A DNA stretch of 61,089 nucleotides from a virus. Taxonomy: Duplodnaviria; Caudoviricetes. This document shows, piece by piece, positions 1 through 61,089 of the stretch. The position numbers and the translations under genes are program-made. Under the pieces are notes generated by a model, which saw only the letters and a program-made list of their open reading frames with translations, did no database searches and had not been told where the DNA came from. Numbering within the stretch: the first letter of the stretch is position 1; each line of letters starts with the position of its first letter. The stretch covers positions 1 to 61,089 of the IMG/VR virus record IMGVR_UViG_3300031658_000007. One strand, 5' to 3'.

Positions 1-143
1 TGTTAGGAGCTACTACACTAGCTACGTCAGTGTTTACTTCACTTCTTTCACCACTTTCACTACTTTCACTAAGTAACTTATTCAGTGTAACAACATCTTT
101 AGTACCTGTAGTATCTGTAGTACCTGTAGTACCTGTTTTAGTA
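1..143. repeat. Terminal overlap, left copy (circular assembly)
   Basis: 1-143 matches 60956-61089 except that the left copy has one extra 9-bp GTACCTGTA unit. Confidence 0.95.
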
Positions 144-1498
144 CTCACTACTTTTGGAGTGTCTGTACCAGTAACTACTTCTGTAGTACCTGCACCAGAA
201 GGTGCTAGACCAGACATATATTGTGTTACTAACTGTTCGTCTGTTTGCCTCCTTGGTGCGCCTAGTTGCCTGATAGCATCAATTTCTAAACCTCTCATTA
301 TTTTATTTTGTTCAGCAGCAGCAGCAGCAGCAAGTTGAGATTGCTGTGGATTTCCTGCGTTGGGGTATGAAAGATTGCCAGTTTTGCTGTTTATTAGTAG
401 ATTTTCTTTTGCTTCAATACTTTTAGCAAGTGTTGTTAAATTTTTAAGACCACTACCTCCTTCAGCTATATAGTTGTAGTCATCTTTTAAAGTACCATCT
501 GGAGCCATAGCGAACACAAGAGCTTGTTGCATAGCTGTTGCACTTAAAACACCCAGTTTAGACAGATTAGCAACAGCACTATTAACATCAGACAGAGTAG
601 TGTTATTATCATTAATATCCAATCTGATACCAGCAACATGAGATGGTGTTGTGGCAGTTATACCAACAGCATCAATAACGGACTTTGCTACATTACTTAT
701 GTCTAGAAGATTACCACCTTTGTATAGAGAGGAGACGTTTCCTTGTGTACTACCCTTACCATTACCATAGTTAGTAAAGTAGTTACTAGTGTTGGGGGCA
801 TTTTTTTCTGTAGCATCGATAAGTTTAAGTATCATTGCTTCACTTTGAGTAGGAAACATCCTACCAAGTTGTTTTGCAACTGATGCATCAACTTGTGCAC
901 TAGTAAACTGACCTGATTGTACTAACGTTCTGCGTAGCTGGTCAGCGAAAAATGTAGGATCAACACCAGCTCCACTGTTATCTTTTATGACTTTGTTAAT
1001 AAAACCAATTTTAGTACTAACATCGTTTATTGCACCATCACCTTCAAAATCGCTAAGATTGCTGTACTCAGGGTATTTTTCCAGTAGTTTGATTACGTTA
1101 GGGTCGTCCGCACGATGCGCACCAGAATACGCCAAACCTGCGACTATTCCTTCTTCTGTTTTCTGGCGTTCTAAATCTAGTTTCTTTAGTCTAGATTCTT
1201 CGTCTATAGCACGTTGAGTTGCACCTTCGGTCCATTGCTGGCTTGCCTTGAATTGAGAGTTTTTGTCTAATCGTTCTTCTTCACGAAGACCTTGTTGTTG
1301 GTTAAACTGGTTTTGTTGGTTAAACAGTCTTTGTGTAAACTGATTTTGTTGTACTACTTCAGCTTGTCTTTCTGCTAAAGCTTCATTAATACTACCAATA
1401 TTTTGTGCGGCAGTAGCGTCTTGAAGAGCAGCAGCCTTTCTAAGAGCATTTGAGTTACTGTAATCAATACGATCATTACTAGATTTAAAAATTGCCAT
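1..1498 (-). CDS. 5' part of an origin-spanning internal virion/ejection protein (~884 aa in total; N4 gp51-like position)
   Basis: ATG at 1498 (MAIFKSSNDRIDYSNSNALRKAAALQ...) stays open to base 1 and continues in frame via the overlap into ORF 59799-60896. Q/N/T-rich, no Cys seen. Absent from the supplied ORF track. Confidence 0.8.
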   Translation of the reverse strand, partial: MAIFKSSNDRIDYSNSNALRKAAALQDATAAQNIGSINEALAERQAEVVQQNQFTQRLFNQQNQFNQQQGLREEERLDKNSQFKASQQWTEGATQRAIDEESRLKKLDLERQKTEEGIVAGLAYSGAHRADDPNVIKLLEKYPEYSNLSDFEGDGAINDVSTKIGFINKVIKDNSGAGVDPTFFADQLRRTLVQSGQFTSAQVDASVAKQLGRMFPTQSEAMILKLIDATEKNAPNTSNYFTNYGNGKGSTQGNVSSLYKGGNLLDISNVAKSVIDAVGITATTPSHVAGIRLDINDNNTTLSDVNSAVANLSKLGVLSATAMQQALVFAMAPDGTLKDDYNYIAEGGSGLKNLTTLAKSIEAKENLLINSKTGNLSYPNAGNPQQSQLAAAAAAEQNKIMRGLEIDAIRQLGAPRRQTDEQLVTQYMSGLAPSGAGTTEVVTGTDTPKVVSTKTGTTGTTDTTGTKDVVTLNKLLSESSESGERSEVNTDVASVVAPN

Positions 1499-1520
1499 AT
1501 GAACGCTCTTTATATACTTA

Positions 1521-2150
1521 TTAAGTTATCGCACTGCCATCGACTTTCGATGCATTAGCTTGTGCCATTCTTCTTTGCCATTCTGGTGATCCTTCTGCGA
1601 CACTATTTAGTAGTAAACCATTACGTGTCCTTTCCATTAAATCTTGGTTATATGACAAAGTATCATTAGCAAGACTTCTATTGTAAGAAGCAAGCTCAGT
1701 ACCCGCCTGTCTTTCTGCTAACTTACGGCTTTTGTGTGCATTATACATATTGTAAAGACTACTTGCTCCTTGAGCAGCAAGACCAAAATTTTGCATACCT
1801 TGAGAAAATGGACTTAATTTTTGTGAATCCATAAGACTTTTGTACTGATCAAAAGTAAGTCCTTGTTGATTTCCACCTGTAGGATCAAAGTTAATTAAAG
1901 GTTTGTTAGTATTTTGGTCAGATGCCAAAACACCATAGCTAGTACTTTTAGGAGTAGCAAGACTACTACTATAGTTATTTTCGATATAATCAGGTACTCT
2001 TACAGGTTGATTAAAAGGTAAGTTACCAAAGCTATTAGTATCATCTTTAATAAACTTACCTCGGCTAATTAAACCTTCGTTAGTTATACTTTTATTGCGG
2101 ATAGCGTCTGCAGCTCTGTTACCTACAGTAGGATTTGATTCATATGCCAT
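1521..2150 (-). CDS. Small virion/ejection protein (N4 gp52-like position)
   Basis: 209 aa, Cys-free, G/A/Q-rich C-terminal half (GLAAQGASSLYNMYNA); synteny in late operon. Confidence 0.55.
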   Translation of the reverse strand: MAYESNPTVGNRAADAIRNKSITNEGLISRGKFIKDDTNSFGNLPFNQPVRVPDYIENNYSSSLATPKSTSYGVLASDQNTNKPLINFDPTGGNQQGLTFDQYKSLMDSQKLSPFSQGMQNFGLAAQGASSLYNMYNAHKSRKLAERQAGTELASYNRSLANDTLSYNQDLMERTRNGLLLNSVAEGSPEWQRRMAQANASKVDGSAIT

Positions 2151-2168
2151 AATTTATTTACCGTTTTT

Positions 2169-4637
2169 TTACACTACGCCCAAGATTAGAGCATTATCAT
2201 GATAGTTACCTACTAATGTATCATAATTATAGAAGCTAGAGAAGTCATATTGCATAGGACCAGCCATGTACCTTAAAGTATCTGGGCTACGTAAGTATGC
2301 TAGGTAGGTCGGGTTTAGTCCAGACTCCTGAGCTTCTATAAGACCAGCTATTTCCTGTGACCTAGTATTGAACTCATCATTTATCCTAGCTGACTCTTCT
2401 CTAAGAGCCATAAGGTCTGAATTTATATCAGCTGTTAGTATATCTGAGAAAGTAGTTACAGCATTTAAAACACTAGCAGGGTCAGAAAATAATGTACTTC
2501 CACCACCTGTTTGAAATGTTAAGTAAACTGCTACTGCAGCTACTACTGCTTTTAAGAAGTCGTTGTCTATAGTATTTATTATAGCTATAGCTACTGTCAT
2601 TATAATGTAGTTTGATATTATTTTTATAAAGAATTCCTTACCTAAAGTAGCGGGATTAAAGGTTATAACAGCAATAACTATAAGAATAAACTCCATAAAT
2701 GAAGCGAATAAGCTAGTTTCGTACCACTCTAAATGAGTTAGTGTAACACCGTAAAAGTTTAATCTTAATGATGCATTAAGTAATTCTATCTGCTCTAAAG
2801 GTGTTAAAGAGTTAACAGAAAAGTTAGAGATAAGTACAGTAAAGTTACTATTACCTAACTTGGAAACACTCATATTCTCATTTCCGTTACCAGCTATGAA
2901 ATCAATTCCAGATAAATCATTTAGTACTATAACTGAACACGTAGTAGGATTAATTTGTTTACGCATAGTTAATGTAGTTATAGAAGTAACAGAATGGTTA
3001 TATGTACCTACACTACCAATAACAAGTGCCTGTGTTGAAGCAGACTGAGTAGACCAAACTAAGGCTTTCTTAACGTTTTGCTCTATGAAAGTAGCGTAGT
3101 AGCCTTCGTCATTAAGATCACTATTAAAATTAACAGCTTGTGTTGTTACTAAACCATAGAACATTTCGTAAAGTATTTTTGATACTACTTTAGAAGTATC
3201 TGTAGGGTTTACAGCGAAAGTTAAAAACACCTCTGGTACGTTAGCTATATCAGGATTTTCCTCTACCTGTGTCATTATATCTTCAAAGTTTAAATCTAAA
3301 GTATCAAGTAACGCTACTGTGCCATCGTAGTTAGCTTGTCCTTCAGTAGCTACACTTACTGTTTCGTTACTCTCTCTTAAAATACCTATAGGCATCATTT
3401 CAAGATTTGTAACAGTACTGTAAACTCTTCTTACTTCAGGAAAGGTATTAGTAGTTAAATCATAAAGCCAATACCTCCACTCACTAGATGATGTAACCCA
3501 GTACGTAGCTATAACGTATACTTTTATAGGATACGCACTGTAACTAAGCGTAGTAGAAATAGTAGCAATTGAAGCAGAAGGCATAGTTGTATTATCTGTT
3601 TGTACAGAATTAGCTGCTGCCCACGTTATGTTTGTTGTTATTGAAGACTTACCTACAGCTAGTGAAGTCAGTTCAAAACTAGTTTGTGTAGATATACTAC
3701 TAATACTAACTGCCATACTTACACTACCAGAAGATAATACACCTCCTGTTGTACCTATAGTAAAAGTAGCAGTGGTACTATTTGCTGGTATAACTACACT
3801 AGAAACACCAGTGTAATGAGTGCCATTTACAGCACTTCCTGTGTAAGCTAGGTTTACTGTTACTGTGTTACCAGAAGGAACAGGTCTGTCTATGCTTATT
3901 GTATAGCTAGTGGTAGTGTTTCCTTGCTGTACTTCAGAAGGACCAGATAAGTAAAAGGTAGTAATTGGTCTTATTCTGGTAATTGGCATACTGTAAGTAT
4001 TGTTACCAGCGTTGTACGTAATAGCTCCTAGTGCGTAATTTGTCCAAGTACCATAAGCGTCTGTGTAAGTAAGAGTGTTAGACCAAGGGTGGTATGAAAA
4101 GTTGTCTTGTAGGTAATGCTTATAGTACTCTTCTTTAGATGGGTGTCTCTCAGTTACAGTAATAAGTGTAGGTGAACTGCTGGGTGTGCCATATGGTCTG
4201 TTAGGAACATATATATTTAGAGCATCTACAATTGCAGATTTATTTATACTACTTGTTTTTATATTTGAAGTAGGCAGCTCATAAGGGTAAGCACCAGATT
4301 CTGCAAAAGTGTAGTAGCCGTCTATCATAACTGATCCCATAAACGCATGTTTTATAAAAGCAGAAGTTAAAGGAACATCAGGATTTTTAGTATGTTCTAC
4401 AGCAATTTTTGTTATAGCATCACTTTCTAAGTCCATAGAATCAGGGTAAAGTTTTTGTGATACTAACTGAACATTAACTACAGTCTGGTCTTCTATACCG
4501 AATACTCCAGCAACTATCTCTAGTGCTGGCATTACTATTTCATCCCATATTCCCTCAACGATTCCAGTAACAACATCATCTACTACCTCTATGATGTCGT
4601 CTATGATGTCGTCTATGATTTCTACTAGGTCACTCAT
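2169..4637 (-). CDS. Structural/tail protein (N4 gp53-like position) with Calx-beta/Ig-like insert and C-terminal hydrophobic helices
   Basis: 822 aa; VTVNLAYTGSAVNGTHY...VVIPANSTTATFTI resembles Calx-beta; 2-3 hydrophobic segments near aa 645-715. Confidence 0.6.
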   Translation of the reverse strand: MSDLVEIIDDIIDDIIEVVDDVVTGIVEGIWDEIVMPALEIVAGVFGIEDQTVVNVQLVSQKLYPDSMDLESDAITKIAVEHTKNPDVPLTSAFIKHAFMGSVMIDGYYTFAESGAYPYELPTSNIKTSSINKSAIVDALNIYVPNRPYGTPSSSPTLITVTERHPSKEEYYKHYLQDNFSYHPWSNTLTYTDAYGTWTNYALGAITYNAGNNTYSMPITRIRPITTFYLSGPSEVQQGNTTTSYTISIDRPVPSGNTVTVNLAYTGSAVNGTHYTGVSSVVIPANSTTATFTIGTTGGVLSSGSVSMAVSISSISTQTSFELTSLAVGKSSITTNITWAAANSVQTDNTTMPSASIATISTTLSYSAYPIKVYVIATYWVTSSSEWRYWLYDLTTNTFPEVRRVYSTVTNLEMMPIGILRESNETVSVATEGQANYDGTVALLDTLDLNFEDIMTQVEENPDIANVPEVFLTFAVNPTDTSKVVSKILYEMFYGLVTTQAVNFNSDLNDEGYYATFIEQNVKKALVWSTQSASTQALVIGSVGTYNHSVTSITTLTMRKQINPTTCSVIVLNDLSGIDFIAGNGNENMSVSKLGNSNFTVLISNFSVNSLTPLEQIELLNASLRLNFYGVTLTHLEWYETSLFASFMEFILIVIAVITFNPATLGKEFFIKIISNYIIMTVAIAIINTIDNDFLKAVVAAVAVYLTFQTGGGSTLFSDPASVLNAVTTFSDILTADINSDLMALREESARINDEFNTRSQEIAGLIEAQESGLNPTYLAYLRSPDTLRYMAGPMQYDFSSFYNYDTLVGNYHDNALILGVV

Positions 4638-5119
4638 AGCCAGTTCAACTTCTTTATAAGGGTTTCTATTTTTAACTTAAATAAGTCTACACGAATAACA
4701 ACAGGAGTACCAAACTCGTACCATTTACGTATGCTTTTAATAGTTAGAAAACTTTTAAACTTTATAACTCCTTCATTTTTGTGGGGTGTAAAACTTAGTA
4801 ACTTTGTATTAGGATCTATGTCTTCAGAAAAAACACCTGTAAATAACGCTAACATTCCTAGTGGGTTATTATCACCATAGAAAATTAATCCGTTTGATTT
4901 ATAACGGTCTAATCTTGTGTAGTATAGAAAGCAAGAACCATCAACTAAGCAGTAAGCTGTACTTTCTTCTATGGATTTTAGCATTGCAGTCTTATACTTT
5001 TCTGAAGTACCAGAAGGAAGTATATGGGATACAGTAGAGTAATGGGTTACTATGTCTTCTTTAGTGCATTTCCTTACACTTTGGCGTATTAATTCTGGGG
5101 TGAACGATTGGTATTTCAT
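4634..5119 (-). CDS. Hypothetical protein, possible GNAT-like acyltransferase
   Basis: 161 aa alpha/beta pattern; coupled to the KS and ACP genes; function inferred from context only. Confidence 0.35.
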   Translation of the reverse strand: MKYQSFTPELIRQSVRKCTKEDIVTHYSTVSHILPSGTSEKYKTAMLKSIEESTAYCLVDGSCFLYYTRLDRYKSNGLIFYGDNNPLGMLALFTGVFSEDIDPNTKLLSFTPHKNEGVIKFKSFLTIKSIRKWYEFGTPVVIRVDLFKLKIETLIKKLNWL

Positions 5120-5125
5120 GTAAAC

Positions 5126-5962
5126 CTAGTGTTTATTTATTGTACATGCACCGAAAAACCCACCTGCTCCATTAGCTACAGCTAGTATAGTTCCTTTTAT
5201 ACTATCATCAGATAGTACCATACATACTTCTAGTAGGCTGCTTATACCCTGTGTGTGTCCTATATCTTGCTTGTAAGCTATTGGTGTAGCTAAGGCAGCT
5301 AGATCTACTTCTGCTTCAGTATTAGATGGTGTGCCTGTTCCGTGTAGTTTAACATAGTCAACAGGGTAACTTGGTATTAATGTGTTTAAGTTATCTCTTG
5401 TAAAATAGAAAGCATTTCTGTTGTAAACAAAGTCGAATCTAGAGTCTACTATGTCGTTACCACCTGCACCTAACTTCATATACACAAACCCATCACCACA
5501 CATGAGTTTTATCTTAATCTCTCTAAAAGACCTTAAAGTTTCTTTAGATGTACGCTCACCACCAATAATAATAACTTCTTCACATATACCTGAGTCTAAC
5601 CAAGAGTTAGCTATGGTAAGTGCTTGTACACCGCTAGAGCATGTACCACTGGTAGTGGTTGCTACTTTTATATGCTCTGGATTTTTAAAACTACCTATCC
5701 ATTTATGCATAATATAGCTAGTGCCGCATGTTAATGCCACTAGGTACTTAGTGGAATCATTACGAGAAACACCACTTTCAGCTTGTGAAATAGTGAAACC
5801 ATCAACGTATATAAAACCTGTATCCTTAGTCAGCTCTACGTTTAAGTCAGCTAACTTAATGAACTGGTTTACAGAGGATAAGTCTCTATCTAGTTCTGGT
5901 ATAGCGAAATAGTCTTCTCTTCTTTCCGTTGGAACTATGTGCTTGTACGAGAGGATTTGCAT
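5126..5962 (-). CDS. Beta-ketoacyl-ACP synthase-like protein (minimal FabF/FabB-type thiolase fold)
   Basis: Motifs SGTC108SSG, IIIGGE, GDG, VKLH207GTGTPSN, K231QDIGH236T, ANGAGG; Cys-His-His triad present. Confidence 0.9.
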   Translation of the reverse strand: MQILSYKHIVPTERREDYFAIPELDRDLSSVNQFIKLADLNVELTKDTGFIYVDGFTISQAESGVSRNDSTKYLVALTCGTSYIMHKWIGSFKNPEHIKVATTTSGTCSSGVQALTIANSWLDSGICEEVIIIGGERTSKETLRSFREIKIKLMCGDGFVYMKLGAGGNDIVDSRFDFVYNRNAFYFTRDNLNTLIPSYPVDYVKLHGTGTPSNTEAEVDLAALATPIAYKQDIGHTQGISSLLEVCMVLSDDSIKGTILAVANGAGGFFGACTINKH

Positions 5963-6180
5963 GTGTTCACTAAGTCCTTAACCGATAGTTTAAATTGATC
6001 TAGGGTTTCTACCAACTTTTCATCTATGTCATATTCTGCGGAAAGCATTAGCAACACCATTGAAACACCCAGACTATCTAGCTCACTGTCCATAAACATA
6101 TCGTCCATGAGAAGTGGCATACCATTCTCAGAGGCAACTTGTGTATTTATATTAGCTAGTATCTCTTCTTCTTCAGTCAT
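5935..6180 (-). CDS. acpP: Acyl carrier protein
   Basis: 81 aa, very acidic, ELDS36LG phosphopantetheine attachment motif followed by helix II and a EYDI...SVKDLV tail typical of ACPs. Confidence 0.88.
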   Translation of the reverse strand: MTEEEEILANINTQVASENGMPLLMDDMFMDSELDSLGVSMVLLMLSAEYDIDEKLVETLDQFKLSVKDLVNTCKSSRTST

Positions 6181-6995
6181 TATGGTATTGCTGTTCCACC
6201 AACGTCAGTCATTATACTGTTGTATAAGTTCTTGGTGTTAGCTTCTACGGTAGTACTAGGAGGATCACCTGTTTTAATTACGGAGTAGTAAATAGCCCAA
6301 GTCTCTAAGGCTTTAGCTAGTACTTTTTGTTTAGAGTCTACTTTAAATCCTAAAGTCTGTGCTACTATTAAGTCATCTTTTTTATCTTCAGTAACTTTTT
6401 GTGACTGCATTAACAAGTTCTGTGACCCAAGAAGTGTAATCTTAGCTGCTCCTTCAAGTACTTGTTTATCTACTAACAAACCTTGTTTACCAGTTAATGC
6501 TATCTTAGCTGTTCCTTCTTCTATCTGCTTATCTATCATAAGCCCTTGTTTCGTGTCTAGGCTAATTTTAGATGAACCTTCTTCTACCTGCTTGTCTACT
6601 AGTAAACCTTGCTTAGTTTCTATAGCTATCTTAGAACTTCCTTGCTCTACTTGTTTGTCTATTAGAACTCCTTGTTTTGTGTCTAGCGTAATCTTAGAAG
6701 TAGTTTCTTCAACCTGTTTATCTACTAGCAACTTTTGTGACTGTAGCATAGCAGATTGGTCTATCTGTATTTGAGTTTCTAAATATATCTTAGCTGATGT
6801 CTGAATTGCTGCTTGCATAGCACCAAGGTATACGTTGGCGTAATCAACGTTACTGATAGCTCCTGCTGTGTATTGGGATTTTATATGAGCAGTGATGGTT
6901 TCCATCATGTTGTCAAAAATACCACTACCAGTTACGGCAAAGGTAGTACCATCAGTAGCTACATTATTTGTAAATTCAGTAAAAGCTAAAGTCAT
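6180..6995 (-). CDS. Structural protein (N4 gp54-like) with five 21-aa repeats
   Basis: N-terminal GSGIFDNMM...HIKSQY..GAI...YANVYLGAMQ pattern of N4-like gp54; synteny after capsid and gp55-like gene. Confidence 0.65.
   Translation of the reverse strand: MTLAFTEFTNNVATDGTTFAVTGSGIFDNMMETITAHIKSQYTAGAISNVDYANVYLGAMQAAIQTSAKIYLETQIQIDQSAMLQSQKLLVDKQVEETTSKITLDTKQGVLIDKQVEQGSSKIAIETKQGLLVDKQVEEGSSKISLDTKQGLMIDKQIEEGTAKIALTGKQGLLVDKQVLEGAAKITLLGSQNLLMQSQKVTEDKKDDLIVAQTLGFKVDSKQKVLAKALETWAIYYSVIKTGDPPSTTVEANTKNLYNSIMTDVGGTAIP
6417..6731 (-). repeat. 5 x 63-bp (21-aa) coding tandem repeat
   Basis: LLVDKQVEEGSSKISLDTKQG-type unit repeated five times (aa 89-193). Confidence 0.85.
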
Positions 6996-6997
6996 TG

Positions 6998-7498
6998 TTA
7001 TTCACTTTCTCCGTAGCTAATAGCGTATTTCTTAACGCGAGTTGCTACTTTGTTTCCAGTACGCTTACCATCAATAATTTCATCTTTGTGCAGAGTCATC
7101 ATTGCTGAATTAGCAATTTTAATTAAAGACACTTCTAGTTCTACAGGGATGTCTAGTGGTACATTCTTAGCCATACCGAAAAAGTTATTCTCAAAACTTA
7201 GGTGTGCAGTAGTAACCATGTCAGCTTCACGTACATCTTTATTAGTAATTGTTACTACTTTAGTAAGGAAAGCTTCTTTTTTTGCTACTGCTATTTTTTG
7301 ACGAGAACTTAAAACAGTATCTTTTTTTGTTTCTGCCTTAGCAGGTGCAGAGGAGGCAAGGGTTTCGTCTGGCGAAATAACACCTTTAGCCTCATCTACT
7401 AAATTTTTAAGTTTGGTAGTTTGTATATTACTTTGGAAACTTAGCCCAAGGGTATTAGCTTCTTCTACTAGTATTGATCTTTCTGTTGGTTGTGGCAT
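6998..7498 (-). CDS. N4 gp55-like protein
   Basis: 166 aa; N-terminal ANTLGLSFQSNIQTTKLK motif; directly after the capsid gene. Confidence 0.6.
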   Translation of the reverse strand: MPQPTERSILVEEANTLGLSFQSNIQTTKLKNLVDEAKGVISPDETLASSAPAKAETKKDTVLSSRQKIAVAKKEAFLTKVVTITNKDVREADMVTTAHLSFENNFFGMAKNVPLDIPVELEVSLIKIANSAMMTLHKDEIIDGKRTGNKVATRVKKYAISYGESE

Positions 7499-7534
7499 GT
7501 TAAATCTTCTCAGTTGTTTAACGGGTTATAATAA

Positions 7535-7564
7535 ATGGCTAGGACTCAAATGAATCCCAGCCAT
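7535..7564 (-). terminator. Probable intrinsic terminator after the major capsid gene
   Basis: Minus-strand hairpin ATGGCTGGGATTCA-TT-TGAGTCCTAGCCAT followed by TTATT. Confidence 0.65.
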
Positions 7565-7584
7565 GTTCTACTTTACTCTACTGC

Positions 7585-8808
7585 TTACGAACTAGCGCAA
7601 ACATATCCTTTAAGTAAACGTTCTTCGCGCAAGATGATACCTGCATACCACATGTTGTAGCTGAAGAAACCTTGATTACCATAAGGGTTAGCAAGTTCAG
7701 TCTTCTCAGGAGACTGACTGTTGAACTTGATTTTTCCTTTACCTTTAAGACCAACAGTAGCAAAAGAGCCTTTAGTTGGGAAAAGAATTGGGAAAACGTC
7801 AAAGTTGTCTCTGTCACCAGCAGTAGCAGAAGTATTATCTGTACCACCACTAGCAGAAAGAGCACCAACGTAGCTTTGAGGTACAACAGCACCACCAGCA
7901 GCGTATACAACAGCAGATTCTGACTCAATGAAACGAACATCGTTCATTGCGCCAACTTCGCCTTCAGCTAGGTTAGTAGCGTCTGCATACTTGTATGCTG
8001 GAACATAAGCGAACTCTTCAGCATTACCAGAACCTTTTGTAAGACCTTCAAGGTCATACTTAATTTCTGGGCCAATGATTGCATAAAACGCTTTATTGAT
8101 TACACGGGTATCAATTTTAGTTGAACCTGTAACAATAGAAGTGTTTTTCTCAGCACGGTTACGTACAAGACGACGAGAGATCTTACGAACCATATCATAA
8201 GAAACTTGAGAATCCACATCGTCAGAACCTGAAGCAGAAGTGGTATCCTGTCCTACTGTCACAAGTGAAGTAGCAGTACCTACATACTGAATAGTAGTGG
8301 TATCAAGCATGTCTAACTGAATAAGATCTTCAGAACGACGATTAGCTAGATGACCTAACTCTTCACGATACTGAACCTGAACCATATCTTCAGAGAACAT
8401 AGTAACGTCATCAGTGTAGTCTAACATCTCACCATATCGTGCAAACGCACAACTAATAGTTACTTTCTTTAAAGCAACCTTGTTTACTGCAGCTGCGCCT
8501 TCAGCAAGAGTAGGCATTCCAGATGATACGTCAGTAATATTACGTGCTGACAAATAACCTTTAGTGCCAAAAGCTGCGTTAGTTCCACCAACTTGTGAGC
8601 TTGGATCTAGAATACGATCATAGATATGAAGGAACTTACTAACCTTGTAAGTTTTGCCCATGTTCATAGGCATAGAACGACGATCAGAGAACTGAGCGTA
8701 TACGTTTACGGCATTCGCAGCTTTAACACCTGCTTTGTCGTAATAATGAACAACAGTATTCGGACCGCCTGTGGCGTTCGTTCCTGCGTTATATTGATTT
8801 GTAGCCAT
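7585..8808 (-). CDS. Major capsid protein (N4 gp56 family)
   Basis: 407 aa; MPMNMGKT, LAEGA..VNKV, YG....YTDD, YKYA....LAEGEVGA, DVFPIL, NPYG..GF.S..WY motifs. Confidence 0.92.
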   Translation of the reverse strand: MATNQYNAGTNATGGPNTVVHYYDKAGVKAANAVNVYAQFSDRRSMPMNMGKTYKVSKFLHIYDRILDPSSQVGGTNAAFGTKGYLSARNITDVSSGMPTLAEGAAAVNKVALKKVTISCAFARYGEMLDYTDDVTMFSEDMVQVQYREELGHLANRRSEDLIQLDMLDTTTIQYVGTATSLVTVGQDTTSASGSDDVDSQVSYDMVRKISRRLVRNRAEKNTSIVTGSTKIDTRVINKAFYAIIGPEIKYDLEGLTKGSGNAEEFAYVPAYKYADATNLAEGEVGAMNDVRFIESESAVVYAAGGAVVPQSYVGALSASGGTDNTSATAGDRDNFDVFPILFPTKGSFATVGLKGKGKIKFNSQSPEKTELANPYGNQGFFSYNMWYAGIILREERLLKGYVCASS

Positions 8809-8830
8809 TTTAGTTTACCATTTAATAAGT

Positions 8831-9913
8831 TTAATTTGCTTGTTCAAGATTCTTGTACCAAGCATCAAATTTTTCATCATTTCCATCGTCTAAATAATCG
8901 ACGACACTTTTTTGTCCAGAACGGGAGCCTGTTGAAGTAGCTGCCCGTTTTGATTCAGCTTCTGATGATTCCTTACCAAATTTTGTTTCTGCTTCTTGTG
9001 CGCCTTTATTCAGATCATCTACCTGTTTCTGACCGTTATCAGTTTGAGTAGCTTTCTGGTATTCAGCACCTGCAAGAAGATAGTAATCTAAACTGGACTT
9101 AGAATTTCCATCTAACATCTGTAACTTTGCTGCTTCAGGAGCTACTTTAGCGTAGACACCTGATTTTACATCATTGTGCAGACCCAGAATAATATCGGGG
9201 TTGTCTGCAACACTTTTCCTAGACATATCATCCCACTGTTTGTCTATAACGTCAACAGTAGTACTATACTCTGGGTCTTTAGATATCTGAGAGTCTATCT
9301 CGTCTATCTTTATTTCAAAATCAGTTTTACCGTACCTTGTTGGGTTATACGGTGCATCATCATCCTCAAAACTTAAATCACTAAGATCTATATCTCTATC
9401 TGCAGCTAGTTTCTTTATAGCACCTTTGTCACCCTTTAAGATGTCTAGTGCCATATCAAACTGGTCTTGGGTGATACTTTCTTCTTCCAAGGCAGAAATC
9501 ATTTTACGGTAAGGAGCTATCTTCTGCATTTTCTGCGTGTAGTCCATAGCTTTACCGAACACACCTTCAAACTGAGACATAATTTCGTCATCAGTAAATT
9601 CAAAGTCCTGTCCGTTAGCTTTAAACTTACGTTTAATAGCTTCCTTTACTTCATCTTCTTTAACTTCTTCTGATAAAGGTTCTTCTTCACTAGCAACTTC
9701 TTCAGAAGTTTCTGATGTTGTGTCTTCACTATCAGAGTCACTAACTGTTTCTTCAATAGGTTCATCTATTTGATCACTAGTGTCAGTATCGACTGTTTCA
9801 ACACTATCACTAGTAGGATCAGATTTTTCTTCTTCCCTTCGGATAGCATTAATAGCATCCATAGGATCTATATCATTTTCTAAAATCTCGTCTTCTGAAA
9901 GTTCCTGAGACAT
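8831..9913 (-). CDS. Scaffolding-like protein (N4 gp57-like)
   Basis: 360 aa, very acidic N-terminus, KFKANG...KAMDYTQKMQ motif; between portal and capsid. Confidence 0.75.
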   Translation of the reverse strand: MSQELSEDEILENDIDPMDAINAIRREEEKSDPTSDSVETVDTDTSDQIDEPIEETVSDSDSEDTTSETSEEVASEEEPLSEEVKEDEVKEAIKRKFKANGQDFEFTDDEIMSQFEGVFGKAMDYTQKMQKIAPYRKMISALEEESITQDQFDMALDILKGDKGAIKKLAADRDIDLSDLSFEDDDAPYNPTRYGKTDFEIKIDEIDSQISKDPEYSTTVDVIDKQWDDMSRKSVADNPDIILGLHNDVKSGVYAKVAPEAAKLQMLDGNSKSSLDYYLLAGAEYQKATQTDNGQKQVDDLNKGAQEAETKFGKESSEAESKRAATSTGSRSGQKSVVDYLDDGNDEKFDAWYKNLEQAN

Positions 9914-10221
9914 TATTCAGGATCTCCTTCTGTACCTTCTTGAGTAGCTCCTTCGTAAAAGTTTTCAATCATAGCAAAAAAGTACTGCAGATTGCTCACA
10001 GAAACGAGGTCTTCCATTACATCACCACGTTCACCACGTTGTTTAATTCCTGGGACTGCTAAAAGACTAACAGAAGATTTAACCTTTTTAGTTAAGTAAC
10101 CTTCCATAATAACTTTTATAAAGTCAGGATTCTTTTGTAAACGGTGTAAAGCCTCACCCATGTCTAGGTACTCGTTTAACTCTACTGTCTCTAATTCTAC
10201 TTCGTTTTCTGGGTTGCTCAC
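9913..10221 (-). CDS. Conserved head-module protein (N4 gp58-like)
   Basis: 102 aa; ALHRLQKNPDFIKVIMEGY motif; synteny. Confidence 0.65.
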   Translation of the reverse strand: MSNPENEVELETVELNEYLDMGEALHRLQKNPDFIKVIMEGYLTKKVKSSVSLLAVPGIKQRGERGDVMEDLVSVSNLQYFFAMIENFYEGATQEGTEGDPE

Positions 10222-10341
10222 GATGAGTCCTCTGGTTTATGTAAATAAGTTTTTTATTTATACTATAATTTAATTAACTTGTAAACTAGTACTGTATCTA
10301 ATGTTTACAGGTATCCCACTATTAATGGTGTATTACTTGTG

Positions 10342-12267
10342 TTAACCATTCATAATATCTGCAGACTTTAAGTCTAGTTTTGTCATACGATCATGATCCT
10401 TCTTCGTTAATTCGTCAGCCATGTCTTCACCTGTAACCTTACTCATAAAGTCTAGATCTTTAATGTCTGTATCTGAATTTACAAGTCTTGCTTTAGCTTC
10501 AGCTAGTACAGCGTTAGCAGTTTTAAGTCGCATATCAACTTGATTTTCCATAGCCCTAGATTCACGCTCATTAATCTCAGCTTCCAGCTTACGCATCTCT
10601 AGAGAATGCATCTGTGCTTGATGCTCATCAGGTTGTGGTTGATATTCTTTAAGTGACTTGGCTAGGTCTGGCATTTTATGTAACCTAGCTACCTGACTCA
10701 TAAGAAGATTTCTCATTCCTGCGTCCATACCTTGTCCAAGTGTTTGCAGTAAGAATGAAAGTTGTTGTCCTTTACTTGAGTTATCTTCAGCTGTTGATAC
10801 TTCTATTTCAATATCAATGTCACCTCTAAGATCGTCTTTCCTTATTGTTACAAACTCTTCATTTGTTATACGAACAACCTCTTCGTCTTTTAACCACTTA
10901 GAGTTGTACGATAACCATTTACGCATAAGAGGTTTAACTAAGTTTTCAGCTATGTTTCTTACAATATCCAATCTTCGTACAGACACAGCATCTAGTGCTC
11001 CTCTGGCAGAAGTAGCTGTTGAACCTAAACTTGCTCCACTAATACCACCAGCAAAACCTTTTACACCAGTAATAGATTCTGTCTCGTTATTAACTAGCTC
11101 TAATACAGAAAACACACTACTAGGTATAGGGTTGTAAGAACCTTCAAAAAAGTCACTAGACGAAGTGTTGTATTCAAAGTGTTTGTTACCAAGAAATCTT
11201 TTTCTGTTAAGTGTATCTAAGGCACCTTTACGTATACCTTTCTGACCATTATTAGAATTAGCCATGTTATCTATAATTCCACGCTTTATAGCGGTAGATA
11301 TCTTTTGGTTATCACCAATAGTTTCTGCGTTAGCTTCACCTGTCATTTGGAAAGGTATAGAGTTATGAGCTACTACTAAGAATGGTATTTTATCATCAGG
11401 GTAAGGATTAGATTCTAGTCTAATAATAGTGTTGTTTATCCAAGTACAGACAATAGGTTTAGCTATACCAGTGTCTTCAATATCGTAATTACCCCAGTAC
11501 TCATGAACAATTATTTTCTTTCTTGGTTGGTCTTTAAACTCAAAGTTTGTGTCATCTTCATTTTCAAAGTCACCTGTGTCTTTAACTAGGTTAAGTGCTA
11601 CCTTATCCAGTTCTTTCTTCTTATACTTCTTGCTAGTTCTAAGAGTGGTTAGATCACTTTCATACCTATGTATTATAAACTGGCATTTATCAATATCACC
11701 AAGACAAGTAGGATCAATGTAAATATCTTCTATACGACAAGTTTCAGCATAAGGTTTATTTACAGTAACATTTAGTTCTTTTACTAGTTTTGTACCTGTC
11801 TGTACAGGTTCCATAGTAGCTGGGTCTAACTCGTAAGTAGGGTACTCAACTTCAACTTCTTCATCTGCGTAGTCCCATGAACACTTAACTACAAGTGTAC
11901 CCTCAGTAGTAAGTAGCTTTACTGCATCGGTAATAAACTTATACCTATTAAACTTTCTAGTAAACTGGTAGTTAAGTACTAATTCATTTTGTTCCGCTGC
12001 AGCTCTATCTTCTGATGTGATAGGTACACACTTTATAATATCACTAGTAGATAAAAAGGGATCTTTTAGAGAAGCATGTTGCCATTCATCTTGACGTTTT
12101 ATGTCTCTAGACACTAATGAAGATTTACCTTTTACTTCATTACCGTAGTTTTCTCCGTTGTAAGCTTTCTTCCAAGTTTCTACTTGGCTTACAGTTTCTA
12201 AACGAAGGTTATCTGCAGCAGTTAAATCATCTTTTAGACTACTTAAAATTTTAGCTTTATCTACCAT
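10342..12267 (-). CDS. Portal protein (N4 gp59-like)
   Basis: 641 aa; KGKSSLV...RQDEWQ..SL.DPFL, IYIDPTC.GD, EYWG.YD, NPYPD.KIPF, TGVKGF.GG motifs. Confidence 0.92.
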   Translation of the reverse strand: MVDKAKILSSLKDDLTAADNLRLETVSQVETWKKAYNGENYGNEVKGKSSLVSRDIKRQDEWQHASLKDPFLSTSDIIKCVPITSEDRAAAEQNELVLNYQFTRKFNRYKFITDAVKLLTTEGTLVVKCSWDYADEEVEVEYPTYELDPATMEPVQTGTKLVKELNVTVNKPYAETCRIEDIYIDPTCLGDIDKCQFIIHRYESDLTTLRTSKKYKKKELDKVALNLVKDTGDFENEDDTNFEFKDQPRKKIIVHEYWGNYDIEDTGIAKPIVCTWINNTIIRLESNPYPDDKIPFLVVAHNSIPFQMTGEANAETIGDNQKISTAIKRGIIDNMANSNNGQKGIRKGALDTLNRKRFLGNKHFEYNTSSSDFFEGSYNPIPSSVFSVLELVNNETESITGVKGFAGGISGASLGSTATSARGALDAVSVRRLDIVRNIAENLVKPLMRKWLSYNSKWLKDEEVVRITNEEFVTIRKDDLRGDIDIEIEVSTAEDNSSKGQQLSFLLQTLGQGMDAGMRNLLMSQVARLHKMPDLAKSLKEYQPQPDEHQAQMHSLEMRKLEAEINERESRAMENQVDMRLKTANAVLAEAKARLVNSDTDIKDLDFMSKVTGEDMADELTKKDHDRMTKLDLKSADIMNG

Positions 12268-12306
12268 CTTGAAAACCTTTTTGAATTTTATTTAAGATAG
12301 TAAACA

Positions 12307-12456
12307 TTACTTACCACCTTTATTGTGCAAATCAAATAGTGTCTTAACTTTATCAGATAAGATTTCTATACTGAGATTCATTTTAGCTAGTACAACAACA
12401 AGAGTAATAGCAGCAAGTACAATAGGCCAAATAGACATTAGTTCATCGATAATCAT
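12307..12456 (-). CDS. Small membrane protein (lysis cassette)
   Basis: 49 aa MIIDELMSIWPIVLAAITLVVVLAK...; ATGA overlap with upstream gene; below the ORF-track cutoff. Confidence 0.6.
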   Translation of the reverse strand: MIIDELMSIWPIVLAAITLVVVLAKMNLSIEILSDKVKTLFDLHNKGGK

Positions 12457-12731
12457 TTTGCCACCCTGTATAGTTCCCTAATATCTGATTGCATATCTCT
12501 TATAATATCTTCTTGTAGTTTGTAACCAGATTTTAATTGTTCAATTTGGTTATCTCTTACTTTTAACTCTAACTCTATACGTTCTTCACGAACAAGCATT
12601 TGTTTTAGTTCTGATACATCAACACTTAAACTTTGCATAGAGTGATAGAAGGCAAATCCACCAGATACACCAGCAAACGCTAACATAAGGATAGGCCAGT
12701 ATTTCAGTAGTGATGATATTTGGTCTGTCAT
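12453..12731 (-). CDS. Membrane-anchored coiled-coil protein (spanin- or holin-like)
   Basis: N-terminal TM (WPILMLAFAGVSGGFAFY) followed by a coiled coil. Confidence 0.5.
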   Translation of the reverse strand: MTDQISSLLKYWPILMLAFAGVSGGFAFYHSMQSLSVDVSELKQMLVREERIELELKVRDNQIEQLKSGYKLQEDIIRDMQSDIRELYRVAK

Positions 12732-12940
12732 TACTGGTCACTTTTCCTGTGGAACTCTTTAGAATCCTTGTGTTTGTAATACCAATTAATTACAACAGAA
12801 ACTAAGGCAATACCTAATGACACCAACGCTACCCAAGGTATATCTGTTGTAGTAGTTGTGGTACTAGTTACTAGTGCAACTGAAGTAGCCGTGTATGTAG
12901 TAGGTTGTGTGAACGCTGCTACAGTATCACTTACACTCAT
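12731..12940 (-). CDS. Putative holin
   Basis: 69 aa; TM WVALVSLGIALVSVVINWYY followed by a basic tail, as in small class II holins. Confidence 0.55.
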   Translation of the reverse strand: MSVSDTVAAFTQPTTYTATSVALVTSTTTTTTDIPWVALVSLGIALVSVVINWYYKHKDSKEFHRKSDQ

Positions 12941-13458
12941 AACTTGACTCCTCTGCTACCAAACCACCAAAGTACTGCTGTAACTGTTAGAAATACAGCT
13001 TGATTTATAATATGTGAGTACAATGTGTAAAGATCTGATACAGGAAGTGAGTTCAAACCTCCTAGTAACGCACTAATGTTATATGTTATAAACGTTACTA
13101 TAACTAGTAGGTATATAGTTATGGCAGGTCGCATTAGTGAACGTACACCGTCAATCCATTTAATACCAACTGGTTTAGACGAAACTAATTGAGATGCTGT
13201 AAATGCTTCTCCTGCTGATATTTCACTTTGTATATCAGCTTCTGCGATAGTCATATCAATTTTTTTATCAGCCATTGCTAAAGCTTGTTCTGACTCAGCC
13301 GCATCACGCTTTAAATCAACTTCAGCCATTGATAACTCATGAAGATTATTTAATTCATCGCTCTTGCGTTGCTCACGTTTAGCCATGTAGCTACCAACTA
13401 AACCGACAATCGCACCTAATCCTGATGAACTAGCTATTCCAAGAATTGCATCTAACAC
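12937..13458 (-). CDS. GTA-type 3TM holin-like protein
   Basis: N-terminal glycine-rich TM, RSLMRPAIT and C-terminal WWFGSR motifs. Confidence 0.7.
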   Translation of the reverse strand: MLDAILGIASSSGLGAIVGLVGSYMAKREQRKSDELNNLHELSMAEVDLKRDAAESEQALAMADKKIDMTIAEADIQSEISAGEAFTASQLVSSKPVGIKWIDGVRSLMRPAITIYLLVIVTFITYNISALLGGLNSLPVSDLYTLYSHIINQAVFLTVTAVLWWFGSRGVKL

Positions 13459-13859
13459 GGAGTATCTCCAATAATGTGTAAATTAAAACTTTTCTTACTT
13501 TGTAACTTGTTAAATTTAACTAAAGCCGTACCAGAACTTAAAACAGCAGGTAAACCAGATAGCCTACCTTTTCTAGACCCTAATATAATACAGCCTTTAC
13601 TGTGACTAGCCAAGTTTCCTTTGTGTATAAGTATGCCAGATCTTTTACTTACTGACTTAATATGCCAAACTTTTTGGTATTTTCCACTGCCAGAACGTGG
13701 AAGGTAGTCTACAACATAACGTCCTGCTGGTATGCAGCTGACATTAGATCTATTATCTAACCAAGGTCTTTCTATAGTAACAAACTGTTGTCCATTAGCT
13801 ATAAGAATACCGTAGGTATGAGTTTTAAAGTACTGTCTTATAAGGAAAATAGTATTCAT
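13452..13859 (-). CDS. DUF5675-family protein (putative endolysin)
   Basis: TIERPW.DN...SCIPAG.Y, ILIH.GN...S.GCIILG motifs; next to holins. Confidence 0.8.
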   Translation of the reverse strand: MNTIFLIRQYFKTHTYGILIANGQQFVTIERPWLDNRSNVSCIPAGRYVVDYLPRSGSGKYQKVWHIKSVSKRSGILIHKGNLASHSKGCIILGSRKGRLSGLPAVLSSGTALVKFNKLQSKKSFNLHIIGDTPC

Positions 13860-13861
13860 AC

Positions 13862-15028
13862 TTAACCCAGTTCTGTCTTACTCATAGAAACTCTATGGCG
13901 TTGAACTTCTCCCCACTCCTTACAGTATACTACTGCAGACATACTCCTAGATGATCCATAACCAGAATCTGAGTGCCAGTTATCAGGTGGAGCTAGTGTA
14001 TTAAAAGCTTCAAAGGTCATACTGCCACCAATCTCTGTAGCTTGTTTATGGTGGATATGACCCATAATACAGTAACGATGTTTAGTCTCACCCCATTCTT
14101 TAGCCATAGTTCTAGTGAAGTATTCAAAAGCAGATTGAGGTTTCATCCTGTCACCGTGATGAGATGTAATCATTACGTTACCGTATATGTAACTCATGAA
14201 CTTAGACACGTTGTCTAGTACAGTAACACGTGGTTCATCAGAGTAGAAAGTTTGTAACATTATGTTAACAACCATAGCTACATCACTATCATGATTACCT
14301 CTAGTATTCATAAGTACAACTTTATTGTGTACTTCAAGCATCATATCAACTGCATTCCTATAAACTCTAACAGCAGCCATTAACGCATCAGAAAAATGTC
14401 CATCTACATCTAGTGGTGTACCTTTAGCTGTAGTACCTGCAGCATTATTAGCATGTAGGAAGTCTCCCACATTTAATAGTAATCCTACTTCAGATGGCCC
14501 AGATGCTTTAATTAACTTCTGTATTGCCTGTGTAGTTACTCTTTCTGCTATCTCAATGTTCCATTCACCTTGGTCACTATTATTAGTGACAAGCATTCCT
14601 ATGTGAGCATCACCTATTATTATAGCGGTTAGCTGTTCTGCTTTAACTTCATTATTACTTACAGGTATAGGAACATACTTAGTAATTTCAGATGTCAAAC
14701 CATCCGCAAACGCAAGTAACGCAGCTTCTGCATTTTCCTTTTTAAGATCTGTTTTAACCCACTGTCTTATAGGTTTTCCATTTTCATCATAAAATGTACT
14801 AACACCTTTTACTACATGAGTACTTGGTGCTATATGGGTCATGTCGTGGTCAGGCGACCAGCCTTGCTTTGAGGCGTTAGCCTTTACTTTCTGCAAAGAC
14901 CTTTCTAGCGTCCTTTGGTTTACACCAAGGAAGTCAGCAGCTTGTCTTTGAGTTCCGTGGTTTAACACAGCGTCTATAAATTCTATCTGCCTATCAGATG
15001 CAAATTGCTTTAAGCTTTCTAAATTCAT
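13862..15028 (-). CDS. HTH + calcineurin-like metallophosphoesterase
   Basis: N-terminal HTH (TQRQAADFLGVNQRTL); GDAH, GDFLH, GNHD, HHGD, GHIHH motifs. Confidence 0.85.
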   Translation of the reverse strand: MNLESLKQFASDRQIEFIDAVLNHGTQRQAADFLGVNQRTLERSLQKVKANASKQGWSPDHDMTHIAPSTHVVKGVSTFYDENGKPIRQWVKTDLKKENAEAALLAFADGLTSEITKYVPIPVSNNEVKAEQLTAIIIGDAHIGMLVTNNSDQGEWNIEIAERVTTQAIQKLIKASGPSEVGLLLNVGDFLHANNAAGTTAKGTPLDVDGHFSDALMAAVRVYRNAVDMMLEVHNKVVLMNTRGNHDSDVAMVVNIMLQTFYSDEPRVTVLDNVSKFMSYIYGNVMITSHHGDRMKPQSAFEYFTRTMAKEWGETKHRYCIMGHIHHKQATEIGGSMTFEAFNTLAPPDNWHSDSGYGSSRSMSAVVYCKEWGEVQRHRVSMSKTELG

Positions 15029-15085
15029 ATAATTTTATACCCTATTATTATTAGTATAGTAAGTAGATTTTACCAAAACAACTTT

Positions 15086-16093
15086 CTACTGGAATCCTTT
15101 GTCAATCCAATACTGGGGGTAGTTCAGATCTTTTATTGTAAGTTTTTTGTTAAGTAGAAGTAACGTAATATAGCGAATTGTTTTTTTCCTTAGAGTTTTA
15201 AAATCATTGACGTAAATACAAGTATTAGCTTTATTTTCTCGTACTTGATTATCTTCTTTTGCTGACCCCCACATACTATTATCTGCATACTCCCTGCCTT
15301 TGAATATCTTTTCAGGTTCAGGGTCATCTAGTAGTGCTGCGGTTATGTACTCACGAGAGAAGTTAAGTATGTTGGTTAAGTGTTCGACATTGAGTGTGGA
15401 GTTAAAGGATCTGAATTCAATTGTGCCTAAAGTTGGGAGGTGGCTGTAATTAACTGCTGGACGGCACTTAGTTCTGTCAGCGAATCCAAAAGCCTTTTGG
15501 TTAGTTACTCCACCGTGCAGTGCATCAACCATGCTATTTACAGATGTTAGATCACTCTCCATCATTCGCTGTACTGCTACTGAGTGATACGGATATGTAT
15601 AAACATTCGTGAAACATTCGTAGTGCCAATTGTAATACTCCCTCTGCTTTGCGGTTGGCATGGATTCAAAGTCTGGCCTATCAACTATATTTACCCATCG
15701 AAGTATGGAATAGTCACGCTTCTGACCATACTCAATAAGGTGCTTAAGTACATCAGGACGCTCAAGTAACTGCGGTATACGAATGTGTGTATGTATTGTG
15801 CCACGGTTCGTAGGCAGTTTGTAAGTAGGAATGACTGCTTCCGCAACATCTAATATTACTTTCAGTAACTCGCTTTCTGAATCACATGCTTTAGTTTGCA
15901 ACTCGCCACCAAACATATTGAATTGAAGTGTGGGGTCAATACTAATACCACATGGTGCAGAACCGTAGTCTTCAATACCACACCAAGTATTTCCCTCTGG
16001 CATTTCTATCCGTCTATCCGCACTTCCAAAGTCCACTTCTGCACCAAATGTAGCACCTTGGAGAAAGTCGGCAATTTCAGATTGGGTCATCAT
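15086..16093 (-). CDS. Putative amidoligase (COOH-NH2 ligase, glutamate-cysteine ligase-like)
   Basis: TFGAEVDF, GGELQT, GTIHTHIR and TIEFRSF motifs in the expected order. Confidence 0.75.
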   Translation of the reverse strand: MMTQSEIADFLQGATFGAEVDFGSADRRIEMPEGNTWCGIEDYGSAPCGISIDPTLQFNMFGGELQTKACDSESELLKVILDVAEAVIPTYKLPTNRGTIHTHIRIPQLLERPDVLKHLIEYGQKRDYSILRWVNIVDRPDFESMPTAKQREYYNWHYECFTNVYTYPYHSVAVQRMMESDLTSVNSMVDALHGGVTNQKAFGFADRTKCRPAVNYSHLPTLGTIEFRSFNSTLNVEHLTNILNFSREYITAALLDDPEPEKIFKGREYADNSMWGSAKEDNQVRENKANTCIYVNDFKTLRKKTIRYITLLLLNKKLTIKDLNYPQYWIDKGFQ

Positions 16094-16371
16094 TAGCTAG
16101 GTGTACGTCCCTTACTCTCTAAGTACATTTTGTTTTGATATGCATCTTCTTCGGCTATTGCCCAAGCTGGTATTGCAGGTGCGTCTTCAACTTCAAGCAC
16201 GAAGTACGTTCTAAACTGTTCTTCAGTCCAGTTGTTTTCCACCGACTCTGGTGGGACTCTATGGTTGATGAGCATCTTGATATTAGGGGTATTAGATGCA
16301 GACCATTCAAGTACCATTTCACCTTGTGCTTCATTTGTCTCTACTACTTTAAAAGTGTTGTAAATTATCAT
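16093..16371 (-). CDS. Hypothetical protein, paralog A
   Basis: 92 aa; aligns with the neighbour (EWSAS..P..K....H..P......NWTE...R..F...IP.WA.AEE). Confidence 0.75.
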   Translation of the reverse strand: MIIYNTFKVVETNEAQGEMVLEWSASNTPNIKMLINHRVPPESVENNWTEEQFRTYFVLEVEDAPAIPAWAIAEEDAYQNKMYLESKGRTPS

Positions 16372-16381
16372 GTTAGGTGTC

Positions 16382-16654
16382 CTATAGTTGCCCGTAAACT
16401 TGTTTAACTCTATTAATATTCTCAGCCGCTTCTTCTGCCTTCGCCCATTCAGGGATAGCAGTACTAGCTAAAAGTTCTGTTGCGAAGTGCGCTCGTAGTT
16501 CTGCCTCAGTCCAGTTATCCTGATCTGCTTCAAGTGGTATCTTGTGATCTCGCACTAACTTCAATGCGGGTTTAGTTGATGCAGACCACTCAACTGTCAG
16601 TGTTCCTGTTGCGGCATCGGTTGCGATTACTGTAAAACTATCTAAAGGATTCAT
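16382..16654 (-). CDS. Hypothetical protein, paralog B
   Basis: 90 aa; shares the motif set with 16093-16371. Confidence 0.75.
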   Translation of the reverse strand: MNPLDSFTVIATDAATGTLTVEWSASTKPALKLVRDHKIPLEADQDNWTEAELRAHFATELLASTAIPEWAKAEEAAENINRVKQVYGQL

Positions 16655-17079
16655 TGTTTATTCTCTTGGTCATTTAGCACAATTGCTAGTACCTGATCAC
16701 CGTAAAGTGGGTGATCGGGTTTTGGGGTTTTTACATGTAGTATAAAATCTGCATCGAAATAATCGCTAGGCCAGCGATACTCGCTGTTTCCTACGATGTA
16801 CATTGCGTCTTCTGGGTGCGTAAAATCACATAACTCAGTGGATTCAAACCCATCCCGTTCTTCTTCAATCACAACGATAGGGTGATCACCACCGAGCATA
16901 ACTTCGTCAACCGAATCAACTAGTTGAAGTGATACGCCGTAGGTATGCATCAGTGACCAGTAGTGGCATTCAAAGCGTTGCTTTCTAACAGGGTCATCAC
17001 ACTCAGGATGGGGATAAAACCCCACAATAAAGATGTGAGGGTCTGATGCTTTAGTTCGTTTGTATGCCTGTGTGATCAC
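16651..17079 (-). CDS. SPOUT (SpoU/TrmH/TrmL-like) methyltransferase-fold protein
   Basis: Start revised to GTG 17079, overlapping the upstream TGA (142 aa); DFTHPEDAMYIVGNSE and LHVKT....LYGDQVLAIVLND resemble SPOUT knot motifs 2 and 3. Confidence 0.6.
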   Translation of the reverse strand: MITQAYKRTKASDPHIFIVGFYPHPECDDPVRKQRFECHYWSLMHTYGVSLQLVDSVDEVMLGGDHPIVVIEEERDGFESTELCDFTHPEDAMYIVGNSEYRWPSDYFDADFILHVKTPKPDHPLYGDQVLAIVLNDQENKQ

Positions 17080-17987
17080 GAGATAGTTCCAGCATATGAG
17101 CCGTATCCACCAGACCAAGAGATGTTTGAGCCGTTGCGTTGGATTGCAATACCTCTTGATCCACCAGCTCCACCACCCCAAGTTGAACTACCGCCACCAT
17201 TACCAGCTGCTCCAGCACCACCACCTGTACCACCAGATCCTGCTGTGCCAGAAACTCCACCAGAACAATGTGTTCTTGATAAAGATGCTCCACCACCCCC
17301 ACCAGCTTGAGATCCTGTGCTTCCGTAACCAGTACCGCCATTACCACCAGAGGCATATGAGTAGGAACTAGAGTTGGTACAAGTAGTAGCCCAACTGGTA
17401 CAGCCCCATTTATTACTAGTAGCACAATAGGTAGATGTGGTTCTGTCGTTTAGTATTCGGAAGCCACCACCGCCACCACCGCCACCGCCTCCACCATATA
17501 TCTGGCTGTTGTTGTCGATAGTGAGGTTGGATGTGCCTGTTGAAGACTGTATGGACATAGCACGGCCACCAGCACCACCACTATAGCCAGCAGCATTATT
17601 TCTGCCACCACCACCAGTACCACGATAACCTTTAATGCTTCCGTTTATTACTAAAGTTACGTGGTTATAACCAGTGATATTTCCAGTTTGGAATGCCCAG
17701 TTACCTGAATTACTGGCAATTGCATTACCTGTCAGGGTTACGTGAATTGGATTGCTACTATTTAGGTTGGAGAATGCAGATTGAGATGTCAATACAAAGT
17801 GTGTACCCATACTGATACTTACGTATTGGATATTAGACTTACCATGAAACTGGTTCATGGATATCTGTCCACTAGTAGGTATGCCAGAAGCACGACCATA
17901 GTATTCAGACATAGTGATAGGATGCCCTCCACCAAACTCACTTTGGAGGTTAGCGAAGCTTATTGCCCCTGAACCTTGTAGAGCCAT
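17076..17987 (-). CDS. Glycine-rich receptor-binding adhesin-like protein
   Basis: 303 aa; N-terminal SGAISF.NLQSEFGG..PI.MSEYY...P.SGQISM..F.GKS; poly-Gly motifs (IYGGGGGGGGGG) like T-even gp38-type adhesins. Confidence 0.7.
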   Translation of the reverse strand: MALQGSGAISFANLQSEFGGGHPITMSEYYGRASGIPTSGQISMNQFHGKSNIQYVSISMGTHFVLTSQSAFSNLNSSNPIHVTLTGNAIASNSGNWAFQTGNITGYNHVTLVINGSIKGYRGTGGGGRNNAAGYSGGAGGRAMSIQSSTGTSNLTIDNNSQIYGGGGGGGGGGGFRILNDRTTSTYCATSNKWGCTSWATTCTNSSSYSYASGGNGGTGYGSTGSQAGGGGGASLSRTHCSGGVSGTAGSGGTGGGAGAAGNGGGSSTWGGGAGGSRGIAIQRNGSNISWSGGYGSYAGTIS

Positions 17988-19141
17988 TACTTACTCCCCA
18001 CTATACCCTTGAGTTCCTCAATCTGAGCCTGTTGCTCTTTTATTGCTTCAATGAGTAGACCTACAATATTACCGTATGCCACTGATTTCATACCGTCATC
18101 ATTATCGTAAACGGCTTCAGGTAAAACTGCTTCTAATTCTTGAGCAATCACACCTGTAGCTCGTTCCCCATGCATATCAAAAGTTACACCACGAACACTG
18201 GTGACTTTCTCTAAAGCGGAAGGGATTGTTTCAATGTTACTTTTTAAACGTAAATCTGAATATGCTGTGATGTTACCTGAAGCAGTGAAACTACCAGAAA
18301 GGGAATTACCATTACTGGATAGGTTACTGAGTCCCACTTCGGAAGGAGTATTGATGGTGCAACTAAACGCAGTACCTGACAAAGACATGCCCGTACTTGC
18401 TGTATAAGTTGTATTGGTATCAGTATTATTATCAGGAACTACTACAGTATCAGTAGTGCCGTCACCACGATTTAGCGTGATCGTGTGTCCACTAATTGTC
18501 ATTGCATTCGCTGCAGTACTTAGTGCCTGATTGGTTGTTTTAGTGACTTTAGTAGCAAGAGCTGTAGTCAACGTGGAAGCGTAAGACGCATCGTCATTTA
18601 TTGCTGCTGCTAGTTCGTTCAGATCATTCAGAGTACTTGGAGCACCGCCAATGAGATCAGTTATCTCGGTCTGTACGTAAGCAGTAGTAGCTACCTGAGT
18701 AGTGTTAGTATTAGCTGCGGCAGTGGGAGCAGTAGGTGCGCCAGTTAACGCAGGACTAGCCAAAGGTGCTTTTGCATCTAACGCTGCTTGCAATCCAGTT
18801 GTAACAGAAATCGCATGATTTGCTGGGTGAGTATAATTATTTGAAGATGCAGCTATTCCGTTTAGTTTTGTGTGGTCAGCATCAGTAAATACATTACTAT
18901 CTGCAGCAGATTCTACTGCGGTCCTGATTTCTGCGTCTGTTTGATCTGCTGTAGCAAGCGTTTCAATAGTATCTATCTTAGTTTTATCTGCACTAGAAGG
19001 CATCGGAAAACCACCAGCAGTAGACCCGTCATGGACTACTAAAGTGTCCTTGGTTGTGTCAACAGTAACTTCACGTAATGCGCCTATAAATGCGGCGTGT
19101 TCTGAAGTCGTGCCACCACGTAGTTGTAGTAGTTTGCTCAT
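17987..19141 (-). CDS. Distal tail fibre with Mtd-N-like start and C-terminal S74 intramolecular chaperone
   Basis: LQLRGGT...EVTVDT......HDGST.GG; SPALTGAPTAPT; SDLRLKSNI...GVIAQE...VAYGNIVGLLIEAIKE. Confidence 0.85.
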   Translation of the reverse strand: MSKLLQLRGGTTSEHAAFIGALREVTVDTTKDTLVVHDGSTAGGFPMPSSADKTKIDTIETLATADQTDAEIRTAVESAADSNVFTDADHTKLNGIAASSNNYTHPANHAISVTTGLQAALDAKAPLASPALTGAPTAPTAAANTNTTQVATTAYVQTEITDLIGGAPSTLNDLNELAAAINDDASYASTLTTALATKVTKTTNQALSTAANAMTISGHTITLNRGDGTTDTVVVPDNNTDTNTTYTASTGMSLSGTAFSCTINTPSEVGLSNLSSNGNSLSGSFTASGNITAYSDLRLKSNIETIPSALEKVTSVRGVTFDMHGERATGVIAQELEAVLPEAVYDNDDGMKSVAYGNIVGLLIEAIKEQQAQIEELKGIVGSK

Positions 19142-19143
19142 TC

Positions 19144-22086
19144 TTATAGACCTCCAAAGTCCATTTGTAAATTAGTACCAGATACAGTACCTATGTTTGT
19201 TAAATTGTTATTTTGTCCATCTAGTGCACCACCAAGTTGCGGGGAAGTGTCCCCTACCAAAGATGTCAGACCCACGGCAATAACTCCCCAAGCAGACCCT
19301 GTGTAGTATTTTAATAAGCTATTAGTTGTGTCGTACCACAAATTACCTGCAGTTGGTGAAGAAGGTGCACTAGCAGCTACTGTATACTCAGTAGCATACC
19401 TATTAACATCAGCAATAGATACACCTACAGTATTGACATTAGTAATTGAACCAGCAGTTAAATTAATGTTAGTTGAGTTACTAGCAACAGTATTAACATT
19501 TGTAGCGTTACCAGCTACAGCATTAATATTTGTGGATAATCCCGCCACAGAATTAATGTTAGAAGCATTAGATACAACAGCGGTGATATTAGAGGAGTTA
19601 CCAGCTGCCGTAGTAACATTTGATGATATTGCTGCAAGGGTATTCAGGTCCGATACTATCGCTGCAGTACCTAACGTATTTAGATCTGCGACGACATCGG
19701 CAGTTCCGAGTGTGTTCATATCAGCGACTACATCCGCTGTACCTAGTATCGCCATATCAGCTATAGCTGCGGAGGTTCCTAACAGAGTTACTTGAGCTGC
19801 TTTACCAGCAACTGTTGTCACATCTGCTGATATACCTGCTACTGTAGTTACATTTCCTGAAATACCAGAGACGGTTGTTACGTTACTAGATATACCAGCT
19901 AGGGTATTCATGTTAGTAACATTGCTAGATGTTCCTAACGTATTCATATCGGTTACAACATCTGCTGTACCAAGTGTATTCATGTCACTTACGACATCTG
20001 CAGTACCTAGCACATTCATATCAGATACAACGTCAGCTGTTCCTAATATAGATAAATCAGTTATAACAGCCGAAGTACCTAGTAAACCAATCTCTGCAGC
20101 TTTTCCTGCTACTGTAGTGATATTGGCATTATTGCCAGCAACGGTAGTTACGTTAGCTCCAATACCCGCTACTGTTGTCACATTCGCACTGATACCAGCC
20201 ACTGTAGTTACATTAGCGGCTATGCCACCTACCGTATTAACATTAGTTATGCTGTTAGCGACTGTTTCAATTTCTGATACAGCCTCATTTAAGTCGTTAG
20301 CAACTGTCTCTACTTCAGAGATAGCTTCATTTAAATCGTCAGCAACTTTTATGACTTTAACAATGTCATCAGCGACTGTAGTTACCTTGGCAATGTTTGT
20401 AGCTACTGTAGTAATATCAGCGTTATTACCTGCAACTGTATTAATATTAGTTGTGTTACCTGCTACTGTAGTCACATTGCTGGAAATGCCAGCTGTTGTA
20501 GTAATGTTGGCTGCAATACCTGCTGCTGTAGTGACGTTAGACGCTATCGCAGCAAGTGTATTTACACTACTTATTGAGTTACCAACTGTGGTAATTGAGT
20601 TACCAGAACCTGTAGTAACAGCATCTGTTATAGAACCTAAGTCTTCAGAATAGACAATATCACCAGCAACAATATCAATTGCTGCCTGATTAGCCGCTGT
20701 AGGAGCAGTAGCAGCCCATGAGGAAGTAGCTGTGCTATACGCTCTTAATTCGTTGTTTGAGGTATTCCACCATAAGTCACCAGAATCTAGTGATGTGGTA
20801 GGAGCAGTTGAAGTAACACGATACTTTTGGGCAAAACTGCTAACGTCTGTTACTACAGCAGCTAATGTATTCATATCAGATACGATATCAGCAGTGCCAA
20901 GTATAACCATGTCAGCAACAGCTGTAGACGTACCTAATAACCCAATCTCAGTTGCCTTTCCTGCTACAATTCCAATGTCAGTTGCATCATTTGCTACTGA
21001 AGTTACATCTGCTTGTATACCAGCCACGGTATTGATCTTTCCTTGGTCAACTGTAGTGGGTCTTAATGGGTCCCAAGCAGAACCAGTGTAGCCTTGCATA
21101 CGTGAGGTTGATGAGTCCCAATACATTGATCCCGTTAAAAGTGCATCACCATCGTTGTTTAATGTTGGTGCTGTACCCTTTACTCCGAGAAATCTGTCAT
21201 CAAATTCATCAAGTGCAGCCGCTACAAGAACCACATCTGCATTCGTTATTACAACATCTGCATTAGTAATCACTACGTCTGCATTAGTGGCAGTTTTATC
21301 ATTACCCGTGGCAGTGCGGTCTAGTGCGGTTTGCACCTTATCTGCCTCTGCCAAGCCTTCGCTCGTTAATGCAGCTGCTGCGCTAACAGCTGCTGCGTTT
21401 TTGGATGCAAGCGCAGCAATCCTATGAGCATTAGATTCATTCTTAAAAGTTTCAGTAACACCCATTGCTGTGTTAGCTACACCTGCCTTACTAGTTGCAA
21501 TCCCTGCTTGGGTAGTAGCAGTTACCACATCTGCATTAGTTAAAACAAGATCTGCTGCTGTATCAATTGTATCTTGATTAGTTGCTACTAAATCCGCAGC
21601 AGTATCGATCGTATCTTGATTAGTGGCGACTAGATCAGAAGCTACTGCTGTTCTATCCAGACCAGTTTGAACCTTATCAGCTTCAGCGAGAACAACATCA
21701 GCGTGAGTAAGTACAACGTCAGCATGTGTTAAAACCACATCAGCGTTAGTAGCAATTTTATCTAGTGCTGTTTGAACTTTATCAGCTTCCGCTAAACCTT
21801 CACTAACGAGAGCTGCCGATGCACTAACTGCTGCAGCATCTTCAGAAATTTGTGCGTCATCTTCACTAGACTGTGCTGCTACTGTATTTGCAGCAGTAGT
21901 AGTTGCTGCATTAATTATACTACCAGTATTAGTGTTTACTAAAAGTAGTGCAGCTAAATTTGTTTCTAACTCAGTTAACTCTGTAATTTTATCAGCTACA
22001 GTTTTTACTGTGTCGTATCCTGTAGTAGCCAGCTCTCTATTTATTGTTATTTCATTAGATGTTAATGAACTAGCTTTTCTTGCCAT
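19144..22086 (-). CDS. Long repetitive tail fibre protein
   Basis: 980 aa A/T/V/N/D-rich; 7-, 10-, 12- and 14-aa repeats; three G.L.W.T......Y...W modules; C-terminal DTSPQLGG.LD. Confidence 0.85.
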   Translation of the reverse strand: MARKASSLTSNEITINRELATTGYDTVKTVADKITELTELETNLAALLLVNTNTGSIINAATTTAANTVAAQSSEDDAQISEDAAAVSASAALVSEGLAEADKVQTALDKIATNADVVLTHADVVLTHADVVLAEADKVQTGLDRTAVASDLVATNQDTIDTAADLVATNQDTIDTAADLVLTNADVVTATTQAGIATSKAGVANTAMGVTETFKNESNAHRIAALASKNAAAVSAAAALTSEGLAEADKVQTALDRTATGNDKTATNADVVITNADVVITNADVVLVAAALDEFDDRFLGVKGTAPTLNNDGDALLTGSMYWDSSTSRMQGYTGSAWDPLRPTTVDQGKINTVAGIQADVTSVANDATDIGIVAGKATEIGLLGTSTAVADMVILGTADIVSDMNTLAAVVTDVSSFAQKYRVTSTAPTTSLDSGDLWWNTSNNELRAYSTATSSWAATAPTAANQAAIDIVAGDIVYSEDLGSITDAVTTGSGNSITTVGNSISSVNTLAAIASNVTTAAGIAANITTTAGISSNVTTVAGNTTNINTVAGNNADITTVATNIAKVTTVADDIVKVIKVADDLNEAISEVETVANDLNEAVSEIETVANSITNVNTVGGIAANVTTVAGISANVTTVAGIGANVTTVAGNNANITTVAGKAAEIGLLGTSAVITDLSILGTADVVSDMNVLGTADVVSDMNTLGTADVVTDMNTLGTSSNVTNMNTLAGISSNVTTVSGISGNVTTVAGISADVTTVAGKAAQVTLLGTSAAIADMAILGTADVVADMNTLGTADVVADLNTLGTAAIVSDLNTLAAISSNVTTAAGNSSNITAVVSNASNINSVAGLSTNINAVAGNATNVNTVASNSTNINLTAGSITNVNTVGVSIADVNRYATEYTVAASAPSSPTAGNLWYDTTNSLLKYYTGSAWGVIAVGLTSLVGDTSPQLGGALDGQNNNLTNIGTVSGTNLQMDFGGL

Positions 22087-22703
22087 TAGGTAAAACCTCT
22101 TGTCTCAAATGTGAAAGATTCTAAATCGTCAGGAAGTATTAGGCCGTGCTCTATGACTCTATTACAGCTTTGTTCAAATCTTATATAATGTGCGTTGTTT
22201 TCAGCTTTTGTGTCAGAACTAATTGTGCTATTACCTCTATAACCTATGTAATGAAGTAATGCTTCAAGTAACTGTGGGGGTAAAGCTAGGTTGTTTGATA
22301 CTGCTGTAGCAAAGTCTGGGGAAACTCTGTATATAACACTTAACTTTTCGTCTTGTGCTACATTAGGAACTTCAACTGTGTTGTACGAAGGAGTCATTAT
22401 ACCTAGTGGGTCTGACTCGTCATTTATACTGACTGTATCTCCCTGTTCATCATAGCACTCAGAAACTAAGAGAAAATTTTGACTAGTTGTCATAGCTACA
22501 TCAGAATCAGTGCCATCTAGGGTGTAAGTGGTTTTACCATCTTGTAGAGTTATAATAGCTTCTTCTTGTTTAAGAGGAAATCTTTTGTACAACTCTAACA
22601 TACCAAGATTTACAAAACCTAGCACTGCAGTAACGTCGTCCTTTACGCCAAGCTGTCTAAGTTCTGTGCTCTTAGCTAAATCAATAACTTTACTAGCTAA
22701 CAT
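22086..22703 (-). CDS. Head-tail adaptor-like protein (N4 gp67-like)
   Basis: FVNLGMLELYKRF, LPPQLLEALLHYI motifs; next to terminase. Confidence 0.7.
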   Translation of the reverse strand: MLASKVIDLAKSTELRQLGVKDDVTAVLGFVNLGMLELYKRFPLKQEEAIITLQDGKTTYTLDGTDSDVAMTTSQNFLLVSECYDEQGDTVSINDESDPLGIMTPSYNTVEVPNVAQDEKLSVIYRVSPDFATAVSNNLALPPQLLEALLHYIGYRGNSTISSDTKAENNAHYIRFEQSCNRVIEHGLILPDDLESFTFETRGFT

Positions 22704-22745
22704 TACAAAATCCTTATAATTTTTAGCATACTATCATATAGTAAA

Positions 22746-24353
22746 TTAAAATACAGTACTGTTGCTATCTTCATTAAAATCGTCAACGTCTGGAAACATT
22801 GCAAAAGTGCCTGATTCATTTTCAGTATATGTTACAGCTAATTCTTCACTAGGTTTAAATGGTTGAAGTTCTGACAACATAGCTAGTGTATCAGCTACGT
22901 CATCATGTTTGGATTTAAACCCAGCTTTGGTTACGTACCTCAATTCTTCTAGACACTCTACCATATATTTAGAAGTTCTCATCTCTTCTGGGAACATTAA
23001 TTTTTTAGCTTTGATAATCGGGTGAAATATCAGAAATCTAGTTATCTTCTTTTTCGTAGGTCGTATTCCTTCTTTATTGCTGTCAAATCCTTTAGCAATA
23101 TTAAAAAATACGTTTCTTTCCAGCATTTCCTTTTTTATCCAAGCTATAAAACCTCCTTGCTGCCCGCTAACTTCAATACCTACCTCTAAAGGTTTGTACA
23201 TTGCTACATACCTAAATAGGTCATCAAGAGTCTTGTCCATTAGCTGTTGCCCAATCATACCATCTACTAACATCCAATCTCCGTTATTGTTATACGCAAA
23301 AACAGATATAACACTGTAGTCTGCTTTCTTTCCCTCAGAAGTTGCAAAGTCAGTAGTGATGTAGAAATTATAGCTACTCCTGTTCTTTAAAACATTTTTC
23401 CTGCTATACCACACCAAGTCGTCGTCTTTAACTAGTTTATCTTCATCACTTATAATTCTTATCATTAACTCTTGGTCAAATGACGCTAGTTCTCCACTAC
23501 CTTTAAGACTTTCATACTCATGTCTAACAAATGAGTAGGGGAATCTATCTTCCCAAGCACCTACAAATTCTTCTTCTGTGCACGGGAATTTTTCACACAA
23601 GGGGTATATCTTAGTACTCCATGATGTAGAACTAGCTGCTTCATACAAAGGATCTTGCTTGTTGAACGGCGTACCTGTCCAATTAGTCATACGTTTTTTA
23701 GGATGTAGGCACTGCCTTGCAGCTCTGTAAAGAACTTTCTTTATATCCTCTACTATCGTGGGTGATTCAGCATTTTTATCTGACATTAAATCATCTAAAC
23801 CTAGCCATGTGGGTCTTTGCCCATATTCTTTAAATCCACGCACACCAGTACTTGCACCGAACCCTCTTACACAAAAAAACTTACCGTCTAAGTTTTGAAA
23901 CTCCCAGCGAACATCTGTAAATTTTGCGTTAGGTACGTATTTCTGCAGAAAAGTAGAGTGCTCCCATCTGTACTGAAGATTTTGCCTCATAGACTTAATA
24001 CCATTATCAATAGTATCAGCTACATACATTGCTACGTCTACTTGACCAAACCCGTCAACTTTACCGTATACAGCTATGTATAACCACATATACTCATGTA
24101 TCACAGAAGTCTTAGCACCACCACGAAAACAAACAAATAGGTTTTGTCTTCCAGTGGTTAATTGGTCCAACATATCATAGTGAAATACTGGGGATACGTT
24201 CTCTTCCCCCATAGAACCATTAACCAATTTTATAAAAGCTATAAATTTAAGAGCAAATTTACTAGGTATATACCCCTCGTTAAACTTAGAGTAGCTAACA
24301 TCATGAAGCATATCTTCCAAATCTTTAGATTCACTCATATTAGCTATCTTCAT
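22746..24353 (-). CDS. terL: Terminase large subunit
   Basis: CFRGGAKT Walker A, LDDL Walker B, GTPF, TTDFATS, SKHDDVADT nuclease motifs (N4 gp68-like). Confidence 0.95.
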   Translation of the reverse strand: MKIANMSESKDLEDMLHDVSYSKFNEGYIPSKFALKFIAFIKLVNGSMGEENVSPVFHYDMLDQLTTGRQNLFVCFRGGAKTSVIHEYMWLYIAVYGKVDGFGQVDVAMYVADTIDNGIKSMRQNLQYRWEHSTFLQKYVPNAKFTDVRWEFQNLDGKFFCVRGFGASTGVRGFKEYGQRPTWLGLDDLMSDKNAESPTIVEDIKKVLYRAARQCLHPKKRMTNWTGTPFNKQDPLYEAASSTSWSTKIYPLCEKFPCTEEEFVGAWEDRFPYSFVRHEYESLKGSGELASFDQELMIRIISDEDKLVKDDDLVWYSRKNVLKNRSSYNFYITTDFATSEGKKADYSVISVFAYNNNGDWMLVDGMIGQQLMDKTLDDLFRYVAMYKPLEVGIEVSGQQGGFIAWIKKEMLERNVFFNIAKGFDSNKEGIRPTKKKITRFLIFHPIIKAKKLMFPEEMRTSKYMVECLEELRYVTKAGFKSKHDDVADTLAMLSELQPFKPSEELAVTYTENESGTFAMFPDVDDFNEDSNSTVF

Positions 24354-25056
24354 CTTTATGTATTATTTTAGCTTCAATAATAGTTTTTATAGGGATACCT
24401 GCTTGTATGCTCTGCTGCTCTCTTATCACCATTTTCTCAGTAGCTTCCTGTAATGCTGCTATAGCTGATTTAGCACCATCTTCTACTTGAACACTAATAA
24501 CGTGGTCTTCCGTTGGTTTTAATTCTCTAATAAGAGTATCTGATGCTTTCTGTCTGACCATTTCTGATCTAGCATCCCGCATTAAATCTGCTTGAACTAG
24601 GATAGCCTCATGAAGTAAATGCCTGTGTATAAGTTGTACAGGTATACCAGCAACTTTTCGTATTTCATTAACTAGGGCTGTAGAGTTGTACCTAGATGCC
24701 TCGCCACGTATGTCTTCTTTTTTCTGCCCTCTATCTAACCTTCGTTTTAGCCTTTCAGGAAACACTTTAATATATGATTCAGTAATATTATTACCAGCTT
24801 CTATCAATGAGAAGAACTTGACTGCAGACATGTATGCGTTAGAAGTAAACTTATTATTAGAACTAAGTATATTCAAGTGATCCCTATATACGTCTAGGAA
24901 CTGCTCACCATACTCAGGGTCGTTAGCAAGTTTGTTTAACTCATCTACGGTTCCTTGGTTAACCATGTTCTTTTGTCTATTGGTTAACTGAGACTGTAAA
25001 ACTTCTAAATCTAGTTTGGCTGCTCTAATTTCTTGTTTTGTTACTACTGATCCCAT
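24340..25056 (-). CDS. N4 gp69-like protein (possible terminase small subunit)
   Basis: YMSAVKF, YIKVFPER, ARSEMVRQKASD motifs; directly upstream of terL. Confidence 0.7.
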   Translation of the reverse strand: MGSVVTKQEIRAAKLDLEVLQSQLTNRQKNMVNQGTVDELNKLANDPEYGEQFLDVYRDHLNILSSNNKFTSNAYMSAVKFFSLIEAGNNITESYIKVFPERLKRRLDRGQKKEDIRGEASRYNSTALVNEIRKVAGIPVQLIHRHLLHEAILVQADLMRDARSEMVRQKASDTLIRELKPTEDHVISVQVEDGAKSAIAALQEATEKMVIREQQSIQAGIPIKTIIEAKIIHKDEDS

Positions 25057-25064
25057 TTTGGTAC

Positions 25065-25520
25065 CTAGTAAGGAATATCAATTGTTGGGTCGAAGTAAGG
25101 GCTAGTTTTCTGGCATATATATTTATAGTCATCTGAATCCATCTCTACTTTTCCTTTTAGTAGAACTGAGTAATCAAATTCTTTTATATACCTAATAACC
25201 TCTACTTCATCTAAACCTTTAAACATTTCCTGACCACCATCTACCTTTTTGTCAGGAACCCATTGCCAATCTGACAATACATCATGCATGTGCTTCTCAA
25301 CCAATAGCGGAACACCTGTCTCAAAATCTAGTCTTAACCTAGTGAGAGGTACATAACGATACTGTGTAAACCAAGACCTAAGTATTTCCATCATACGATC
25401 AGTAGATCTAGGGCTATGGCACATACCAACTTTGTGTACTAGCTCACCATCATCAAGAGTAATTTGGAGTACATATACTCTTCCAACAGAAGTATCGGGT
25501 GATTTCAGTTTAGCAAACAT
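25065..25520 (-). CDS. GIY-YIG superfamily protein (T5orf172-like)
   Basis: GRVYVL...KVGM...R..E; VEKHMH; GGQEMF. Confidence 0.65.
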   Translation of the reverse strand: MFAKLKSPDTSVGRVYVLQITLDDGELVHKVGMCHSPRSTDRMMEILRSWFTQYRYVPLTRLRLDFETGVPLLVEKHMHDVLSDWQWVPDKKVDGGQEMFKGLDEVEVIRYIKEFDYSVLLKGKVEMDSDDYKYICQKTSPYFDPTIDIPY

Positions 25521-25892
25521 TTATGTACTGTATAAATTAAGGAACGTTGAGGTCGATACAACATGTACAGGTTGAGGATCAATAACAAGTTTTCTCACGT
25601 TAACCTTAGTAATACCATTAACTTTGGCGTTTAGTATCCTATGGAATCCGTCAGCTACAGTGCCATCAGAGTATAAAGTTATTGCGTACTCTTGGGTCAC
25701 GTTGTTTACTTTTGTTACGTGGTAAACAAGGTCATCACACATAAACTTTGTATTGTTGAATACCCAGAAGTTGTTTTCTGTGAGTTCAGGAATAGTACTT
25801 TCAGTAGTTACTCCGTATGCGTCCCATAAGTCCTGAACCATGTACACGGCTACGCTGTCACCTATTTTCCTTCCTCTCATTTCGTTAGACAT
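25521..25892 (-). CDS. ParB/Srx-like domain protein
   Basis: DGTVADGFHRILNA...GITKVNV motif. Confidence 0.6.
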   Translation of the reverse strand: MSNEMRGRKIGDSVAVYMVQDLWDAYGVTTESTIPELTENNFWVFNNTKFMCDDLVYHVTKVNNVTQEYAITLYSDGTVADGFHRILNAKVNGITKVNVRKLVIDPQPVHVVSTSTFLNLYST

Positions 25893-26160
25893 TACGTTTT
25901 TAAGTCCTGTTAAGGTTATTTAAAAATAGGAATATACACTATGTACTTTTAGTAGGCAATTAAAAGATGATTTTCATCTTAGCTAGGATACAGGTGATTC
26001 AGGGGTAGGGTGTAGAAAAAACCCCTCGCTAACTCTCGTCAGTAGGGGTTCAGTTAAGACGGACAAAAGACTACCCCCTAAAGGGGGTGTCCTGTCTGTC
26101 CCGATGGATCACCTCCAGAGGTAATGGACAAAATGAGGGTTTACATTGTCGGGTAAATTC

Positions 26161-26577
26161 TCATTTATGAACTGTATCACAGTCACCCCATTTCTTAAAC
26201 AACACAGCACCTTTAGTCTGACTTCCGTGCCTAAGTAAGCTAGGGGATAACATATATATACCGTTCTGGACTTTCCGTATAAATTCTTTTTTATATAATT
26301 TTTGGAATAATGTAGACACAGTAGGAACTGTAGTACCACACTCTTCTGCTATCTTAGCAAACGTACCGATAATGCGGTTATTACTGTCTTTATTCTTAAT
26401 GAGCCAAGCAAGAACTTTATTAGTTGCTGTACCTGCTACACCAATATATTCAGCTAGTACTTTAGCGTAAGCTCTCTCCCAGTATTCTTTAGGTATCTTC
26501 TCAATAAATATATCAACAGACAACATCTCACCTGTTCTTGTATTCACCATCATGTACTTATCTTCTTCTCTATCCAT
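26161..26577 (-). CDS. RepL-like winged-helix replication/maintenance protein
   Basis: VNTRTGE; KVLAWLIKN..SNN.I..T...IA......PTV...F..L....FI.K..NG.YML.P matches the plasmid RepL-family pattern. Confidence 0.75.
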   Translation of the reverse strand: MDREEDKYMMVNTRTGEMLSVDIFIEKIPKEYWERAYAKVLAEYIGVAGTATNKVLAWLIKNKDSNNRIIGTFAKIAEECGTTVPTVSTLFQKLYKKEFIRKVQNGIYMLSPSLLRHGSQTKGAVLFKKWGDCDTVHK

Positions 26578-26987
26578 TACAATATTCTTTAGCCTTTATA
26601 TAAATTATATTTTAGCACTTATATAGTTTGTGGTACACCTTTTATACTACTTACTAAAACCTAATGCCATGTGGTAGTGAGTTTACTAAAGAATATTTTA
26701 GTAGACTATAAAGAATATTATAGTGAACTTTTCCGTAAAGCTAGGTACAGCGTCATTCCTAATGTCTTCCCTTTATATATCTATTACGTGTTGAAAACTT
26801 ACGTAATGAGCTTGTTAGTTTCCATAGGGAGTTTACTAAAATTTAATTTATAAAAATTCCGTATGGGGATTTAAAAAATTAGTACTGAGGCAGTATATAT
26901 GTGCGTAGCACATGTACAGGGGGATACCCCCCCGCTGGGATAGATGGGACCCATTATAAAACCTCATCAACTATAGGAAGAAACAAA

Positions 26988-27227
26988 ATGACAAACTTAT
27001 ACAACACAGTACAAGAAGACTTAGTATCCACGTTACTAGACGCGAACAGACTCATTGAGTCTGTAATAATATGCGGCTCTAGGAGCCTGTCGTTGAGCTG
27101 CAAGACTACCGTAGTATTAGTGGAAACACTAAACGTGGGGCTAGACTTAGCACTAGATAGTATACCTTCTAGTTACAAGGAAACGGAGACTCGTCTTCAT
27201 TCACTGTTCGAAGAAGTACAAAGCTAA
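26988..27227 (+). CDS. Early hypothetical protein
   Basis: ATG 26988 after AGGAAG; 79 aa. Confidence 0.6.
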   Translation: MTNLYNTVQEDLVSTLLDANRLIESVIICGSRSLSLSCKTTVVLVETLNVGLDLALDSIPSSYKETETRLHSLFEEVQS

Positions 27228-27354
27228 CATCTGTACACTGTCATAGTCACTGACATTAACTGTGACTACTTACCACCATACATCCTACTAATACAGGGTG
27301 TATGTTAGTGAGTGTACGTACCATTCAGGTATGCCTTACAATAGGAGAATAGAT

Positions 27355-27456
27355 ATGAACGATAACGTAGAAGTGGCATCAGTAATAGCTGTAACAACAG
27401 CTGTAGTACTCACATGTTTACTAGCTGTAGTACTAGTCCACTATGGGTGGATGTAA
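27355..27456 (+). CDS. Micro membrane protein (33 aa)
   Basis: AGGAG RBS; MNDNVEVASVIAVTTAVVLTCLLAVVLVHYGWM. Confidence 0.5.
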   Translation: MNDNVEVASVIAVTTAVVLTCLLAVVLVHYGWM

Positions 27457-27578
27457 TGAACAGTGCAGCTAAAAGAATGCACAATATAAACAGATTGTAT
27501 GAAGTCTGTAGCAGTCTTAGTATAACAATTACTTACATAACATTATTGGTAGGAATACCGTTGATGTTTATGTGGTAA
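27456..27578 (+). CDS. Micro membrane protein (40 aa)
   Basis: TAATG coupling with the previous ORF; hydrophobic C-terminus. Confidence 0.45.
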   Translation: MNSAAKRMHNINRLYEVCSSLSITITYITLLVGIPLMFMW

Positions 27579-27692
27579 CACATAAGACCTGATCATGTCT
27601 AAAACTGATTACCTAGCTATAAGTGCCGTAAGCGGTATTTATAAGTAGGTGTTGTTACCGTATTGAGTAACAGCCTATTAACGGAGAATATT

Positions 27693-27980
27693 ATGAACAC
27701 ATTATTAATAAACAGCACACTTACTGTTTTAAGTATTGACGAAATAGTGGCTAATTATGCTCAAGCAGTATCTTTAGTATTAGTTGGTTTGTATGACATG
27801 CATGTTCAGGTAACTAAGAAAAATAACTCTTTATTCTTTAAGTACATGACAGATCAAGAGATGGATTACGCATTGAGTGATGTTGATGTTGGTACTTCAA
27901 GCCAGTTTAATTACCACAACCCTAATTGGCACTTTGTACCATCATTACGAATAGCTATCAGAGATAGTTTAGAAGGTTAA
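27693..27980 (+). CDS. Early hypothetical protein
   Basis: GGAG RBS before ATG 27693; 95 aa. Confidence 0.65.
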   Translation: MNTLLINSTLTVLSIDEIVANYAQAVSLVLVGLYDMHVQVTKKNNSLFFKYMTDQEMDYALSDVDVGTSSQFNYHNPNWHFVPSLRIAIRDSLEG

Positions 27981-28077
27981 ATAATGACCACCTAGCTCTA
28001 TGGAAAGTGTTAGGAATTTTTAAGGAGTATGACAGTACCATGCATACATTTGTGTGCATGTAAATTAGGAGATTACA

Positions 28078-28179
28078 ATGGCTACATATATGGATTTGCT
28101 GCCTATCACACTAATTGACCCAAAAAGGAGAAGAAAAATATTAATTCCTCTCCTATTCGGGGTATTTGTTGGCACCTAG
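28078..28179 (+). CDS. Micro protein (33 aa), basic then hydrophobic
   Basis: AGGAG RBS; MATYMDLLPITLIDPKRRRKILIPLLFGVFVGT. Confidence 0.4.
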   Translation: MATYMDLLPITLIDPKRRRKILIPLLFGVFVGT

Positions 28180-28244
28180 CTTTGTTGGGTAGCCTTGTAG
28201 TACCACTTGTGAATTATCATAGGTGTAATTTTTGGAGTAGTAAT

Positions 28245-30206
28245 ATGAAAAAGTTTAATGTACAGCCCACGTTAGAGGCTTTTGAAGTAGTAAGACCTAA
28301 GATGAAGGACTTGCTTACTCTTAGAGTGCATGAAGCACTATTGTTAGGTCATTTCTTAAATAAGTACAACAACTATTTGCGTAAGACTTTAGGTAAGCTT
28401 GAAGTCACTAGCAACGATGTGCTTCTTGCCAGTTTCATAGGCAAGTTGGCAGTTCGTATGCCATTAGTTGTGGAGGGTAAGTGGGATGATTTCCAGAAAC
28501 AACAGCAGAAGTTTTTGGCTGCTTCACTGCTTATCAACATACTGGTTGATAGTGGTGAGTATGTTCTTGAGGAACGTATTAAGGAAGTAGATCCGTCTAG
28601 TAACTATGGTAAACCTTACCGTAAAGATTTATTTCTTATCTTTGATGGTGTTGAACCTAAGAAAGAGTTGTTACGTGGTCTTGAGACTAGATCAGGAGTT
28701 TACTATCAGGATAAAGTAGGCAGTATTAAGCTTAGTGCTGAGTTTAAAGGTGTGTTGCACGATGTTGGGTCAATGGCGTTTAAGTTAAGTGATGTAGCTA
28801 GTGAAGAGTTAATTCTTCATGGTTATAAACTGTCCAAGAACTACGTTTCTAGTGGTGACGGCAGGGGTGAAGATCCTACTCTTAAGCGCGAAAGGTACAA
28901 GTCTTACGCTGCACTTATTATGAATGATGTAGCAGCATTAGATAAGTTTTACTTGCCTATGAAGTATGATTCTAGAAGTCGTATGTATTACGAGTTTCAA
29001 CTAGAAGGTATGCGTCCACAAGGACATTTGTGGGAGACATTAATGATAGACGCTTATGAGCCTCAGATACTTAGCAGGAGTGCTGTAAACCACCTCAAAC
29101 ACATCATATATGTTACTAGATATGGTAGGTGTTCATTAGACCAAGCATTATATGGTTGGACTAATAGTGATTGGGTATGGGCTAATAATAGAGATCCTCT
29201 AAAAGCTACTACTGAAAAGGAGTTTGGTGAGTTCATACTAGTAAACAAGGCTGTTCAAGCTGTGGCTGATGCAGTTGACGGTACACCTTCACATTATATG
29301 TTTGGTAAGGATCTTACTAACTCAGGATTGATGATGGCAGGTAGTTGTTTTAAGTCAGCTAAGATGTTAAAGATGGCTAATCTTATTCAGTTGAAGACTG
29401 TACATGATAGTCACACTGATATGCAAAAGTCTTATGGTTTAGACCATTTGACTAGGAAAGATATGAAGAAAATATCTAACCCGATGCTGCATGGAGCGTC
29501 TATAGGTAGCATGGTTAAAAACGTACAGTTAGCATTGCGTGAAAATGGAGAAAGCGATGACACTGTTGACACTATAACTAAGGACTTTGTTATAGGTAAA
29601 AACCATGAAGCATTTGGCTTAGAAGTGGATAATATCTTTACTATTTCGTCTTGGGGTGCATCAGCAGTTAGCAATACTCAAACTGAGCTTTATTGGACAA
29701 CACCAGACGGCTTTAAGGCGTACCACAGAGCACATATGAAGTATTGTCCAGTAGTAATACATACTGCTACTGCGTCTGTTAAAGCTTGTTTTAGGGAGAC
29801 TAAGCTAGTGTCCGATATGCCATTAAAGCAACAAGCTAATGGTCGACCATTGCATGATAAGTCATTTATTGCTAATGGTAGTAAACATGCTGTGGAAGTT
29901 AGTAAGACAGGGCTACATGCCAACTTGACACATAGCTTTGACGCTACGTTATTACGTAGAGTTGTCAATAGAGTTGTCAGTAAAGGTGAAGTATGTTTGC
30001 TGAAGCATGATGACTATATGGTGTTTCCTGATATGTATGACGATATAATAGAGATTGGTCAAGTATTCTTTAAGGAAGCAGCTAGTGTTAACTTCTATGA
30101 AGTAGCAATGAAGGATATTGCCAGTAATGGCAGTACACCACCAATACCTGATCTAGTTATAGGTGATTGTGAAGTAGAAGATAGTGTTAATTATTTAATG
30201 CCATAA
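28245..30206 (+). CDS. T7-type single-subunit RNA polymerase (RNAP II equivalent, single chain, 653 aa)
   Basis: DSRSRMY (DxxGR), motif A KDLTNSG, motif B RKDMKKISNPMLHG, ANLTHSFDA, motif C KHDDY; GGAG RBS before ATG 28245. Confidence 0.88.
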   Translation: MKKFNVQPTLEAFEVVRPKMKDLLTLRVHEALLLGHFLNKYNNYLRKTLGKLEVTSNDVLLASFIGKLAVRMPLVVEGKWDDFQKQQQKFLAASLLINILVDSGEYVLEERIKEVDPSSNYGKPYRKDLFLIFDGVEPKKELLRGLETRSGVYYQDKVGSIKLSAEFKGVLHDVGSMAFKLSDVASEELILHGYKLSKNYVSSGDGRGEDPTLKRERYKSYAALIMNDVAALDKFYLPMKYDSRSRMYYEFQLEGMRPQGHLWETLMIDAYEPQILSRSAVNHLKHIIYVTRYGRCSLDQALYGWTNSDWVWANNRDPLKATTEKEFGEFILVNKAVQAVADAVDGTPSHYMFGKDLTNSGLMMAGSCFKSAKMLKMANLIQLKTVHDSHTDMQKSYGLDHLTRKDMKKISNPMLHGASIGSMVKNVQLALRENGESDDTVDTITKDFVIGKNHEAFGLEVDNIFTISSWGASAVSNTQTELYWTTPDGFKAYHRAHMKYCPVVIHTATASVKACFRETKLVSDMPLKQQANGRPLHDKSFIANGSKHAVEVSKTGLHANLTHSFDATLLRRVVNRVVSKGEVCLLKHDDYMVFPDMYDDIIEIGQVFFKEAASVNFYEVAMKDIASNGSTPPIPDLVIGDCEVEDSVNYLMP

Positions 30207-30442
30207 GGTAGCTAGTGTACTACTGGTGTATCTAGTTAAGAAGTAAATGTACCTTGTCCATAGGACAGGTTTTCTTACCTAATTACTACACCTTTATTAC
30301 ATATAAACTACTTTTTAAACTATTTGAAAAAGGGTTAATAGCCATGATTCGACATGCTTAAAGCCTCGCATTCGCGAGGTATAGTGATTATAGGTTATGT
30401 ACTACTACCTATTTTAAAGTAGTTATTTAAGAGGAAACTATT

Positions 30443-30754
30443 ATGGAACGTAATCCATTAGTGCTTTCTACAGCATTTAAGAAAGCTAAAAGTAAGTTAA
30501 GAAGGATTGATCAGTTAAACATTCGTTCTTCGATGGATGTTGAAGAAACTGACATTATTGTGTTACAGCTTTCAGAAGCCAAGGCACTTGAATTTAACCT
30601 ACCAATGGCTAGCTTTGTGAAAGGTCAGCAGTGGTATGTTAAATCTTTGATTGACTTCGCAGGTATGTCTGCTGAAGACCGTCTAGAAACTGAATACATC
30701 GACTGTTTTCCCGATGTTGCCAGTGAAGAAGAGTTGCTAGCTGAACTAGCTTAA
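30443..30754 (+). CDS. Hypothetical protein with acidic C-terminus
   Basis: 103 aa; GAGG RBS. Confidence 0.7.
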   Translation: MERNPLVLSTAFKKAKSKLRRIDQLNIRSSMDVEETDIIVLQLSEAKALEFNLPMASFVKGQQWYVKSLIDFAGMSAEDRLETEYIDCFPDVASEEELLAELA

Positions 30755-30937
30755 TTCTGCGTAACACACGGGCTGTGTGTAATGCGCTACAGGACGTTTG
30801 TACCATTAGTGGTACCTATGTACCTGTTTGCCTAAGAGGGCTTTGAAACACTTACTGGATCACTCCCAGTATTGATAACATAATGTTTGGGTAGTACCCA
30901 ATAACTAACAAAATTGTAAACCAAGGAGTTGTGTATT

Positions 30938-31378
30938 ATGAAAGACGATGAAATGCAACGTTTATGGGACTCACTAATTATTAATGGTTGGAAATATAAT
31001 GCTAGTACAGGAAGGATATTTATTGGCTTTATCAAACAAGCAGCACCAATACTAGCTAAACTAGATGATTGGGATAGGTCGTATGCATTTTTTGATAGTC
31101 ATATTAAAATACGAAAGATCAGTAGATTTGAATTAAACCAACCAGTATTAGCGTTTGTCAATAATCACTCTCCGCAGCTATCCAATTATCTATGGGACGC
31201 TGATTTTGATGTATCTAAGGTTATAATTAACATCGATAATTTTAAATGGTTTAAGGAAAGACGTATAAGCAAACGTCATGCTGCAATGAAGTCCAACTAT
31301 AAAAAAATATGTCAAGCTACCAAGGTTGTATCAGCAAGAGCACTAAGCAAAAATCATGATTGGACTACTGTTAAATAA
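30938..31378 (+). CDS. Hypothetical protein
   Basis: AAGGAG RBS; ATG 30938. Confidence 0.65.
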   Translation: MKDDEMQRLWDSLIINGWKYNASTGRIFIGFIKQAAPILAKLDDWDRSYAFFDSHIKIRKISRFELNQPVLAFVNNHSPQLSNYLWDADFDVSKVIINIDNFKWFKERRISKRHAAMKSNYKKICQATKVVSARALSKNHDWTTVK

Positions 31379-31399
31379 CATTAAAAAAGGAAACTAGTA

Positions 31400-31597
31400 A
31401 TGAATAAAAAAGTAGATATTAATTCTTTGTGTATTGGTGGAGTTTCTATGCAAGACTACCCAGACTTTTGTGATTCTTATATTGAATCAGGGTGTTATGT
31501 TGATGGATCTACTATATCAGAAGAAGAGATAGAAGAATTGAACTGTAATAGTCCAGAAATAGCGCAAAGTGCGGCATTTCAGTCGTTAACTGATTAA
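31400..31597 (+). CDS. Small acidic phage protein
   Basis: DYPDFCDSYIES..Y.DG motif. Confidence 0.7.
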   Translation: MNKKVDINSLCIGGVSMQDYPDFCDSYIESGCYVDGSTISEEEIEELNCNSPEIAQSAAFQSLTD

Positions 31598-31608
31598 GGT
31601 GTAGTGAT

Positions 31609-31893
31609 ATGACCAATAAAACTAAATGTCTAGTGTTACTAGCTAAAATACAAGCATACATATACTGTCTATTGGACAGTAATGCTAGATTTCATCTAGA
31701 AAACACTTGGTCAGAGTCACTAGTACATAAAAATATATATGGTGAACCTTCCTATGCAGAAGTAGTTACGTATATTGGTGTTATTACAGGAAGTATTAAG
31801 GATAAAAATATAAAAGTTCTTAAAACTTTCTATGGAGAACTAAGATTTGATCTAGAAGACTATATTAATAACTATAACAACAGAGAATTATAA
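31609..31893 (+). CDS. Hypothetical protein
   Basis: ORF in compact operon. Confidence 0.6.
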   Translation: MTNKTKCLVLLAKIQAYIYCLLDSNARFHLENTWSESLVHKNIYGEPSYAEVVTYIGVITGSIKDKNIKVLKTFYGELRFDLEDYINNYNNREL

Positions 31894-32108
31894 TGACTGT
31901 TTTAAGAGGAACTATTGCTATATGTCAAGATTGTGCTTACCAAAGTCCCTACAAAATAGGGAAAAAAAGAATAGAGTACTACTGCAACCAAAAGGATAAT
32001 ATATGCAAGGAAGCAGTAAAAGACTGCGACTACAAGCAACAACTGGACAGCATATATAATAGTATGACTGATACTGAAGTATCCAGTAAATACTTTACTA
32101 AAAGATAA
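31893..32108 (+). CDS. Small Cys-rich protein
   Basis: CxxC plus three further Cys; TAATG coupling. Confidence 0.6.
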   Translation: MTVLRGTIAICQDCAYQSPYKIGKKRIEYYCNQKDNICKEAVKDCDYKQQLDSIYNSMTDTEVSSKYFTKR

Positions 32109-32121
32109 AACTTGTATTAAT

Positions 32122-32439
32122 ATGAGTGCTCCTAAAGGAGTTAATAAATTGAAGACAATACTATTTGTACCACTACTATTCTTACTAGTATTCATGTGTG
32201 CAGCAGCTTTTGCTGACGTAGGCACTTTCAAAAAAGGTTTTATTATACATCTAGGATCAGCACCAAACACTATAGTTGTTTGCAATCCTACAGGTGAATC
32301 TCAAGCAAATGGTACTCAAGTAGTATGTGCTGCAATAAGCTTAGAACAATTAAGAAGTTTATCGACTATGTGTATTATATACAGTCACCCAGTAGGGGTA
32401 AATCTAGTATGCAATACACAACAAACATCACTGGAGTAA
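32122..32439 (+). CDS. Putative exported protein
   Basis: Signal-peptide-like stretch ending AAAFA. Confidence 0.55.
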   Translation: MSAPKGVNKLKTILFVPLLFLLVFMCAAAFADVGTFKKGFIIHLGSAPNTIVVCNPTGESQANGTQVVCAAISLEQLRSLSTMCIIYSHPVGVNLVCNTQQTSLE

Positions 32440-32442
32440 CCC

Positions 32443-32742
32443 ATGAATTTAAGAAACAAAGCTCTACCTTATTCCGTAATGTACGAAAGAGTTTCAAGAT
32501 GGACTTACAATATTACACCATTACCAGAAAGGTATAAATTTGGTAATTTGTGCAAAAAAGAAAGACACGTAAGTAATGAGCGTACTGTAAGGTACGAAAA
32601 ATCTGGACGTTGCCTACTTTGTAGCTCAGAAACCTCAAGAAGCTACAGCAGTAAAAAAGATGCAAGAGACATGACAGCTATGCACTTGTACGAAGACAGC
32701 CTAGAAAGAAAAAAAGATAAAGACCCTTTATTCGATACATAG
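32443..32742 (+). CDS. Putative zinc-binding protein
   Basis: G..CK..H....RY...G.C..C motif; GGAG RBS. Confidence 0.6.
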   Translation: MNLRNKALPYSVMYERVSRWTYNITPLPERYKFGNLCKKERHVSNERTVRYEKSGRCLLCSSETSRSYSSKKDARDMTAMHLYEDSLERKKDKDPLFDT

Positions 32743-32801
32743 TCTGATTATACTTTCAGATTTGTAAACTTTGGTAATCAATGTAAATTTGGAGAAACAA
32801 A

Positions 32802-33068
32802 ATGACAGACCGTTTAAAAGAAAAATTTGTTACTTATAACAAAGAAAATCCTGATATTTACGAGAAATTTAAAGAACTAGCGTTTATTGCCGCTTCCCAT
32901 AGAAAAAATTTTGCTGCTAGAGCAATATTTCATATTATTAGATGGGATAGCATGGTTACAGGTAAAGATGCTTTTAAAGTAAACAACGATTATTCAGCGT
33001 ATTATTCACGAAAGTTTATGACTGAATTTCCAGAACATAGCTCATTATTCAGGACTAGGGGCGTATGA
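32802..33068 (+). CDS. Conserved phage hypothetical protein
   Basis: NP.IY..F...A; IIRW; FKVNN.YSAYY.R.F....P....F.TR. Confidence 0.7.
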   Translation: MTDRLKEKFVTYNKENPDIYEKFKELAFIAASHRKNFAARAIFHIIRWDSMVTGKDAFKVNNDYSAYYSRKFMTEFPEHSSLFRTRGV

Positions 33069-33069
33069 A

Positions 33070-33318
33070 ATGGGTAGCCCTAGATTAATACCTAATATAT
33101 GCATAGAATGTGTATATAGGACAAACACAAAATTAAAAAGTGCGGTAGTTTACATGTGCACTAGATTTAACATAGACTGTAATACTAGTGTTGTACACAG
33201 ATGCTCTTACCAAAAAGACAAAGAAAACTCAAAGTTAAGAAGAGAAGAGTGTGACAACCATAACTTAAATTTTAACCATAGATTTGCAAATACAGAAATT
33301 TGCGATTCTATGCAATAA
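33070..33318 (+). CDS. Small Cys-rich protein
   Basis: CxxC..C..C..C layout like 31893-32108. Confidence 0.5.
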   Translation: MGSPRLIPNICIECVYRTNTKLKSAVVYMCTRFNIDCNTSVVHRCSYQKDKENSKLRREECDNHNLNFNHRFANTEICDSMQ

Positions 33319-33450
33319 CGTGGTTACTAAAGTAGTACAGGCACTGGTTATTGTGTTTTTACTAGTTGTTATGTATTCCAAAGGTCAAATTGATATTGGT
33401 AATACAGAAAGTATACCTTATTGGAACATCTGCCTAAGTCTGGACTAACA

Positions 33451-33675
33451 ATGAAGTTACTAACTGAACATGAATGGCGAAATAAGTATATCCCTACTAA
33501 TATTAATCCTATTAAATATAAGGATATTCCTGAAGAAACTAGCAATTCAAATGTTTGGACTTTAGTAGAGAGAAATAACTCTTTATCATTGGTAGCAGGA
33601 TTTGTACATTTAAACAGATTGGGGTACTACTTAACTAAAAATACTCATAAGTATGACGTAGAGGTGTACTTATAA
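33451..33675 (+). CDS. Hypothetical protein
   Basis: VWTLVE...GF.H.NRLGYY.T motif. Confidence 0.6.
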   Translation: MKLLTEHEWRNKYIPTNINPIKYKDIPEETSNSNVWTLVERNNSLSLVAGFVHLNRLGYYLTKNTHKYDVEVYL

Positions 33676-33692
33676 AATTACTGTTATTAAGG

Positions 33693-33769
33693 TAGTACGC
33701 TTTTAGTACACCATTAGCACACCATTAGTACGCTTTTAGTGCACCTTTAGTACACCTTTAGTACACCAA
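33693..33769. repeat. Intergenic array of 7 x 11-bp direct repeats (iteron-like)
   Basis: TAGTACGCTTT/TAGTACACCAT/TAGCACACCAT/TAGTACGCTTT/TAGTGCACCTT/TAGTACACCTT/TAGTACACCAA. Confidence 0.9.
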
Positions 33770-33836
33770 AACCCTTTTTTTGTGTATACCCACACTTAAT
33801 AAGCCATAGTCTAAACTCATTTAATGACTAACAAAC

Positions 33837-34034
33837 ATGGAAAAACTAAAAAACATACCAGCAGGTATGACACCAAAAGGTAAAAAAATACCTTATACAG
33901 TAGAGGACTATAAATACCTTCTTGACCTAATTGAGAAACGTATGTTGCTTGATAAGGCAGTAATTAGTGACCTCAAATCACGAATTAACGTAGTAGAATC
34001 CAAATTAAATAGTATTAAATTACAAAGGAGATAA
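33837..34034 (+). CDS. Hypothetical protein with C-terminal coiled coil
   Basis: 65 aa ORF just after the repeat array. Confidence 0.6.
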   Translation: MEKLKNIPAGMTPKGKKIPYTVEDYKYLLDLIEKRMLLDKAVISDLKSRINVVESKLNSIKLQRR

Positions 34035-34206
34035 GTATGAAAGAAATATTTGTAGACATAGCTTTAACATCTACGCTTGTTATAGTGGCATCAGTATTAT
34101 TTTCACTAGCAATAACAGATAGCCGTGATCCACCACGATGGCTGTCTTACTTAGTCGCTACTTTAATAGTAGTAATAACAATATCAATTATAGGAGCACT
34201 TTGGTC

Positions 34207-34440
34207 ATGAAATGTTTAGTACTTTTAGTATCACTTACCTGCACATACACAACAGCAAGTGCTGGAATTACCTGTAGTACAGATTACTATGGCAATCAAA
34301 CTTGCACAGGAACAGGCGATAATTACGGCTATAAAAGCCAAGGCTCTACTGACTATTATGGAAACCAAACTTGGAGTGACAACCAAGGCAATAGAACAAC
34401 TTGCAGCACGGATTACTATGGTAACTATTCGTGTAACTAA
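34207..34440 (+). CDS. Small secreted protein with three STDYYGN repeats
   Basis: AGGAG RBS; signal peptide ending TASA; 77 aa. Confidence 0.7.
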   Translation: MKCLVLLVSLTCTYTTASAGITCSTDYYGNQTCTGTGDNYGYKSQGSTDYYGNQTWSDNQGNRTTCSTDYYGNYSCN

Positions 34441-34612
34441 TTCGTGGACTACTAAGACGCGGAAACTGGAGCTGGCCCAGATGCCGAGCTGATATTGGCT
34501 CGTAATAAGTGAAGTCCTGTACTGGAAAAATCGAGTCATGCCGTAATTTTCAAAGCTAATACAGGCAATAAATTTAGTACAAAGGAAAATGAAACTACGG
34601 AAGATTAATTAA

Positions 34613-34834
34613 ATGAAAACAATATGTGAGCTAGAAAAAGAAGTAGATATACTATACGAAAAAGCAATGCTATATTTAAAAGAATCAGAATCTGATTGGA
34701 GATGTTTATCTGCTCACAGTAAAGCAAGAGAATACTGGGGTAAATACCAAGTAGCATGTGATAACTTAGATATTGCTAAAGACGAAGAAACCTGTAGTTT
34801 CAGTAATGAGAGTAGTTTAAGGAAAATAAAATGA
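34613..34834 (+). CDS. Hypothetical protein
   Basis: ORF in operon. Confidence 0.6.
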   Translation: MKTICELEKEVDILYEKAMLYLKESESDWRCLSAHSKAREYWGKYQVACDNLDIAKDEETCSFSNESSLRKIK

Positions 34835-35247
34835 ATATTAATGCTTGCCCTTTTTGTCACTCAATTGATACACAAATAGTTTCTTACGAAGATGAAGGTT
34901 CTTCGCATGTATGCATAGTTTGTATCCAATGTGAAGCTAGGGGGCCAATAGCCTACTTAGATGACGAGTACAACGCGAAAGAGTACGCAACAAACCATTG
35001 GAATAATGGTATGTTCTTGACAGAGCCTGTAGTAACTAAAGTAGCTGTAATACGGGATGAAGATACTGATGTTTTAACAATCAGAGTTAGATTTACTAAC
35101 CATGAATATTCAGATATCTGCACGTTTAACACTAATAGTATAACTTTTGATGTTAAAGAGTTTATGGGGCTAACTTATGGTGAAGCACTGTCACTAAAGT
35201 TTAAAAAAGAAGAGCAACACTTTGATTCTTATATTAAAAGAAGGTAA
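34831..35247 (+). CDS. Lar-like zinc-ribbon protein (restriction alleviation family)
   Basis: CPFC...C..CEARGP...A..HWN. Confidence 0.65.
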   Translation: MNINACPFCHSIDTQIVSYEDEGSSHVCIVCIQCEARGPIAYLDDEYNAKEYATNHWNNGMFLTEPVVTKVAVIRDEDTDVLTIRVRFTNHEYSDICTFNTNSITFDVKEFMGLTYGEALSLKFKKEEQHFDSYIKRR

Positions 35248-35288
35248 CTAATTACTGGGTAGTTTAATTATAACTAGGGGGTAGTACA

Positions 35289-35510
35289 ATGAGAGTAGAA
35301 ACATACAAAAAAGCACACGCTGTAATAAATCAATATGCTACTTTTGAAGTACCCAAAGAAGATTGGGATACAATGAAATTAGCAGGATTTGACGATACTA
35401 CAACTATCGATAAATTAATCGTAACAGGTGAGGTCAAATGTTTAGACTATGAAATAGATATCGTAGATATCCTATCTGTACACGAAGAAGATACAGTTGT
35501 AGACGCGTAA
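35289..35510 (+). CDS. Hypothetical protein
   Basis: ORF with GGGGG RBS. Confidence 0.6.
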   Translation: MRVETYKKAHAVINQYATFEVPKEDWDTMKLAGFDDTTTIDKLIVTGEVKCLDYEIDIVDILSVHEEDTVVDA

Positions 35511-35534
35511 CCACATTATAGGAGTAATTTTACT

Positions 35535-35798
35535 ATGTATTTAGAAGAAGAAATAAAAGACTTACATAAAGACGTAGATACGAATTTTACAAAAGAATTA
35601 AATACTTTAGCTGGCAGCATCATAAAAGTTACAGAATCTTATGTAATGTTTAAAACTATATGCGGTCCTATTACAGACCTTAAGTCTGAACTAGGCAGTG
35701 TGTACACAACATGGGTTAACCTATGTGCTACTATTGGATTAGATCCAGAATCTTGTGTTGAAGAATCACTAAAAGATAAACACAAAAATGTAACTTAA
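35535..35798 (+). CDS. Hypothetical protein (possibly degenerate MazG-like helical fold)
   Basis: KSELGSV...VNLC..IGLDPE.C.E; AGGAG RBS. Confidence 0.45.
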   Translation: MYLEEEIKDLHKDVDTNFTKELNTLAGSIIKVTESYVMFKTICGPITDLKSELGSVYTTWVNLCATIGLDPESCVEESLKDKHKNVT

Positions 35799-35815
35799 AA
35801 TAAAAGGAACTAATT

Positions 35816-36145
35816 ATGTCTAGTAATTATAAAAAAATTGTGGATAAAATATCAAAAGAATATGAAACAAACTATGGGATAGAGAGTAAAAAAGTAGCTA
35901 TCTCTGCTATAGACACTCAAGTTGGTGGTAGCCACTACAAAAAACTAGGCATACAACCTTTAGAGCTAACATACGCTAACTTTGGTTACACAGGTTTACG
36001 TGCTGCAATATACACAAAGGTAAATAAGTACCTCTCTAGGGACAAAGATAACCATCGTGAAGATATAGAAAAAGCTAGGCAGATACTAGATATGCAGTTA
36101 TATTTTTACGATAAACATGTATTAGACCAGAAAAAGGATTGTTAG
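35816..36145 (+). CDS. DUF3310-like protein
   Basis: QVGGSHYK...IQP.E...KYL.R.K....DIEKA. Confidence 0.8.
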   Translation: MSSNYKKIVDKISKEYETNYGIESKKVAISAIDTQVGGSHYKKLGIQPLELTYANFGYTGLRAAIYTKVNKYLSRDKDNHREDIEKARQILDMQLYFYDKHVLDQKKDC

Positions 36146-36147
36146 TT

Positions 36148-36438
36148 ATGAAACATTACGCTGTGTCTATAAGCATACTTATACAAAATGAGTATGTAAA
36201 AAATAGTGTAGTCATAATAGAAGGTGCTAACAACTCTATAGAGGCACAAAAAGTAGCTCTTTATGGTGAGGCACATAACCAAGAAGATATGGAATGGATT
36301 GATAGAGAAACAGTAAAAGAAGAAATTTTCTTGTACGAAGTAGATGACGTAGTAGAAGTACCAGAAGAAGACCTTAAAGTGTTAGAAAAATACTTTAATT
36401 TCTACACTGTTAACGAACTAATGCCTTCAATACACTAA
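36148..36438 (+). CDS. Hypothetical acidic protein
   Basis: ORF in operon. Confidence 0.6.
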   Translation: MKHYAVSISILIQNEYVKNSVVIIEGANNSIEAQKVALYGEAHNQEDMEWIDRETVKEEIFLYEVDDVVEVPEEDLKVLEKYFNFYTVNELMPSIH

Positions 36439-36451
36439 ACGAGTATATATA

Positions 36452-36655
36452 ATGACAAAAACAGAGAAAGCAAAGGAACTTAAACAAAAAAGTAGTCACA
36501 GGATATCAGTAGAAACAGTGCTTGGACGAATACAAAAAGGATGGACTGACGAAAAAATACTTAGTACTCCAGTACAAAAGAAACCTCCAAGCACACACCC
36601 GCTAAAAAACCCTAGCTATCAAGCAATGGCTAAGTTTAAAGGGTGGAAAACTTAA
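36452..36655 (+). CDS. Small basic DNA-binding-like protein
   Basis: ISVETVLGRIQKGWT.EK.L.TPV, resembling DNA-binding tails of HNH proteins. Confidence 0.55.
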   Translation: MTKTEKAKELKQKSSHRISVETVLGRIQKGWTDEKILSTPVQKKPPSTHPLKNPSYQAMAKFKGWKT

Positions 36656-36685
36656 CTACTCTGTATTAAAATAAAATTACAGGTT

Positions 36686-36811
36686 GCGGTTACTCCTTGA
36701 AAGTCTCGTATCTTTCGCAAAACTCGACTGAAGGTGTCGATTAAAATTATGCTGTGCAAGTATCCTAGATTCCTTATTTACAAAATCTTTACTTGTATTA
36801 ATGTTGACCGC
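36686..36811 (+). ncRNA. Candidate four-way-junction structured RNA
   Basis: Closing stem GCGGTTA/TGACCGC encloses three hairpins (TGAAAG/CTTTCG, TCGAC/GTCGA, GTGCAAGTA/TACTTGTAT). Confidence 0.45.
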
Positions 36812-36861
36812 GTAATCATATACAACAAAGTGTAATACCATTACTTATATAGGAAATAAAA

Positions 36862-37023
36862 ATGAGAAAACAAAGAGAATTCACAGATTACGTAGATCAC
36901 TTAATTGATGATGTGCATGAAGAATGCACTAATACTAAGAATAGAGAAGAAATTAATAATAGTACTAAATTTTTAATGCTTCTACTTCAAATACAGAATA
37001 TTCTAAAGAAACCAAAACCCTAA
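36862..37023 (+). CDS. Small hypothetical protein (53 aa)
   Basis: AGGA RBS; MRKQREFTDYVDHL... Confidence 0.5.
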   Translation: MRKQREFTDYVDHLIDDVHEECTNTKNREEINNSTKFLMLLLQIQNILKKPKP

Positions 37024-37068
37024 ACAGTCTCACTTACCGAAGATTCCCTTCTTCACCAGAGACTTTTT

Positions 37069-37095
37069 GCCCTAGTTATTCTAGGGCTTTTTTTT
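37069..37095 (+). terminator. Intrinsic terminator
   Basis: GCCCTAG-TTATT-CTAGGGC followed by T8. Confidence 0.85.
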
Positions 37096-37111
37096 GCACG
37101 GAATAAAAGAT

Positions 37112-37441
37112 ATGAAAATTACTATAGATCCATTAGATATGCACACAGAAATTCCACAAGAGCACTTAGTGGAGTCTTTAGGTTATATACCTTACTTTTT
37201 AAAACAAAGAATGTCTGACGAAACAGCCAAGGAAGCTTTAACAAGAATGTATGGGTTTGGTGAGTTATTTGAAATGACAAACGGGAAAGTAGTAGATTAT
37301 GTTTACAAATACTCAGGTGATCCTGACCTATACCCAATAGCTGAAATGACTAGTGGTAATACTACTGTTCTACAGTACAAATATGGGATTATAGCTATAT
37401 TAGAAGAAAACGGATCTACTTTTGTAACAAGGATGGACTAA
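37112..37441 (+). CDS. Conserved phage hypothetical protein
   Basis: LGYIP.F; Y.GDPDLYPIA; Y.YGI.A.......V.RMD. Confidence 0.7.
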   Translation: MKITIDPLDMHTEIPQEHLVESLGYIPYFLKQRMSDETAKEALTRMYGFGELFEMTNGKVVDYVYKYSGDPDLYPIAEMTSGNTTVLQYKYGIIAILEENGSTFVTRMD

Positions 37442-37443
37442 GT

Positions 37444-38841
37444 ATGCAGTTAACAAACGAACAAAAAGACATTATAGACTACACGGTACACGAAGGAGGT
37501 ATGTTACTAGTTCCAGCAGGTGCTGGTTGTGGTAAGACATTTATATCTCAAGAAGTAGTAAAAAAACTTAATCCTGCTAATGGTCTGTACACAGCTTTTA
37601 ATAAAGCAATTGTCACAGAATCAGAAGAAAAATTCAGTGATTTTAATATTACCTGTAAAACTTTACACGCACTAGCCTATAAGTACGTTAAACCTAAAAG
37701 GAATGGTGTACAGGAGCTAAGTTACAATGGTATCAAAGAAGATTTAACATACCCTGAAAAAGCATTGGTGTTAGAAAACATTAATTTATTTTTTGTATCC
37801 GATTCTATAGATATGTGGGAATTTTTTGATTTAGAATTTTCTGACGAAAAAGCATACCTTAAAAAATACGCTATTAAGTACGTTAACTTAATGTTACAAA
37901 AGAAAATACCAATGTCTTTTAACTTCATGCTGAAATACTTTCACATACTTCTAAGTGAGGGTAGGGACTGTAAATACGATATAGTAATACTAGATGAAAT
38001 TAATGATACTACGGCTGTAGCACTAGAGATATTCAAACTTATAGACTCTCCTATTAAGTTAGGTCTTGGTGAGTCTAATCAAGCTATATACCACTTCTTA
38101 AACCTTAAAGACGGTTTTGTAGAGTTGGATAAAGCTAAAACATTACCATTAACAAATTCATTTAGATGTAGTACTAGTATAGCGGCTTCTATACAAAAGT
38201 TTATGAGATCTTGGGTAACAGAAACTTTTACTTTTGTAGGTACTGAAACTCCTGTCAGTAACGGTAATACTTTATACGTCACTATGACTAACGCAGCTAT
38301 TATTTATATTATAAAAGAATTTCTTACTATAAATAAAAGATTTACGTTACTTAGAAAGATATCAGAGATATTCGCTTACCCATTAGCTATAGTCTCAGCT
38401 TCTTCAGGAAATACTGTGTACCAACACAAGTATAAGTTCTTAGAAAAAGAATACCTTTCTTATATAAAAACTAGTTGTCATAAAATGACATTTTTCTCTT
38501 ACCTGAAAGAAGTAGTAAACGATCAAGATACAAAATCAGCAGTAAACTTAATTATGTCGTTAAAAACTAGTGGTACAAACATATTTGATTTGTACGCTAA
38601 AGCAAAGGCTGTAAAGCCAGACCCTAAATACACAATTTCAACAGTCTTTACCTCTAAAGGTTTAGAATTTGAAACAGTCTATATAAATAGTGATATGAAT
38701 AATCGTATCTCTAAAATTATAGAAAAAGGAGGAATACACTCCGAAGAAGACTTGGTAGCATTTAGGTGCTACTACGTTGCATGTAGCCGTGCTGGTACAA
38801 ATTTGTACGGTGCGTCTCACTTAGACTATTATCAAAAATGA
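37444..38841 (+). CDS. Superfamily 1 (UvrD-like) helicase
   Basis: LTNEQ, AGAGCGKT, TAFNK, TLHALA, LDEIND, QAIY.F, LTNSFR, SKGLEF, YVACSRA. Confidence 0.9.
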   Translation: MQLTNEQKDIIDYTVHEGGMLLVPAGAGCGKTFISQEVVKKLNPANGLYTAFNKAIVTESEEKFSDFNITCKTLHALAYKYVKPKRNGVQELSYNGIKEDLTYPEKALVLENINLFFVSDSIDMWEFFDLEFSDEKAYLKKYAIKYVNLMLQKKIPMSFNFMLKYFHILLSEGRDCKYDIVILDEINDTTAVALEIFKLIDSPIKLGLGESNQAIYHFLNLKDGFVELDKAKTLPLTNSFRCSTSIAASIQKFMRSWVTETFTFVGTETPVSNGNTLYVTMTNAAIIYIIKEFLTINKRFTLLRKISEIFAYPLAIVSASSGNTVYQHKYKFLEKEYLSYIKTSCHKMTFFSYLKEVVNDQDTKSAVNLIMSLKTSGTNIFDLYAKAKAVKPDPKYTISTVFTSKGLEFETVYINSDMNNRISKIIEKGGIHSEEDLVAFRCYYVACSRAGTNLYGASHLDYYQK

Positions 38842-38851
38842 GGAACTCAAA

Positions 38852-39202
38852 ATGAGTATTAGTAAAATTTTAGAAATGTCAAAAAATGAAATGTCAGATG
38901 CTGAAAAACTAAGAGCTATTTCCGTTACTGTGTCTGCAGCAAGAGAATCTTATGGTAATGCTGACGCAGAAATATCAGCTGACTACGTAAGTACTGCAGA
39001 TGGTGATTTTGAAATGAAATTCCTAAATGATGAGACAAAACTTGTCTTAGTCCGCAGGGAAGTAAAACGTATTAAGATAGAGGCAATTGAAATGTCTGAA
39101 TACAGGCAAGGTGTAAATATTAACAAAGTAGTAGAGCAGCTTGTTGCTACTTCTCCTGTGTTAGTAAATATTTCTGACACTACAGAGTTTTCTTACCTGT
39201 AG
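38852..39202 (+). CDS. Hypothetical protein
   Basis: GAGG RBS; 116 aa. Confidence 0.65.
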   Translation: MSISKILEMSKNEMSDAEKLRAISVTVSAARESYGNADAEISADYVSTADGDFEMKFLNDETKLVLVRREVKRIKIEAIEMSEYRQGVNINKVVEQLVATSPVLVNISDTTEFSYL

Positions 39203-39233
39203 TTTTTATACATCGTACTAGGAGGTAATAACT

Positions 39234-39854
39234 GTGTTTTTAGCTTTCATAAAAAACAGGGCAACAGAGTTAGAAGTTGCGTCAAAAATAATGGGTGTAC
39301 ACAAAACATTACCTTTTAGTGCTGTGTTAGGTTTAGTACTAATACACAATAAAATGGGAACGCTTGAACTAAACAGGGAAATAAAAAAGTTTTCCGTAAC
39401 GGAAGATTACTCAGACGTAAATACTGTACAAGCTTTCATACAAAATCACGTTCCATATAACGTGGATACTAACGTAGCTCCTAGCGTCATAGAAAGTTAT
39501 ATAGACTACTTTGTACCTAAAGATGATTGGTCAAAAACCAATGTTAGCAATAAAGATATAATGCATTTTTGTTTAGTTATAACTAAAACAGAAGAACTAA
39601 TTTTTAAAACAAAGCTAGGGGATTTGGTGTCTAGTACAAAAACTATAAGACTACTAGCTAATGTACAAAACATATTTAAATCGTTAAAGGAGCACATATC
39701 TCTATCTGACACAGGAGGTACACTTATAGAGTTTAGTACAAGAGGACAACTTAAAAAAAAGTTAATGCATGAAATAATTAATAGTACAAATAACACATAC
39801 ACTATTAAGTACAACCCAGAATCTACACACCAAGAAGAAAAAGGTATTATATAA
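39234..39854 (+). CDS. Hypothetical protein
   Basis: AGGAGG RBS, GTG start; 206 aa. Confidence 0.65.
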   Translation: MFLAFIKNRATELEVASKIMGVHKTLPFSAVLGLVLIHNKMGTLELNREIKKFSVTEDYSDVNTVQAFIQNHVPYNVDTNVAPSVIESYIDYFVPKDDWSKTNVSNKDIMHFCLVITKTEELIFKTKLGDLVSSTKTIRLLANVQNIFKSLKEHISLSDTGGTLIEFSTRGQLKKKLMHEIINSTNNTYTIKYNPESTHQEEKGII

Positions 39855-40624
39855 TGAAACATAATAGATATGATGAAGTTATAAACCTAGTAGAAAATGA
39901 TATTCCTATACTGCTTATAGGTGAAGCAGGTAGTGGAAAAACGACACTTATAAAACAAATAGCAGAACAACTAAATCTAAAGTTTTTTTCTGTATCAATG
40001 ACAAGACAAACTACCTTATCTAGCTTAGTAGGGTTTAAAAACATTAATGGTGACTATGTTAGTAGTCAACTACGGGAAGCAGTTGAGTTTGGTGGCTTAA
40101 TGCTACTAGACGAAATTGATGCGGGAGATCCAAATGTACTACTGTGTATTAACACATTAGAAAATAATTTTATGTCATTTCCTGATATAATAGTAAAAAA
40201 ACATAAAGACTTTAGGTTGTGTGCAACAGCTAACCCTCAAGGTAAACAATTTACTGGAAGAGCAGTGCTAGATGCAGCAACACTCGATAGGTTTGACATA
40301 ATAGATTTACCTACAGACAAAAGTTTAGAAACAGAAATAATTGGTGCCTCAGTAGCAGACCAAGTTAAAGACATAAGAGAAACATTAAAAAAGTGGAATT
40401 ACGAAAAATCCATAACTATGCGTGACTCTATAAGACTAAAGAAAAGAATAGAACTTAACTTAGTTACTGGCTTTATAGAAAAGTTGTTTGAAAACAACGA
40501 TGAACTAATAGCAGATTTCAATGAAAGAAGAGAACGTAAAACTTTCATACCACAAGAAATGTGTAACACAATAGATGAATTAATTTTAAACGTAAAAAAA
40601 TCTCAAGGAGTACATGATGCTTAG
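39854..40624 (+). CDS. MoxR/CbbQ-type AAA+ ATPase
   Basis: GEAGSGKT, LLDEID, ATAN, LDAATLDRF. Confidence 0.9.
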   Translation: MKHNRYDEVINLVENDIPILLIGEAGSGKTTLIKQIAEQLNLKFFSVSMTRQTTLSSLVGFKNINGDYVSSQLREAVEFGGLMLLDEIDAGDPNVLLCINTLENNFMSFPDIIVKKHKDFRLCATANPQGKQFTGRAVLDAATLDRFDIIDLPTDKSLETEIIGASVADQVKDIRETLKKWNYEKSITMRDSIRLKKRIELNLVTGFIEKLFENNDELIADFNERRERKTFIPQEMCNTIDELILNVKKSQGVHDA

Positions 40625-41417
40625 ATTACCAGATGTTTTTCCAAAATCATGGGGGGAAAGAATAAACTTAGAAAACCTAGACTTTCTACCATTTCGTAAC
40701 TTATTACATTTTAAAAACCATGTATCTTTATTGTCACAATATGACGATGATCGTTGTGGTGTTACTTACAAACAAGCAGTATCAGATCTACTTAAAGGTA
40801 CAAGTGTTTACAACGAAGATGAGTATAAAACTATTAGGAATCTAGTGCGTAGTAACCTTCTTAAACGAGGATTACTGACACAAGAGGTATATGAACATTT
40901 TAAATATGCTACTGATGGTATTGTGGTAGATTATGATATGGGTAAGTACTCAGCAGGTGAGCCTGACTGTGTTATTACTCCTACAATGCAGTACGTAAAT
41001 TTCTTTTATGAGCTGTACATTAATATTAGCTACAGACACAACATAGAAGATTCAACTATAGCTCATAACATGAATAAAATGTTAGCTACAGTTGAAGAAT
41101 TACAACGACAGCACATCAACATTAAAATTTCTTTAGTGTTTCCTGCTAGTAAGTCTAACGATAAAAATGATTTTCTATCTGTCATACCTATTTATTCTCA
41201 CAGAGAGTTTAAAACTGCTAAAAAAATGGCTTCAGTACTAAACAATAGGTTACTACGTAAATTTTACTTTGCTATTTTAGAAAAGTATTACGGCAAAGAT
41301 TTGTCTGAAGGTTACGGAAATGAGTTAAAACTACCACATACAATGAATTTGGCTGACAATTTTGATGAAATTGAGTTTTTCACAAAAATTCAATCTCAAG
41401 CACAGGAATCACTGTAA
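40614..41417 (+). CDS. Putative partner of the AAA+ ATPase (vWA-like)
   Basis: Coupled to MoxR-type ATPase; G...D...Y.AGEP.C and LYINISY segments; no clean MIDAS motif. Confidence 0.5.
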   Translation: MMLRLPDVFPKSWGERINLENLDFLPFRNLLHFKNHVSLLSQYDDDRCGVTYKQAVSDLLKGTSVYNEDEYKTIRNLVRSNLLKRGLLTQEVYEHFKYATDGIVVDYDMGKYSAGEPDCVITPTMQYVNFFYELYINISYRHNIEDSTIAHNMNKMLATVEELQRQHINIKISLVFPASKSNDKNDFLSVIPIYSHREFKTAKKMASVLNNRLLRKFYFAILEKYYGKDLSEGYGNELKLPHTMNLADNFDEIEFFTKIQSQAQESL

Positions 41418-42835
41418 TGAGTACTTTTGAACTACTAGAGAAGTACGTAAAAAGTAAAACTAGTAACTTGGGGTATTTTCCTGAAGTAGTACAAAAAGGT
41501 ATTAACACTATTAACGGAGAGATACCGTTTAAGCTAAAACTGTCTATTACGCTATCTGAGCTGATAACATTCTCATCTCATCTAAGGAAGTCTATATCTT
41601 TGTTTGACGGTACACTAGTGCCTACAAACGCTATAGTATTTGCATTAAGCGCATCAGGTACTTCAAAAGATAAATCACTGAACGCAATTAGGAAATCGTT
41701 ACACACAGCATACTATAAGCTAGAAGAGAAACGTAAAGACTACGCTAAAGATAAAGCTAGGAAAATGGCTGTTGGACAAGGTGACACTAGAGAAGATTGG
41801 CAAAAGTACTATTTACCCCCAAAACCACTACAAGCTGGTCTAGGTACAGTAGAAGGACTGTTACACCACTTTTCTGACATAGCCTCTAACCCTTTGGGTG
41901 CAGGAAGTATTCTCAGTACAGAGATAGGAAGTGACCTACAAACTAATGGTGCTATGACCGATATTATTAAGACTATAGCCGTAGCTTATGACTTAGGTAA
42001 CGTTCCTCCTAAAATAGTTAAATCCGTAGAGAATCAAACATCAAGTATTAAAGGTTTACCTATTAATGCTCTTTTGTTTGGGTCACAGGAAGCTTTACTA
42101 TATAACAACGATATTAAGTCTAGGTTCAAACTTATATTTAATACACAGTTAGCTAGACGAAGTATATTTTCGTTTACTCCAGAAGTACCTGTTAAACCTC
42201 CTATCAAGTCTATTGATGAGTTATACGCTTTAAAGGAAAAAGAACGTGCTCAAGTACTACTAGCTCAGAAGGAACTAGACGAATTTACATCAGATCTAGT
42301 TGAACTAACTAACCAAGAACCTTTATCTGTCACTCCAGATGCTAACAAGTTATTCGATGTTTATATGGAGTACAACTCAATTATGGCTGATAACTTATCT
42401 AATAAGTATCCTATATCTAAGTTAAGCCGTAGACACAAACAATGGTTAGCACTAAAGCTGTCAGGTACTTACGCGATACTACAAAATGAAGAGCATGTTA
42501 CAGAGTTAACCTACGCTTACGCTATTAAAACAATAGAGTTTTTAGCAGAAGACTTACAAAAATTTGAGGTAGAGCTAGTAAAGGAACCTTACGAGCAACT
42601 AGCAGATCTTTGCTACTCTAAAGCAGAAGAAGGAAAGTTCACTATGTCATTACATGACTTACGTAAAATGGGCTATATAGCAGGTACAGGATCTCCTAAG
42701 AATAAGATTCTTGATCTAGCGACACTAGTTAACAGCTATGACCAAAATGCTACATACACAGGAAACCCTGATTCTATCAGTTACCAGCAAAGGTTAAAAA
42801 CTGACATTATAGGTGTTAGTTACATTATATTTTAA
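41417..42835 (+). CDS. N-terminal helicase-like (DUF3987-type) part of an N4 gp43-like primase
   Basis: ALSASGTSKDKS, EIGSDL, YDLG, LLFGS, LARRS, ALKLSGTYA, EPYEQLA. Confidence 0.7.
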   Translation: MSTFELLEKYVKSKTSNLGYFPEVVQKGINTINGEIPFKLKLSITLSELITFSSHLRKSISLFDGTLVPTNAIVFALSASGTSKDKSLNAIRKSLHTAYYKLEEKRKDYAKDKARKMAVGQGDTREDWQKYYLPPKPLQAGLGTVEGLLHHFSDIASNPLGAGSILSTEIGSDLQTNGAMTDIIKTIAVAYDLGNVPPKIVKSVENQTSSIKGLPINALLFGSQEALLYNNDIKSRFKLIFNTQLARRSIFSFTPEVPVKPPIKSIDELYALKEKERAQVLLAQKELDEFTSDLVELTNQEPLSVTPDANKLFDVYMEYNSIMADNLSNKYPISKLSRRHKQWLALKLSGTYAILQNEEHVTELTYAYAIKTIEFLAEDLQKFEVELVKEPYEQLADLCYSKAEEGKFTMSLHDLRKMGYIAGTGSPKNKILDLATLVNSYDQNATYTGNPDSISYQQRLKTDIIGVSYIIF

Positions 42836-42847
42836 GGAGATACCACA

Positions 42848-43174
42848 ATGAAAAGTAAAAATAAAAATAGGCAGTTAGTTCAAGATATGATTTACATTCT
42901 AAAATCATGGAAAAATGGAAAAGCAGTAGAGTACTACTCTAAAGAAGCTCAAGATTGGTTAGAACTGTCTGATACTCCTGTATGGGACTTTAAAGAAGAG
43001 GTGTACAGAGTTAAACCATCATACAAATACATAATGCTACACCCAAATAAGGAATACGACAGAGTACCAGTTAATCCCGTATGCGAAGATATAGAACGAT
43101 ACGTTAAAAATATAGAAGAAATAGGTGAACTTGAGAAATTAGGGTACGAACTGTATAAAAGAGATAGTGTATGA
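42848..43174 (+). CDS. Hypothetical protein inserted between the primase halves
   Basis: AGGAG RBS; W..GK.VEY.....W.....P.WDF....YRVKP motif. Confidence 0.7.
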   Translation: MKSKNKNRQLVQDMIYILKSWKNGKAVEYYSKEAQDWLELSDTPVWDFKEEVYRVKPSYKYIMLHPNKEYDRVPVNPVCEDIERYVKNIEEIGELEKLGYELYKRDSV

Positions 43175-43947
43175 AAAATGCAGAGATGAAAGAGTACATG
43201 AAAGTTAATTGTGATAGTGGTTACGAACACCATGAAACAAAATTTGATGAACTTCCATTACTTCTACAAGAAAACGCTGCTTACAGCCCATTTAAATTTG
43301 AAAACGGGAAGAGAGCTAAAGCTAATATCATTGGTGGTGCTAAGTTTGTTGTGCTAGATATAGATAAATCTAAGCTAACAGATGAAGAAGCACATGTTCT
43401 TCTAGACGAGTATAACCACCATATTGCTAGAACTAGTGACCCTGAAAACAAATACAAGTTTCGTGTACTTGTAGAGCTAGACGCTGTTGTAGACGTAGAA
43501 GATCGTATGTGGACTTCTTTTATAGAAGAAGTAGGTATTGAACTTGGTTTTGTTATAGACAACCTACCTAAGAGCCAGATTTTCTTTTCTTACGCAGGAA
43601 GAGATATCCATACGCAACTAGAAGGCATACCTATGAAAGTTAAGCCACTGCTAGACCGTGCAGCTATACGATTACGTGATAAGCCAAAACCTGCTAGAGA
43701 GCTTCCAAATGCTAATAAACAGCAACTACTAGATGACCCACGTACTACGTTTGAATTTGCGTATAACGCAGAACAAGGAGAACGCAGCAGGTTAATGTAT
43801 AGATGTCTGGCCTACGCAATTGATCTAGGGGCTAGTGAAGAATATGTGACAACTCTAGCACACGAGGTTGATAACTATTGGGTTACACCTATGGACCCAG
43901 ATCGTTTGTTACACACACTAATAAACCCAGCGTTAAGGAGAATGTAA
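43171..43947 (+). CDS. Primase (AEP/prim-pol-like) catalytic part
   Basis: VVLDID, RTS....KFRV, GERS..MY C-terminal helical domain. Confidence 0.75.
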   Translation: MKNAEMKEYMKVNCDSGYEHHETKFDELPLLLQENAAYSPFKFENGKRAKANIIGGAKFVVLDIDKSKLTDEEAHVLLDEYNHHIARTSDPENKYKFRVLVELDAVVDVEDRMWTSFIEEVGIELGFVIDNLPKSQIFFSYAGRDIHTQLEGIPMKVKPLLDRAAIRLRDKPKPARELPNANKQQLLDDPRTTFEFAYNAEQGERSRLMYRCLAYAIDLGASEEYVTTLAHEVDNYWVTPMDPDRLLHTLINPALRRM

Positions 43948-43949
43948 GT

Positions 43950-44369
43950 ATGTGGGAGTGTGTTGATAAAAAAATACTTTCACATGAAGATTTACACAAA
44001 GAATGTGTATCTATTGTATACGAACTTGAGTTTGAAGACGGTACACTATACATAGGAAAACTAGTAGTTAGGTCTATGCGTAGGCTAAAGCCCACTAAGG
44101 CTCAGTTAGCTATCCGCAAAAACTACAAAAGAGTAGAACTTAAAAATATACCTTTTGTGAACTACACAGGGTCATCAGAAGAAGTTAAAGGTAAAATTGC
44201 AGTAAGAAAAGAAATACTACACCAGTGTAGCAATAAAAAAACTGCAACATATCTGGAAGCAAAAGAACTATTTACTGCTAATGTTTTATACAACGACAGT
44301 TACTTAAATAAAAATATTAGTGGTGTTTACTTTGAAAATTCGTTAGACGGATTAATTTTACTTAGTTAG
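43950..44369 (+). CDS. GIY-YIG (Seg-like) endonuclease-family protein
   Basis: IVYEL....LYIGK; Y.GSS; EIL; YLEAK; LN.NI.G; ATG 43950. Confidence 0.75.
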   Translation: MWECVDKKILSHEDLHKECVSIVYELEFEDGTLYIGKLVVRSMRRLKPTKAQLAIRKNYKRVELKNIPFVNYTGSSEEVKGKIAVRKEILHQCSNKKTATYLEAKELFTANVLYNDSYLNKNISGVYFENSLDGLILLS

Positions 44370-44379
44370 GAGAAATATT

Positions 44380-44847
44380 ATGGGACTAGACATGTATCTA
44401 GATGCCGATATTTATATTGGTGCAAAGCACGATCATAGAAAAGTTAGTGGTAAAATTGAAATTGAAATTGAAGGTTTACTAGTACCTCTAGGTATAGAAG
44501 ATGTTGAGTCTATAACAAAAAACATAGGTTACTGGAGAAAAGCTAATGCAATACATAATTGGTTTTTAGAAAATTGTACATGCAGTGAAGAGGGACAAGA
44601 AGCGTCTGTGTCAATAGACGATCTAGAGAATCTAGCGGTAGCTTGTGAGAAAGTTTTAGCTTATAGAACACTAGCAGAAGACATACTTCCTACAAGCAGT
44701 GGGTTTTTCTTTGGTTGTACAGACTACGACGATTACTACTATGAAACACTTAAAGATACTTTAGATGTAATAGACAAAGCTAAAGAATTAAAAGATACGT
44801 TACCTCTTAGTGCTTACTTAACATTTAAGTACACAGCTAGTTGGTAG
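44380..44847 (+). CDS. Conserved phage protein
   Basis: MGLDMYL...YWRKANAIHNWF...LPT.SGFFFG..DYD..Y...Y.ASW. Confidence 0.8.
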   Translation: MGLDMYLDADIYIGAKHDHRKVSGKIEIEIEGLLVPLGIEDVESITKNIGYWRKANAIHNWFLENCTCSEEGQEASVSIDDLENLAVACEKVLAYRTLAEDILPTSSGFFFGCTDYDDYYYETLKDTLDVIDKAKELKDTLPLSAYLTFKYTASW

Positions 44848-44881
44848 CCAATAAAATAACTAATAAACAACGTGGGGTACT

Positions 44882-45535
44882 ATGTCATACCTAAAAGTAA
44901 CTTATGAAGTGTACAACACTTTATTTAAAATAAATAAGGTACTTAAAAAGCTAAACACACACAGTATATTAGCATTTGACGTTGAAACTAGATCTGCTTA
45001 CTCACAAAAAGAAGTTAAAGAAGCTAAAGATCTACTAAAACATCCTGAACTTATAAAACCTGAGTACCTAATCCTAGTTAAACAGGTAGCTAAATCATCA
45101 GGTTTGAGTTGTCCACAGCTTATACACACGACACACTTTATATTTGGTTTGTCAGAAACTGAGAGTGTGATACTGATCGCACCAGATAAAAAGACAGAAG
45201 TAGCCTTATGGAATTGGGTTGTACAGTACAAAGGTAAATTGTTAATACATAACACAGGGTTTGATTTAAAGATCTGTTACCAGCGTACAGGACAGTTTCC
45301 TGTTGATTACGAAGATACTCAACTACTAGCTAAGTGCTACATGAATAACGCAGAAAACTGGAAGGCTAGAACAGGACTTAAATTGTTAATGGGACAGTAC
45401 TATGATCCTAAATGGAGTTTGTTTGAAGACTACAATGTTGAAAAACTAAACAACAAAGACTTTGTATCATACTGCTCAATTGATGGTGCTGCAGTAGTAA
45501 TGCTGTGGAACCAATTAAAGGAGTACGTAAAATGA
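44882..45535 (+). CDS. 3'-5' exonuclease subunit of a split family A DNA polymerase
   Basis: ExoI FDVET, ExoII HNTGFDL, ExoIII YCSID. Confidence 0.85.
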   Translation: MSYLKVTYEVYNTLFKINKVLKKLNTHSILAFDVETRSAYSQKEVKEAKDLLKHPELIKPEYLILVKQVAKSSGLSCPQLIHTTHFIFGLSETESVILIAPDKKTEVALWNWVVQYKGKLLIHNTGFDLKICYQRTGQFPVDYEDTQLLAKCYMNNAENWKARTGLKLLMGQYYDPKWSLFEDYNVEKLNNKDFVSYCSIDGAAVVMLWNQLKEYVK

Positions 45536-45618
45536 AAACCAAGATAGAGTACAGAGTAAATGGCTGCTTAACTGACATAGAGACATCTGCTAGTAGTATA
45601 TTTGTGGAGGTGTTGTGA
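45532..45618 (+). CDS. Micro ORF (28 aa) between the polymerase halves
   Basis: ATGA overlap and AAGGAG RBS; couples to the next ORF. Confidence 0.4.
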   Translation: MKTKIEYRVNGCLTDIETSASSIFVEVL

Positions 45619-45797
45619 TGTCAGGCAACATGTACCAACTAAGGCACCCTAACAAAATACCTATAGGTGGGTATTTTTTTGTGGATGGTCCTTTTGATGC
45701 TCATGGTTATGTACTTCAACATATACATACCAACGAAAAAGGTACTCTGCACCTAATAAGAGGTACTGGTACTAAAGACAGGAGGAATAAAAAATGA
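45618..45797 (+). CDS. Small hypothetical protein between the polymerase halves
   Basis: GGAGG RBS; overlaps the polymerase start (ATGA). Confidence 0.55.
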   Translation: MSGNMYQLRHPNKIPIGGYFFVDGPFDAHGYVLQHIHTNEKGTLHLIRGTGTKDRRNKK

Positions 45798-47581
45798 GAC
45801 CTTGGCAAATACTACCAGTACCGTACCCTAAAGACTTTGATCCTTCAAAGGAGCAGCCAGACTATTTCTACCAAAACTTTGTAAAACACTTCATACCTGA
45901 CATGATTCAAATGACTTCTGTTGGATTGAATATAGACCAACAAGCAGTAGAAGAGCTAAGAAATACTATAGATACTGTACTAGAGTCTGTATCTGAAACT
46001 CTTGAAAACAACACACTAATTAAGGAGTATCAAGAACATACACATCCTTACTTGGTGAAAGAGTATAAAGATAAAGTACTAGGCAGCGTCAGAACAGTTG
46101 AACATTATGTTAAGGAATACAACCCAAAAAACATTACACATAGGACTTACGTAGTTAATAACTATGTTGAGAATAAAAAAGTACACGAAGTTAAAAGCAA
46201 GTGGACTATTTCAGACATAAAAAAGCTAAACACATACGTAAAAGAAAAATTCCTTAGTATGATTATTGATGGTTCTGTGTCTGTAAAAAATAAGTTTGTT
46301 GTAGGAGGTATGCTGACTATGGCGAAAGATCAGTCTGCATTATGGAACAAACCTAGATACGAAAAATCTGATATACCAGTAGAAATTCCTAAGTTCAATC
46401 CTGGGAGTAACAAGCAATTACAAGAATTTTTTGAGCTGCTGAAAGTATCTCCTATTACTGTTAGTAAAAAAACAGGTAACGCCAGCTGGAACCGAGATAA
46501 CATAGAACTTTTGTATAAAATTAGTTCTGATAAAAAGTTACTAGAAGTGTTACAAGCAGTAATTGACCACTCATTTAGTGGTATAATAAGAAATAACTTC
46601 CTTGCTGCATTCGACAACTTTACTGTTGACGGAGTACTGTACGGAAACATTAAGTTATTTGGGGCTAAATCGTTTAGAAACACCTCTAACGGCCCTAACT
46701 TACTTAATATGCCTAGTAGTAGGTCTATATACGCTAAACCGCTTAAAAGGTGCTTTACGGCTCCCTGCGGGTACATTGTATACGCAATAGACTACAGTGC
46801 ATTAGAAGACAGAGTAATAGCAAATTTATCAGACGATAAAAATAAACAAAATATATTTTTAGAAAACCTTGATGGTCATTCGCTTAACGCTTGCGGTTAC
46901 TTCCCAAAAGAAATAGCAAAAGTACTAGGCGAGAACAAAGACAATGTAGCTTACGTTAAAGAGTTTTACAGACTAGTAGAAGATGAAAAGCATCCTATAC
47001 TTTCTAAGATACGATTTATCTCTAAAGCTCCTACTTTTAAACTTGCTTATGGTGGGTATCCTGACGCAAGTAAAGGAGGAGTAATTACACAAGACATATT
47101 TGATAATTATCATAATGTCTTATACCCATCTATAACAAAGTATAGAGAAGAATACGTATTACCTTTTGCTAAAAAGAATGGATATGTGCATCTAGGGTTA
47201 GGTTGCAAAATATACTCAAATGAAGCAGAAAGTCATATTCGTACACTACATAACGCAACTTGTCAGTTCTGGAGCATACTAAGTTTAATAACTGTAAACG
47301 AAATTAACTACCAGATACGAAAAGAAGGTTTAGAGGAACAAATTAAAGTTTGTTCTACTATATATGACTCTATATATTTTGTAGTTAAAGAAGAAGCTGA
47401 AGTTATTAAGTGGCTAAACAACATACTAGTACCAATAATGAACTCAGACTACTTGGTGAATGCACCTGTTGGAAATGAATGCGTAGGAGAAATAGGTAAA
47501 AACTGGAGTGACTTACACACTATAAAAAATAATGCTTCTATTGAAGAAATAAATAAAGTAATGGAGAAAATCAACAAATGA
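45794..47581 (+). CDS. Family A DNA polymerase, polymerase subunit
   Basis: FNPGS.KQ, PNLLNMP, motif A DYSALEDR, DGHS, motif B RFISKAPTFKLAYG, motif C IYDS. Confidence 0.92.
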   Translation: MRPWQILPVPYPKDFDPSKEQPDYFYQNFVKHFIPDMIQMTSVGLNIDQQAVEELRNTIDTVLESVSETLENNTLIKEYQEHTHPYLVKEYKDKVLGSVRTVEHYVKEYNPKNITHRTYVVNNYVENKKVHEVKSKWTISDIKKLNTYVKEKFLSMIIDGSVSVKNKFVVGGMLTMAKDQSALWNKPRYEKSDIPVEIPKFNPGSNKQLQEFFELLKVSPITVSKKTGNASWNRDNIELLYKISSDKKLLEVLQAVIDHSFSGIIRNNFLAAFDNFTVDGVLYGNIKLFGAKSFRNTSNGPNLLNMPSSRSIYAKPLKRCFTAPCGYIVYAIDYSALEDRVIANLSDDKNKQNIFLENLDGHSLNACGYFPKEIAKVLGENKDNVAYVKEFYRLVEDEKHPILSKIRFISKAPTFKLAYGGYPDASKGGVITQDIFDNYHNVLYPSITKYREEYVLPFAKKNGYVHLGLGCKIYSNEAESHIRTLHNATCQFWSILSLITVNEINYQIRKEGLEEQIKVCSTIYDSIYFVVKEEAEVIKWLNNILVPIMNSDYLVNAPVGNECVGEIGKNWSDLHTIKNNASIEEINKVMEKINK

Positions 47582-47778
47582 AAAGTACTATAGAAAATAA
47601 AGAAGAAATACTAGACGCAATGGCAAACAGTGCTATTAAAGATCTAGACATGAAAAATTTATTGGAAATTGCTTATGAGTCTGCATACACGTACTTAGAA
47701 ACACTGACAGACGCAGAGCTAATGGAAGCTATTTTAACTAGGATGCCAGATTTAGAACCAGATGTAGTCTGGTCATAG
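47578..47778 (+). CDS. Hypothetical acidic protein
   Basis: ATGA coupling. Confidence 0.6.
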   Translation: MKSTIENKEEILDAMANSAIKDLDMKNLLEIAYESAYTYLETLTDAELMEAILTRMPDLEPDVVWS

Positions 47779-47813
47779 TAAACAACATACGTGTTACAAC
47801 AGGAGTAAAAAGT

Positions 47814-48617
47814 ATGACAAACCCACTACACTACGATAACAGTGTCAATTACTTACCAGATAACTGTGTATTAAAAATTAGCCCAAGCAAATTTAGCAAG
47901 TTTGTTAATAGTAAACATAACTGGTACAGAGAAGAAGTTTTAAAAGAAGAAGGGTTCACCTACAGCACAGCATCAGTATTAGGAACTGTAGTTCACTATG
48001 TTGCTGAAGTAGTAGGAAAAAAAGGAAATATCAGTAAAGATTCTATTTATAGCTATATAGATTCTTTTGAAGAAAACGATGATTACTGTAAAGAAACCGT
48101 GCTATCTAACTTTGAATCAATGTCAAGTGTGCTAGTTAACCAGTACATACTATCTAATATGGATAACTTCTTAGAAGTAGAATCTAAAGTGTTCGCAGAA
48201 ATTAAGGATAGCTACTACGCAGCTGGAACACTGGACATACTTTTAGGCACTAAAGACGACTGTATGGTAGGTGACTACAAAACGTATAACAGTAAGTACC
48301 CACCAAAGACTATACCTAGACACTATAAGTACCAGTTGCTTGTGTACGCGTATATTCTAACAAAGCTAGGGTATACGGTAAGTCGTGTACAGCTTATATA
48401 CGTTAATAGGCATATTGATGGTGGTGTTAGTGAAAAAACAGGTAAACCTTTAAAATCTTACCCTCCTGAAGTTGCTGTATTAACAGAAGTAATAACAGAA
48501 GAAGACATAGCATTTATAACATCTCTACTTGAGCTGGCTGTGGAATCTTGTGTTAGTACCATAAAGTATCCAAATCTTACACACGTAATTTGGCAAGACA
48601 TGAGGCTTAAACAATGA
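47814..48617 (+). CDS. PD-(D/E)XK exonuclease (Cas4/RecB-like)
   Basis: ISPS, GTVVH, E, GTLD, GDYKT, QLLVY. Confidence 0.85.
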   Translation: MTNPLHYDNSVNYLPDNCVLKISPSKFSKFVNSKHNWYREEVLKEEGFTYSTASVLGTVVHYVAEVVGKKGNISKDSIYSYIDSFEENDDYCKETVLSNFESMSSVLVNQYILSNMDNFLEVESKVFAEIKDSYYAAGTLDILLGTKDDCMVGDYKTYNSKYPPKTIPRHYKYQLLVYAYILTKLGYTVSRVQLIYVNRHIDGGVSEKTGKPLKSYPPEVAVLTEVITEEDIAFITSLLELAVESCVSTIKYPNLTHVIWQDMRLKQ

Positions 48618-48787
48618 GTAGTAGACACGAACCAGCAGGTACACGAAGCTATGATAGCAACCCTAGATCACCATACTATGATGAACCTGATGATCAGGCA
48701 GCGTATGAATTAGCTAGGGAACAAGAACTTATAGCAAAGGCTGAAACACAAGAAGAAGAAAGACTAGACATATATTTATTTGAATAA
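48614..48787 (+). CDS. Small acidic protein (57 aa)
   Basis: ATGA overlap; MSSRHEPAG...NPRSPYYDEPD. Confidence 0.5.
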   Translation: MSSRHEPAGTRSYDSNPRSPYYDEPDDQAAYELAREQELIAKAETQEEERLDIYLFE

Positions 48788-48804
48788 CACAGGAGAGAAC
48801 AATA

Positions 48805-49542
48805 ATGGGTGCTAAAATACTAATAAATGGTATTAGTGGTTCAGGCAAAACCACTTTAATGAAATCACTAACAAATACTTTCGTAGTATCAAGAGACGGA
48901 AAAGCTTTTCCTTTTAACATACCACACATGCTAGTTCCTACATTCTACAGTATGAATGCACTTATTAACGGTGGAGTAGTAAAGAGTGAAGGAGAAGAAA
49001 TTGAAGTTGAAGGTTTCTTTGACAAGCTAGAGAAGTACAAGGAAGTTATAGGAGACTACCCTAAAACTATAGCTATAGATTCTGCGTCTAAACTAATGCA
49101 GGATATTATTGATTTTTCAAACTTAAACTTTACTAACTTCGATATTCATTCACATATTAATAAAGAAGTAGCTGTGTTCACATCGTTTGTGCAAGAAGAT
49201 CTTGTAGCTAATGGTATAAACGTAGTTATTCTTAATCATGTAATGGATAACGACAAAAAAGGTTTAGTACCTATCGGTCAAGGAAAGTTTAAAGATAAAG
49301 GAGGTTTTTACGGGGAAGTAGACCACTCTATACTAGTAAGTGATATGAAAGTTCATCACAGAGGAGTAAAAAATCAAGCTAGGACTACTATCGCAGAATT
49401 GCCTGATACTCAGTACGTAGAAAACATTGTTGATCCTTCAAAAAGTAAGAAGCTTAAAGAAGGTGAAACTTACTACGATCTGCAGAAACACATAGATTTG
49501 ATACTAGAAACTCATAATAACAATTCTGAGTGGTCGTTTTAA
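48805..49542 (+). CDS. Sak4-like/AAA_24 ATPase (N4 gp44-like)
   Basis: ILINGISGSGKTT, IAIDS, LNH. Confidence 0.8.
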   Translation: MGAKILINGISGSGKTTLMKSLTNTFVVSRDGKAFPFNIPHMLVPTFYSMNALINGGVVKSEGEEIEVEGFFDKLEKYKEVIGDYPKTIAIDSASKLMQDIIDFSNLNFTNFDIHSHINKEVAVFTSFVQEDLVANGINVVILNHVMDNDKKGLVPIGQGKFKDKGGFYGEVDHSILVSDMKVHHRGVKNQARTTIAELPDTQYVENIVDPSKSKKLKEGETYYDLQKHIDLILETHNNNSEWSF

Positions 49543-49769
49543 TGCGTACCGTAGAGCAAGTGGAGTATGTAATAACTAATTCTTCATTTGTTGAAATAGA
49601 TAACTACTTTTATCGTGTAGAGTCTTACACTTCAGACACAGAAGAAAAAATGTTGTATTTATTTGATGAAGACGGAGGTGAAGAAGTAATATATGACTTA
49701 AACAATGAACAAGACATGAATATTCTGCAGTACGCAGGTTTCTACGAAATACGATTAATAGATGTTTAA
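49542..49769 (+). CDS. Hypothetical acidic protein
   Basis: TAATG coupling. Confidence 0.6.
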   Translation: MRTVEQVEYVITNSSFVEIDNYFYRVESYTSDTEEKMLYLFDEDGGEEVIYDLNNEQDMNILQYAGFYEIRLIDV

Positions 49770-49862
49770 TGGCAGGTAGGAAAGACTACCAAGAAGTTAG
49801 CAGTAACAACGGGAATTTTCCCTTAATCCTACAATGGAACTAAGTTCCACAGGAAAAAAATC

Positions 49863-50549
49863 ATGGCATTTGCAACACAAAGTACAAATAAAGAAGATAT
49901 CAAACAATCAGGAAGTAGCTACATTAGTGGTTCAGGATTTTATCCTGTAAACATTCTTGCACCTTTCGTAGACACTAATGCTAGTGACTCTAGCGTGGTA
50001 AACTTTTTTGTAGAGCATAAAGGACAACAGCAGGTAATCTACGGAAATTTACGTGTAACTAACAACGGTGGACTAGAAAACAAGTTCGGTATGAAAGTGT
50101 TTAACCAACTTCTTGTCATTGCTGAAGTGCAAGAGGTTACTGACCCAGTAGAAGCTGATTTGCCAATAGGAAAAGGAGCCTCTGAAAAAACTGTAGCTGT
50201 GCTAGAAGACCTAGCTGACCAAGAAGTTATGATGCGTATACAAATGGAATACTCTGTATTTGATCATAAAATCAAAGAGAAAAAAATCATTAAAGCATTT
50301 TACCGTGCTGGAGATAATGCTACAGCTGAAGAAATAGTTAATGATAATAATCACGGAGATAGCTACAAAAAAGATCTGGATTCTGCCAATAGAGTAACAT
50401 ATAAAAATGATCTTACTGAAGAAGACATTAAACTATGGGTTACTGGTGGTCGTAAGGGTGGTGTGCCAAGGGCTGTAACAGAGTCAAAAGAACCTTCTTT
50501 TGGTGCAGCTAAGCCTTTTGGGGCAAAAAAGACTTTCGGTAAAAAGTAG
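49863..50549 (+). CDS. Putative single-stranded DNA-binding protein (N4 gp45-like)
   Basis: SG.Y...I; F.......TA.EI; low-complexity tail ending FG; follows the Sak4-like gene. Confidence 0.65.
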   Translation: MAFATQSTNKEDIKQSGSSYISGSGFYPVNILAPFVDTNASDSSVVNFFVEHKGQQQVIYGNLRVTNNGGLENKFGMKVFNQLLVIAEVQEVTDPVEADLPIGKGASEKTVAVLEDLADQEVMMRIQMEYSVFDHKIKEKKIIKAFYRAGDNATAEEIVNDNNHGDSYKKDLDSANRVTYKNDLTEEDIKLWVTGGRKGGVPRAVTESKEPSFGAAKPFGAKKTFGKK

Positions 50550-50712
50550 TTTGTACCTGATAGTTACTGCGCTAAAAACTGCGGTTGTTTTGATTATCGC
50601 AGCTTTTGCAATATTTCTATCTGTCTACTCTGGTTACATAATAACTTTTGTAGGGGTACTGACAGTTATAGGTTTTTTAACTTTTATAGTTTTACATAAA
50701 GCTAAAACTTAA
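50500..50712 (+). CDS. Small membrane protein (start uncertain)
   Basis: Two hydrophobic segments before the terminator. Confidence 0.4.
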   Translation: MVQLSLLGQKRLSVKSSLYLIVTALKTAVVLIIAAFAIFLSVYSGYIITFVGVLTVIGFLTFIVLHKAKT

Positions 50713-50719
50713 AGTATAT

Positions 50720-50745
50720 AAGTGGGGTGTAAAACCCCCACTTTT
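50720..50745. terminator. Bidirectional terminator between convergent units
   Basis: AAGTGGGG-TGTAAAAC-CCCCACTT hairpin with T/A-rich flanks. Confidence 0.8.
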
Positions 50746-53700
50746 ATATTATGCTTTTCATTCCTATGTAGTTCCAAGGATTCTGGAATATGCCAGTAAA
50801 AGAAGTATGCATGTTCCAAACATTTGAATCCCATATTTGTTGTGCATTAAGATTAAAGTAGTTTTCAATTGCCAGTTCTGTACCAAAACTAACTGGCTTG
50901 TTTTTAACCATTCTGTATATTGCTTTCTGTATACGAAGTCCATAGTTAGGAAAGGGAATAATTCCTACGTCACTAAGTTGTTTTATCTTTAATGGTAGAA
51001 CTTCCTTATAATCAGGAAAGGAGTCTGTAACCTCTAACTCAGCTTTCTTAGGGTCCATATCTTTAACTCCTACAAGATGCCTGTAATAAGTTTCTTTAGC
51101 TAGTATGTCTGTAAGATCAGTCATATGACTGCCTAGTTTTACAAACTCACTGTCAGGGCTATTAAGGTACTGGTGCAGGTAACTAATTAAATCATCTTCT
51201 GACTTAATGTCTTTAAGTCTTTTAGCAATTCTATTAAGCTCAGTCTCAACATTTTTAGTAGAGTCAAGGCTTCCAAACACAGGACTCAGAGTTTCTAAAA
51301 ATTCTTCTAGTCCTACATTCCATCTAGAAAAGTTCATAATGAATTTACCTATATCATTATTTTTACCTTTGTTATCTTGAAATATGGTTTTTAAAACTGA
51401 GTCTAAGTCTTTTTTAAACCCTGAAGATGGGTCATTAGCATTAACAATTAATTCAGAACCTAGAGAGTTAATGAAGCCTCTAGTCACTAAACCATTAGAA
51501 GGATGAGCTTTCAACTTATCATTTAAAAGTTTAATTTTCTTTTGCAAAGATTTATCATCAGGTCTAGCGTAACCTCTTACTCTAAGTTGTGTAAGTTCAT
51601 TTTTAATCTTTTGATAACCATCGAATTCGCTACTAATTAACCTGTAACTTTTCTGTATCTCTAGAGGGTCTACACCCATTACAGACAAGTATGACAAATT
51701 AGACATGTTATCTGCTGCTATTTTGGCTGGGTTTAAAATAACCATACTAATCTTAGCACCAGTTACAAAACTTTTAGTAATACGTAATGCCCATTTTAAC
51801 TTTGGGTCTGTAGCAATAGAGCTTTCAGTAGCACCTACTAGCCAATAGTTTATATCTTTCCTAACGTATTGAACTCTAGATTCTAGTGTACCTTTTCCAT
51901 TACTACTTTTAACATTAGATAGTTTCTTACTTTTTGGCATATAAGCTGCTTGAACTTCTTTTGGCAAGTCACTAAATTTAATGTCTTCATTCCCACCTAT
52001 AAACCAAGGATGATCTCTGTTTTTGTCTTTAATCAAGTCAGATAGGTTATCAGTTCCTTTACTCCCTAAATTCCAGTAATTAGTTTCTTCCATTATCAAA
52101 TCACGAATAATATGAGTATCAAGTATAGCCATGTTATGAGCCATAGTTCTAACTAGACCTTGTGAGGCATCTTTAACTAAACCTATTTCATTCTTGTACT
52201 TTGTCTCTAGTATGTACTTATACTTATCACCAATTTTTACTACTCTAGGGTCATGTCTCATTTCCTTACCAACAACAATGTCAGTACTTTGAGTGCGTAT
52301 GTCAGTAAAAGCACCTTCAATAAATGTACTATCTATTACTTGTTTATACACAACACCTAATGAATTTTTTGTAGGAGATTTTAAAACTTTCCACCCTGAT
52401 TTTTCTTCATAAGCGTAGTTGTTTACCTGCTCTTGGTTAACAACCTTAAACACAGTTTGTTCTTTATACTGGTCTGTCATTTGGCTATCTCTCATGTCTA
52501 ACTTAGGTATTCTACCTTCTGTTAGTATGAGTTCATTTGCTACCACTACATCTTTAACAAGATCTGCCATAGCTGTGTTGGACATAAGTTTAGTAAACCG
52601 TTGTGGACCATCCTCTATAGCTAGGATAGACTTTAGTACTACTAGCTTTCTAGCAGAAGACTTTAAGTTGTCCTGAACGCTAAGAGCATTAACATTGTAA
52701 ATAGTGTCTGTATATACTTTGTCGTTTACGTTTAACTCAACTATTGTCTCCATTTTACGTAATTGGGGTGTATCAAATAGCACCTCTAGTGCTTTTACCT
52801 CTGCATCAAAATCTGTTACACCTTCTGCGAATAGAAAGTAATCTTGAATCGCCATCTTACTTGTAAAGTCATACAAGTCAGTCTTTTCAACATCACTTAA
52901 CTTTAACTTGTTAAACTTTTGTAGTTCTTTACTAGTTAAGTCTTCTCTCCCAGAACGAGTAGCAGCAGCTAAAGACAAAACTTTATTCTTTAAATCTGTG
53001 TTTACATTAGAGTTTGTAATCTTATGTATTATTCCTTGTAGTGCTTCAGAACTATCGTAAATTCCTTTAATTTTATCTAGTGTAGTCGCATATAAAGGAA
53101 AGTTTGTCCTCATAAAGTCGTCTACCCACTTAATTCCCTCACCAGATTTATTAACTAATGGGTCATTAATACGCCTAGCTATAGAAGCATTCATAAGCTC
53201 AACTGCTCCACTTATTCCATCAGAATTTATAGGAGAAGCTGCAAACAAATCTTTACCATACCAAGTTTGAATTGCTTTTATATTAGCAATATTTGTTTCT
53301 CTTTCACTAGTACCTTCAGCAATTACTGAATTAATAGCCGTATACAACTTACCAGCGTCTACATCATTAGTTACAACATCTCTATAAGAAACAGAAGATA
53401 ACATTTCTTTAACTTTAGCTTTGACAAAAGCAATAACTTTTTTAAGCCTAGATTTATTACTGTCACCTAAAGCTTTATATACTTTTTTAGCTACTTCAGA
53501 CTCAGAATTCATAATAGCTATAAACTCTGCTAATCTAGTGGCTTCTCCTCCTGTATTGTCAAGAGCGTATTTTAAGCGGTTTATAGTAGTATTGTCTAAA
53601 ACTATTCTGCCTGAGTCTATATTGTCACGAAGCCTGTTCATGCTTTTAGATATGTAAGCAAGATTAAGGTCTAGCTGCGGACTAGTTGATTTAACGTTGT

Positions 53701-56700
53701 TAGATCTATTAATTGCCCAATCAGAAATTAAACCAATAGTATAGCTGTGTGTAATTTCGTGTTCAATTAACTCAATTAAATTTTTGCGGCCTTTAGCAGT
53801 TTTTATACTCTGAACACTGCCACCAGTACGATCATCTTTATCAGATATAACAATAGTGTCATTATCAGTATCAAATTTATTCTGAGATCCTTTTATTACT
53901 GTTGAAGAATTATTTTCTGTAAGAAACTTACTAATTACTGCAGATTCTGAAGCTAGGTCTTCTAGTATGTCTGTTTCAGACAAAGAAGAATCTTTAAAAG
54001 ATTTTTTAGGTTTAGGTTTAGGTTTTACAATAGACGTTGGCACAAGACCATCACCTATGACACTAAGAGTTTTAAATCCACGAGACTCTTCTAGTATTTC
54101 CTGCTTTACTGATTTTTCCTTGCGTATAGTATCAAGCAAACTCACAAAATCTGAATCTTTTTTTAATGAAGGATCATATGCAAGAGCAGCCATTAATGCC
54201 TGTTCGTGTATATCAAAATCAAATGCAGCATTAAAATCTTGTTCTACGTACTGACCTTCAAACTCCATAAGAGCAGGTGCAGAAGTACGTGTATCATCGT
54301 GGATACTTATTGATCCTGTTTCATGTTTAGTAGGTAAACCAGCTATGCCTCTGTACTGGTTGCTAGTGTCTACACCATGTACTTGAGACACACCAAGAAC
54401 AGTAGGTTGAAGTTTATCTTCTCTTGTTAATACTGTTTCACCGTCAACAGTATTTTGAACTTCAAATACTTTAGTTAACGGTAAACCAAAATCTTTAAGG
54501 TGTTCTTTTGTGTAAGATAAAGCTTTGCCACCGTTAAAAGCTTCTACAACTGCAGCAGCAGGATACATTCTCATTTTACTGAGAAGAGGATTGTTGTTTA
54601 AAAATTTAAATACTTGTTCACTACGTTTTCTGTAAGTAGCTAAGTATTCTGTAACTAGCGAATCAGTTAAAGTATCAAACAAGAAAGAAGGCATACCAGA
54701 ACTAGCAAATGCTTTTCTTAGCTCGTCTTTAATATTTCTGTCATCTCGAAGTGCGTCTCTGCCTTCTTGATTATTTTTGTGGTCTGTACCAAGTAACTCA
54801 TTAACTAAATCTATTGTGTCACTAGAAACCTTAATTTTATTTAAATTAGCAACTAACAAACCACTAAAAGTATTAGACAAAGAATTGTTAGCACCCTCTT
54901 CAGACTGTTGGTAAATAAAAGTCATTGTCGGTCCTTTGGACAATTCTCTTATGTCTCCGTTATAAAGATCTTTAGATACTAAATCTACAATTTTCTTTAT
55001 TTTGTCATTGTTTTCATTTTCTCTAACGTAAAAGTCATCTAAGTCAGTAATGTTATTAACAAAGTTTTCAAGCTTAACTTTAAGAATTCCGTATATGTCT
55101 TTTAACTTATCTTGTGTGTCTACTTCACCATCAAGTAACCCAAGTCTTTGCATAAGTTTTTTTATACTGCTAGGATTTGTCCCAAGTGCTTGTTTAAGTA
55201 TCAGCTGTCCACCAGATGCTGTAGCGTCACTGCTGACCATATAAGAGGTCTTAATAGTTTTACTACCTAGTGAATCTCTTATACCTTTAGCAGCTCTTAC
55301 AGTAGTTACAATGTCTGCAAAATCAAGATGCGGAAATAACCCTTGTAACTGAGTTAGTTGTTTTAATTTTCCTGCAGCCGTGTCTTTACTGACAAACTTA
55401 TCATACATTTCAAATGCTTGAGTGAGAGTTTTACCTTCTTCAGTAACGTTATCAGAATCTAAAAGTACTTCAGGAGTACTATTTCCTTCAAAGTCTGTTA
55501 AACCTAGACGTAAAGCAACTTTGTTTACGTAAAAATTATATACTTCAGAACCTACAGACATTTCATATTCAGAAATAGTTAAAGCATGACGCATTAATTT
55601 AGACGCTTGTGGGTTAACAACACTATTTTCGTAATATAATCTTGCGTTTTTACCACCAAACATAGGCATATACAGACTTGCTGCTTTTCCGTTAGCGTCT
55701 GTCATATGGTCGTAGTATTCAATTAAATCATCTACAGGAGTAGTTTTAGATAAATTACGACCTACATGACTAGATTGGTCAGCAAGGACAATATTAATTT
55801 TTTCTACTTTAAACAGATTTTTTAACGTTTCTGTATCCTTAATGTGATTTGATATCCATTTAGAAGCACTCATGTCACTGTCTTTTAGTTCTTTGTGCAA
55901 AAGATCAAAAAAACTGTGTAAATCAGAGTCTATAAACACTGGGTTAGACTCAAGTTCTTTACGTGCTGCTTCCATTTCTGGTGTAAGAGTATAAGCGTCT
56001 TGATTTTTTCGCTCTTTTATAGGAGAAGTAGAAGGTAAAGTAATATTACTTGGTTGAGACACGTAGTTAATAGATTCAATCACTTTAACGTATGCTGATA
56101 AAGGATGGTTGTTTATGTCAATAATAGATTTATCAGTAAAATATTTTTTAGCAGATGACTTAGCAGTAACATCAAATGCTTTAAGATTTAACTCTACCAC
56201 AGAAACTTCTGTAGTAACTTTTTCACTGTAATTACGTTTACTTGATATGTCATCAAGATAGTCTTTTATAGACCCTCTACCTTCGTGTACAGAAATAAAT
56301 CCGTTGTCCTGTAAGTTGTTGATAGCTACCATACCTGAACGATAATAAGCACGTTCTACGTCTACAGCAGACCCTTTACTGTCACTTATTTTTTTAAATC
56401 TATAACCTTCTAGATATAAAATTTTACGTCCTATAGTAGCAGCTAGTCGGTGAAGAGGAATATATGGGTTAACACCGTCATTACTAATGTCATTAATATT
56501 AACATTTTCGTTGCCAGCTTTGTCAATTTCACCTTTTATTGAGTCCATTATGTCTTTAAGTGCAATAGCTTGGTGTCTTGCAGACTTATCACTAGTAGTC
56601 TGTACACCATTGACTGTAACAGTCTGTAAACTTTTAACAAAAGTCTGCATTGCAGGTCGGAATTTTTCTGCTACGTCTAAGGATCTATCCAGTTTTCCCT

Positions 56701-56884
56701 TAATGCGTTTAGAGTCTACTTGAACATCTTTAGAAGAGAAGGATTCAAACATATCCATAACTTTTTTATCAGTTATTTCCCAGACATTCACCCTAGTTTC
56801 TTTATCAGTATTTCGGTCTATTTCGACATCTTTAGCTATGTTTCGTAACATACCTTTAACTGTGTTTCTTGGTGTACAGCTCAT
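50744..56884 (-). CDS. Virion RNA polymerase (N4 vRNAP-like), polymerase plus C-terminal domains
   Basis: 2046 aa; NARLYY..NPQ.SKLMR, motif A SDATASG, motif B RELSKGPTMTFIY, motif C IHDD; zincin HEITH; single Cys. Confidence 0.85.
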   Translation of the reverse strand: MSCTPRNTVKGMLRNIAKDVEIDRNTDKETRVNVWEITDKKVMDMFESFSSKDVQVDSKRIKGKLDRSLDVAEKFRPAMQTFVKSLQTVTVNGVQTTSDKSARHQAIALKDIMDSIKGEIDKAGNENVNINDISNDGVNPYIPLHRLAATIGRKILYLEGYRFKKISDSKGSAVDVERAYYRSGMVAINNLQDNGFISVHEGRGSIKDYLDDISSKRNYSEKVTTEVSVVELNLKAFDVTAKSSAKKYFTDKSIIDINNHPLSAYVKVIESINYVSQPSNITLPSTSPIKERKNQDAYTLTPEMEAARKELESNPVFIDSDLHSFFDLLHKELKDSDMSASKWISNHIKDTETLKNLFKVEKINIVLADQSSHVGRNLSKTTPVDDLIEYYDHMTDANGKAASLYMPMFGGKNARLYYENSVVNPQASKLMRHALTISEYEMSVGSEVYNFYVNKVALRLGLTDFEGNSTPEVLLDSDNVTEEGKTLTQAFEMYDKFVSKDTAAGKLKQLTQLQGLFPHLDFADIVTTVRAAKGIRDSLGSKTIKTSYMVSSDATASGGQLILKQALGTNPSSIKKLMQRLGLLDGEVDTQDKLKDIYGILKVKLENFVNNITDLDDFYVRENENNDKIKKIVDLVSKDLYNGDIRELSKGPTMTFIYQQSEEGANNSLSNTFSGLLVANLNKIKVSSDTIDLVNELLGTDHKNNQEGRDALRDDRNIKDELRKAFASSGMPSFLFDTLTDSLVTEYLATYRKRSEQVFKFLNNNPLLSKMRMYPAAAVVEAFNGGKALSYTKEHLKDFGLPLTKVFEVQNTVDGETVLTREDKLQPTVLGVSQVHGVDTSNQYRGIAGLPTKHETGSISIHDDTRTSAPALMEFEGQYVEQDFNAAFDFDIHEQALMAALAYDPSLKKDSDFVSLLDTIRKEKSVKQEILEESRGFKTLSVIGDGLVPTSIVKPKPKPKKSFKDSSLSETDILEDLASESAVISKFLTENNSSTVIKGSQNKFDTDNDTIVISDKDDRTGGSVQSIKTAKGRKNLIELIEHEITHSYTIGLISDWAINRSNNVKSTSPQLDLNLAYISKSMNRLRDNIDSGRIVLDNTTINRLKYALDNTGGEATRLAEFIAIMNSESEVAKKVYKALGDSNKSRLKKVIAFVKAKVKEMLSSVSYRDVVTNDVDAGKLYTAINSVIAEGTSERETNIANIKAIQTWYGKDLFAASPINSDGISGAVELMNASIARRINDPLVNKSGEGIKWVDDFMRTNFPLYATTLDKIKGIYDSSEALQGIIHKITNSNVNTDLKNKVLSLAAATRSGREDLTSKELQKFNKLKLSDVEKTDLYDFTSKMAIQDYFLFAEGVTDFDAEVKALEVLFDTPQLRKMETIVELNVNDKVYTDTIYNVNALSVQDNLKSSARKLVVLKSILAIEDGPQRFTKLMSNTAMADLVKDVVVANELILTEGRIPKLDMRDSQMTDQYKEQTVFKVVNQEQVNNYAYEEKSGWKVLKSPTKNSLGVVYKQVIDSTFIEGAFTDIRTQSTDIVVGKEMRHDPRVVKIGDKYKYILETKYKNEIGLVKDASQGLVRTMAHNMAILDTHIIRDLIMEETNYWNLGSKGTDNLSDLIKDKNRDHPWFIGGNEDIKFSDLPKEVQAAYMPKSKKLSNVKSSNGKGTLESRVQYVRKDINYWLVGATESSIATDPKLKWALRITKSFVTGAKISMVILNPAKIAADNMSNLSYLSVMGVDPLEIQKSYRLISSEFDGYQKIKNELTQLRVRGYARPDDKSLQKKIKLLNDKLKAHPSNGLVTRGFINSLGSELIVNANDPSSGFKKDLDSVLKTIFQDNKGKNNDIGKFIMNFSRWNVGLEEFLETLSPVFGSLDSTKNVETELNRIAKRLKDIKSEDDLISYLHQYLNSPDSEFVKLGSHMTDLTDILAKETYYRHLVGVKDMDPKKAELEVTDSFPDYKEVLPLKIKQLSDVGIIPFPNYGLRIQKAIYRMVKNKPVSFGTELAIENYFNLNAQQIWDSNVWNMHTSFTGIFQNPWNYIGMKSII

Positions 56885-56887
56885 AGT

Positions 56888-59797
56888 TTATACCGCGCAA
56901 ACATCGTCTTTACTAAAGTTATTATCAATAAATTCATCTAATTGCTCATCTGTGACAATTTCATCTATTAACCACATACCATTTTCGTCAACTTCAAGTT
57001 GCCCACTGGGGGGTACAGGAACAGAGCTATCTCGTTGAGTAGTTTCTGTCTCTGTTTGTGTATCAGCAGTCTTTAGAGCTGTCTCTATACTACCACGGTA
57101 AGATTCTATATTCCCTTTTTTACCTATGTCTGGTAACACATTTACCATTATAGCTAGTAACGCACCAGCTTCGGTAGTTTCAAATAGCTTACTAGCTGCT
57201 TGTATAAATTTTGTAGATGATACTAATTTTATAGTGTCAGCTAACATTGCTTCTTTATCTGCTGGGTCAGTTAAAGCATCTCTTTTTTGTTCTTCTAATT
57301 TCAGACCAGCTATAAACTTATTAGTCTGAGGACTTGTTTTAATAACATAAGAAGTTTTAGTGTCTACATCAGTTACTTCACTATCTGTCTTATCTTCTGA
57401 GTTAAATATACTACTATTAATAATAGAACTAACTAAAGATTCTACTTTAGTTGCAGTAGACTTTGCGACTTCTGTAACTTTTTCAGCTGCACTTGCTACT
57501 TTTCCAGCGACAGTACCTTTAAAAACTTTTCGGTATCTATCAAGTTTACGGTTAATTGTATCTAGTGTTTCTTTGTCTAGTGAATTAGAGCTATCAGGTG
57601 AGTAACTTTCATTACTTGTGTACAAGTCTAAAACTTTTTGTACTGTTTCAACTGTATCTATGTCTTCTAGCTTAACTTTAGAAACTTCCAGTAATTCAGC
57701 TGCTACAGCACTCATACTACCTACAGGTATGGCTTGTCTTCTAGCTACTGACTTTATAACAGGACTAAGCCCCCCTAAATTTACTAGTCCTTCTACTACA
57801 CGACCAGATGATAAAGAAGCTCTTTCTCTTCTGTCAGCAAGAGTATCTAGCTTTGCTGAAAGCTTAGGCATTGTGCTGCTTAGAGCGTTAGATAGCTTAC
57901 GTATGGTTTCAGGTGTGTTTTCTCTTACTTCTGCTTCAAGAGATTGCAGACCTTCCTTAGTAGCGTTATTACCGTAAGAAACAGCTTTTTCAGCCAGTCC
58001 ATAAGTTGCTGAAGTATTAAAAGTTTTTAGTTCTTCGATAGCAGCAGTACTTACAACTTTAGCAGCAGTTATTACTTGTTCTATAGCATCATCAGGTAAG
58101 TTAACAAAAGCAGCAGCTTTCTTAGCAAGTAAAACAGCTTCTTCAGAGGCTTGTTTAGTTTTTGATGCGGCAATCTTATAGTAAAAATTAGACTCTAACT
58201 TTATTTTAGAAAGAGCTACGTCAGATTCGTACTCTCTAATAATACTATTTTTAACTCTGTTAAAAACTTTTTCATTATTTAAGTCATCAGTTTTTGCAAC
58301 CTTACCTAGTTCTTCTTCTAAATCAGGATCAGTAATATCTGCAAAACTTGTGGCTTTACTAAGTGTTTCTTTTCTTGCACTTGTACTAGTCTTAAATTCT
58401 TCATGTTGAGCTTTAGCTATTTCATACTCATTACGTATTTCATTAGTTTGTTCGTCAGAAAGGTATTTACTAAGTTTTTTGGCATTTCTTTCACTAGCAA
58501 ACTTGTTAGTTGCCAAAACTGCTTTTTTGCCTAATTTAAACGTAGTTTTTGCTGTACCTACAGTAGCGTCTGCTGCTACTCCAATACCAACAGCAGGAAC
58601 TGTAGTAAGACCTTTAGTGCCAGAACCAGCACCGAATCCTAGTGCAGCACCTAACTTTGCTTCAAATTGGTTTTCAGGGTTGTTTATTTCTGCTTTTACT
58701 GCATTCCAAAATTCACCTTTCTGTGCTGCTGTAGCATTTACGTTTATTATTTCTCCCCAAGTTTGGGCATACTCTTGTAATCCTTCAGCAGTACCAGCGG
58801 CACCTAGTTTTACAACACCTTTCCCAAGACGTTTAGCTATGCTTACTAAGCTAGAATCTTTACTCATAGACTTAATAGCTGTTGTTATGTCATTTTTTAA
58901 ATGTTTAGCAAAATTAGGTATAACTAGGTTTTTAATTATAGCTGGTTCAAATATAGTAGTAGAAAGATTCACAAGATACATTTGTGCTACTTCAGAAGTT
59001 GTAGGATTTCTTGAATTTTTCTCACGAAAGTCATTTACTTGTCGTTGAGTTAAATCTGCATTCATTACACTTACTTGAGCAGCAGATTTAGCTACTGCTT
59101 TACTAGCAGTAATAAGTTTAGAAGCTTTTTTAGTCTTATCTACAGCGTCTACAATAGCGTTAGCACCTTTGTATAACTTGTATGCTTTATTGGCAAGGGC
59201 TGTTATACCTATAGCACTAGCTACTGCTGGGGCTAACGCAGTTGTTCCTGCAATTGCTGCAGTAGTAGCAACAGCTGTACCTATACTACCAGAACTATCA
59301 GAAATAGTAGCTGGAGCAGCAAGAACCGAATTCTTTAGAACATCCCAATAGTTGCCTTCAGCAAGTGACTCAGTAACTCTTCTCTGTGGTGCGTCTACTA
59401 ACCTTTCACGATCTTGTAACGAAACACCAGAAGCTAAGTCAGCATCTGCCCTGTTTTCTGCATTAGTTCTTTCTTCCCCAGTAAATATGTCTGATATGTT
59501 TGTACCAGTTTGACGAAAACCAGACTCCATAATATCTAGGTAGTTACTATTACCATTACTTTGTTCTGGTGTAAATGCCCCCCCAGCAAGACTCATTGGG
59601 TTATTTGGCAAATAAGGATTAACAACAGGATTAACAACAGGGTTAGTATCTGGAATACCAGTAGTAACTTCTGATGGAGCTAGGCGTTCTTGTTTTTCAG
59701 CTATCCTAGAATTCAATATCTCCTTCTTTTTATCGAATAGAGACTGTGTGTATATTGGTTGAAAGGCAGCAGTAGGATCGTAAAAGGGATCAGCCAT
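56888..59797 (-). CDS. Ejection protein equivalent to the N4 vRNAP N-terminal domain
   Basis: 969 aa; Ala/Gly hydrophobic stretches and AEGLQEYAQ motif; same frame as the vRNAP, separated by TAA-ACT. Confidence 0.7.
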   Translation of the reverse strand: MADPFYDPTAAFQPIYTQSLFDKKKEILNSRIAEKQERLAPSEVTTGIPDTNPVVNPVVNPYLPNNPMSLAGGAFTPEQSNGNSNYLDIMESGFRQTGTNISDIFTGEERTNAENRADADLASGVSLQDRERLVDAPQRRVTESLAEGNYWDVLKNSVLAAPATISDSSGSIGTAVATTAAIAGTTALAPAVASAIGITALANKAYKLYKGANAIVDAVDKTKKASKLITASKAVAKSAAQVSVMNADLTQRQVNDFREKNSRNPTTSEVAQMYLVNLSTTIFEPAIIKNLVIPNFAKHLKNDITTAIKSMSKDSSLVSIAKRLGKGVVKLGAAGTAEGLQEYAQTWGEIINVNATAAQKGEFWNAVKAEINNPENQFEAKLGAALGFGAGSGTKGLTTVPAVGIGVAADATVGTAKTTFKLGKKAVLATNKFASERNAKKLSKYLSDEQTNEIRNEYEIAKAQHEEFKTSTSARKETLSKATSFADITDPDLEEELGKVAKTDDLNNEKVFNRVKNSIIREYESDVALSKIKLESNFYYKIAASKTKQASEEAVLLAKKAAAFVNLPDDAIEQVITAAKVVSTAAIEELKTFNTSATYGLAEKAVSYGNNATKEGLQSLEAEVRENTPETIRKLSNALSSTMPKLSAKLDTLADRRERASLSSGRVVEGLVNLGGLSPVIKSVARRQAIPVGSMSAVAAELLEVSKVKLEDIDTVETVQKVLDLYTSNESYSPDSSNSLDKETLDTINRKLDRYRKVFKGTVAGKVASAAEKVTEVAKSTATKVESLVSSIINSSIFNSEDKTDSEVTDVDTKTSYVIKTSPQTNKFIAGLKLEEQKRDALTDPADKEAMLADTIKLVSSTKFIQAASKLFETTEAGALLAIMVNVLPDIGKKGNIESYRGSIETALKTADTQTETETTQRDSSVPVPPSGQLEVDENGMWLIDEIVTDEQLDEFIDNNFSKDDVCAV

Positions 59798-59798
59798 G

Positions 59799-61089
59799 TT
59801 ATTTTCCTATTATTCTATTTGTCTCTTTTTGTCTTCTAATAGTAGAATTTATTAAGGCAGATCTTTTACCTTTAACTCTACTCTTTTCTAGCTTATACAT
59901 AGCTTTTATTACACGTTCATTATAATTAGTACTTTCAGGAGAACCTACACCAGATATTTCTCCTAACTCAACAGCTAGTTTTCCACGCTCTAGTAGTTGT
60001 TCTTTCATGAAAGAAGACATATTTTTACTGTAAACACCGTTACCTACTATTACTTCATTTAATGTTGTAGTAACAAACAATTTGTCTAACTCTGCGTTGT
60101 ACTTAGGATCTACTTTATTAAACTCTTCTACTTGTTTAGACACTACTGAGATATTAGGGTTTACACCAGTTACTAAGGGTTCAGTAGAGTTTACTACAGA
60201 TTCACTAGGGTTTACTGCATATTCATTAGGGTTTACTGGGTTTACGCCAGAAGTTACTAAAGGTTCCACAGAATCTTCTGCAGTTACACGAGAATTTACT
60301 AAAGATTCGGCAATAGTATTAGGTTGTGAACCCTTACGACTATCTTTACGGAATATAGGGGTATTTATAGGTCTACCAGTAAATATAGAAGGCTCCTTCC
60401 AGTTGTTAGCAGATCTTTCTTTTTCAAGATTAAAAATAGTTGTTACAATAGCATTAGTTCTATCAGCACCTTTTAAGTTTTCTATATTAGGAATACTTAA
60501 TGTTCCCTGTTCTAAGCCAGCGTTACCTCTTTTTATCATTTCTGATTTAGTTCTGTGTTTTAGTGTATTAACAGCCCACTCAGGTCTACCTTTCAAATCT
60601 TTATTTGGATCTAGGGAATTAAATATTTGTGTAAGATTCTTCTGGTACTCACCAAGTTCTCTAGAATCTTCTTTATTTGCCTTAATAAACTCTGCTTGTT
60701 TATCAGCTTTTCGGTTAAGTATTCTGTTCAATTCTGATGTATTTTTAACTTCATCTGTAAAAAGTACATCAGAAAGCTCTACGCCTTCAGGTGGTTTTTC
60801 ACTGTTAAACTTGTTACTTAAATTTTCATAATCTTCATCGTAACGGTCCAGTTCTCCTTGTTGTTTAGCTGTTAGACTATCAAATGCTGTTACCACAGTT
60901 GGAGAATTTACACTATTATCTGTACTTACTTCTTTATCTTTACCAGTGAAAATTTTGTTAGGAGCTACTACACTAGCTACGTCAGTGTTTACTTCACTTC
61001 TTTCACCACTTTCACTACTTTCACTAAGTAACTTATTCAGTGTAACAACATCTTTAGTACCTGTAGTATCTGTAGTACCTGTTTTAGTA
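59799..61089 (-). CDS. 3' part of the origin-spanning virion protein
   Basis: Frame is open from the window end to the stop at 59799; in frame with ATG 1498 through the overlap. Confidence 0.8.
   Translation of the reverse strand, partial: TKTGTTDTTGTKDVVTLNKLLSESSESGERSEVNTDVASVVAPNKIFTGKDKEVSTDNSVNSPTVVTAFDSLTAKQQGELDRYDEDYENLSNKFNSEKPPEGVELSDVLFTDEVKNTSELNRILNRKADKQAEFIKANKEDSRELGEYQKNLTQIFNSLDPNKDLKGRPEWAVNTLKHRTKSEMIKRGNAGLEQGTLSIPNIENLKGADRTNAIVTTIFNLEKERSANNWKEPSIFTGRPINTPIFRKDSRKGSQPNTIAESLVNSRVTAEDSVEPLVTSGVNPVNPNEYAVNPSESVVNSTEPLVTGVNPNISVVSKQVEEFNKVDPKYNAELDKLFVTTTLNEVIVGNGVYSKNMSSFMKEQLLERGKLAVELGEISGVGSPESTNYNERVIKAMYKLEKSRVKGKRSALINSTIRRQKETNRIIGK
60956..61089. repeat. Terminal overlap, right copy
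   Basis: Identical to 1-143 minus one 9-bp unit. Confidence 0.95.

Follow-up and report, generated by a model that had tools for sequence, protein, structure and literature searches.

Facing terminal cysteines in a split N4-type virion RNA polymerase of a marine phage suggest a disulfide tether between its two pieces

The virion RNA polymerases (vRNAPs) of phage N4 (gp50, 3500 aa) and Pseudomonas phage DEV (gp71, 3398 aa; Schitoviridae) share a three-part build: an N-terminal domain comes first, then a T7-type polymerase domain, then a large C-terminal domain (CTD) with an HExxH motif. The motif has been described in vRNAP (PMC13434306), and was computed here to be present in both gp50 and gp71. 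Neither protein contains a single cysteine, as had been stated for N4 in an initial sequence-only reading of the DNA studied here, and cysteine is suppressed in the ejection operon of both phages. In 2013 the marine Alteromonas phages AltAD45-P1 to P4 were reported to have their vRNAP-like gene divided in two (ORF127/ORF126), the stop being verified by PCR; ORF127 was said to have two cysteines, which was taken to mean that the protein is not injected, and no link was drawn between the cysteines and the split (PMC3821669). By our count, in the cultured phage AltAD45-P1, the 2481-aa protein has its sole Cys at position −3 and the next protein has its sole Cys at position 4. Split vRNAP genes have earlier been concatenated or ascribed to read-through (PMC10654107).

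Facing cysteines also occur in other giant virion proteins. The cryo-EM structure of the cyanopodophage A4 pre-ejectosome contains a disulfide between gp27 Cys1715 and gp26 Cys5 (PMC12002296, 2025), which is treated, in the portion of that paper available to us, as a stabilising detail of one structure and not as a rule. In the record of Anabaena phage A-4L, gp27 (1717 aa) and gp26 (1114 aa) are encoded by adjacent genes and have their sole cysteines at residues 1715 and 5, respectively. Cellulophaga phage phi14:2 (Crassvirales) encodes three consecutive giant virion proteins, g067, g066 and g065, with cysteines only at the facing ends: the last residue of g067, positions 3 and −2 of g066, and position 3 of g065. 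The middle protein, gp66, is a virion RNA polymerase, which we take to be of a kind unrelated to the N4-type enzyme.

The window (the whole stretch of 61,089 nt that was analysed) comes from a marine N4-like phage, and carries a split gene pair with both ORFs on the minus strand. The features of the locus are as follows.

59799..61088, minus strand: upstream gene truncated by the end of the window; its position alone makes it a candidate for another ejection protein (ORF list)
56888..59797, minus strand: N-terminal-domain protein, 969 aa, with its sole Cys at residue 967 (ORF and translation)
56897..56899, minus strand: TGC codon of Cys967, the third residue from the C-terminus (...DDVCAV*; translation, Cys count)
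56885..56890, minus strand: stop TAA (56888-56890) and 3-nt spacer ACT (56885-56887) between both genes
56876..56878, minus strand: TGT codon of Cys3 of the 2046-aa polymerase protein (MSCTPR...; translation, Cys count)
50744..56884, minus strand: polymerase protein, 2046 aa, with its sole Cys at residue 3 (ORF and translation)
54071..56884, minus strand: RNA polymerase domain of the single-subunit (T7/N4) type, spanning residues 1 to ~938 in the 2046-aa protein (profile A4)
50744..54070, minus strand: C-terminal domain of virion RNA polymerase, residues ~939-2046 (PHROG 2206, tblastn, HExxH)
53747-53761, minus strand: HExxH, residues 1042-1046 of the 2046-aa protein (nearly invariant alignment columns)

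The junction reads GTA TAA ACT ATG AGC TGT, confirming that the two ORFs are in frame with TAA and a 3-nt spacer between them, and a scripted count agreed with the initial scan in finding exactly one Cys per protein (residues 967/969 and 3/2046). Cysteine makes up 0.78% of the residues in the 60 longest ATG-started ORFs of the window (140 in 17,837), a frequency at which ~24 would be expected in the 3015 residues of both pieces; two were found. Assuming one randomly placed Cys per protein, the chance of both lying within three residues of the facing ends is (3/969) × (3/2046), or ~5e-6.

The stop codon is unchanged in Logan contigs of three marine runs that bridge the junction with 0 differences (X2, X5 (word depth 425) and X8; X2 and X5 are possibly the source sample, X8 is not flagged as such), and this check of the TAA in contigs, where the sequence-only reading had proposed reads, excludes an assembly error. 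Dozens of relatives share the split with differing junction spacings, which lie between an 8-nt overlap and a 16-nt spacer and cover all frames. Since these spacings vary so widely, the in-frame arrangement at the window junction by itself means nothing. Together with the PCR-verified stop of AltAD45 (PMC3821669), the relatives' junctions and the bridging contigs leave practically no room for an artefact in which sequencing or assembly produced the stop and the cysteines flank it by coincidence; nothing speaks in favour of this reading, which can be regarded as already refuted.

Of an N4-type vRNAP, the upstream protein represents the N-terminal domain and the downstream protein the polymerase together with the CTD. 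A profile of 16 N-terminal-domain proteins (A2) matches the N-terminal part of two fused relatives, the 2761-aa P0120 (E 1.4e-20) and P0151 (E 7e-9), and these matches make the upstream protein a homologue of the N-terminal part in fused forms; the profile match of this domain to N4 gp50 itself is not significant (E 0.039). The 969-aa protein has no match in Pfam or PHROG, and contains an Ala-rich hydrophobic stretch at residues 171-205. Among the 16 aligned upstream proteins, which are 13-29% identical to that of the window, only six columns are invariant (M1, E338, E342, W347, G387 and C967). The polymerase-domain profile (profile A4, 16 domains) spans residues 1-935 of the window protein (P0001) and matches PDB T7 RNAP chains over the motif B region (E 3e-4). 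Invariant residues in 25 aligned homologs of the polymerase protein include D553, R646, K650, Y658 and D863, and Cys3 is the first invariant column after M1. A Pfam search with the window 2046-aa protein alone gave no match, and PF00940 scores above the cut-off in relatives P0173 (28.3 bits) and P0180 (22.2 bits). At the C-terminal end, residues 1702-2026 match PHROG 2206 'virion RNA polymerase' (E 2.7e-31; profile positions 3109-3378 of 3406), and by tblastn the protein matches the vRNAP of LIT1/DEV-type phages. Similarity to N4 is weak outside this end; by offset, the split point maps near gp50 residue ~1000. The pair has a T7-like polymerase domain, a gp50-homologous CTD with HExxH and a separate N-terminal domain of the ~1000-aa class, and shares the cysteine suppression of N4 and DEV outside the cut ends. 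In place of their one Cys-free chain (~3500 aa in N4), it consists of two chains (969 and 2046 aa) with one Cys each, at the cut.

The sequence-only reading had proposed checking whether homologs conserve the terminal cysteine pair. In records from IMG/VR, metagenomes and phages, 33 distinct junctions were compared, and the facing pair is kept at all 32 that have both sides: the upstream protein has exactly one Cys, 0-8 residues from its C-terminus, in 32/32, and the downstream Cys lies at position 3-7 in 33/33. Additional cysteines occur in only two cases (C2028 in L084 and C1000 in L098). The tail around the upstream Cys is poorly conserved and variable in length. Alteromonas phages PT11-V19 and R22Y, whose polymerase and upstream proteins show 37% and 27% identity, respectively, have the identical split, and their sole cysteines are at 997/1000 and 6/2082, and at 1004/1008 and 6/2083, respectively. 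In 10/10 polymerase homologs, spanning 26-100% identity, a single Cys is present and lies at position 3-7.

For the wider family, 153 proteins were matched; once 18 fragments had been dropped, 135 cluster representatives with lengths of 900 aa or more were left. A Cys is found within the first 10 residues in 104/106 proteins starting at the polymerase domain versus 0/29 with a fused N-terminal domain, and within the last 10 residues in 36/44 proteins ending after the polymerase domain versus 0/91 with a fused CTD. Fully fused forms are Cys-free (12/12), and across the whole family only six internal cysteines occur in 276,924 residues. Among 14 phylogenetically independent pairs differing in the polymerase|CTD split, a test that takes kinship into account, the C-terminal Cys follows the split in 7-8 and opposes it in none (sign test, median p 0.008), and the cross-controls gave no signal. 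As end-joining predicts, no Cys occurs in these sets at either native end, be it the start of the N-terminal domain or the end of the CTD. Of the two proteins without an N-terminal Cys, P0085 is N-truncated and P0119 looks whole. The C-terminal Cys is missing from eight proteins; of these, P0073 and P0133 are clearly incomplete, and contig-end truncation is possible for the other six (P0068, P0071, P0074, P0085, P0098 and P0114). Short CTD-type proteins are without Cys in 12/31 cases, two of which are known 5′-truncated fragments.

The position of the cut differs between phages, that of AltAD45 being at the polymerase|CTD boundary and that of the window at the boundary between N-terminal domain and polymerase. 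In one relative (G001) a second cut, in the linker from polymerase to CTD, divides the polymerase protein itself: the 1003-aa middle piece contains cysteines at 3 and 1000 only, and the CTD protein (1280 aa), encoded ~7 kb away, has its sole Cys at 6. At this position a relative of G001 (L019, 58-67% identical) is fused and lacks a Cys. Overlaps of the ATGA or TAATG kind, typical of coupled genes, are found at many junctions, and the cysteines could be imagined to serve non-covalent docking of the ends or to be marks of translational coupling, with no bond formed. Such a role is highly improbable, as the Cys pair persists in G001 with genes 7 kb apart; codon positions and neighbouring residues vary, and the strict avoidance of other cysteines points to thiol chemistry over packing.

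The best explanation for a cysteine pair that strictly accompanies splits and is absent from fused forms is that the two pieces are rejoined end to end in the virion by an inter-chain disulfide, which, from these comparisons and the A4 precedent, we consider probable. The gene is cut in the linker between the N-terminal and polymerase domains to give two proteins, each staying cysteine-free as ejected proteins do, save for a single Cys close to the cut. A point against the bond is that virion assembly takes place in reducing cytoplasm, so oxidation must come later; the bond between Cys967 (969-aa protein) and Cys3 (2046-aa protein) would form in the interior of virions released into oxic sea water. 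A link from C-terminus to N-terminus would produce a topologically single, unbranched thread, comparable to the fused N4 protein, and this thread could survive unfolding and pass the tail channel in fixed order and with 1:1 stoichiometry. Against this stands the three-piece form, where equal amounts cannot be set by translational coupling of genes 7 kb apart. In the reducing host cytoplasm the bond would be reduced, freeing the polymerase and CTD from the membrane-associated N-terminal piece. For split N4-type polymerases the disulfide, its timing, its threading role and its reduction are what we infer. The sequence-only reading had suggested a split gene with halves re-tethered tail to head; its split stands, and comparison lends its disulfide strong support, while the redox-controlled release of the polymerase after ejection that it added would be a reasonable consequence. 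Thioredoxin and glutaredoxin genes were not found in the window, the record being rated incomplete.

The A-4L proteins resemble the window pair in being the products of adjacent giant genes, with sole cysteines facing each other at the upstream C-terminus and downstream N-terminus, but no polymerase is involved. They show no sequence homology to the window pieces (hhalign probability 0.2% and 0.3%), so A4 is an analogue, not a relative. This precedent bears on whether each terminal Cys might instead bond something else, be it a third virion protein (portal or core), a copy of the same chain (homodimer) or a small covalent modification. Which thiols pair cannot be told from sequence alone, and the Cys counts of 1, 2 and 1 in the three-piece form would also fit one anchor per broken end. 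Such separate bonding is nevertheless unlikely: in the sole solved case, A4, a hetero bond joins an upstream C-terminal to a downstream N-terminal Cys, and the cysteines occur in facing pairs, never at native ends, which general anchoring would not predict.

The variant in which the cysteines are S-acylated by an ACP/KS cassette, as the sequence-only reading had entertained, proved to have no basis, as PF00550 and PF00109 find nothing in the window and Pfam searches of 30 window ORFs gave no ACP or KS. Lipoproteins carry a signal peptide with a lipobox ahead of the Cys; here the Cys at 3-7 is without signal peptide, leaving no lipobox context, and an identity as lipoprotein or S-acylated protein was rejected on these grounds. 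A split intein would comprise an N-intein of ~100 aa starting with Cys and a C-intein ahead of Cys, Ser or Thr. With 0-8 residues after the upstream Cys, 2-6 before the downstream Cys and no Pfam intein family, trans-splicing was also rejected.

A further alternative is that the two thiols hold a metal ion or cluster, possibly shared by several copies, as a reversible clasp. The nearly invariant HExxH lies in the same 2046-aa protein, and several vRNAP copies are packed per virion (PMC13434306), such that four thiols from two pairs could form one site. HExxH is, however, equally conserved in the Cys-free N4 gp50 and DEV gp71 and hence independent of the thiols, and neither Cys has a further conserved His, Cys or Asp beside it. 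The distance from Cys to chain end varies from 0 to 8 residues, which suits a flexible tether better than a fixed site, and a clasp would not survive unfolding in the tail. Metal binding is accordingly very unlikely, and a disulfide remains the preferred reading.

Terminal cysteines at facing ends are seen in three unrelated protein sets: split N4-type polymerases, crAss-like cargo proteins (phi14:2 checked) and cyanophage A4 gp27-gp26. Whether terminal disulfide stapling is a general rule for giant proteins injected by short-tailed phages is evenly balanced in our estimation; such a rule would have arisen several times, as the protein sets are unrelated. Genes could then be cut anywhere in a linker provided that each broken end gains a cysteine, the virion would rejoin the pieces into one thread that is pulled through the tail in order, and the reducing cytoplasm would re-cut it, releasing the polymerase from its membrane-bound leader. 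A literature search found no paper stating a rule of cysteines at facing split ends.

N4-like and crAss-like phages must pass several very large proteins through a narrow tail, ordered and in correct numbers, and how they do so is an open question. If true, a covalent yet reducible link between the ends would account for the avoidance of cysteine by ejected proteins everywhere but at cut ends, for the delivery of one thread by split genes, and for how the polymerase could be freed inside the cell. It would turn an annotation problem into a testable mechanism, for which PT11-V19, R22Y, AltAD45 and phi14:2 are suitable cultured phages, and would allow ejected proteins, and the order they come in, to be recognised by a simple sequence signature in the genomes of uncultured phages.

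The gene preceding the pair (59799..61088) gave no match in Pfam and PHROG searches. Its ATG-started part (246 aa) is free of cysteine, and the ORFs at the equivalent position in relatives are 454-613 aa long and likewise have 0 Cys.

The genes on either side of the split, together with a motif carried by the downstream one, map as follows.

59797..56888, minus strand: ORF of the 969-aa protein, sole cysteine at residue 967 (C-terminal tail ...DDVCAV)
56884..50744, minus strand: ORF of the 2046-aa protein, sole cysteine at residue 3 (start MSC...)
53747-53761, minus strand: nearly invariant HExxH motif (IEHEIxHSYT) just past the polymerase domain, residues 1042-1046 of the 2046-aa protein

The two ORFs meet at the sequence GTA TAA ACT ATG AGC TGT. 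The sequence-only reading placed the only cysteine of each protein at the end facing the other, and a count by script (one in the 969-aa protein, one in the 2046-aa protein) shows this to be exact; in the window's 60 longest ORFs, cysteine makes up 0.78% of residues. A rival explanation is that the arrangement is an artefact. The TAA junction is spanned without any difference by contigs from sequencing runs X2, X5 (word depth 425) and X8, so the stop is genuine and not an assembly error; runs X2 and X5 may come from the source sample. All 18 runs listed are marine metagenomes.

PHROG 2206 'virion RNA polymerase' is hit by the C-terminal end of the 2046-aa protein (E 2.7e-31), and by tblastn this protein is similar to the virion RNA polymerases (vRNAP) of LIT1/DEV-type phages. 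A profile built from its first ~930 residues and 15 relatives matched PDB chains of T7 RNA polymerase (E 3e-4), and PF00940 was above cut-off in two relatives. Residues 297-463 were aligned by hhalign to N4 gp50 1318-1471 (E 7.7e-4, probability 25%), a placement that would put residue 1 near gp50 ~1000, at the boundary between the N-terminal domain (NTD) and the polymerase domain. Neither Pfam nor PHROG gave a match for the 969-aa protein. A profile of 16 upstream proteins matches the N-terminal parts of two proteins, the fused P0120 (2761 aa, E 1.4e-20) and P0151 (E 7e-9); its match to N4 itself falls short of significance (E 0.039). On these matches, the two genes encode, as separate proteins, the NTD and the polymerase plus C-terminal domain (CTD) of an N4-type virion polymerase.

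The closest cultured phages, Alteromonas phages PT11-V19 and R22Y, carry the same two genes, with sole cysteines at 997/1000 upstream and 6/2082 downstream in PT11-V19, for which no published paper was found, and at 1004/1008 and 6/2083 in R22Y. Of ten polymerase homologs from a protein collection (identity 26-100%), all ten carry a single cysteine, at position 3-7. Conservation of the terminal cysteines holds equally across 33 distinct junctions, drawn from IMG/VR and metagenome loci, two phage records and the window: the upstream protein has one cysteine only, 0-8 residues from its end, at all 32 junctions with both sides, and the downstream cysteine is at position 3-7 in 33/33. The only additional cysteines in this set are C2028 (locus L084) and C1000 (L098); C2028 (L084 4716-11144) is missing from the near-identical relatives L074 and L090. 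Clustering of the 37 distinct polymerase proteins gives 31 groups at 70% identity and 21 at 50%. Among 16 aligned upstream proteins, 13-29% identical to that of the window, only M1, E338, E342, W347, G387 and C967 are invariant; M1 and C3 are invariant in 25 polymerase proteins, beside the conserved D553, R646, K650, Y658 and D863. The neighbours of both cysteines are otherwise variable, as is the length of the upstream tail. A viral-contig scan for close relatives with a single-protein query gave no match, and when the 969-aa protein was the query of a word-based search, only itself came back.

In PMC10654107, separation of the vRNAP gene is seen as rare and possibly bridged by read-through. 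Across the junction set, the two genes overlap by up to 8 nt or stand up to 16 nt apart, so the in-frame layout is not conserved, and read-through or frameshifting at the stop was rejected because the relatives differ in spacing and frame.

Splits at a second place are also known. The stop in the split vRNAP of the cultured phage AltAD45-P1, which lies between polymerase and CTD, was checked by PCR, according to a passage of PMC3821669. Its 2481-aa NTD plus polymerase protein has its sole cysteine at -3 and the next protein at 4; this count of one per ORF compares with two given for ORF127 in the same paper, which itself concludes in that passage that ORF127 is not injected because of these two cysteines. 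In RefSeq, the annotation of both vRNAP-like ORFs is limited to one misc_feature, 'potential frameshift' (L119 4624-16306, NC_021532). AltAD45 was reached by tblastn with protein P0126, and not with P0087 or P0049. A second cut in the polymerase protein is found in viral record G001, giving three pieces.

G001 upstream protein: C-terminal end ...NPPECKV
G001 middle protein, 1003 aa: cysteines at 3 and 1000 only (...KVCLAN)
G001 CTD protein, 1280 aa, encoded ~7 kb away: sole cysteine at 6 (MALKGC...)

By blastp, G001 polymerase 1-952 corresponds to 1-955 of L019, and G001 CTD 445-1280 to L019 1050-1883, showing that the second cut sits in a linker; L019 is fused where G001 is cut, and has no cysteine there. 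The ~7 kb between the G001 polymerase and CTD genes (L098 8968-12980, L023 388-4180) is filled with genes, including ORFs of 737, 595 and 413 aa with 6, 3 and 6 cysteines, and similar ORFs also precede the CTD gene of L059. That gene starts MALAGKNGC, and the CTD gene of L063 starts MALKNC if read from a GTG with GGAGA 8 nt upstream (read from the first ATG, it has no cysteine). A word-based search with the CTD returned long proteins (at least 1600 aa) with exactly one cysteine in the first 10 residues in 39/39 cases, and 31 shorter proteins, 19 with a sole cysteine at 6-10 and 12 without cysteine, at least two of the latter being 5'-truncated fragments.

The same pattern was seen family-wide. 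HMMER with a polymerase-domain profile against 1.84 billion cluster representatives gave 278 matches at E ≤0.001, of which the best 150 were used; 153 proteins, earlier ones included, matched the profile locally, and after 18 fragments were dropped 135 were kept. Among the matches listed, a cysteine occurs in the first 10 residues of 104 of the 106 representatives starting at the polymerase domain and in 0/29 that are NTD-fused, and in the last 10 residues of 36 of the 44 ending after the polymerase domain as against 0/91 CTD-fused; the 135 have six internal cysteines in 276,924 residues, and all 12 fully fused forms listed are without cysteine. Among the exceptions, P0085 is N-truncated, P0073 and P0133 are cut short, and P0068, P0071, P0074, P0098 and P0114, like the further discordant proteins P0183, P0185, P0221 and P0222, may be genuine exceptions, fragments cut at contig ends or proteins whose start was mis-called. 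P0119 (2231 aa, polymerase plus CTD) starts MGFAKKVET, has no cysteine, looks whole and sits on a long branch adjoining the fused P0102; either it departs genuinely from the rule or its start was mis-called. P0006 (2272 aa) carries an insert in its polymerase-CTD linker (~residues 985-1180) with a YDIETTG stretch, which we take to resemble a DnaQ-type exonuclease motif.

A FastTree of the 135 domains has 18 changes of architecture and 14 independent pairs differing in the polymerase/CTD split. The C-terminal cysteine tracks this split in 7-8 of the 14 and runs opposite in none (sign test, median p 0.008), and crossed controls on the same tree gave no association. Only 2-3 independent pairs differ in the NTD/polymerase split, so the link of cysteine to this split comes from few origins, though with long retention. 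The cysteine pair almost certainly belongs functionally to the split.

Cysteine avoidance in N4-like ejected proteins is put down to passage through tail and periplasm in passages of PMC11445570 and PMC3821669. An end-to-end covalent joint predicts cysteines only at broken ends, so that end pieces carry one and a middle piece two, as observed; in the virion, the terminal pair is likely to be joined by an inter-chain disulfide that links the facing C- and N-termini. Such a joint would leave the chain unbranched, so that it could pass the tail after unfolding. Among the rivals, docking of the ends without any bond would give a non-covalent complex, which we would not expect to survive this passage. 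Complex prediction with the C-terminal 130 residues of the upstream protein and the first 860 of the polymerase gave a score of 0.19 and a mark of 0.32, which weighs neither for nor against a joint. Alternatively, though with low probability, each end may be anchored to a third partner, or homodimers may form; the cysteines would again be terminal, while the end-to-end joint accounts for their place on both sides of a cut. A metal clasp is a further rival; one of zinc held with the HExxH, a motif described as a possible zinc site in passages of papers on N4 (PMC13434306) and DEV, was set aside because the motif is kept in the cysteine-free N4 gp50 (residue 2228) and DEV gp71 (residue 2091). 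The proposed disulfide would probably form once virions are released into oxic sea water; threading may require it, and its reduction in the cytoplasm may free the polymerase. A search of the window found no thioredoxin- or glutaredoxin-type thiol reductase genes.

There are precedents in unrelated systems. Cryo-EM of the cyanopodophage A4 pre-ejectosome, as described in part of PMC12002296, shows a disulfide from gp27 Cys1715 to gp26 Cys5. The A-4L record has no other cysteine in gp27 (1717 aa) or in the adjacent gp26 (1114 aa), and neither is detectably homologous to the window proteins. In A-4L gp28 (1058 aa, L117 25321-28497) the only two cysteines, 1036 and 1039, are close to the C-terminal end and make up a CxxC, not a lone terminal cysteine. 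The terminal-cysteine rule also holds in the crAss-like Cellulophaga phage phi14:2 (L121 998-17201) for three giant virion proteins, with the crAss-type virion RNA polymerase in the middle: cysteine is the last residue of g067, at 3 and -2 in g066 and at 3 in g065. Disulfides elsewhere in the virion of a podophage are on record in a passage of PMC10172136. The cysteine-free giant vRNAP, the split gene in AltAD45 and the one terminal disulfide of A4 are thus already known; in main texts (supplements apart), no literature was found that links cysteine-free vRNAP, split gene and terminal disulfide, or that states the rule.

Acylation of the cysteines by an ACP/KS cassette, as suggested earlier, is without basis: PF00550, PF00109 and Pfam scans of 30 window ORFs turned up no gene of this kind. 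Other Pfam matches in the window are to a SegE-type GIY-YIG endonuclease, a Lar-like restriction alleviation protein, DUF5675, a Gp38-like adhesin and a fibre protein (Mtd_N and Peptidase_S74 chaperone domain), at 43950-44369 (plus strand), 34831-35247 (plus), 13452-13859 (minus) and 17076-19141 (minus).
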